Source: an uncultured Methanosarcinales archaeon
Lineage (GTDB): Archaea; Nanobdellota; Nanobdellia; Woesearchaeales; JABIAG01
DNA length: 32,000 nucleotides
Direction: 5' to 3'
Assembly (NCBI GenBank): GCA_964561995.1
Contig: CAZLQZ010000007.1
Span: 9,769-41,768, forward strand
In this document: piece after piece, positions 1 to 32,000 of the stretch
Position numbering within the stretch: the stretch's first letter is position 1
Layout: each line of letters begins with the position of its first letter
The notes under the pieces: model-generated
Told to the model about the DNA's origin: nothing
What the model saw: the letters and a program-made list of their open reading frames with translations, nothing else
Database searches by the model: none
Position numbers and translations under genes: made by a program

Positions 1-1
1 T

Positions 2-298
2 AAGGTTGATATTGCGGATTGGTTACTTTTTTCTTGTCAAGAAATGTCTAAAATCTTATTATTTAAAGATCAATTAAAAGATATAATTAAAATAAGACAA
101 AGGTTAAAGTATGGAGTTAAAGAAGAATTATTGCCATTAGTTAGATTAAAGGGTATTGGAAAGTCTAGAGCAAGAATTATGTATAATAATGGTGTAAAAG
201 ATATTAAAGGATTAAATAACATCGATATTACTTCATTAAAACAATTAATTGGTGAAAAAACTGCATTAAAAATTAAGAAACAATTATCACAAGGATAG
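2..298 (+). CDS. Hel308/Ski2-type DNA helicase, C-terminal fragment (5' end lies outside the window)
   Basis: Frame 2 is open from the window edge to TAG at 296-298. The tail LVRLKGIGKSRARIMYNNGVKDIKGL...LIGEKTALKIKKQL looks like the helix-hairpin-helix domain 5 that ends archaeal Hel308 helicases. Confidence 0.6.
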   Translation, partial: KVDIADWLLFSCQEMSKILLFKDQLKDIIKIRQRLKYGVKEELLPLVRLKGIGKSRARIMYNNGVKDIKGLNNIDITSLKQLIGEKTALKIKKQLSQG

Positions 299-433
299 AA
301 TTTTTTTTAGTTCTTCATTTTGTCCTTTTAATTCTTCACATTTCATACAATAAAAATATGCATCTGAATCTTTTTTTTCTAGTTTTTCTCCACAAATTTT
401 ACAAACTTTTTTTTCATTATTTAGAAGGTCCAT
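287..433 (-). CDS. Small zinc-ribbon protein, 48 aa, below the ORF-track length cutoff
   Basis: Hand translation gives MDLLNNEKKVCKICGEKLEKKDSDAYFYCMKCEELKGQNEELKKILSL with CxxC-N14-CxxC. The ATG at 431-433 overlaps the end of the upstream gene by 17 nt and the TGA is at 287-289. A G-rich stretch (tggggcgag) lies upstream of the ATG. Confidence 0.4.
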   Translation of the reverse strand: MDLLNNEKKVCKICGEKLEKKDSDAYFYCMKCEELKGQNEELKKILSL

Positions 434-725
434 TTTTCTCGCCCCATTTTGATATTGCATATATTGCAGATACGCATATTAAAGTTACAATAATTGCAGC
501 AACAATTCTTATCATATACCCATCTCCTCTAAGATTCATACTTTTAACCATTTTGTTGACTGATTCAACAACAATATCTTTCCAATATAGTGCTAAAATA
601 AAACCAAATGCTGCACTCATTGCAGTTGCAACACTAGTTCTAAACTTATTTTTGATACTAATTGCATGATCAATAACTTCTTCATCCATTGTTGTATTGT
701 CTAAAACTTTTTTTATTTTGTCCAT
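417..725 (-). CDS. Small two-TM membrane protein (DUF5654-like), function unknown
   Basis: 102-aa ORF with two hydrophobic segments (SVATAMSAAFGFILALYWKDIV and IRIVAAIIVTLICVSAIYAI). It starts 1 nt after the stop of the upstream gene, which suggests an operon. Confidence 0.55.
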   Translation of the reverse strand: MDKIKKVLDNTTMDEEVIDHAISIKNKFRTSVATAMSAAFGFILALYWKDIVVESVNKMVKSMNLRGDGYMIRIVAAIIVTLICVSAIYAISKWGEKNGPSK

Positions 726-726
726 T

Positions 727-1278
727 TTATAATGTTTTATCGATAATTTTCTTTATTTTTTGTTTTTGTTTGTCGTCTAGTTTCATTGCAAAATCAATTT
801 GATATACTTTTGATTTAATTCCGCAAAAACCTAATATTTCTTTACGAATATTTTTTATAAATCTTCCTCTTTCAAATAACCATGAAAATAATTTTGGGGC
901 ACCAGTTGTTACAAAAACAATTGCTTCTTTTCCTTTTAATAAGCCAGTTGGTATTTTGTTATCATATTTAAAAGCAAATCCCGATACAAAAACTCTATCT
1001 ATCCAACCTTTTAATATTGCAGGCATTGCTCCCCACCATATTGGGTAAATGAAAATCAATCTATCTGCCTTTTTTATTTGTTCTTGAAATATTTTATTTT
1101 GCTTTGTTATTTTTTTATTTCCAATAGTGTATAATTCATCTTCATGTAAAACGGGGTCATAACCCACACTGTATAAATCTATTAATTCAAAACTTTTGAG
1201 TTTTTTTATAACTTGTTTTAAAATCTCTGGACAATGTCCATTAGTCTTAGGATGTGAATAAATTATTAGATTTTTCAT
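727..1278 (-). CDS. Flavodoxin-like fold NAD(P)H dehydrogenase (quinone), FMN reductase family
   Basis: N-terminal MKNLIIYSHPK and the FIYPIWWGAMPAILKGWIDRVF block are characteristic of the Flavodoxin_2 / NQO1-YwrO-KefF-like family. Confidence 0.75.
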   Translation of the reverse strand: MKNLIIYSHPKTNGHCPEILKQVIKKLKSFELIDLYSVGYDPVLHEDELYTIGNKKITKQNKIFQEQIKKADRLIFIYPIWWGAMPAILKGWIDRVFVSGFAFKYDNKIPTGLLKGKEAIVFVTTGAPKLFSWLFERGRFIKNIRKEILGFCGIKSKVYQIDFAMKLDDKQKQKIKKIIDKTL

Positions 1279-1330
1279 TTTGATTAATATTCGAAAGATT
1301 AATTAATAAAGGTTGTGTTAAATTGTTTAA

Positions 1331-1675
1331 ATGGGTGGAAAAAAGACACTTTTATGGGCTCCAAGAATAATTTCAATAATTTTTATATTGTTTATTAGTT
1401 TGTTTGCTTTGGATATTTTTACTGAAGGTTATTCTTTTTTAGAATTAATTGTGGGTTTGTTTATGCACTTAATTCCTACTTTTGTTTTAATTGGTTTAAC
1501 TGTTTTAGCGTGGAAAAAAGAAAAAATAGGTGGAATTGCTTTTTTAATTTTAGCTGTAGGATTTACTGTTTTTTTTAATACTTATAGAGAATTAATTACT
1601 TTTTTACTTATTTCTGGACCTGTTTTTTTAGTTGGAATTTTATATTTATTAAATTCTTATTTTACTCGTACCTAA
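1331..1675 (+). CDS. Integral membrane protein, about 4 TM segments, unknown function
   Basis: 114-aa ORF that is almost entirely hydrophobic helices. Its 3' end overlaps the convergent permease gene by 14 nt. Confidence 0.5.
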   Translation: MGGKKTLLWAPRIISIIFILFISLFALDIFTEGYSFLELIVGLFMHLIPTFVLIGLTVLAWKKEKIGGIAFLILAVGFTVFFNTYRELITFLLISGPVFLVGILYLLNSYFTRT

Positions 1676-2870
1676 GTGCTTCTGTTGGTTTTAATTTAGA
1701 TGCTCGATAAGCAGGCATAACTCCTGATATTGCCCCTACAATAGAAGAAAAGCCCAATGCGCCTACAATTAATAATGGCGGGAAGGATGCTTTTATTACT
1801 GAGTTTCCAGTTAAAGCAATTGCATATTCTACCAGTTCTCCAATGCCCATGCCTAATAGAACTCCAATTGCTCCTCCAGCAAGTCCTAATAAACCTGATT
1901 CAACTAAAAATAACATTCCTATATCAATATTTCTTGCACCTATTGCTTTCATAACTCCTATTTCTGAAGTTCTTTCAAGTACGGAAGTATACATAGTATT
2001 CATAATTCCTATTCCTCCAACAATTAATGAAATGCTTGCAATTCCTAATAAAAATACATTTAAAATGTCTAAAACATCTGTAATTGTTGATAAAAAGTCT
2101 TCTGCAGTTGATACTGAAAAATCTTCTTTTCCTTCTTCAACATTTCTAAAATTTCTTAAGTTTTTTTCAATTCTTTCTGAAACTATATGTGGGTCTTGAA
2201 CTGACTGAGCAACAATCATATCATATTTTTCTCCAACATCAAATAGCTCTCTCATTATTTCTTCTGAAAAAAATACACTTGAATCGTCTTCACTACTTCC
2301 AATACTTTCGTAAATTCCAACAACTTTAAAATCTTCATCATTAATTTTAATTTTATCTCTGATTTTTATGTTAGGTTTAAATAAATTATTATATGCAAAT
2401 CTGCTACCTAGAACAACTTTTCTTTTATCTCCTTTTTTAATGTCTCTTCCTTGTTCAATTTCAAAATAAGCAAATTCTTTGTATAGTTCATAGCCTTCAT
2501 CGGGAATGCTACTTGCTAAATGATAACGGACTTGATCATTATATTCTACTTTAATGCTTTTTACAATCATTCCTGCGGCGTCATTAACGCCTAATGTGCT
2601 TCTAACTTCATTTAGATCATCTTTAGTCAATTCTGCAGTAGATATATCTGCTCCCGGTGCACCAAATGTTCCACTAGGTTGTATTATTATTTTATCTGTT
2701 CCTAGAATTTCAAATTGTTCTTCAACTGATGATTTTAAACCTTGACCTACGCTTAATATGGATACTATTGCAGCAATTCCTATGAAAATTCCAAGCATTG
2801 TTAGCCAACTTCTTAATTTTCTTTTACTTAAATTATTAATTCCTAGTTTTAACACTTCTTCAAAATTCAT
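1662..2870 (-). CDS. ABC transporter permease, FtsX/MacB type (second of two)
   Basis: Has an N-terminal TM (LRSWLTMLGIFIGIAAIV), a large extracytoplasmic MacB-type domain and a C-terminal FtsX 3-TM bundle with TSVLERTSEIGVMKAIGA. The ATG overlaps the upstream stop (ATGA). Confidence 0.9.
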   Translation of the reverse strand: MNFEEVLKLGINNLSKRKLRSWLTMLGIFIGIAAIVSILSVGQGLKSSVEEQFEILGTDKIIIQPSGTFGAPGADISTAELTKDDLNEVRSTLGVNDAAGMIVKSIKVEYNDQVRYHLASSIPDEGYELYKEFAYFEIEQGRDIKKGDKRKVVLGSRFAYNNLFKPNIKIRDKIKINDEDFKVVGIYESIGSSEDDSSVFFSEEIMRELFDVGEKYDMIVAQSVQDPHIVSERIEKNLRNFRNVEEGKEDFSVSTAEDFLSTITDVLDILNVFLLGIASISLIVGGIGIMNTMYTSVLERTSEIGVMKAIGARNIDIGMLFLVESGLLGLAGGAIGVLLGMGIGELVEYAIALTGNSVIKASFPPLLIVGALGFSSIVGAISGVMPAYRASKLKPTEALRYE

Positions 2871-4084
2871 TTTCTAAGTGCCTCTACTGGCGGTAATAGA
2901 GATGCTTGTCTTGCGGGAATAATTCCTGATAAAGTGCCTACAACAAATCCAAAAGCTAAACTTCCTATAATTAAAACAAGGCTAAAATGTGGTTGTAAAA
3001 TCCCTTCTCCGATTAATTTACTTCCAACGATTTCAACAATTTTTGAAAAAGAAACTCCTAAAATAACTCCGATAATACTTCCAAATAATCCTAAACTTCC
3101 TGATTCTATTAAAAATATTGTTAGTATTGAATTATTTCTTGCTCCAACCGCTTTCATAATTCCTATTTCTTTTCTTCTTTCTAATACTGAAGTAAACATG
3201 GTGTTTGCAATACCTATTCCTCCAACTAATAAACTAATTGCAGCAATTCCAACAATTACTGATTGAATCATGTTAAGAACTGTATTAAAGGTTTCAACCG
3301 ATTGTTGCGGAGTTTGAACACTAAAATCTTCTTTTCCTTTTTCAACATTTCTTGAATTTCTTAATTCTTTTTTTGTATTCTCTGATACTTGTTCAATGTT
3401 ATTAACATTACTTACTTGTCCAATAATTATATCTACTTCATCTTTAATGTTTAACAAACTAGTCATTACTTTTTCATTCATATAAATAATGCTATTATAT
3501 TGTGGGTTGGATGAACGTTCAATAAAACCAACTATTGAAAAATCTTGTCCGTTTATAATTAATTTATCTCCAAGTTTAACATCTTTTTCAAATAAGTTTT
3601 TATCCAAATAATCATAACCCAATACAACTTTAAAATTGTCTGAAGATTTTAATAATCTTCCTTCAATTGCTTCTAAGTTCATTGCATCAATGACTAATTT
3701 TCTTTCATCAGGTGGTTCTGGAAGATTAACAAGAAATCCAAATCTTTGGATATCATTAAATTCTACAGTAGTACTTCTAATTAATCTATTAGATACTACT
3801 TTAAAACCTTTAATTCCTCTAACAATATTTAAATCTTTTTCAGTTAATCTTTTAACGGCAGTACTTCCCGGAGGTGCAAAACCAACACTTGCTGCTTGTA
3901 TTGTTAATTTATCTGTTCCTGCTTGAGAAAATTGTTCAGTTATGGCTCCTCTTAATCCATCTCCTAAAGAAACTAATGAAACAACAGCTGCAATGCCTAT
4001 AAAAATTCCTAATAAAGTTAACCAACTTCTTAAACTTCTATGCCTCAAACTTCTTAGAGCTATGTTAATATAATCTTCAAGCAT
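2867..4084 (-). CDS. ABC transporter permease, FtsX/MacB type (first of two)
   Basis: Same architecture as 1662-2870 (LRSWLTLLGIFIGIAAVV ... TSVLERRKEIGIMKAVGA). The start overlaps the stop of the upstream gene by 1 nt. Confidence 0.9.
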   Translation of the reverse strand: MLEDYINIALRSLRHRSLRSWLTLLGIFIGIAAVVSLVSLGDGLRGAITEQFSQAGTDKLTIQAASVGFAPPGSTAVKRLTEKDLNIVRGIKGFKVVSNRLIRSTTVEFNDIQRFGFLVNLPEPPDERKLVIDAMNLEAIEGRLLKSSDNFKVVLGYDYLDKNLFEKDVKLGDKLIINGQDFSIVGFIERSSNPQYNSIIYMNEKVMTSLLNIKDEVDIIIGQVSNVNNIEQVSENTKKELRNSRNVEKGKEDFSVQTPQQSVETFNTVLNMIQSVIVGIAAISLLVGGIGIANTMFTSVLERRKEIGIMKAVGARNNSILTIFLIESGSLGLFGSIIGVILGVSFSKIVEIVGSKLIGEGILQPHFSLVLIIGSLAFGFVVGTLSGIIPARQASLLPPVEALRK

Positions 4085-5421
4085 TATGAACTCTTTCTTT
4101 TAATGAGAAAGTAATATAGTATTGCACCAAATATTGTTGTAAGTATTAAAATTGCAAACCAACTTAGTTTTTGATATCTTACCATTTTTTTAGGTATTAA
4201 ATCAAATAACATGTATAACCAAAATATTAATGCAAATATTAAGAAAACAAAACTTACATAAGTTCCTATGAAATTTCCAGTCGGTTTTAATCCTAATTTT
4301 CTTGCTTCACCTGATGAATATAAAGGTAAAAATAATTCTACGTTTTCTTCGTATTCATTGTTTAAACCATCTTTGTAGTTTAATTTTAAATTTAATGGGA
4401 CTGAATCTTTTTTAGATTTTACATAAACATCAAAATTTGCAGTTTCAAAATCATCAGAATCGACATTTCCTAAATATATTTCTCTATTTCCTACAACTCT
4501 ATAATCTTCATTATCTTCTAAAGTTGCTTTCATAAATTTTATTTCTTCAACTCCAATATTTGATATTGTAATTGAGATCTGTCCTTTATCTCCTGAAACA
4601 ACAACTTCTGTTTCTTCAATATTTTTAATTAGTTGAGGTTCTTCTAAAAGTATTATTCCAAAACTTGTATCTTTTGAATGCTCAGTTCCTTCATTGTCAC
4701 TAAAATCTATTTTTATTGGAACATTTAATATGGTTGCTTCGGTATTTCCTTTTGATATTAATGAAAAGGATATATTTTGTGTTTGACCTGCGTCTATAAA
4801 TTTTAAATATTTTATATCACTTGACTCAATTGATATTAAATCCTCTGAATTCAAATTAAATTTAAGATTATTAATGAATGTATCTGCAATGTTTTCTATT
4901 TCAATAACTAGTTCAAATTTTTGTCCAGGATTTGGATTTTCAGGTATAGTTTTAACATCTTTAATATTTAGAAATGAATCTTGTGTTTTAATTCTTACGT
5001 TAAGGTCCTTATAAATCCAGGCATTATTACCCCATTTATATCTTACTCTTAGTTCATTATCACCTTCTACTGCCTGTGGATTAACTCGTATTCTCCAATC
5101 TGCAATTATACCTTTTTCATTATAATTACCGCTTCCAATACTTCCATATTCTTTAACTGATTTTTGAGTAACATCTAAAGAGAAAGGATATTCTGGTAAA
5201 ACTTCAATTTCAAAATCATTTAATGATTCTACACCATTATTTTCTATTTTTATTCTAACTTCAACATAATTTCCAGGAGTTACTGGATTTGGTAATTGTG
5301 AATATAAATAAACATTTGCACTATATCCTGATGTGACTCTTGTTTCTGCAGCACTAACTAAGCTAATACATAAAATTAACATAAATAGTAGGATTATTTT
5401 TTTCATATTCATTTTTATCAT
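4084..5421 (-). CDS. Secreted, membrane-anchored COG1361/CARDB-like beta-sandwich repeat protein with a C-terminal PLDc_N-like 2-TM module
   Basis: Has a signal peptide (KKIILLFMLILCISLVSAAE) and repeated beta-rich modules (VEVRIKIENNG, FELVIEIENI, ISITISNIG). The C-terminus WLYMLFDLIPKK...LSWFAILILTTIFGAILYYFLIKRK resembles the short PLD-nuclease N-terminal membrane domain. GAGGT lies upstream of the ATG. Confidence 0.65.
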   Translation of the reverse strand: MIKMNMKKIILLFMLILCISLVSAAETRVTSGYSANVYLYSQLPNPVTPGNYVEVRIKIENNGVESLNDFEIEVLPEYPFSLDVTQKSVKEYGSIGSGNYNEKGIIADWRIRVNPQAVEGDNELRVRYKWGNNAWIYKDLNVRIKTQDSFLNIKDVKTIPENPNPGQKFELVIEIENIADTFINNLKFNLNSEDLISIESSDIKYLKFIDAGQTQNISFSLISKGNTEATILNVPIKIDFSDNEGTEHSKDTSFGIILLEEPQLIKNIEETEVVVSGDKGQISITISNIGVEEIKFMKATLEDNEDYRVVGNREIYLGNVDSDDFETANFDVYVKSKKDSVPLNLKLNYKDGLNNEYEENVELFLPLYSSGEARKLGLKPTGNFIGTYVSFVFLIFALIFWLYMLFDLIPKKMVRYQKLSWFAILILTTIFGAILYYFLIKRKSS

Positions 5422-5464
5422 TTACCTCTTTTTATATGTTTTGGTTTATTAAATTAATTTTTAT

Positions 5465-6154
5465 TTATTTTCCTTTGTAAGTTTTTGTTATTTCGCCATC
5501 TTTTAGGAATTCAACTCTGTCTGCATGTTTGGCAGTATCTTCATCGTGAGTTACCATTATAATTGTTTTACCTTCTTTTTTGTTTAAGTCGTCTAAAAAA
5601 TGCATAACATTGATTCCTGTTTTACTGTCTAAATTTCCTGTTGGTTCATCTGCTAAAACTACATCGGGATCGTTAGCTAATGCTCTTGCAATTGCAACTC
5701 TTTGTTGTTGTCCGCCAGACATTTCAGTAGGCCTATTGTCCATTCTATCGCCCAAATCTACTTTATTAAGTAATTCTTCTGCTCTTTTTATTCTTTCAAT
5801 TCGGGGCATGTTTTGAAATGTCATAGGCAACATTACATTTTCTTTTGCAGTTAAAGTATTAATTAAATTAAATTGTTGAAATACAAATCCAATCTTTTCT
5901 CCTCTTATTGTTGCGAGATTAGATTCAGATAATGTTGCAATATCGATTCCATCTAAAAAAACTTGACCTTTTGATGGAATGTCTAAACTTCCTATCATAT
6001 TCATTGCAGTACTTTTTCCAGACCCTGATGGACCCATTATAGAAACAAAATCTCCTTTTTTAACAATTAAGTCTAATCCACGTAATGCATTTATCTTTAC
6101 GTCACCAATTTCATATATTTTCCATACATCTCTTAGTTCAATAATAACTTCCAT
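5465..6154 (-). CDS. ABC transporter ATP-binding protein, MacB/LolD type
   Basis: Contains Walker A GPSGSGKST, the Q-loop, the signature MSGGQQQRVAIARAL, Walker B VVLADEPTGNLD and the H-loop VTHD. It is the first gene of the exporter operon. Confidence 0.93.
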   Translation of the reverse strand: MEVIIELRDVWKIYEIGDVKINALRGLDLIVKKGDFVSIMGPSGSGKSTAMNMIGSLDIPSKGQVFLDGIDIATLSESNLATIRGEKIGFVFQQFNLINTLTAKENVMLPMTFQNMPRIERIKRAEELLNKVDLGDRMDNRPTEMSGGQQQRVAIARALANDPDVVLADEPTGNLDSKTGINVMHFLDDLNKKEGKTIIMVTHDEDTAKHADRVEFLKDGEITKTYKGK

Positions 6155-6356
6155 TCATTATTATTTATTAAAAGATGTTTATAAATTATTCGGATTGATT
6201 TATATCTTATTTTTAATATTGTATTACTATGGACTACATTTTAGTTTGTAGCTCCCGATGTACTATATTCGCAAGCTAATATAGCACTCATTGTTAAATG
6301 CACTTCCATAATCTTTTTAAAACCCCATTCTTTAGTTGAAATTGGAGGAGATAAAT

Positions 6357-7979
6357 ATGTCAGAAAAGAATAATCAACCAATATTTGTATTATCAGAAGA
6401 TGCTTTAAGAAACTCAGGGAGAGCTGCTCAAAAAAATAATATTGCTGCTGCTAAAATTGTAGCAGAAACAGTAAGAACAACATTAGGTCCAAAAGGTATG
6501 GATAAAATGTTAGTAAATTCAATTAATGAAGTTATAGTAACTAATGATGGTGTAACAATTTTAGAAGAAATGCAAATTGAACATCCTGCAGCTAAAATGA
6601 TTGTTGAAGTTGCTAAAACTCAAGAAGATGAAATTGGTGATGGTACAACTACTGCTGTAGTTTTTGCAGGTGAATTATTAAAACAAGCAGAATCTTTACT
6701 CGAAAAAAATATTCATCCAACTATTATTGCAAGAGGTTATAGGCAAGCTGCAGACAAAGCTCAATTTGTTCTTAATGTTATTGCTGAAAAAGCTTTACCT
6801 GAAGATCAGGACTTAATTAAGAAGATTGCAATGACTGCTATGACTGGAAAAGGTGCTGAATCTTCTAAAGAAGTTCTTTCTAATTTAGTTGTTAAAGCCG
6901 CGGCTTGTGTTTTTGATGGTGGTTTAGATAGAAAATCTATTAGAATTGAAAAAAAAATAGGAGATAGTGTTGAAGAATCTGAATTAATTAATGGTATTGT
7001 TTTAGATAAAGAAAAAGTTCATCCTTCAATGCCTGATTCAATTTCTGAAGCAAAGATTGCTTTAATTGATACTTCATTAGAAGTAAAAGATACAGAAATG
7101 GATGCTAAAATTTCTATTACTGACCCTTCACAAATGCAAGATTTTCTTGATATGGAAGAAAAAATGATTCGAAGAATGACGGATAAAGTAATTAAGTCCG
7201 GTGCAAATGTCGTTCTTTGTCAAAAAGGAATTGATGATTTAGCTCAACATTATCTTGCTAAAGAAGGAATTTATGCTTGTAGAAGAGTTAAAAAATCTGA
7301 TATGGAAGCATTATCAAAAGCGACAAGTGCTAATATAATTACTAATCTTAATGATTTAACTCAAAAAGATCTTGGAATTGCTGGTGCAGTTGAACAAGTG
7401 AAAGTTAATGATGAAGAGATGACTTATGTTAGAGATTGTGAAAATCCTAAATCTGTTACAATTTTAGTAAGAGGTGGAACAGAACATGTTATTGCTGAAG
7501 TTAAACGTGCTTTAGAAGATGCAATTGGTGATGTTTCTGCTGCTTTGAAAAATCATAAAGTTGTTGCTGGAGCTGGAAGTGTCGAAGTTGAACTTGCTAA
7601 AGAAATTAGAAAATTTGCTGAATCATTATCTGGCAGAGAACAGTTAGCAGTTAAAGCATTTGCTGAAGCATTGGATGTTATTCCTACAACTTTAGCAGAA
7701 AATGCTGGTCTTGATCCAATTGATGTTTTGACTGGATTAAAAGCAGCTCATGATGATGGTAGAAAATGGGCAGGTATTGATGTTTTTTCAGGTAAAGTAA
7801 TTGATGCTTGGGAATGTGGCATTGTTGAACCTTTGAAAATAAAAACTCAAGCTATTAGTTCAGCTACTGAAGTTGCTGTAATGATATTAAGAATTGATGA
7901 TGTTATTGCTGCAGGAAAACCTTCTCAACCTGAAGGAATGCCACCTATGGGCGGAATGCCTCATGGAATGGGAATGTAA
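6357..7979 (+). CDS. ths: Thermosome subunit (group II chaperonin)
   Basis: Contains [22 protein letters not shown] and [12 protein letters not shown] motifs and a Gly/Met-rich tail [14 protein letters not shown]. The start was moved to the ATG at 6357, 7 nt after GGAGGAG. The track start at 6336 is a TTG. Confidence 0.95.
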
Positions 7980-8708
7980 TTATTTTTTCCAAGCTGACAT
8001 AAAGAAGTCTAAATATTCTTTTGTCAAAGCTTTATTTTTTATTAAAACTGCACAAGGGCCATTCCAATTAATTAGAATTATTTTTTCTTTATATATTCCT
8101 ACGTCACCTGGAAATGAAACATTACTAAATCTTGTTTGCCAGTATTTAGAATTGATAACTTTATGATTTTTCTTAAAGGATTTTTCATTTTTTTTTGATA
8201 TTAATAGATAATCTATTATTTTTCTTTCTTTTTTTAATACTCCTGCCCATTCGTAAAATATTTTTGCATTTTTATCTGAGCTAGATTTTCCAGTTCCATA
8301 TCCATAATTTATGGAATCTGGTGTAAAGTCTGCTAGAAATTCAATATATGCCCCTCTTAATGCTTTCATTCCTTCAAACATTTTAACTTCATTTTTTGTT
8401 TCTGATTTTTTTTGTAGTATTTTCAGTTTATCAATATTATCTTCAATATTTTTCTTTTTTTCATTAAAAAGTGTTAGGATTTTTTCTGGGTCTGAAGCTT
8501 GAAAATATTTTGTTTTTATCTTAGTTATCCAACTTACTAGTTTTTTATTTTCTAATGATTCAAGAATTTCATAAATTTTAGAGTTTGGTACTGTGGATTT
8601 TTTTGATAAAGGTCCAGTTGTTGTTAAACCTAATTCTAATAATGCCAAATAAACTTTTGTTTCTCTTTTTGTCAATCCAACTTCAGATAATAATTCTTTG
8701 ACTTCCAT
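7980..8708 (-). CDS. TrmB-family transcriptional regulator (paralog 1)
   Basis: Has an N-terminal wHTH (GLTKRETKVYLALLELGLTTTGPLSKKSTVPNSKIYEILESLENKKLVSW) plus a roughly 150-aa C-terminal domain. It is divergent from a binding-protein gene, and a TTTAAATA box ends 21 nt upstream of the ATG. Confidence 0.8.
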   Translation of the reverse strand: MEVKELLSEVGLTKRETKVYLALLELGLTTTGPLSKKSTVPNSKIYEILESLENKKLVSWITKIKTKYFQASDPEKILTLFNEKKKNIEDNIDKLKILQKKSETKNEVKMFEGMKALRGAYIEFLADFTPDSINYGYGTGKSSSDKNAKIFYEWAGVLKKERKIIDYLLISKKNEKSFKKNHKVINSKYWQTRFSNVSFPGDVGIYKEKIILINWNGPCAVLIKNKALTKEYLDFFMSAWKK

Positions 8709-8744
8709 TTTATTATTAATTTTACTGAATATTTAAATGTTTTC

Positions 8745-8795
8745 AATTACTACTCCCTTTTGGGGTAATTTATCTTTATAAGTAATTGTTACTTA
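8745..8795. promoter_or_regulatory. Two inverted repeats in the divergent TrmB-1 / SBP-1 intergenic region
   Basis: AATTAC (8745-8750) N14 GTAATT (8765-8770), and TAAGTAA-TTG-TTACTTA (8779-8795). The second overlaps the likely SBP-1 TATA box (ctttataag). Confidence 0.4.
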
Positions 8796-8819
8796 CTTTA
8801 ATTAAAAGAAAAGAGGTGT

Positions 8820-9875
8820 ATGAAAATGAAAAAATTATTTTTATTATTAGCTTTAATTTTGCTTGTTGGTTGTGCAAATGAAGGATATAGAGTTGGAGTA
8901 ATAGTTCCTTTATCAGGTAGTCAAGCAGTACTTGGAAATGATTATAGGCAAGGATTGGAACTTTATGATTCGGATATTGAATATATTTTTCAAGATTCAA
9001 TGGGTGATGTAAAATCTGCTGTATCTGCTTATTATCAATTAAAGATTCAAGACGTGGATGCGATTGTTGTTGTTAGTTCTGGTGATGAAGCAATAATTGA
9101 ATTGGCAGATAAAGATGATATTCCATTATTATTAACTGGATCGTCAACTGCAAGTCTAGCTTCAAGAAGTGAGTGGGCATTTAGATATTTTACTAATGCT
9201 GATGTAGATGCAAGAATTATTGCTAATTATGCAATTGATGAATTACAATTGAAAAGTTTTGGAATACTTCATGTTGTTGATAATTACGGGTATAGTTATG
9301 CTGAAGTTTTTAAGGAAGAAGTTGAAAATAATGGCAAAAAAGTAATCGGTGTTGAATCATTTCAATATGCTGATTTTGATTATAGAACTCAGTTATTAAA
9401 GTTAAAAGATGCAGACTCAATATATATTATTGGTTTAGATTATCAAATTGCTGAAGCATTAAAAGAAATTAATGAGTTAGGTATAAATGCAAAAGTCCTT
9501 GCTTTGGGTACAATTGCAACCCAATATGGTATTAATTTATCGGAAGGAACTGCAAATGGAGTTTATACAAATGCCTTTTGTACTGATGAAATTCCTGAGT
9601 TGTATAGAACTAAATTTATGGATTATTATGGTAAAGAACCAGGTTTTTATTCGGAAATTGGTTATGATATGGCAAAATTAATTGATATTGCAAATGTTGA
9701 TGGTAAGATAACTAAAGATGAATTTGTTAATAATTTGCTTATGTTAAATAATATTGAAACTAATCTTGGTAATGTTAGTGCAATGGATGATGGTGAATTA
9801 TTTATTCCTGTTTGTACTAAAGTAATTGAAGGTAATAAAATAAAAGATGTTATTACTGGGAATTATTATGGTTAA
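8820..9875 (+). CDS. ABC substrate-binding lipoprotein, LivJ/Peripla_BP_6 family (SBP-1)
   Basis: Has a lipobox (LLVGC) followed by YRVGVIVPLSGSQAVLGNDYRQG, typical of the family. GAGGTG is at 8812-8817, so the ATG at 8826 is an equally good start. Confidence 0.85.
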   Translation: MKMKKLFLLLALILLVGCANEGYRVGVIVPLSGSQAVLGNDYRQGLELYDSDIEYIFQDSMGDVKSAVSAYYQLKIQDVDAIVVVSSGDEAIIELADKDDIPLLLTGSSTASLASRSEWAFRYFTNADVDARIIANYAIDELQLKSFGILHVVDNYGYSYAEVFKEEVENNGKKVIGVESFQYADFDYRTQLLKLKDADSIYIIGLDYQIAEALKEINELGINAKVLALGTIATQYGINLSEGTANGVYTNAFCTDEIPELYRTKFMDYYGKEPGFYSEIGYDMAKLIDIANVDGKITKDEFVNNLLMLNNIETNLGNVSAMDDGELFIPVCTKVIEGNKIKDVITGNYYG

Positions 9876-9965
9876 CATCAACAAATTTATTATTTTTTAT
9901 TGTTTTCATTTTAAAATCTTTATTTGAAACAATTCCATTTTCATCAAAACTGATTATGTTTGATG
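9853..9965 (-). pseudogene. Remnant of the 3' end of a LivJ-type binding-protein gene
   Basis: The minus-frame translation ...SGASNIISFDENGIVSNKDFKMKTIKNNKFVDV matches the C-terminus of SBP-4 (GGNLSFDENGDVKKTIFIKTIKDRKFVKIN). No N-terminal 300 aa are present. The right boundary is approximate. Confidence 0.6.
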
Positions 9966-9971
9966 CACCAC

Positions 9972-10139
9972 TATAAATATACAGAATTGGATATTCCTTC
10001 AAATATTGATCTCTATGGGGATAAAACCCTGATCTTGGCTTGGACGCCACAACCAATTGCTTTTTTAATAACTTCTAATGAAGTTACAGAAACATTTAAA
10101 CAATTATTTTATAAACTTTGGAAAAAAGCAGAAAAATAA
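9972..10139 (+). pseudogene. Remnant of the 3' end of a TrmB-family regulator gene
   Basis: Hand translation gives ...YKYTELDIPSNIDLYGDKTLILAWTPQPIAFLITSNEVTETFKQLFYKLWKKAEK*. This parallels the C-termini of the intact paralogs, for example RYVDDFAPRGINVFGDNVLIVSFEEVIPLAVIISSKAMANNFRNVFYNMWKIAKK*. There is no wHTH part. The left boundary is approximate. Confidence 0.6.
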
Positions 10140-10156
10140 TTTTTCTGCGTTTGATT

Positions 10157-11221
10157 TTATTCTAAAGTATTGGTATTTTCATCTGAAAATTGGATATTTT
10201 TAATTGGAAAATTAAATTCTCCAAATTCTTTTGGAATAATTTCTCCATTAATGCCACTAAAGTTGTTTAAATTATTCATTTTTTCAGCTGTATCAATTTG
10301 ATTGTTGCCAATTAAATTAGATAAGTCACATCCAATTGCTGAAAATTGACTGCCTTGAGAATCATATTTTGATTTGTATTCTTGATTAAAATTTAAAGCT
10401 TTAGTTCCAGATGAAAATAGGTAGGCAGAACGAGTTGTGTATACTTTTTCTAAAATGATTGGATTATTTTTATAATCGTTGTCATGCCACATCCATGCAG
10501 TAAATATTTTTGCTTCGATTCCTGATTCTTTTAGTTTAGAAATTATTTGTAAACTTTGTTTGTCATAAGCAATTACTAAAATTGAATCTACTTTATTATT
10601 TTTCAATTTAGTAATTTGAGTTGAAAAATCTAATTCTGTTGCTTGAAATGAATCTTTGTAAACTGGTATTTCATTTGATTCAAAAAACAATTGAGCGGCT
10701 TTTGCATAAGTTTGTCCAAATTCATTTTGAACATAAAAAATTCCTGCTTTAGATGCTTCATTTTTAATCATTGAATCAGCAAGAGTTTTTGCAGCATTTT
10801 CTCCATCTAAATAAAATCTAAATACTGTATCGCCTCCCCTTTTTCCAACTTCGGAAGCAGTAGTTATGGTTGTTATAACAAACTTTTTTTCATCTTTAGC
10901 AATAGGTAATATTGCCGGAACAATTGTACTTAATCCAACTATTGTTAAGTCAACATTATCTATTGAATTTAATTTGTTAAATGCACTTACTCCTTTTGAT
11001 GCGATACCTTCACAATCTTCAAAAATGTAAACTATGTTGCCAGGATTACATATTTCTAAACCTTTTTGCATTTCAGCACCCAAATAAGCTTGAGGACCAC
11101 TTAATGGCATTACAATTCCCACTTTAATTTTTCCTTCATCTTTTTGAGTTGAAAATATTGCTGTTGCTACAAATATCATTATTAATAGAATTCCTAATAT
11201 CAAATATGTTTGTTTTTTCAT
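10157..11221 (-). CDS. ABC substrate-binding protein, LivJ/Peripla_BP_6 family (SBP-2), TM-anchored
   Basis: Contains IKVGIVMPLSGPQAYLGAEMQKG. The N-terminal hydrophobic helix has no lipobox Cys. GGAAGG precedes the ATG and the gene lies 6 nt downstream of livF, which suggests an operon. Confidence 0.85.
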   Translation of the reverse strand: MKKQTYLILGILLIMIFVATAIFSTQKDEGKIKVGIVMPLSGPQAYLGAEMQKGLEICNPGNIVYIFEDCEGIASKGVSAFNKLNSIDNVDLTIVGLSTIVPAILPIAKDEKKFVITTITTASEVGKRGGDTVFRFYLDGENAAKTLADSMIKNEASKAGIFYVQNEFGQTYAKAAQLFFESNEIPVYKDSFQATELDFSTQITKLKNNKVDSILVIAYDKQSLQIISKLKESGIEAKIFTAWMWHDNDYKNNPIILEKVYTTRSAYLFSSGTKALNFNQEYKSKYDSQGSQFSAIGCDLSNLIGNNQIDTAEKMNNLNNFSGINGEIIPKEFGEFNFPIKNIQFSDENTNTLE

Positions 11222-11227
11222 TTTTAA

Positions 11228-11929
11228 TTACCTTCCGCCAAAATAAATGTTTTTTATTTTTTCATTGTTTAATATGTCTTTATTGCCTTTCAAAGCAATC
11301 TTTCCATCTTCTAAAATGTAAGTTGTGTCAGCAATACTTACTGCTTGTTTAGCATTTTGTTCAACTATTATAATTGAAACTCCTTCGTTTTTTATTTCAA
11401 TTATTTTTTGAAATATTTCTTTCATTGCTTTTGGACTTAAACCTAATGAAGGCTCATCCAGTAATAATAATTTTGGTTTTTGAATTAATGCACGAGCAAT
11501 AGCTAACATCTGTTGTTGTCCACCTGATAAAGTGTAAGCATATTGATTCTCTTTTTCTTTTAAAATTGGGAATTTTTTAAAAATTTCTTTTATGTTAGTT
11601 TTTAATAGTTCATGGTTAGTCATAACAAAAGCTCCCATTTCTAAATTTTCCTTTACTGTTAAATCTGAAAATACTTGCCTTCCTTGGGGAACAAAAGAAA
11701 TTCCTTCATAAATTAATTCATGAGTGAGTAAATTTCTAATGTTTTTATTATTAAATATTATTTCTCCAGAATAAACATCGCATAAATTAAATATACTTTT
11801 TAGTAATGTAGATTTGCCTGCACCATTAGGACCTATAATTGCAACGATTTCATTATCTGCTTCGAAATCTATTCCTTTGAGTATCTCGGACTTGTTATAA
11901 CCTGCTTTTAAGTTGGAAATCTTTAACAT
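11228..11929 (-). CDS. livF: Branched-chain amino acid type ABC transporter ATP-binding protein LivF
   Basis: 233 aa with GPNGAGKSTLLK, VPQGRQVF, LSGGQQQMLAIARAL, LLLLDEPSLGLSP and IVEQN, which is the LivF pattern. Confidence 0.88.
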   Translation of the reverse strand: MLKISNLKAGYNKSEILKGIDFEADNEIVAIIGPNGAGKSTLLKSIFNLCDVYSGEIIFNNKNIRNLLTHELIYEGISFVPQGRQVFSDLTVKENLEMGAFVMTNHELLKTNIKEIFKKFPILKEKENQYAYTLSGGQQQMLAIARALIQKPKLLLLDEPSLGLSPKAMKEIFQKIIEIKNEGVSIIIVEQNAKQAVSIADTTYILEDGKIALKGNKDILNNEKIKNIYFGGR

Positions 11930-11964
11930 AATTAATAAAATAAAAAGATGGTTAATAAATATTA

Positions 11965-13038
11965 CTAATTGCTTATAGTAACAAATTCTCCATTTTTAAT
12001 TGTTCTTATAATTGCAGTACTATTAATAACGCCCGTTTCTCCAATATTTAAAGTACCTAATGCACCTTTAAAACCTTGGATTTCAGATAACTCGTTTACT
12101 GCTTCTTCTTTTGTTTCTGCTTTTTCAAAAGCTTTCACAATTAAGTTTATAGCATCATAAGTGTTAGGTGAACCAACAACTGGGTTGTTTTCAAATTTAG
12201 CTTTGTAACTATCAACATATTCCGCTGAAGGGTCTGCTGCTTGAACATACCACATTCCTTCAAACAATTCTGGTTCTTCACTAAATTCAAATGCTTCTAT
12301 TGCAGTTAAAGGTTTATCGATGCCTTGTTCTTTTATTTGTTTAGTTAGAATTTCCAATTCAGGTGATAGTGCAAGTAATAAATAAATATCTGGTTTACTT
12401 TTTTTTGCTTTAGAAATTAATGTTTTAAAATCTTTTTCGCCAAAATTAAATTTTTGATCACTGACAATTTCAATATTTGCTTCTTCTAATTTTGGTTTTA
12501 AGTCTGCTACAATTGCTGTAGTTCCTTGTTGATTTATTTCAAAGATTGCAATTTTTTTAATATCTTTTTCAATTAATTCTTGTACAAAAACTCTATTTTC
12601 TTCATTAGGTTGAGTCCAATGGATAAAATTATAATTTCCTTTTGCAATAGTTACATCGGAACCAATTCCAATATGTATGATTTTATTTAGATTAGTTACT
12701 GGGGACACTACATTACCTGAACCTGATGAAAATGAAACAATTGCATCAACGTTATCAATATTAATTAATTTATTTGTAGCTGTTGAAGTTAATTGAGGTT
12801 CCATTCTATCATCTTCAAAGATTACTTTATATTCATATTTGGTGTTTTCTAATTGTTCTAAAGCAAGATTGACTGAATTTCTTGCCCCATTACCCATAAA
12901 TGTTAAACTTCCACTTAATGGTAGAATTACTCCAATTTTAATAAATTCTTTTTCACTTGCATTATTATTTTCTACTTTTGTACATCCAACAATTAATAGT
13001 ATTATTAACGTTAATAAGAATAGATTTTTTAGTTTCAT
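11965..13038 (-). CDS. ABC substrate-binding lipoprotein, LivJ/Peripla_BP_6 family (SBP-3)
   Basis: Has a lipobox (LIVGC) followed by IKIGVILPLSGSLTFMGNGARNS. A TATA-like tttatatatt lies about 20 nt upstream of the ATG. Confidence 0.85.
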   Translation of the reverse strand: MKLKNLFLLTLIILLIVGCTKVENNNASEKEFIKIGVILPLSGSLTFMGNGARNSVNLALEQLENTKYEYKVIFEDDRMEPQLTSTATNKLINIDNVDAIVSFSSGSGNVVSPVTNLNKIIHIGIGSDVTIAKGNYNFIHWTQPNEENRVFVQELIEKDIKKIAIFEINQQGTTAIVADLKPKLEEANIEIVSDQKFNFGEKDFKTLISKAKKSKPDIYLLLALSPELEILTKQIKEQGIDKPLTAIEAFEFSEEPELFEGMWYVQAADPSAEYVDSYKAKFENNPVVGSPNTYDAINLIVKAFEKAETKEEAVNELSEIQGFKGALGTLNIGETGVINSTAIIRTIKNGEFVTISN

Positions 13039-13098
13039 AATTGCTATTATGGGTCTTTAATATATAAAACTAATGCTATTGATTAATATGAAAATGCT

Positions 13099-13115
13099 CA
13101 GAAGGAAATCTTCTG
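13099..13115 (-). terminator. Hairpin downstream of SBP-4
   Basis: CAGAAG-gaaat-CTTCTG, followed on the minus strand by a short T run (agcattttc). It lies between the SBP-4 stop and the SBP-3 promoter. Confidence 0.3.
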
Positions 13116-13140
13116 GCACGACTAAAAGTCAAATAAAAAA

Positions 13141-14235
13141 TTAATTAATCTTAACAAATTTTCTATCTTTAATTGTTTTGATAAATATTGTTTTTTTTAC
13201 ATCTCCATTTTCATCAAAAGACAAGTTTCCTCCAGCAAGGTTGTATTCTTTATTTAAAATGTACTCCTTAACTTTTATTGGATCTTCTCCAACATGTGAA
13301 ATTGCATCGGCAATTATCATAAGAGCGTCATACGAATTAATCGCTGTTGCATCTGGGTAAGAGCCATATTTAGTTTTGTATGCATTCCTAAACTTCAAAC
13401 TTTCTTTTGTTTCAAAGTTTTCATCATAAAAATGTGGATAGAATACTCCTTTACTAATTTCGTAATGTTCTTGAATTAATGTTGCACTTTCTGTTCCAAA
13501 GCCACCCAAAATAGTAACATTTAAACCGAATTCTTTAATTTGTTTTAAAGGATTGACCATTCCAACACTACTTATAGGGATGAAAATTGCTTCGGGATTT
13601 TTTTCTTTTATCTTAATTAATTCTGTTTTTACATCTGCTTGACCTAATTGTATCTTTTGAACTTCAACAACTTTTCCTCCTAGTTCTTCAAACTTTTCAG
13701 TAAAGTAATTTGTATGTTCTGTACAAAATGATACAGTACAACTAACAATTGCAACTTTTCTTATGCCTGAGTTGTAAGTATAATCTGCCAAAGTATATGA
13801 CATGTCTTTAATTTGAGGAACAGTTCTAAAAAATAAATCGTCTTTACTTAAGGAACTTAAAGCGGCAGCAGGGCTAAAAGCTAAAACCTTTTCTTCTAAA
13901 AGTGGTACCAGTGCTTCTGTATTTCCATTCCAAGAATCTCCTATAATAAATTTAACGCCATCTAAATTATGAAGTTTATAAAATGCTGAAACTGTTAGAT
14001 CACTCTTAGTTTGACTATCTTCAACAATTAAATTTATTTTCTTTCCATTTATTCCACCTTCGGAATTAATTATTTCTTTTGCAACTTCTAATCCTTTTAC
14101 TTCTTGTTGACCAAAATATGAACCCATTCCTGTTAGAGTTCCAATAACGCCTATATCTACTGTTTTTTCTTGTTTGCAACCAACAAATACTGTACTCATC
14201 ATTATTATTAATAAAATTGTTAATATTTTTCTCAT
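13141..14235 (-). CDS. ABC substrate-binding lipoprotein, LivJ/Peripla_BP_6 family (SBP-4)
   Basis: The start was moved to the ATG at 14233-14235 (MRKILTILLIIMMSTVFVGC lipobox), which is preceded by AGGAGGAAAA. The 27-codon extension in the track begins at a TTG and covers promoter sequence. Confidence 0.85.
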   Translation of the reverse strand: MRKILTILLIIMMSTVFVGCKQEKTVDIGVIGTLTGMGSYFGQQEVKGLEVAKEIINSEGGINGKKINLIVEDSQTKSDLTVSAFYKLHNLDGVKFIIGDSWNGNTEALVPLLEEKVLAFSPAAALSSLSKDDLFFRTVPQIKDMSYTLADYTYNSGIRKVAIVSCTVSFCTEHTNYFTEKFEELGGKVVEVQKIQLGQADVKTELIKIKEKNPEAIFIPISSVGMVNPLKQIKEFGLNVTILGGFGTESATLIQEHYEISKGVFYPHFYDENFETKESLKFRNAYKTKYGSYPDATAINSYDALMIIADAISHVGEDPIKVKEYILNKEYNLAGGNLSFDENGDVKKTIFIKTIKDRKFVKIN

Positions 14236-14253
14236 TTTGTTTTTCCTCCTTTT

Positions 14254-14316
14254 ATTACTACTGCAAGGTAATGTCTTTGCATATATTATCTTTTGTTCTT
14301 CTTTTTGGGTGAACAA
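14254..14316. promoter_or_regulatory. Inverted repeats in the divergent SBP-4 / TrmB-2 intergenic region
   Basis: ATTAC (14254-14258) N9 GTAAT (14268-14272) lies in the SBP-4 leader. TTGTTC (14293-14298) N12 GAACAA (14311-14316) lies between the two TATA-like boxes. Confidence 0.4.
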
Positions 14317-14355
14317 TTGAAAAGATTTAAATATTGCATTTAATTAATTTAAGTT

Positions 14356-15090
14356 ATGGATTTACAAATACTTAGAGAAATTGGATTGACCGACTCTCAA
14401 ATACGGGTATATTTATCACTGCTTAAATTAGGAATTTCAAAATCAGGTTTGATAATTAAAGAAACTTCTCTTTCGGGGTCAGTAGTTTATAGAGCATTGG
14501 AAGATCTAATTGAGATGGGTTTAGTAAGTTTTGTTATTAAATCAAAAACTAAGTTTTTTTCAGCTACTTCTCCAAAAAATATTCTTAGATTGTGGGATGA
14601 TAAAAAAGATAAATTAAAAATGCTGTTACCTGAACTTGAATCTATTAAAAAGCAAGATTTCACTCCAAAAACAAGAATGTTTGTAGGTTGGAAAGGTGTA
14701 CAAACTGCATTTAATACTGTTTTTGACGTTTTACCAGAAGGAAGCGAATATATTGCTTTTGCAGCGGGATCTGCTAAAGAAGCACCTGAAACTACTAGAA
14801 TTTTTTTTAAGAATTATCAGAGAAAAAGAATTGAGATGAAGTATGATGTTAAACTTATTATCAATAAACAAGATGAAGAAACATTTGAGAAAAGATTTCA
14901 AGATGTTAAAAAATGGAAAATAAGGTATGTGGATGATTTTGCTCCAAGAGGTATAAACGTTTTTGGAGATAATGTTTTAATAGTATCTTTTGAAGAAGTT
15001 ATTCCTCTTGCTGTAATAATAAGCTCCAAAGCAATGGCAAATAACTTTAGAAATGTATTTTACAATATGTGGAAAATAGCAAAAAAATAA
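14356..15090 (+). CDS. TrmB-family transcriptional regulator (paralog 2)
   Basis: Contains the wHTH GLTDSQIRVYLSLLKLGISKSGLIIKETSLSGSVVYRALEDLIEMGLVSF. It has the same length and C-terminal pattern as paralogs 1 and 3. TTTAAATA ends 22 nt upstream of the ATG. Confidence 0.8.
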   Translation: MDLQILREIGLTDSQIRVYLSLLKLGISKSGLIIKETSLSGSVVYRALEDLIEMGLVSFVIKSKTKFFSATSPKNILRLWDDKKDKLKMLLPELESIKKQDFTPKTRMFVGWKGVQTAFNTVFDVLPEGSEYIAFAAGSAKEAPETTRIFFKNYQRKRIEMKYDVKLIINKQDEETFEKRFQDVKKWKIRYVDDFAPRGINVFGDNVLIVSFEEVIPLAVIISSKAMANNFRNVFYNMWKIAKK

Positions 15091-15092
15091 AA

Positions 15093-15815
15093 TCAACAAC
15101 CCAAATAAGCTTCTAATACTTTTTTATTATTTTTTATTTGTTCCGGTGTTCCTTGAGCAATAACTTTTCCTTCATCCATTACAATTACATTATCGGCAAT
15201 GTTTAAAACAAATTCCATATCATGTTCAATTATTAAAACAGTCTCACCTTTTTTTCTTAAATCTTTTAATATTCTAGATATAGAATTTCTTAGTTTAGGA
15301 TTAACACCTGCAACTGGTTCATCTAACATAAGTAACTTGTGAGGATTAATAACACTTCTTGCAATCTCAACTAATCTTTTTTGACCGTAACTTAAGTTTC
15401 TACATAATTTATTTTTATGCTCTATCATTTGAACAACTTTGAGTATTTCATTAAATTTTCTTTTAATTTTATAGCCAAATAAATTCTTCCAGAATTTTGT
15501 ATCTTCATTACTTATTGCTAATTTTAAATTTTCGTTAACGGTTAAATTTCCAAATAATCTTGCTTGTTGAAACATTCTTGAAATTCCCAAATTAGAAATT
15601 CGGTTAGTGCTTAAATTAGTTATTTCTTTTTCTTCAAGTTTAATTTTTCCTGAATCTGATTTAAGTATTCCTGATATTAAATTAAAAACCGTTGTTTTAC
15701 CTGAACCATTTGGTCCTATTAAAGCTGTAATTTTTCCTTGTTCAACTTTAAAACTGCATCCATTAACGGCTTTTACTCCACCGAAATATTTTTTTAGATT
15801 AGTTATTTTAAGCAT
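15093..15815 (-). CDS. livG: Branched-chain amino acid type ABC transporter ATP-binding protein LivG
   Basis: Contains KYFGGVKAVNGCSF, GPNGSGKTTVFNLISG, LSYGQKRLVEIARS, LMLDEPVAGVNP, IEHDM and the C-terminal EAYLG, which is the LivG pattern. The ATG overlaps the HEPN gene stop by 8 nt (ATGCTTAA). Confidence 0.88.
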   Translation of the reverse strand: MLKITNLKKYFGGVKAVNGCSFKVEQGKITALIGPNGSGKTTVFNLISGILKSDSGKIKLEEKEITNLSTNRISNLGISRMFQQARLFGNLTVNENLKLAISNEDTKFWKNLFGYKIKRKFNEILKVVQMIEHKNKLCRNLSYGQKRLVEIARSVINPHKLLMLDEPVAGVNPKLRNSISRILKDLRKKGETVLIIEHDMEFVLNIADNVIVMDEGKVIAQGTPEQIKNNKKVLEAYLGC

Positions 15816-16269
15816 AAAGTCCCTCTCTTATTTTTTTGATTTCATCATAAGTTAATAAATTTGAAATATTTTTAATTTCTAATAATAATTTTGTTAATTT
15901 ATCTAAATTAATTTCTACTGGTTTATTTTTTAAATAATATTGGTTGTCAATTCTTAATTCTTTATCTTTTTCTAAAGATTCACTAAATCCTTTTGGAAAT
16001 ATATTTAATTCTTCTAAAATAAAACATAATTTTATTGTGCATTCATGAATCTCACTTTTGATTCCTATTTTCATTAAGATTGAATAAGCAAGAAAATATT
16101 TACAATAATATTTGGTTGTTGCTAGCCACATTCTTGAATCTGATTTTATGTCTTTTAATGTTAATAATGTTTCTTCTGCACTTTCTATATACTCTTTGGC
16201 AAGATTATTATTTGGTTCTATTAATTTTATTCCTTTTTTTTGATTTTTACACCCATTTAAAGTAACCAT
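15808..16269 (-). CDS. HEPN domain protein
   Basis: A 153-aa all-helical protein (AKEYIESAEETL..., YYCKYFLAYSILMK, KELRIDNQYY) immediately downstream of, and overlapping by 13 nt, a minimal nucleotidyltransferase gene. This is the classic archaeal NTase/HEPN pairing. The family call rests on context plus weak motif recognition. Confidence 0.6.
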   Translation of the reverse strand: MVTLNGCKNQKKGIKLIEPNNNLAKEYIESAEETLLTLKDIKSDSRMWLATTKYYCKYFLAYSILMKIGIKSEIHECTIKLCFILEELNIFPKGFSESLEKDKELRIDNQYYLKNKPVEINLDKLTKLLLEIKNISNLLTYDEIKKIREGLYA

Positions 16270-16790
16270 TTGATTATTTCTTCACTCCCATTAATTATTA
16301 AATGTTTTTTGAATATTTCATTTTTTAAACTGTTATTTACTTCATTTAGTGATTTTACTTTTATTATATGTATTTTTTTGTTAATTTTTTCCTCAATATT
16401 TGTTTTATTTATTTCACTTGTTGTTAACAAATCAATATCATTAAATTTGTTTGAATTACTGGCTGAACCAAAAATTAAAGTATTTCCAATGTGGCAATTT
16501 GAAACTATTTCATTAATTATTAAATTTTTTTTACAACGTTTAATTAAAACTTCTTTTTCTATTATAGTTAAGTAATCAATAATTAATGGGTGATCTCGGT
16601 TGAGTTTAAAAAGTGTTAATCTTCCTTTAATATCTTTTATTAATAATCCTTCTTTTTCAAAAGAATTTAAATATTTTCTGACTGTTGGATGTGGTTCTTT
16701 TAATTGTCTGGATATATCTGCTAAATGTAGAAATTCTTTAGTTTGAGTGAATGGTTTTAAATATAACCATCTCGTTTCATTTTGAACCAT
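16257..16790 (-). CDS. wHTH-fused minimal nucleotidyltransferase (MNT-type)
   Basis: The C-terminal half contains LIFGSASNSNKFNDIDLL (G-S ... D-x-D pol-beta NTase signature). The N-terminal roughly 90 aa look like a winged helix (ISRQLKEPHPTVRKYLNSFEKEGLL). A TATA-like ctttatatat lies 23-34 nt upstream. Confidence 0.7.
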   Translation of the reverse strand: MVQNETRWLYLKPFTQTKEFLHLADISRQLKEPHPTVRKYLNSFEKEGLLIKDIKGRLTLFKLNRDHPLIIDYLTIIEKEVLIKRCKKNLIINEIVSNCHIGNTLIFGSASNSNKFNDIDLLTTSEINKTNIEEKINKKIHIIKVKSLNEVNNSLKNEIFKKHLIINGSEEIIKWLL

Positions 16791-16905
16791 ATTGTAACAT
16801 TATGAACCATTAAGATATATAAAGATTTTGTTTTTTAATTATTTAAAAGTCAAATTTGATTTTTATAATTCATAATTAGTAAATTAAGATAAAAAATTAA
16901 AAAAA

Positions 16906-17973
16906 TTAAATTTTACTAAATACTTTTCCCCCATTAACAATTCTAACTAATCGATAGTTTTCTTTTGGAAGTATTGGGTCGCCATTTTTATCAAAAGACC
17001 AATTTGCTACTTCTCCTTTCCATTCAATGGTTTTAAAGTAATCTTTAACACAAATTGCATCTTCATCACAATACTCAATTGCATCTTTTAACATGTACAC
17101 ACTGTCATACATTGAAGCTGTTAAAAAAAAGTGAAATTCAGGTTCTTTACCAAATTTATTAATATATTTTTCTAATAATTCTTTATTTTCCGAAAATGGA
17201 ATTATTGTGGTTGCATTTTGTGGTATATTGGCAATCTTTGTATCAATTGATGTTGGATTTCCGAGTACTTTTCCTTTAAGTCCTAATTCTTGCATTTGTT
17301 TAAAAATCATTTCTGCATTTTTAGGATTTAAAGTTGATATGAAAAACCCATCTGTATCTTTTGGAATTTTCATCAATATTGATTTAAAGTCATTGTTTTC
17401 TGTTGGGAATTTTTCATTAAGTACTATTTCTCCATTAAAAGATTCGATAAAGTAATTACTCCATGCTTCTGAAAATTCCGTTTGTTCAGTAAGGATTGCA
17501 ATTTTTTTAATTTTAGTATTCTTTGCTAAAATTATTGCTGCTTCTTTTCCAGGTGGAGAATTTCTATAAGCAAATTCATAGTCATCAAAAAATCCTTGTA
17601 TTGTTGATGTTGCTGCCATCATAAAAACTTGATTTTCATTTGCAACTGGTGCAACTGGACCTGATGCAGGAGTACAACTTGGACCTAAGATAAATTTCAC
17701 ATTGTCTTGATGAATTAATTTATTTGCTCCCGATATTGCATCTTTTCCACTGCATTTGTCATCTTCAAGAATAAATTCTATTTGTTTTCCATTAATTCCG
17801 CCTTCAGCGTTAATTTCATCTATTGCTATTTGGGCAAAATTAACTTCAGTTTGTCCGCCATATGCCCAATTACCAGTTAATGCAAATAATCCACCAACTT
17901 TAATTGTTTCATTAGGTGTACATGCGCTAAGTAATATTAGCAAACTAATTACCATTACTATCTTGTGTTTCAT
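16906..17973 (-). CDS. ABC substrate-binding lipoprotein, LivJ/Peripla_BP_6 family (SBP-5)
   Basis: Has a lipobox (LLSAC) followed by IKVGGLFALTGNWAYGGQTEVN. AGAGGTGAAAA precedes the ATG, and oligo-T runs follow the stop on the minus strand. Confidence 0.85.
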   Translation of the reverse strand: MKHKIVMVISLLILLSACTPNETIKVGGLFALTGNWAYGGQTEVNFAQIAIDEINAEGGINGKQIEFILEDDKCSGKDAISGANKLIHQDNVKFILGPSCTPASGPVAPVANENQVFMMAATSTIQGFFDDYEFAYRNSPPGKEAAIILAKNTKIKKIAILTEQTEFSEAWSNYFIESFNGEIVLNEKFPTENNDFKSILMKIPKDTDGFFISTLNPKNAEMIFKQMQELGLKGKVLGNPTSIDTKIANIPQNATTIIPFSENKELLEKYINKFGKEPEFHFFLTASMYDSVYMLKDAIEYCDEDAICVKDYFKTIEWKGEVANWSFDKNGDPILPKENYRLVRIVNGGKVFSKI

Positions 17974-17986
17974 TTTTCACCTCTTT

Positions 17987-18046
17987 ATTACTTATAAGGA
18001 ATGTCAGGGCTATATATTAAATCTTGTAGTCGGAATATAACTACAA
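17987..18046. promoter_or_regulatory. Inverted repeats in the divergent SBP-5 / TrmB-3 intergenic region
   Basis: ATTACTTATAAGGAAT (17987-18002) is an imperfect copy of the SBP-4 leader repeat. TTGTAGT (18024-18030) N9 ACTACAA (18040-18046) lies between the two TATA-like boxes. Confidence 0.4.
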
Positions 18047-18083
18047 ACAAAACATTTAAATAATTAAAGTAATTTACCCTGTT

Positions 18084-18800
18084 ATGGATGTTTACTCAGC
18101 ATTAGAAGAATTTGGATTAAATAATAGGGAAGCAAAAGTATATGTTAAGTTATTAGAATTAGGTTCAACAACAGCTTCTCAATTGGCAAAATATGTTAAT
18201 ATATTGAGACCGACAATGTATGAAGTTCTTAATGAAATGATTAAAAAAGGTGTGGTAAGTTATTCATTTTCAGGAAGAAAAAAGATTTTTCAAGCTTTAA
18301 ATCCAAAAGTTCTTACTCAAATTTTAGAAGATAAAAAAAGAATGTTGCAAGACTTTGTTCCTGAATTAGTTAATATTTCAAAGGCTAATACGTCTGAGCA
18401 AAAAGTAACGACTTTTTTTGGAGAAAAAGGACTTAAAGCAATTTATGATGACATGCTTGTAACTAATAAAGATATTTTTCATATTTTTAATTATCAAGAA
18501 TATTCAAAATTGTTTAAATTATATTGGATACAAAATTTCATTCAAAAAAGAGTTGAAAAAAAGATTTGGTTTAGGGCAGTTGTTAATAAAATTACTGATC
18601 CAGAATTAAAAAAATCTAGTAAAAAACAATTAAGAGAAATAAAATCATTAAATTTTTTGAAGGATTTTAAGATGAGTATGTTTATTTATGGTGATAAATG
18701 TGGTTTTTTTACTTTTAATGAACAACCTGTAGGGATATTAATTGAAAATCCTTTAATTAGTTCTTCTTTGAAAGTATTGTTTAATAATTTATACTCCTAA
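18084..18800 (+). CDS. TrmB-family transcriptional regulator (paralog 3)
   Basis: Contains the wHTH GLNNREAKVYVKLLELGSTTASQLAKYVNILRPTMYEVLNEMIKKGVVSY. TTTAAATA ends 21 nt upstream of the ATG. Confidence 0.8.
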   Translation: MDVYSALEEFGLNNREAKVYVKLLELGSTTASQLAKYVNILRPTMYEVLNEMIKKGVVSYSFSGRKKIFQALNPKVLTQILEDKKRMLQDFVPELVNISKANTSEQKVTTFFGEKGLKAIYDDMLVTNKDIFHIFNYQEYSKLFKLYWIQNFIQKRVEKKIWFRAVVNKITDPELKKSSKKQLREIKSLNFLKDFKMSMFIYGDKCGFFTFNEQPVGILIENPLISSSLKVLFNNLYS

Positions 18801-18823
18801 AAGTCAAGGTTATTTTTTTAGTC

Positions 18824-18866
18824 GACCTATTAAAATATTTGAATCTTTAGGTTGTAAAAATAGGTC
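18824..18866. terminator. Hairpin between convergent TrmB-3 and livM
   Basis: GACCTATT (18824-18831) and AATAGGTC (18859-18866) form 8-bp arms around a 27-nt loop. A T7 run at 18813-18819 precedes it. The right arm overlaps the livM stop. Confidence 0.3.
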
Positions 18867-19737
18867 ATTCTAGTTCTACTTTACCAAATAAACCCTTAGG
18901 CCTATATATTAGTATTAATAATAAAAGTAAAGCATAAATTATTTGTCTCATTGGTCCTATGACTGAAGATGGAAAACCAATAAATCTTAATGGTTCTGGT
19001 AATAATATTAAAATGAATGTTGCAACAACTGTTCCTTTTAATGAAGCTAATCCTGCAATTATAACAATTGATAAAACTGGTACTAAATTTAATAATGTAA
19101 ATGAAGAAGGATCGATAAAAGTAATATAATGTGCATATAAAGAACCTGCAATTCCTGCAAAAAAAGCACTAATTGCTAAAGCGTAACTTTTCATTTTCAG
19201 TGTATTTTTCCCTAAACTTTTAGCTGCCAATTCGTCATCTCGAATAGCTTCTAAAACTTTACCAAATGGAGAAGAACTAATTTTTTTAATTATAAAATAA
19301 GTGATTGCAGCAATAACAAATGTAAAAATTAAATAATTCAAATTAGATTTTAAAACAAATCCAAATAATGAAGGTTTAGGTATTCCTGGTAATCCTAATG
19401 GTCCTCTTGTTAAATTTGTCCAGTTTAATAGTACTGCATAAACTACAAAAGTAAAACCCAATGTTGCTAATGTTAGATAATCGCCTTTAAGTTTATTTAC
19501 GGGTATAGAAATTAAATAACCAAATATCATTGCCACTATTCCTGCAGATAAAAAACCAACCCAAAATGGAAAACCATTCATAACAAGTAAAGCAGAAGTA
19601 TAAGCGCCAATTCCGTAAAATGCTATATGTCCTAAATTCAATAAACCAGTAAAACCTACTGAGAGTTGTAAGGATAAAGCTAAGACTAAAAAAATTCCTA
19701 CCAGAATTAATAGGTGTATGAAATAGGCTTCTATCAA
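18865..19737 (-). CDS. livM: Branched-chain amino acid type ABC transporter permease LivM
   Basis: A 290-aa polytopic membrane protein with GLLNLGHIAFYGIGAYTSA and RDDELAAKSLGKNT motifs. It has a TTG start with AAGGTGA 5 nt upstream. Confidence 0.85.
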   Translation of the reverse strand: MIEAYFIHLLILVGIFLVLALSLQLSVGFTGLLNLGHIAFYGIGAYTSALLVMNGFPFWVGFLSAGIVAMIFGYLISIPVNKLKGDYLTLATLGFTFVVYAVLLNWTNLTRGPLGLPGIPKPSLFGFVLKSNLNYLIFTFVIAAITYFIIKKISSSPFGKVLEAIRDDELAAKSLGKNTLKMKSYALAISAFFAGIAGSLYAHYITFIDPSSFTLLNLVPVLSIVIIAGLASLKGTVVATFILILLPEPLRFIGFPSSVIGPMRQIIYALLLLLILIYRPKGLFGKVELE

Positions 19738-19792
19738 AATTTCACCTTTTTAAAATTTTGGATTTTATAAAAATTATAAATCTTTGCAAGCA

Positions 19793-20674
19793 TCATCTTT
19801 TATCACCTTTTTTTATGCCTAATATTCCTTGTGGTCTTAATAATAAAAATAAGAATAATATTATAAATGCAATTGCATCTTTATATCCTGAAGGTAACCA
19901 CCATATTCCATAATTTTCTGCAAAACCAAGTAAAAAACTTCCTAATACTGCTCCAGGTACAGATCCAATTCCACCAATTATTGCTCCAGTAAATCCTTTA
20001 ATTACAAGATTAGTTCCCATTGTTGGTTCTAAGTTTTGTTCTAAACCAATTAATATTCCTGCAACGCCTGCAATTGCTGAACCAATTACAAAACTCCAAG
20101 CATATATTCTTTCTGAACTAATTCCTACAATTTCTGCAACCTCTTTGTTGTCTGAAACAGCTCTCATTGCTTTTCCAATTTTAGTTTTTTTCATAAATAA
20201 ATATAATAGTCCTAATAAAACAAATGATGTGATTATGATAAATAATTGTAATGGGGTAATTATTGCTCCGAGAATAGTCATTCCTTTTGCAACTTTAATG
20301 TAGCCTATTGTTTTGACATCTGCTCCAAAGAAAATTAATATTATTGATTCTAAAAAGATTAATAGTGCAAAACTTGCAAGTAATAAGATTACTCTGCTTG
20401 CTTTTTTCTTTCTTAGTGGTTTGTATATAAATAAGTTCATCAAGTAACCAAGTAAAGAAACCAAAATTATGGCTAAGATTACTGAAAAAACAAAATTAAT
20501 TCCTAACATATTAAATAACCAATATAAAAAATATGCAGAAAAAGCAATGGTTGAGCCATGTGCAAAATTAGCAAATTTACAAGTTGAATAAATTAAACTA
20601 AAACCTGATGCAACTAATGCATATATCCCTCCTGCAATTAATCCGTTGACAAATAATTGTGCAAATATTCCCAT
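19793..20674 (-). CDS. livH: Branched-chain amino acid type ABC transporter permease LivH
   Basis: A 293-aa polytopic membrane protein with NGLIAGGIYALVASGFSLIY, ANFAHG, MRAVSDNKEVAEIVGI and GGIGSVPGAVLG motifs. Confidence 0.87.
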   Translation of the reverse strand: MGIFAQLFVNGLIAGGIYALVASGFSLIYSTCKFANFAHGSTIAFSAYFLYWLFNMLGINFVFSVILAIILVSLLGYLMNLFIYKPLRKKKASRVILLLASFALLIFLESIILIFFGADVKTIGYIKVAKGMTILGAIITPLQLFIIITSFVLLGLLYLFMKKTKIGKAMRAVSDNKEVAEIVGISSERIYAWSFVIGSAIAGVAGILIGLEQNLEPTMGTNLVIKGFTGAIIGGIGSVPGAVLGSFLLGFAENYGIWWLPSGYKDAIAFIILFLFLLLRPQGILGIKKGDKR

Positions 20675-20752
20675 ATAGTGCTATTTTTAAAACGAGTTAA
20701 TAAAATTTGTTATTTAGCAATATTTATAAACCTCATTTACTAATGTTGTAAT

Positions 20753-21316
20753 ATGTTAAATGAATCTTTCCAATTTGTAAAAGAAAAGTACTTAACCTTA
20801 AACAGTTTTTTTAATAATTTAATAATTGCCGCAATTATTTTTGTAGTTGGCTTGGTAGTTGGCAGACTAGCTGGTAGTTTTATTAAAAGAATACTAAAAG
20901 AATTAGAAATAAATAAAATCATAAAAAAGTCAACAAATGTCAATGTTCATATCGAAGAAAATCTTGGTGATGCAGTTTCTTACATTATTTATTTCTTTGC
21001 AGCAATTATGGCATTAACACAATTAGGTTTAACGACTACAGTATTGACAATGATTGCAGCAGCAGTATTAATTATAATTGTTTTGGCTTTTATTCTTGGG
21101 ATAAAAGATTTCATTCCAAATCTTATTGCTGGTTTTATTATTTATAGAAATCAATCATTTAAAGTGGGAGATGAAATTGAAGTTTCTGATGTAAAAGGTA
21201 AAGTTGTTAGTATTAAATTAATTGAAACTGAATTGAAATCTGGTTCGGATAATATTTTCATACCAAATTCAACTATTATAAAAAGTAAATTGAAAATAAT
21301 TAAAAACAAGAAATAA
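20753..21316 (+). CDS. Small mechanosensitive (MscS-family) channel protein
   Basis: Three TM helices are followed by IIYRNQSFKVGDEIEVSDVKGKVVSIKLIETELKSGSDNIFIPNSTI, the MscS beta-domain signature. The large C-terminal vestibule domain is missing. Confidence 0.65.
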   Translation: MLNESFQFVKEKYLTLNSFFNNLIIAAIIFVVGLVVGRLAGSFIKRILKELEINKIIKKSTNVNVHIEENLGDAVSYIIYFFAAIMALTQLGLTTTVLTMIAAAVLIIIVLAFILGIKDFIPNLIAGFIIYRNQSFKVGDEIEVSDVKGKVVSIKLIETELKSGSDNIFIPNSTIIKSKLKIIKNKK

Positions 21317-21345
21317 AACAAAAATCTTTGATTTTTAAATATTGC

Positions 21346-21624
21346 TCAACTATTTGTAATGAATTGTTTAATCTCTTTAATTTTTTTAGGATTTAAAGAA
21401 ATATGGTGGTCATAACCTTTTCCAGTTCTTTTCATCATCATATGGACCCAGTTTTCATTAATTAATTCTTTAATGGTTTTTTTGATTTCTCTATTGCCTT
21501 TTTGAGTATTTCTAGTGTGTTCTGGAATTCCTTTAATTGCATAATCTAATGGTGTGTGTTTACCACCCCAAATATTTGATCTAATTAATTTTAAAATAAT
21601 TATTTTTTTGATATTTGAACTCAT
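21346..21624 (-). CDS. Hypothetical small basic protein (92 aa)
   Basis: A clean ORF divergent from a wHTH gene. I recognise no family. Confidence 0.4.
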   Translation of the reverse strand: MSSNIKKIIILKLIRSNIWGGKHTPLDYAIKGIPEHTRNTQKGNREIKKTIKELINENWVHMMMKRTGKGYDHHISLNPKKIKEIKQFITNS

Positions 21625-21635
21625 AATTTGAAAAT

Positions 21636-21647
21636 AAGAAATTTCTT
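21636..21647. promoter_or_regulatory. 12-bp perfect palindrome in a divergent promoter region
   Basis: AAGAAATTTCTT lies between 21346-21624 (-) and 21728-22048 (+). Confidence 0.3.
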
Positions 21648-21727
21648 AATAAATGTTAACTTATAATTTTTATACATTGATGTACAAAAAAGAAAGTTTT
21701 ATAAAGTTTTTAAATAATCATTTAATT

Positions 21728-22048
21728 ATGAAATCCATTTTTTTAGAACATGTTGGTTATAGTCCAAGAATGAAGGTAATGCAATATCTTATCGAAGGAA
21801 GAGATTTTGATTATTCTTTAACAGATATGCTTAATGCTGATGTAAGTTGGGGTACTTTAAATACTATAATTCCCAAAATGCTGAATCTATGTATCATAAT
21901 AAAGACCAGAAAAATAGGTAGAGCTACATTATATAAAATAAATGAAAATAATATTGTTTCTAAACAATTAATAGGATTGTACGATGATTTAATTCGAGAA
22001 CAATTTAATCAGTTTGATAAAAAGATGAAACTTAAAGTTAAATTATAA
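21728..22048 (+). CDS. Small winged-helix DNA-binding protein (putative regulator)
   Basis: Contains SPRMKVMQYLIEGRDFDYSLTDMLNADVSWGTLNTIIPKMLNLCIIIKTRKIGRATLYKIN, which has an HTH plus wing layout. The start was moved to the ATG at 21728, downstream of TATA-like ttataaagtttttaaata. Confidence 0.5.
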   Translation: MKSIFLEHVGYSPRMKVMQYLIEGRDFDYSLTDMLNADVSWGTLNTIIPKMLNLCIIIKTRKIGRATLYKINENNIVSKQLIGLYDDLIREQFNQFDKKMKLKVKL

Positions 22049-22282
22049 TCCTTCTAATGAACTAGCAATATCTAATAATTGAACTCTTATTCCTGCTTCA
22101 ATATTTCCATTACTATCTAGTTCTTCAAGTTCAGGGATACATTTATCCTTTTTAATGTATAAATCTTCTTCACTTTTTAAAATATTAAGAATCTTATTTA
22201 ATTTTTCTTTAACTTGTTTAGATGCATTTCCTTCTTCAAGAATTGTTTCTACATAAGAAATTATAAAATTAATCTTTTCCAT
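22043..22282 (-). CDS. UPF0147-like small helical protein
   Basis: A 79-aa helical protein (ILEEGNASKQVKEKLNKILNILKSEED...LDSNGNIEAGIRVQLLDIASSLE) that overlaps the prefoldin beta stop by 14 nt. The family call is from pattern memory only. Confidence 0.5.
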   Translation of the reverse strand: MEKINFIISYVETILEEGNASKQVKEKLNKILNILKSEEDLYIKKDKCIPELEELDSNGNIEAGIRVQLLDIASSLEGL

Positions 22283-22592
22283 TTTTTTCCATCTCTTTCA
22301 TCACTTCATCTCTTAAAGATTGGGATTTTTCTTTTAATCTGTCTTCTTGTTTTTCTAAAGTTTTAATTCTTAGATCAAGTTCTTCTTTTTTAGTTGTTAA
22401 TTCTTTAGTTAGATCTTCTTTATTTGCAGAAAGCATAACATTGCCTATGATTTTAAAACTTTCTTTTGAATTTTGTAATTCATTTAATGCTGATTCAATT
22501 TCAATCATTTGTTGTTGAAATTGTTGTTTTTGCATAAGAAACTGTTGTAAGTTTTGTTCAAGAATTTGAAGTTGTTGCATTTTTTCTGACAT
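22269..22592 (-). CDS. pfdB: Prefoldin subunit beta
   Basis: A 107-aa coiled-coil/beta-hairpin/coiled-coil protein (QQLQILEQNLQQF...ESFKIIGNVMLSANKEDL...LEKQEDRLKEK). GGAGGG lies upstream of the ATG. Confidence 0.85.
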   Translation of the reverse strand: MSEKMQQLQILEQNLQQFLMQKQQFQQQMIEIESALNELQNSKESFKIIGNVMLSANKEDLTKELTTKKEELDLRIKTLEKQEDRLKEKSQSLRDEVMKEMEKNGKD

Positions 22593-22610
22593 TCTTCCCT
22601 CCGAAGGTAA

Positions 22611-22829
22611 TTATTTTATTTCTTTTATTTTATAAAAAACACTTAACATTTGTGTTATTGAATTCATGCTTGCTCTAAGAGCAGTAGCATCATCTGCTTC
22701 AATATTAATTGACAATGTGTCAGTTTTATTAATTTCTACTTTTGATCTATTTTGCTTTTCTGTTTCAGGTAGAATTGCATCATAAATTTCGTCAACAAAT
22801 TCATCAATAGTAATTGATGCTTTAATCAT
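22611..22829 (-). CDS. pcc1: KEOPS complex subunit Pcc1
   Basis: 72 aa. The block LSINIEADDATALRASMNSITQMLSVF matches the Pcc1/CTAG signature (I-x-A-x-D-xx-ALRA-xx-NS). Confidence 0.7.
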   Translation of the reverse strand: MIKASITIDEFVDEIYDAILPETEKQNRSKVEINKTDTLSINIEADDATALRASMNSITQMLSVFYKIKEIK

Positions 22830-22963
22830 CTAGCTTGAACTATTGTGGCTTGTGTTCTTGGTTTGTAAATCATTTTTGATCCACAATATGGGCATCTTAC
22901 TTTTTTTCTTAAAAATTCTTCGCCAACTTTTTTATCGCATTGAAAACATTTATAGAGTACCAT
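22826..22963 (-). CDS. rpoP: DNA-directed RNA polymerase subunit P (Rpo12), 45 aa, not in the ORF track
   Basis: Hand translation gives MVLYKCFQCDKKVGEEFLRKKVRCPYCGSKMIYKPRTQATIVQAR with CxxC-N15-CxxC. The stop overlaps the Pcc1 start (ATGA). The position after L37Ae is the conserved archaeal arrangement. Confidence 0.8.
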   Translation of the reverse strand: MVLYKCFQCDKKVGEEFLRKKVRCPYCGSKMIYKPRTQATIVQAR

Positions 22964-22964
22964 T

Positions 22965-23198
22965 TTATTCCTCGATTTCTTTTACTTTAACTTTTGCTGT
23001 GTCGTAAGCTCTTCCTGTAAATTTCGCTGAACATTTATTACATGTCCATATTCCTGCTGCAATTCTTTTAACTTTTAATGCATGACATTTTGGGCATTGT
23101 TTATCTTTGTTTTTTAAATCTTCAAATCTACCTAATTTATCCCGGATTTTTCTTCCGTATCGTGCTCCAAAACCTTTGATTGTTTTTCTTTTAGCCAT
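22965..23198 (-). CDS. rpl37ae: 50S ribosomal protein L37Ae (eL43)
   Basis: Contains MAKRKTIKGFGARYGRKIR and the zinc ribbon CPKC...CNKC. GGAG lies upstream. Confidence 0.93.
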   Translation of the reverse strand: MAKRKTIKGFGARYGRKIRDKLGRFEDLKNKDKQCPKCHALKVKRIAAGIWTCNKCSAKFTGRAYDTAKVKVKEIEE

Positions 23199-23215
23199 TT
23201 TTATCTCCTTTTATA

Positions 23216-23323
23216 TGGGGCTGCCCAGATTTGAACTGGGGTCTTCTGGTTTTTTTAAAAAAAGTCATGAGTAGGCTTTAATACCCAAACCAGAAAGGAT
23301 GGACCAAGCTACCCAACAGCCCC
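23216..23323 (-). tRNA. Intron-containing tRNA, best read as tRNA-Pro(UGG) with a 33-nt intron (23251-23283) at position 37/38
   Basis: The reverse complement folds as acceptor GGGGCUG/CAGCCCC plus discriminator A. D arm is GGGU/UCCU with A14, G18G19 and A21. Anticodon stem is UCUGG/CCAGA and the loop is UUUGGG|intron|A. The variable region is 4 nt, the T arm is CCCAG-UUCAAAU-CUGGG, and CCA is not encoded. Confidence 0.8.
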
Positions 23324-23379
23324 TATTTCATTAATATGAACTTTTGATTATTGAAGAAAAATTGAGGGGTTTTTAAATG

Positions 23380-24138
23380 TTACTGAATTTTTTGCTCGTT
23401 TTCCTTGATTTTAACTGCTAATTCTCTTATATGTTGTTGATATGATGGTCCGATTTCTTTATTTTTTAATGTAAAATGTGTTATAGCTTTGATGTAATCT
23501 AGTGGTTCTCCTGTATCAAACACTTCTCCTTCTATGGGAACATGTAAGAATTCTCCTTTAGAATCTAATTCTGATAATACACTCGCAACAACTTTTGCGT
23601 CATCGCCTAAAAAGAATTTTTGTTTATTAATGAATTTAAATACTGATGGTTTAAATATGTATCTTCCGTTAGAATGTATGTGTAGTTTAGTTTTTTTGTG
23701 CTTTTTAACTAATTGTTTTAATGCAGAAATTTTAGAATCATATATTATGTCTGAAAAAAGTACTGCAAATGAATCATTTTTCAACCATCTTTTTGCTAAA
23801 TAAATTTCATGCATCCAACCTCTTGGTTTTTTTTGTTCAATGAATCTAATTTTACATTTGTCAAATACTTCATTAAGTTTTTTAACACTACCTTTATGGC
23901 CAAAGTTTTTTGTCATTTCAACCAATGTTTTACTTTTTTTAAAGTATTTTTTAATTTCGTTTAAATTTCTTCCAGTTATGATGATTTCTTTTATGCCAGA
24001 ATGGTAAGCTTCTTCACATAAAAGTTGAATTACTGGTTTGTTAATAATTGGTAGCATTAGTTTATTTGTGTTTTTAGTTAAAGGAAACATTCTAGAACCT
24101 AGGCCTGCTGCTGGTATGATTGCTTTCTTTACTTCCAT
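23380..24138 (-). CDS. Sugar-1-phosphate nucleotidylyltransferase, GalU-like (UTP-glucose-1-phosphate uridylyltransferase family)
   Basis: The N-terminal KAIIPAAGLGSRMFPLTKNTNKLMLPIINKPVIQLL matches the GalU/NTP_transferase signature. Confidence 0.75.
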   Translation of the reverse strand: MEVKKAIIPAAGLGSRMFPLTKNTNKLMLPIINKPVIQLLCEEAYHSGIKEIIITGRNLNEIKKYFKKSKTLVEMTKNFGHKGSVKKLNEVFDKCKIRFIEQKKPRGWMHEIYLAKRWLKNDSFAVLFSDIIYDSKISALKQLVKKHKKTKLHIHSNGRYIFKPSVFKFINKQKFFLGDDAKVVASVLSELDSKGEFLHVPIEGEVFDTGEPLDYIKAITHFTLKNKEIGPSYQQHIRELAVKIKENEQKIQ

Positions 24139-24228
24139 ATCTTTTTATCTTAAATTATTATATTTAAATGTTTTTAAAACACAATATTTATTAGTGATTA
24201 AACTTTATAATTTATAGATTGATTTAAA

Positions 24229-24594
24229 ATGAACAAAATCCTCATAGTTGATGATGAAGAGGAGATGCAGTTGTTTTATAAAGAACTGTTGAAAGATTCT
24301 TATAAATTATTTTTTTTTAAAAATGTTAATCAAATTAATAAATTTTTAACTGATAATGAAATTAATCTTATGCTTTTAGATTTAATGTTGTCAAAAGAAG
24401 ATTGTTTTGGTTTATTAAATAAAATAAAATGTATTAAGAAATGTAAGAATTTGAAAATTATTGTTATATCTTGTGATGGTTATGCTGATCAATTAAAAAA
24501 GATTTATCCTGATATTTCTATTTTTAAAAAAAGTTTTGATAAAAAAAAAATATTAAATGAAATAAAGAATATAATGCAAACCGTTATGCTTTGA
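24229..24594 (+). CDS. Stand-alone response-regulator receiver domain protein
   Basis: Has ILIVDDEEE (acidic pocket), LMLLDLMLS (phospho-acceptor Asp), IIVISC and FKKSF (conserved Lys). There is no output domain and no kinase gene in the window. Confidence 0.75.
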   Translation: MNKILIVDDEEEMQLFYKELLKDSYKLFFFKNVNQINKFLTDNEINLMLLDLMLSKEDCFGLLNKIKCIKKCKNLKIIVISCDGYADQLKKIYPDISIFKKSFDKKKILNEIKNIMQTVML

Positions 24595-24635
24595 GGGGGG
24601 TGTTATAGAAAAGTAACACAACGGTTTGCTTTTTT
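24576..24635. terminator. Nested stem-loop plus T6 between convergent genes (probable bidirectional terminator)
   Basis: The outer stem is GCAAACCGTT (24576-24585) / AACGGTTTGC (24620-24629). The inner stem is GTGTTA (24600-24605) / TAACAC (24614-24619). TTTTTT follows, and the receiver gene stop lies inside the structure. Confidence 0.4.
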
Positions 24636-25044
24636 AAGTATCAATTAATTTTTGGGGTGGTTTTCTGAATTCTTTAATCCACATTAATCCGATTCGGGTC
24701 ATTTCTTTGTTGAAATTTTCAGACAATTTGTATGTTTTTTTGTACATGTCGTAGTCGATAATGCCCATGCTTCGAAAGGGTGTTAATATCCTGTCATAAA
24801 ATTGTCTTTTATTATAGGAGAGTTTGGCTTTTTTTCCTTTAAATTTTGGTGTTGGAAGTTTTGCAACTATATCGCCTTCATGTAAAGCGGTTGCAAACAT
24901 GGACATTTGCGCTTTGCCTATTTCTCCATGATTTTCCTTCATGAAGTCTACTAACAGTCTGCCGACTATTGTTTGCTGTTCTGTAGCGAACATTAATTCA
25001 AATATGTCGTCTGGCATATTAAATCGATCGAATAATATGACCAT
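24634..25044 (-). CDS. Hypothetical protein, possible C-terminal winged-helix DNA binder
   Basis: A 136-aa ORF that is visibly richer in G+C than its neighbours. The C-terminal FYDRILTPFRSMGIIDYDMYKKTYKLSENF resembles a recognition helix plus wing. A TATA-like atttatata lies 26-34 nt upstream. Confidence 0.45.
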   Translation of the reverse strand: MVILFDRFNMPDDIFELMFATEQQTIVGRLLVDFMKENHGEIGKAQMSMFATALHEGDIVAKLPTPKFKGKKAKLSYNKRQFYDRILTPFRSMGIIDYDMYKKTYKLSENFNKEMTRIGLMWIKEFRKPPQKLIDT

Positions 25045-25086
25045 TATAAATAGGGTAATATGTAACTAGTATATAAATGTTTCGTT

Positions 25087-25106
25087 TAGTATACTAATTA
25101 GTATAC
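25087..25106. promoter_or_regulatory. 20-bp perfect palindrome (two AGTATACT units) between divergent promoters
   Basis: AGTATACT-AATT-AGTATACT. A third degenerate unit, AGTATATA, is at 25069-25076 and overlaps the TATA-like box of the minus-strand gene. Confidence 0.5.
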
Positions 25107-25164
25107 TGGTTTCCATATGAAGTCAAGGGGTAATTATATAAATAATGTTTAATTATTATTTTCT

Positions 25165-26175
25165 ATGAATAATGCTTTAGTTATTGGTGGAAGAAAAGGT
25201 TTTGGAAGATTTGGTGTAAATATTCTTATGGGTTTAACAGAAAAAGATGGTGTAAAACCTTTTGATAATGTTTATGTTTCAAGTACTTCTTTAGATGGTA
25301 TTTCCGAGATTAATTCTCGATTAAATCCTCAATTAAAAGGAGTTAAAATTTCACCTTATTTTTATGGAAATCCAGCTAATGAAGAAATTCAAAAAATAAT
25401 AAATGAAAATGAAATTTCTTTTGTTTATGATTCTTCTCAAGATCCCACAATTGGTGATACTATTCATTTAGTTCATGCAATGTCTGTTCTTGGTTTAGGT
25501 GTGAAGTTTATGAGTGAAAAACCATTTGCAAATACTAATCTTTTTGGAAGTGATTGTTTTTTTCGGAATTTTTATTTTGAATATACAAAAAACAGAAAAA
25601 ATTTAAAACAGTTAATTAGTATGGAACTTCCATTAGCTTCTTTAAGTAAATCAATTGAAGAAAGTTGTTTGTTAGATGATGCAAAAGATGTTCAGTTTTT
25701 TTGGAATACAAAAAAACCTAATTCTACAAAAAGAAAAATTAGTATTATAGATAATCTTCTTTTACATCCTTTATCATTATTATCTGATGAAGAATTGTTT
25801 TTATCTAGTCAAGTTTTATATAATGAAGACTCTGCAAAAATTGGTTTTGCAAATAAATCTGGATTGAATTTTTCTGTTTCTTTGGGATATGGTAGTAATT
25901 TTAGAGGAATGCAAATTAATGGTAAATATTTTGCAGTAAGAGACTTTAAAGAAAATGGTGAACTTTATTGTTCAATGTTTGAATTACCTGTTAAAATTTT
26001 AGAAAATGCAATGGCTTATGAAGGGCCCGGTAAACAAATATTACCTTCAGTTGCTAATCCTTTAAAACAAAGTTTAGTAAGAGCTATTCAAGGTAAGCCA
26101 ATTATTGATTCTGATAGGGCTGTTTCACTTCAATATATTCTTAATGAAACTGTACAAATGTTAAATTATGAATGA
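25165..26175 (+). CDS. Divergent Gfo/Idh/MocA-like NAD(P)-dependent oxidoreductase (putative)
   Basis: Has an N-terminal Gly-rich ALVIGGRKGFGRFG and a FMSEKPFA block resembling the family EKP motif. The rest is not recognisable. Confidence 0.4.
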   Translation: MNNALVIGGRKGFGRFGVNILMGLTEKDGVKPFDNVYVSSTSLDGISEINSRLNPQLKGVKISPYFYGNPANEEIQKIINENEISFVYDSSQDPTIGDTIHLVHAMSVLGLGVKFMSEKPFANTNLFGSDCFFRNFYFEYTKNRKNLKQLISMELPLASLSKSIEESCLLDDAKDVQFFWNTKKPNSTKRKISIIDNLLLHPLSLLSDEELFLSSQVLYNEDSAKIGFANKSGLNFSVSLGYGSNFRGMQINGKYFAVRDFKENGELYCSMFELPVKILENAMAYEGPGKQILPSVANPLKQSLVRAIQGKPIIDSDRAVSLQYILNETVQMLNYE

Positions 26176-26182
26176 TTTTTGT

Positions 26183-26224
26183 CATTGGACATTTTTATGC
26201 GGCACTGGACATATTCTCTCAAAG
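26183..26224 (+). promoter_or_regulatory. Conserved upstream element, copy A, with two TGGACAT boxes
   Basis: CATTGGACATTTTTATGCGGCACTGGACATATTCTCTCAAAG is 35/42 identical to 27084-27125. It ends 33 nt before the ATG, directly upstream of a TATA-like gtttataaat. Confidence 0.65.
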
Positions 26225-26256
26225 AGTTTATAAATGAATTTAATTTATATTAATTT

Positions 26257-27081
26257 ATGGAAAAAGCAATTAAACTTTTTGATAATAAGAAAATAAGGGT
26301 CAAATGGGATGATAATAAAGAAGAATGGTATTTTTCTATTGTTGATGTTATTGGAGTTTTGACTGAAAGTGATTTTCAAAATGCAAGAAATTATTGGAAG
26401 GTTTTAAAACATCGTTTAATTGAGGAAGGAAATGAAACGGTTACAAATTGTAACCAGTTGAAATTAACTGCAAAAGATGGAAAGTTAAGATTAACTGATG
26501 TTGCTGATACTGAACAATTATTAAGATTAATTCAGTCAGTTCCTTCTAAAAAAGCTGAACCATTTAAATTATGGCTTGCAACAGTTGGAAAAGAAAGAAT
26601 TGACGAAACCGAAAACCCTGAATTAGCATTTGACAGGGCTATGCAAACTTATTTTAAAAAAGGTTATTCAAAAGAATGGATCAATCAAAGATTAAAGACA
26701 ATTGAAATAAGAAAAGAATTAACTGATGAATGGAGTAGGGTGGGTGTTAATAAACCAACGGATTATGCAATTCTTACAAATGAAATTACTAAGGCTTGGT
26801 CAGGAAAAACGGTTAAGAATTATAAAAAATTAAAAGATTTAAAGAAAGAAAGTTTAAGAGATAATATGACTAATTTAGAACTAGTTCTTAATATGCTTGC
26901 TGAAACTACAACTACCGAATTTTCAAAAAAAGAAGACCCTCATACTATTGAAAAAAGTAAAAAGATTGCAAAGAAAGGTGGGAAAGTTGCAGGCAATGCT
27001 CGAAAAGATATAGAAAATCAATTAGGAGAAAGTGTTGTTACTTCAAAAAATTCCAAACAAATCCATTTAGATAAATCTTAA
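26257..27081 (+). CDS. BRO-N domain / DinD-like (DNA-damage-inducible protein D family) protein
   Basis: The N-terminus FDNKKIRVKWDDNKEEWYFSIVDVIGVLTES matches BRO-N. The C-terminal half (LKKESLRDNMTNLELVLNMLAETTTTEF...KGGKVAGNARKDIENQLG) parallels E. coli DinD as I recall it. Confidence 0.7.
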   Translation: MEKAIKLFDNKKIRVKWDDNKEEWYFSIVDVIGVLTESDFQNARNYWKVLKHRLIEEGNETVTNCNQLKLTAKDGKLRLTDVADTEQLLRLIQSVPSKKAEPFKLWLATVGKERIDETENPELAFDRAMQTYFKKGYSKEWINQRLKTIEIRKELTDEWSRVGVNKPTDYAILTNEITKAWSGKTVKNYKKLKDLKKESLRDNMTNLELVLNMLAETTTTEFSKKEDPHTIEKSKKIAKKGGKVAGNARKDIENQLGESVVTSKNSKQIHLDKS

Positions 27082-27083
27082 CC

Positions 27084-27125
27084 CACTGGACATTTTTGTA
27101 CCACACTGGACATATTCTCGCACAG
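27084..27125 (+). promoter_or_regulatory. Conserved upstream element, copy B, with two TGGACAT boxes
   Basis: CACTGGACATTTTTGTACCACACTGGACATATTCTCGCACAG ends 32 nt before the ATG, directly upstream of a TATA-like atatttaaac. Confidence 0.65.
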
Positions 27126-27156
27126 CATATTTAAACAAATTCTTAATTATTTAATT

Positions 27157-28278
27157 ATGAATATTTTAGATAAAGTTAAAATTCTTGGTGATGCTGGAAA
27201 GTATGATAATTGTGCTAGTTCTGCATCTAAAAGAAAAGTGGATGTTAAGGATGGCATAGGAAATGCTGCAAAAGGTGGGTTATGTCATTCTTTTATTAAT
27301 GGTAGGTGCGTTTCATTGTATAAAACACTTTATACAAATGCTTGCTCATTTGATTGTAAATATTGTGAAAATAGTTCTTGTAATAAAAGAGTTGCTAAAT
27401 TTACGCCTGATGAACTAGCTAAAACTTTTATGAAATTATATATTACTAATTGTGTTGAAGGTTTGTTTTTATCTTCTGGAATTGTTCAAAATCCTGATAA
27501 AACAACTGAAGAGATGATTCAAGCAGTAAATTTAATTCGTAATAGGTATAACTTTCATGGTTATATTCATTTTAAAGTTCTTCCAGGTACTAGTAAAGAA
27601 TTAATTAAACAAGCTTCTGAGTTTTCTGATAGGTTAAGTATTAATTTAGAAGCTCCTAACAAAAATAGATTAAATGAAGTTTCTTCTGTTAAAAATTTTA
27701 AAACTGATATTTTAAGAAGACAAGCATGGATTAAAAGAATGAAATTACCTGCCGGACAAACTACTCAATTAGTTGTTGGTGCAAGTGATGAAACAGATTT
27801 AGAAATTCTTAAAATGGTAGATTGGGAGTATGAAAATTTTGATTTAAAACGTGCATATTATTCTGCTTTTATTCCAGTTCCAAAAACAGCTTTCGAAAAT
27901 AAGCAAAAAACTATGTTGAATCGTGAACATAAGTTGTATAGTGTTGATTTTATGTTAAGAACTTATGGTATGGAATTAAAGGAATTTAAACAAATTATGG
28001 ATGATGGTAACTTACCAAAAGAAGATCCTAAATTAGTTTTAGCTAGAGAAAATTTTTCAGGACCAGTTGACATTAATGAATCTTCATATAGTGAATTAAT
28101 TAGAGTTCCTGGAATTGGACCTTTATCTGCTAAGAAAATAATAAGTTTAAAAAAATCAGGATGTAAAATAAAAAAGTATGAAGAATTGCATAATATAGGT
28201 ATTGTTCTAAAAAGAGCAAAACAATTTATTTCAGTTAATGGTTGCAGGCAAAGAATGTTGGGTGAATTTAATGTATGA
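27157..28278 (+). CDS. Putative DNA modification/repair radical SAM protein (TIGR03916-type) with C-terminal HhH
   Basis: Has the CxxxCxxC cluster motif CSFDCKYC, a GDAGKYD N-terminus and a C-terminal ELIRVPGIGPLSAKKII helix-hairpin-helix. It is paired with a DUF4130 gene, as this family always is. Confidence 0.8.
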   Translation: MNILDKVKILGDAGKYDNCASSASKRKVDVKDGIGNAAKGGLCHSFINGRCVSLYKTLYTNACSFDCKYCENSSCNKRVAKFTPDELAKTFMKLYITNCVEGLFLSSGIVQNPDKTTEEMIQAVNLIRNRYNFHGYIHFKVLPGTSKELIKQASEFSDRLSINLEAPNKNRLNEVSSVKNFKTDILRRQAWIKRMKLPAGQTTQLVVGASDETDLEILKMVDWEYENFDLKRAYYSAFIPVPKTAFENKQKTMLNREHKLYSVDFMLRTYGMELKEFKQIMDDGNLPKEDPKLVLARENFSGPVDINESSYSELIRVPGIGPLSAKKIISLKKSGCKIKKYEELHNIGIVLKRAKQFISVNGCRQRMLGEFNV

Positions 28279-28846
28279 TTTAGAATATATTAAACGGCAT
28301 AAAAAATTCGATCAAAATGTAATTAATATTCTTAATAATCAAGATCAACGTTTGGTCTTAAATAAGGCAACTAAAGAATCTAGAACATTTCATGATTGGG
28401 GTAAACAAGTAGGAGGTGAAGCACATAGAATAATTTCCTTTACAAGATTGAAAATCTCAGATAAAGGAATTTTATATTCCGAAATATTTTCTGAACATAA
28501 GGTTGAAGATATTGTTATTAATTTTTTTCATAGACGTTTTCCTAAATTTTTGATTGTTATTGGAAGTAAAAGAATTGTTTATTCAATTGATAAGTTTGGT
28601 GTTAGAAAAAAACATCTTGAAAGTGTTAAGAATGTAGTTAATCATTTAGAAAAAAATTATTTTGATGAGTTTTTGATGAATTTAAATTCTGAAGAAGATA
28701 TGTGGAAAACTTATTATTATTCTCAAAATATATTGCAAAGAAGAAATAAAAAGTTACAGGTAAAAATGATGCCTAAGAAGTATATGAAACACATGGGTAT
28801 AGAAAATGAGTTTTATAAGGGGAATAAGAAGTTGGATGAGTTTTAA
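28271..28846 (+). CDS. DUF4130 / TIGR03915-type putative DNA metabolism protein
   Basis: Contains EAHRIISFTRLKISDKGILYSEIFSEHKVEDIVINFFHRRFPKFLIVIGSKR, the core DUF4130 pattern. The start was chosen at the ATG at 28271 (GGGTGA 6 nt upstream, 8-nt overlap with the radical SAM gene) rather than 28238. There is no fused uracil-DNA-glycosylase-like domain. Confidence 0.7.
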   Translation: MYDLEYIKRHKKFDQNVINILNNQDQRLVLNKATKESRTFHDWGKQVGGEAHRIISFTRLKISDKGILYSEIFSEHKVEDIVINFFHRRFPKFLIVIGSKRIVYSIDKFGVRKKHLESVKNVVNHLEKNYFDEFLMNLNSEEDMWKTYYYSQNILQRRNKKLQVKMMPKKYMKHMGIENEFYKGNKKLDEF

Positions 28847-28856
28847 ACAAAAACTT

Positions 28857-28897
28857 TATATAAGTTTATATACTTATTTATATAAGTTTATATACTT
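28857..28897 (+). repeat. Tandem 19-bp direct repeat (probable operator) upstream of the toxin-antitoxin pair
   Basis: TATATAAGTTTATATACTT occurs at 28857-28875 and again, identical, at 28879-28897 (22-bp period). Each unit is nearly palindromic, and GGAGGG plus the ATG follow immediately. Confidence 0.6.
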
Positions 28898-28907
28898 CGG
28901 AGGGAAA

Positions 28908-29183
28908 ATGACGAAAAAACAACAAAAGTTAAAGGTAATTCATTATCCTAGTTTAAAAACTGTACTTATGGTTGAAAATACATTGAAAAAAGCAAATAAT
29001 TTACTTAATCGAGAGGAATTAAAAAAAATATTACCTACTAAAGTTATGCATCAAACACTTAATGTGATTTTAAATTATTTAGAAAAATCTGGAAAAATTT
29101 TGGATGGTAGAAAAGGAATTCTTTGGATTTATAATACTAGTATAAAAATGAATCAAGCAATAAAAAAAGGTGTAGAGTTGTGA
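28908..29183 (+). CDS. Small wHTH-like protein, putative antitoxin
   Basis: The 91-aa version starts at the ATG at 28908, after GGAGGG. The track extension from 28806 reads through the repeat/operator. It overlaps the downstream RelE-like gene by 4 nt (GTGA). Confidence 0.5.
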   Translation: MTKKQQKLKVIHYPSLKTVLMVENTLKKANNLLNREELKKILPTKVMHQTLNVILNYLEKSGKILDGRKGILWIYNTSIKMNQAIKKGVEL

Positions 29184-29584
29184 ACTTTAAAGGAAAAGAA
29201 ATTAAGGTTATTATTACAGGAGATGCAAAAAAAGAATTTGATGAACTTAATAAAATTGTAGGAATTGAAATAAATCAAGGAATTGAAAAAAGTGATCATC
29301 AAATATTATTTAAATCTTTAAAACAAAAAATAGAATTTTTAAAAGATAATCCTCAATATGGAGTTCATATTGAAAAAAGAAAAATTCCTTCTAAATATCT
29401 TAAAGATTATGATGTTAATAATTTATGGAAAGTTAATTTATCTGGTGCTTGGAGAATGATTTATACAATAAGAGGGACAGAAATTGAAGTAATCGCTTTA
29501 ATTTTAGATTTATTGAATCATAAAAATTATGATAAAAAATTCGGTTATAAAAATCTTAATTTAATATTCCAAAAAATCCTTTGA
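29180..29584 (+). CDS. RelE/ParE-superfamily toxin-like protein
   Basis: The C-terminal NLWKVNLSGAWRMIYTIRGTEIEVIALILDLLNHKNYDKKFGY matches the RelE/ParE core pattern. It has a GTG start. Confidence 0.6.
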   Translation: MNFKGKEIKVIITGDAKKEFDELNKIVGIEINQGIEKSDHQILFKSLKQKIEFLKDNPQYGVHIEKRKIPSKYLKDYDVNNLWKVNLSGAWRMIYTIRGTEIEVIALILDLLNHKNYDKKFGYKNLNLIFQKIL

Positions 29585-31394
29585 TCAATCTTTCATATTC
29601 TAAACTAACTTTAACATCTTCAGAAAAACATTTTTTATAATTAGACCATGCATATCGTTTATCCATATAAACAACAATTCCCTTATCTGTTTCACTTCTA
29701 ATACATCTTCCTGCATTTTGTAATACTTTTGATATAGCTGGAAGAACATAACCATAATCCCATCCTTTTGAGAATTTTTTGTCATAATAATCGATTAAAG
29801 CTTGCATTTCTAGGTCTGGTTTATTTAAAGGCAATCCGACAACTACAACACATTTTAACAGGTCTCCGGGCAAATCAACCCCTTCTCCAAAAGATCCTGA
29901 TGCAACTCCTAATAGAACTGCTCCTGAATTTTTATATTCTTTAAATCTGTCAAGCAATTCTTCTTTTTCTTGTTTAGTCATCCCTGCAATTTCATTAAAA
30001 ACTGTTTTATGACATAATTCTGAGAATAAAGCATATACATTATCTCTGATAAAATAAGATGGAAAAAATACTGCACTGTTTCCTGGAACTGAATTACAAA
30101 CATTAGCTAAAGTTGATGCAATGTTTTTGTATTGTTGTAGACTTCTTTCAGTGAATTTTGTTGTAGTGTTTGGAATAATTAAGTTTAATTTATTTTTTTT
30201 AGGAAATGGTGAAGGTAATTCTTCTTCTTGTCCACCAACTCCTAATAAATCATTATACATTTTTACAGGGGTTAATGTTCCACTCATTAATATTGCCGAG
30301 TAACAATTGTCAAATATTTGTTTGGAAATTATTGATGGGTCTAAAGCCGAGTGTGTTAATTCAATTCTTTCCCCCCTTGGAGAAATAACGTGTCTTATAA
30401 TATTAACAAAACTTTCTGCATCTTTATATTTTTGAAGAAAATTAGCTATAATGCCTAAATAACTTCTTTTATTGTTTTCTCTTGTTACTTCTGCAAGTTC
30501 TTCAAATAAATCAATAACGTCTTCTTTATCTTCAATACTAAACTCTCCTTTTTTAATTACTTTTTCTTCATCCATTCCAAGTAAATCTAATAATTTTTCT
30601 TGTAATTCATCTAATAATGGGAAGCAATCGTCTCTTTTTAGAAAGTTAGCTTCTTTTCTAGCTTGATTAACAAAAAAAGTGGACATTCTTACTGTTAATA
30701 ATTCTCTTAATCTTCCTGGCAAGTTATGGGCTTCATCAACAATAATTATTGAGTCTTCTAATTCTTTTTTTGATTTTAAAAAGAATGTTCTCATAACAGA
30801 TGGGTTAAAAATGTAATAATAATCAGCAACAACAACTTTTGCTTTTTTTGACATAGTTAAAGAAACTTCATAAGGGCATAATTTTTCTTCTTCACAGTAT
30901 TTAATAGTTTCATGAACTTCTAATGGTGAAAGATCAGTTAATTCTTGGATTGTTTTTTTTCCAAGCATACTTAGTTTAGCTCCATCTTTTAAATTAGTAT
31001 AGAATTCGCATTTTTCATCTTCTTTTTGTTTTTTACAAAATTCAGCAAATTCTCCTGAAGATAATAATTCAATTGCTGGTTGTAAACACATATGTTTTTT
31101 GCCAATTATGTCAATAACTGGAATTTTTAAATTATATTTTTCTTTAATTTGTTTTAAAGTATCAATTGCTATCTTATGTTGAGTGTGACGGGATGTTAAG
31201 AAAAACACAGTTAAATCTTCTTCTTCAGCTTTTTTTAACGCTGGACCAATAGACGCGACGGTTTTACCTAATCCTGTTGGAGCATGAACTACTAGATTTT
31301 CTTTATTGTTTATTGCATTTGAAATAGATTCGATTAATTTATCTTGTACATTTCTGATTTCTTCAAAAGGGAATAGAACGTCTTCTTTGTTCAT
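29556..31394 (-). CDS. xpd: XPD/Rad3-family 5'-3' DNA helicase (Fe-S helicase)
   Basis: Has Walker A HAPTGLGKT, a DEAH box IIVDEAHNL and four Cys in the Fe-S domain (HMCLQP, FCKK, KCEFY, LCPYE). The C-terminal motifs are LQNAGRCIRSETDKG. Confidence 0.88.
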   Translation of the reverse strand: MNKEDVLFPFEEIRNVQDKLIESISNAINNKENLVVHAPTGLGKTVASIGPALKKAEEEDLTVFFLTSRHTQHKIAIDTLKQIKEKYNLKIPVIDIIGKKHMCLQPAIELLSSGEFAEFCKKQKEDEKCEFYTNLKDGAKLSMLGKKTIQELTDLSPLEVHETIKYCEEEKLCPYEVSLTMSKKAKVVVADYYYIFNPSVMRTFFLKSKKELEDSIIIVDEAHNLPGRLRELLTVRMSTFFVNQARKEANFLKRDDCFPLLDELQEKLLDLLGMDEEKVIKKGEFSIEDKEDVIDLFEELAEVTRENNKRSYLGIIANFLQKYKDAESFVNIIRHVISPRGERIELTHSALDPSIISKQIFDNCYSAILMSGTLTPVKMYNDLLGVGGQEEELPSPFPKKNKLNLIIPNTTTKFTERSLQQYKNIASTLANVCNSVPGNSAVFFPSYFIRDNVYALFSELCHKTVFNEIAGMTKQEKEELLDRFKEYKNSGAVLLGVASGSFGEGVDLPGDLLKCVVVVGLPLNKPDLEMQALIDYYDKKFSKGWDYGYVLPAISKVLQNAGRCIRSETDKGIVVYMDKRYAWSNYKKCFSEDVKVSLEYERLIKGFFGILN

Positions 31395-31448
31395 GTTTAA
31401 ATGTTTTTATGGGTATTAATAAAGTTTATTGTGGTAGGATTGGAAGAT

Positions 31449-32000
31449 TTACGGTTTGAATATTTTAAAGAAATGTTGGATTTCAAGTAAAAAAGTCCAC
31501 CAAATTATTTTTACATCTAGTAAAAAATTCATTTTTTTAGCATAGAATAAGTTTGCCCGATGTCTTAATGTATGAGTTTTTTTTTGTGGAGTTAGAAGTT
31601 TATATTTGGTTAATATCTTTTTTCTTGTTTTTTCATCAATGTAAGACAAATCACTCATTAAACCTGTAAAACCAGGTCTGATTTTGTAAACTTTTTTTAA
31701 ATCTGAGTTTGTTTTAATTTCTTTTTTGTAGTTTTCTTTTAAAATTGGTCTGTATCCAATAAAGCTCATATTTCCAATGAAAATATTCCATAATTGTGGA
31801 AGTTCATCTAAGTGTATTGGACGAATGATTTTTCCAATTCTAGTTGTTAATGAGTTAATACTTTTACCTTTTTTTTGCATTTTTGCAGCATTAACAACCA
31901 TTGTTCTAAATTTATATATTGTAAATAATTTGCCATTCATTCCAATTCTTTTTTGTTTGAAAAAAACTGGTAATCCTGAGAATGTTAGAAATAATAAGTA
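31449..32000 (-). CDS. Bacterial-type sugar transferase (polyprenyl-phosphate sugar-1-phosphate transferase), 5' end outside the window
   Basis: Contains PVFFKQKRIGMNGKLFTIYKFRTM and DELPQLWNIFIGNMSFIGYRP signatures. The frame stays open to the window edge. Confidence 0.8.
   Translation of the reverse strand, partial: YLLFLTFSGLPVFFKQKRIGMNGKLFTIYKFRTMVVNAAKMQKKGKSINSLTTRIGKIIRPIHLDELPQLWNIFIGNMSFIGYRPILKENYKKEIKTNSDLKKVYKIRPGFTGLMSDLSYIDEKTRKKILTKYKLLTPQKKTHTLRHRANLFYAKKMNFLLDVKIIWWTFLLEIQHFFKIFKP

Follow-up and report, generated by a model that had tools for sequence, protein, structure and literature searches.

Among described systems, the LivJ/LivK-LivHMGF transporter of Escherichia coli (TC 3.A.1.4) combines two BPD_transp_2 permeases and LivG/LivF-type ATPases with two Peripla_BP_6 substrate-binding proteins (SBPs) that are close paralogs, and the E. 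coli liv genes are under Lrp control. The use of several SBPs by one ABC translocator is a general principle, as PMC3223731 relates with reference to Thomas 2010 ('Homes for the orphans'). For example, five oligopeptide-binding proteins share one permease/ATPase set in the reduced, auxotrophic genome of Borrelia burgdorferi (PMC5736914, PMC7822543). With regard to regulation, TrmB-family proteins bind palindromes in promoters, and the position of the site decides between repression and activation; TrmB and TrmBL1 of the Thermococcales are winged-helix regulators of this family at sugar ABC-importer operons (PMC4158304, PMC4706686). TrmB and TrmBL2 differ in architecture with regard to the sugar-binding subdomain (PMC4158304).

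Gene content and organization of the locus

The window analysed here is a stretch of 32,000 nucleotides from the tiny genome of a DPANN archaeon near Woesearchaeota. Between positions 7980 and 20674, Pfam searches identified five Peripla_BP_6 SBPs (E-values 1.8e-28 to 2.4e-49), three TrmB-domain proteins, and a single copy each of LivH, LivM, LivG, and LivF (Table 1), the same inventory as in the first-pass annotation. LivM and LivH are the two BPD_transp_2 permeases, while LivG, which carries a BCA_ABC_TP_C tail, and LivF are the two ATPases; the best NCBIfam matches of LivF were UrtE and LivF, both under cutoff. These components and the presence of more than one SBP per translocator are shared with the E. 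coli Liv system. In contrast to the latter, the core genes are dispersed among SBP and regulator genes, the SBPs are predicted to be lipid- or TM-anchored and number five diverged proteins instead of two close paralogs, TrmB-family proteins are the predicted regulators, and the host is an archaeon.

Three SBP genes are arranged head-to-head with a TrmB gene, with gaps of 111 bp (TrmB1/SBP1), 120 bp (SBP4/TrmB2), and 110 bp (SBP5/TrmB3), and the remaining two flank livF at distances of 35 bp (SBP3) and 6 bp (SBP2), both arrangements having been recognized in the first pass. Additional livHMGF sets just outside the window had been named there as evidence against a single core; no further liv genes were found in the whole window or in approximately 9–10 kb beyond either edge. 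The upstream ABC system at 1662-6154 is of the MacB/FtsX type. A fourth TrmB-like gene is represented by a remnant detected by tblastn with TrmB2 residues 190-244 (E 2e-7), and its peptide aligns with the very C-terminal ends of TrmB-like proteins at 41-50% identity (E 1e-12 to 1e-14).

A two-gene insert, absent from the earlier account, separates SBP5 from livG. The 177-aa protein contains a wHTH and the motif GSASNSNKFNDIDLL; the 153-aa protein had no family match in the family searches and resembled AF0298/UPF0332 (PDB 2hsb) weakly (E 0.59), and the end of its gene is overlapped by 8 nt by the start of livG. Possibly, the two genes encode an MNT/HEPN-like toxin-antitoxin pair.

Table 1. Coordinates of the genes and control regions of the locus within the window.
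Feature	Position	Strand	Evidence or remark
TrmB1, 242 aa	7980..8708	-	PF01978 E 1e-15; TrmBL2-like architecture
TrmB1<>SBP1 divergent promoter region	8709..8819		candidate operator palindrome 8751-8768
SBP1, Peripla_BP_6 lipoprotein, 351 aa	8820..9875	+	PF13458 E 1.8e-28; lipobox LVGC
Fourth TrmB-like gene remnant	9975..10139	+	last ~51 codons + stop; tblastn
SBP2, Peripla_BP_6, 354 aa	10157..11221	-	PF13458 E 2.6e-29
LivF-type ATPase, 233 aa	11228..11929	-	ABC_tran E 2.7e-32
SBP3, Peripla_BP_6 lipoprotein, 357 aa	11965..13038	-	PF13458 E 7.3e-39
SBP4-SBP3 spacer, proposed promoter	13039..13140	-	read directly from sequence, inferred
SBP4, Peripla_BP_6 lipoprotein, 364 aa	13141..14235	-	PF13458 E 2.4e-49
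SBP4<>TrmB2 divergent promoter region	14236..14355		candidate operator 14293-14316
TrmB2, TrmBL2-like regulator, 244 aa	14356..15090	+	PF01978 E 1.9e-10
LivG-type ATPase, 240 aa	15093..15815	-	ABC_tran E 1.4e-33; BCA_ABC_TP_C E 4.2e-10
Two overlapping small genes (177 aa, 153 aa)	15808..16790	-	HTH_IclR E 9.8e-5
SBP5, Peripla_BP_6 lipoprotein, 355 aa	16906..17973	-	PF13458 E 1.9e-39
SBP5<>TrmB3 divergent promoter region	17974..18083		perfect palindrome 18024-18046
TrmB3, TrmBL2-like regulator, 238 aa	18084..18800	+	PF01978 E 2.1e-16
LivM-type permease, 290 aa	18865..19737	-	BPD_transp_2 E 1.1e-46
LivH-type permease, 293 aa	19793..20674	-	BPD_transp_2 E 2.7e-39

Substrate-binding proteins

The first-pass annotation had pointed out that near-identical SBPs would speak for recent amplification or an assembly artefact. 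Pairwise identity was 23-31% among the five SBPs and 25-34% among the three regulators, and because of this divergence the SBPs are, judging from their sequences, old paralogs. All five are full-length cluster B proteins with a signal or anchor sequence and no extra domains. SBP1, SBP3, SBP4, and SBP5 each have a lipobox-like L/I/F-x-G/A-C motif, in line with the four lipoproteins predicted earlier. In SBP2, for which an uncleaved TM anchor had been named there, the N-terminus is hydrophobic and contains no Cys, and this segment may be either cleaved or retained. For SBP4, a start at the TTG at 14316 was set aside; the ATG at 14235 is the most likely start, and the resulting protein agrees with the 364-aa gene called in L001.

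The best PDB relatives were 3td9 for SBP4 and 4gnr for SBP5, the SBP5 search also returning GABA-B receptor domains; SBP5 falls in S1, the largest SBP cluster across the related loci. In a pocket alignment, the residues that bind the amino acid backbone in LivK, 4gnr, and 3ipc were mostly not conserved, and an acidic residue at the position of LivK Glu226 was found in SBP3 only. Because of this difference from E. coli LivK and the other two proteins, the substrates may be compounds other than amino acids.

TrmB-like regulators and their control regions

The regulators are of the TrmBL2 architecture and are not sugar-sensing TrmB proper. The profile of their family aligned over its full length with TrmBL2 of Pyrococcus/Thermococcus (5bpd/5box/5bqt, E 1.4e-10) and covered TrmB (3qph) over the N-terminal 110 residues only, and PF11495 had no Pfam match in the window regulators. 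Likewise, the AlphaFold (AF2) model of TrmB3 (pLDDT 88.7) had TrmBL2 as its top Foldseek PDB matches over the full length (E 1.5e-14), with its C-terminal domain also resembling the PLD-like Zucchini fold, so that a wHTH, a coiled coil, and a PLD-like C-terminal domain are shared with TrmBL2. The first-pass annotation had set these regulators against the sugar systems of the Thermococcales; the TrmB domain was confirmed, but this contrast carries less weight than implied since the proteins lack the C-terminal sugar-binding subdomain. The likeness to TrmB and TrmBL1 extends to the position at an ABC-importer locus, a promoter palindrome as the predicted target, probable autoregulation, and a conserved DNA-reading Tyr: Tyr46, invariant across 42 family members, aligns with Tyr50 of TrmB, a DNA-reading residue (PMC4158304). 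In contrast to TrmB/TrmBL1, the putative target is a Liv-type SBP gene, and there are several cassettes per locus.

In the three pairs, two divergent TATA-like boxes flank a pair-specific palindrome within the spacer. The candidate operator of TrmB1<>SBP1 is TACTCCC-TTTT-GGGGTAA, occurring once in the window, and its core CTCCC-N4-GGGGTAA is kept in the orthologous spacers L018:16227 and L012:19492. The candidate operator of SBP4<>TrmB2 is TTGTTC-N12-GAACAA, with a similar sequence in the spacers of TrmB2 orthologs (L018:14311 and L012:17501), and that of SBP5<>TrmB3 is the perfect palindrome TTGTAGT-N9-ACTACAA. A window-wide search placed each palindrome in its own cassette only. These motifs (TTGTnG…CnACAA, TTGTTC-N12-GAACAA, and CTCCC-N4-GGGG) differ from TACT-N3-AGTA and TATCAC-N5-GTGATA of TrmB/TrmBL1.

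When 51 regulator/SBP spacers from relatives were compared with shuffles, the mean best inverted-repeat score was 7.60 versus 6.24±0.16, and TGT…ACA inverted repeats occurred in 19 spacers versus 2.65±1.6 (maximum of 9 in 300 shuffles). The centres of these repeats mostly lie 40-51 nt from the TrmB ATG, with a conserved TATA-like block at 23-30 nt; about 60% of the spacers are outside the TGT…ACA class and have other palindromes or none obvious. Outside the cassettes, the spacer following SBP4 contains a T-rich tract and a hairpin, and then a TATA-like box, TTTTATATATTAAAG, approximately 25 nt upstream of the SBP3 ATG, and SBP3-LivF-SBP2 appears to form a separate unit with its own promoter and no regulator attached. 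The nearest relative with a solved structure, TrmBL2, is a chromatin protein that binds DNA largely without sequence specificity, which counts against a view of specific operators (PMC4158304, PMC4877046).

Comparison with related loci

A genome scan with LivM yielded 396 relatives, from which 80 related loci (LivM 54-79% identical) formed the comparison set. In these 80, H, M, G, and F genes never occurred more than once, while the number of SBPs per locus was 0-8 and that of TrmB-like genes 0-6. TrmB-like genes were divergently paired with an SBP gene in 56 of 70 cases, and in 28 of 66 loci SBP or TrmB genes stood between the core genes, the layouts forming a continuum down to a canonical S-H-M-G-F operon. 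The layout is shared by close relatives and by some ultra-small bacteria, the module being present on genuinely bacterial (CPR) contigs.

The core proteins share 68-78% identity with their counterparts in the relative L002/L012 (LivF, 74% in L002), where only two of the five SBPs and two of the three TrmBs have orthologs. TrmB1 has orthologs with 59% identity in L002 and 78% in P0002, and SBP1 corresponds to SBPa of L002 (56%). The L002 ortholog of TrmB2 (TrmB_b, 62%) is partnered with a different SBP family. Regulator and SBP families mostly co-occur (T5-S7, 3/3; T4-S2, three cases; T2-S1, six cases). The TrmB2/SBP4 pair is a family swap, as T6 regulators are elsewhere found with S3 SBPs and S5 SBPs with T10 regulators, so a regulator is not strictly bound to one SBP type.

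Alternative explanations

It is unlikely that the five-to-one ratio reflects only the view through the window, with some SBPs using translocators encoded elsewhere or more LivHMGF sets being present. The inspection was confined to the window and its flanks, and according to PMC3223731, citing Thomas 2010, bacteria commonly encode SBPs away from the transporter they serve; however, SBP3 and SBP2 directly adjoin livF, SBPs cluster round one H/M/G/F set in all 80 related loci, no assembly with two LivM loci occurred among the 80 kept, and transporters are few in the small genomes of DPANN archaea (PMC8359207). Recent amplification or misassembly can be virtually dismissed: repeated domain types are all that favours it, the paralog identities of 23-34% refute amplification, the same sequence was independently assembled in the Logan assembly of SRR8526173, and syntenic loci exist in relatives.

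That the TrmB-like proteins are general chromatin proteins or global repressors like TrmBL2, with an incidental adjacency to SBP genes, we regard as quite improbable, even if TrmBL2 is both the closest solved structure and the sole full-length alignment, and coats DNA non-specifically (PMC4158304, PMC4877046), and even if other members of the regulator family found here lie beside unrelated genes (L003, L005). Identity to TrmBL2 is only 16-21%, and the match to the NCBIfam TrmBL2 equivalog model scored 30 bits, well below the cutoff of 530. Each genome encodes numerous divergent paralogs in place of one conserved abundant protein, and every paralog has a palindrome of its own upstream of it; this pattern points to local, sequence-specific regulation. 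The divergent pairing prevails at the liv loci, and the cassette-specific palindromes, enriched at a fixed position, are retained in orthologous cassettes. There is, finally, a slim chance that some SBPs are surface sensors or adhesins, e.g., for host-cell contact, each under its own regulator. The host dependence of DPANN archaea, SBP-fold receptors in other systems such as the GABA-B matches, and the lack in four SBPs of the acidic residue with which LivK, 4gnr, and 3ipc hold the alpha-amino group of their ligand would fit such a role, but the proteins have retained the domain make-up of transporter SBPs, their genes are interleaved with translocator genes in layouts grading to a simple operon, and COG0683 includes many SBPs that serve transporters without binding branched-chain amino acids (PMC3223731).

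Proposed system

We consider it probable that the locus encodes a single HAAT-family LivHMGF core with five diverged SBPs and exchangeable regulator/SBP cassettes. In this importer (Liv/Urt-type, TC 3.A.1.4), one LivH-LivM-LivG-LivF translocator would serve five membrane-anchored SBPs; all five would dock on this core, and differing ligands of the SBPs and an effector of the regulators are presumed. Each cassette would consist of a TrmBL2-like gene divergent from an SBP gene, with a control region of ~110 bp in which back-to-back TATA/BRE promoters enclose the palindrome. The regulator, predicted to combine a winged helix carrying the DNA-reading Tyr with a coiled-coil helix for dimerisation and the PLD-like domain, would most likely act as a dimer on the palindrome of its cassette and thereby control the neighbouring SBP gene as well as its own gene, which appears to be leaderless. 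Since the arms of the palindrome reach up to or into both BREs, repression through steric exclusion of TBP/TFB is slightly favoured over activation.

The first-pass annotation had proposed separately regulated receptors on a shared core. The architecture and the constancy of the single-copy core against variable SBP and TrmB numbers support this modular reading, but dedicated regulators are present for only three of the five SBPs (SBP1, SBP4, and SBP5). Own promoters seem likely for SBP3-LivF-SBP2, the small-gene pair with LivG, and LivH-LivM, and thus the core and two default receptors would be expressed independently while the other three SBPs would be switched individually. Five varied SBPs, presumably regulated separately, on one translocator in a small, scavenging-dependent genome recall B. 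burgdorferi Opp. The latter, however, is a bacterial system of the Opp ABC family with cluster C SBPs, is regulated via global pathways without dedicated adjacent regulators, and has two SBP genes on plasmids, not interleaved with the core. Several SBPs per translocator are thus a known principle, whereas the regulator/SBP cassette is new, and the pairing of a TrmB-like regulator with a Liv SBP seems not to have been described before. For this archaeon, the system may be central to nutrient scavenging.

Gene content and organization of the liv locus

The window has a G+C content of about 27% and is archaeal, since it encodes a thermosome (6336-7979) and, further along, L37ae, Pcc1, and prefoldin. 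The named homologs of its proteins come mostly from Woesearchaeota, Nanoarchaeota, and other DPANN MAGs, many of whose record titles are unreliable, and neither tRNA genes nor Rfam matches were found in it. The inventory proposed in the first-pass annotation, namely five binding proteins (SBP1 to SBP5), three TrmB-domain regulators (TrmB1 to TrmB3), and single livH, livM, livG, and livF genes, was confirmed by Pfam. Three of the binding-protein genes are indeed arranged head-to-head with a regulator gene, with spacers of 111 bp (TrmB1/SBP1), 120 bp (SBP4/TrmB2), and 110 bp (SBP5/TrmB3), and the other two flank livF, at gaps of 35 bp (SBP3) and 6 bp (SBP2). The most likely start of SBP4 is the ATG at 14235, from which the product is 364 aa long and matches an independent gene call in the related contig L001. 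A set of paralogs this large could have arisen by recent duplication or by an assembly error, in which case near-identical copies would be seen; pairwise identities are 23-31% among the binding proteins and 25-34% among the regulators, which excludes both explanations, and the identical sequence is present in an independent assembly (Logan, SRR8526173).

Features of the liv locus, in window coordinates
Feature	Position	Strand	Family, sequence, or remark
TrmB1	7980-8708	-	PF01978
Palindrome, TrmB1/SBP1 spacer	8751-8768		TACTCCC-TTTT-GGGGTAA
SBP1	8820-9875	+	Peripla_BP_6
Remnant of fourth TrmB-like gene	9975-10139	+	last ~51 codons and stop, inside the 281-bp SBP1/SBP2 spacer
SBP2	10157-11221	-	Peripla_BP_6
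LivF	11228-11929	-	ABC_tran
SBP3	11965-13038	-	Peripla_BP_6
SBP4	13141-14235	-	Peripla_BP_6
Palindrome, SBP4/TrmB2 spacer	14293-14316		TTGTTC-N12-GAACAA
TrmB2	14356-15090	+	PF01978
LivG	15093-15815	-	ABC_tran + BCA_ABC_TP_C tail
Two overlapping small genes	15808-16790	-	between SBP5 and livG
SBP5	16906-17973	-	Peripla_BP_6
Palindrome, SBP5/TrmB3 spacer	18024-18046		TTGTAGT-N9-ACTACAA
TrmB3	18084-18800	+	PF01978
LivM	18865-19737	-	BPD_transp_2
LivH	19793-20674	-	BPD_transp_2

Beyond the three intact regulator genes, the C-terminal end of another was recognised by tblastn (E 2e-7). Its peptide aligns with the very C-terminal ends of other proteins of the family at 41-50% identity (E 1e-12 to 1e-14), which means that a minimum of four regulator genes was present at the locus in the past. 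Transcription units, like archaeal promoter elements, were identified by visual inspection or with simple statistics. SBP1, SBP4, and SBP5 are followed by oligo-T tracts, and TATA-like boxes were seen ahead of SBP3 and of the gene encoding a 177-aa protein. We infer that SBP1, SBP4, and SBP5 are monocistronic and regulated, and that SBP3-LivF-SBP2, the small-gene pair with LivG, and LivH-LivM each have a promoter of their own. Within the small-gene pair, the 177-aa protein carries a winged helix-turn-helix (wHTH) and an NTase-like GSxxxx…DxD motif, while the 153-aa protein gave no Pfam or NCBIfam match and shows a weak match in the PDB to the HEPN-like (UPF0332-like) AF0298 (E 0.59); the two may form an MNT/HEPN toxin-antitoxin pair. 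livG begins inside the 153-aa gene, sharing the last 8 nt of the latter, and the two may therefore be transcribed together.

Translocator and binding proteins

The translocator has the composition of the HAAT family (TC 3.A.1.4). It comprises two BPD_transp_2 permease subunits (PF02653, E 2.7e-39 and 1.1e-46), for which the top NCBIfam models are LivH/UrtB and LivM/UrtC, both below cutoff, and two ATPases that are 33% identical to each other, LivG with ABC_tran plus PF12399 (E 4.2e-10) and LivF with ABC_tran alone. All five binding proteins match PF13458, as expected of cluster-B receptors in this family. Further livHMGF sets just outside the window, which would have spoken against a single shared translocator, were absent within ~9-10 kb on either side: no other liv genes occur in the rest of the window, in ~10 kb rightward (stretch L086), or in ~9 kb leftward (stretch L087), giving five binding proteins to one translocator across the window and these flanks. 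The other ABC system of the window, encoded on the minus strand at 1662-6154, is of the MacB/FtsX type and consists of an ATPase, a CARDB-like 445-aa protein, and two MacB_PCD/FtsX permeases. Together with the thermosome gene it flanks the liv locus, an order shared with a Woesearchaeota relative, where the MacB/FtsX-type system lies at 12970-17447 of locus L002.

Four of the receptors are predicted lipoproteins, with the lipobox motifs LVGC, IVGC, FVGC, and LSAC at residues 15-20 of SBP1, SBP3, SBP4, and SBP5, each motif ending in the cysteine expected of an archaeal lipoprotein anchor. The first-pass annotation had assigned lipoboxes to these four and an uncleaved transmembrane anchor to SBP2; the former were recovered by motif match, and SBP2 has a hydrophobic N-terminus without a lipobox cysteine, from which the anchor would be a prediction.

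As to the substrate, a leucine/isoleucine/valine assignment is not borne out by curated models. The NCBIfam LivJ model scores 39-109 bits against a cutoff of 477, matches to UrtA likewise fall far under cutoff, and the Liv and Urt scores are about equal. Relatives in the PDB include amino-acid binders (3td9, 4gnr, LivJ/K, 3ipc) and urea-binding proteins, as well as binders of amides and of aromatic compounds (aromatic acids). The backbone-binding residues of LivK (Ser79, Ala/Gly100-Ala101-Thr102, Tyr202, and Glu226) were compared in an alignment with LivK, 4gnr, and 3ipc at ~25% identity, at which columns are uncertain; there, only SBP3 has an acidic residue at the position of Glu226, the residue that holds the amino group of the ligand. 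The remaining LivK-type positions vary and the pocket differs in all five proteins, which at this identity is indicative only. This mapping of pocket residues in the five proteins thus revealed divergence and indicated no ligand. Distinct specificities are plausible, and among the COG0683 proteins screened experimentally elsewhere, few bind leucine, isoleucine, or valine (PMC3223731).

Architecture of the regulators

The regulators are 238-244 aa long, and an N-terminal PF01978 winged helix is the sole Pfam domain recognised (E 1e-15, 1.9e-10, and 2.1e-16 in TrmB1, TrmB2, and TrmB3). They have the hallmarks of the TrmB family, namely a wHTH with a DNA-reading tyrosine (Tyr46, invariant in 42 homologs and aligned to Tyr50 of TrmB, 3qph) and a predicted coiled-coil dimerisation helix after it. 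Within this family, the sugar-sensing TrmB/TrmBL1 proteins (~340 aa, with PF11495) share the N-terminal part, as a profile of the 42 sequences matches TrmB 3qph over the first ~110 residues only, i.e., the wHTH and the start of the coiled-coil helix. The same profile matches the TrmBL2 structures 5bpd/5box/5bqt end to end (E 1.4e-10), and a Pfam search of the regulators for PF11495, the effector-binding domain that includes the sugar-binding subdomain, gave no match; the absent effector subdomain, the short length, and the TrmBL2-like full-length alignment rule out a sugar-sensing TrmB/TrmBL1. TrmBL2 is itself without the ~70-residue sugar-binding part (PMC4158304); sharing its architecture, these proteins therefore belong to the TrmB family but are devoid of its known sugar sensor. 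In the AlphaFold model of TrmB3 (pLDDT 88.7), the wHTH is followed by a long helix (74-101) and a C-terminal domain of alpha/beta type. Against the PDB the model matches TrmBL2 best, over the full length (E 1.5e-14), and TrmB next, and the C-terminal domain also resembles the PLD-like Zucchini fold. Although fold and architecture agree with TrmBL2, orthology to it is ruled out by sequence (NCBIfam NF041141, 30 bits against a cutoff of 530).

The family is numerous in DPANN genomes (131 matches). Paralogs lie beside unrelated genes in the related loci L003 and L005 (10001-15754), and at 18598-20308 of L002 a TrmBL2-like member is divergent from a methyltransferase gene. Because of such neighbours, the family seems to be an expanded set of general local regulators in Woesearchaeota rather than a liv-specific one.

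Divergent spacers and candidate operators

We collected 59 divergent regulator/SBP spacers from the window and related loci and oriented them alike, with start sites in the related loci taken from HMM alignments; the median length was 111 bp, and 51 spacers were of 170 bp or less. A common layout emerged, in which one TATA-like block is found 23-30 nt from the regulator ATG, another TATA-like box points towards the SBP gene, and an inverted repeat sits between the two. The distance of the first block from the ATG implies a leaderless regulator mRNA. The mean best-repeat score was 7.60 in the spacers against 6.24±0.16 in dinucleotide shuffles, and TGT…ACA repeats with arms of at least 5 were present in 19 of the 51 spacers, whereas shuffles gave 2.65±1.6 (at most 9 among 300). 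In most spacers with such a repeat, its centre is 40-51 nt from the regulator ATG.

The three palindromes of the window are mutually different, and each was found solely at its own cassette (a regulator gene, the divergent SBP gene, and the spacer between them). Extra copies would have suggested that the core is regulated too; with 0 mismatches, none were found at other promoters in the window. The sole intergenic near match, TTGTATT-N7-ACTACAT at 6219-6239 upstream of the thermosome gene, differs by 2 mismatches from the palindrome of the TrmB3 cassette and is probably due to chance. In the orthologous cassettes of two related loci, L018 and L012, the palindrome is kept and the rest of the spacer has drifted, and in the regulator family T3 the motif TGTCG-N6-CGACAGC is kept in four genomes.

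Two modes of DNA binding may be considered for regulators of this architecture. A non-specific coating activity like that of TrmBL2 would be in keeping with the shared fold; the cassette-specific palindromes argue against it and for specific binding. Their pattern is what would be expected of sequence-specific dimeric regulators of both divergent promoters. Members of the TrmB family are known to recognise palindromes, and whether they act as repressors or activators depends on where the site lies (PMC4158304, PMC4706686). In the present case the palindrome arms abut or overlap both BRE/TATA elements, a placement that would lean towards repression.

Conservation and turnover in related loci

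A LivM scan with one genome per species returned 396 relatives; in the top 80 loci (54-79% identity), genes were assigned with HMMs derived from the window proteins. In these 80 loci the H, M, G, and F genes were never present in a second copy, and each locus came from a different assembly. Among the same best 80 of 396, the number of binding proteins per locus ranged from 0 to 8, with five or more in 11 loci, that of TrmB-like genes from 0 to 6, and 56 of the 70 TrmB-like genes were paired divergently with an SBP gene. In 28 of 66 loci, SBP or regulator genes lay among those of the core, and a plain S-H-M-G-F operon (S, binding protein) is kept in other relatives, including Methanolobus.

The Woesearchaeota relative represented by L002/L012 (a 762-kb contig) has seven binding proteins, at least five regulators, and one core, flanked as in the window by the thermosome and MacB-type ABC genes. 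Its core proteins are 68-78% identical to those of the window, and orthologs were found there only for SBP1, SBP4, TrmB1, and TrmB2, at 47-62%. Clustering of regulators (T families) and binding proteins (S families) across loci indicated that they mostly travel together (T5-S7 in 3/3, T4-S2 in 3 cases, and T2-S1 in 6 cases). Swaps were seen as well: TrmB2 of the window belongs to T6 and adjoins an S5 binding protein, while elsewhere T6 occurs with S3 and S5 with T10, so the regulator-plus-promoter module was re-paired with another receptor gene. TrmB2 and its candidate operator/promoter region (14236-14355) are conserved at L012:17501-17725 and L018:14311-14437, there joined to S3 binding proteins. 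The overall picture given by these comparisons is of a conserved core with receptor/regulator cassettes turning over.

Two bacterial (CPR) contigs also carry liv loci, L037 (JABIGQ010000024.1, 6041-11453), with MurB and a MraY-like gene, and L014 (JAUSHZ010000008.1, 3534-15239), with TrmD. Their LivM proteins are 72-76% identical to the archaeal LivM of the window, and both contigs have divergent TrmB-like/SBP pairs, suggesting that the module was transferred across domains, between CPR bacteria and DPANN archaea. A sigma-70 promoter scanner, unsuited to archaeal spacers and applied to L037 only, revealed near-consensus promoters on opposite strands of its spacer (TTGACA-17-TATAAT and TTGACA-17-TATAGT), directed at the regulator gene and the SBP gene alike.

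Relation to known systems and significance

Several binding proteins per translocator is an established principle, exemplified by LivJ/LivK and by 'Homes for the orphans' (cited in PMC3223731). Functionally, the nearest counterpart is in Borrelia, whose reduced genome encodes five differentially regulated OppA proteins and a single permease set (PMC5736914). For sugar systems, ABC importer loci that encode a TrmB-family regulator are already known (PMC4158304). Our literature search, weak because of its incomplete coverage, returned no description of a divergent TrmBL2-like/Liv-SBP cassette with operators together with a split DPANN liv core. What appears to be new is the combination of the recurrent divergent cassette of TrmBL2-like regulator and Liv binding protein, its cassette-specific candidate operators, and its interleaving in a split liv core of DPANN archaea. 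The arrangement is unsurprising in principle, yet it offers unusually concrete candidate triplets of regulator, operator, and receptor.

A more far-reaching reading, which we consider possible but rather doubtful, is that the receptor cassettes are portable: they would come and go, be exchanged, and enter new pairings around the conserved Liv translocator, and would have passed from one domain to the other between DPANN archaea and CPR bacteria, with promoters suited to each, their regulators sensing by a novel mechanism. Lacking the known effector subdomain, the regulators would sense the substrate or transporter activity by a mechanism undescribed for the TrmB family. If this reading were true, ultra-small cells would alter their imports without duplicating membrane machinery.

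Small DPANN genomes are usually portrayed as transporter-poor, and to our knowledge almost nothing is known experimentally of DPANN gene regulation and nutrient uptake. The locus and its relatives supply testable regulator-operator pairs, of which the window has three and related loci dozens; the palindromes are distinct and their place in the promoter is fixed. Should the regulators turn out to be specific, they would give the TrmB family a role other than sugar control and show that proteins of TrmBL2 architecture can be local regulators. The ligands of the diverged receptors would reveal what host-dependent cells take up, and the addition of receptor-plus-regulator cassettes to a single translocator would be a cheap way of widening the substrate range.
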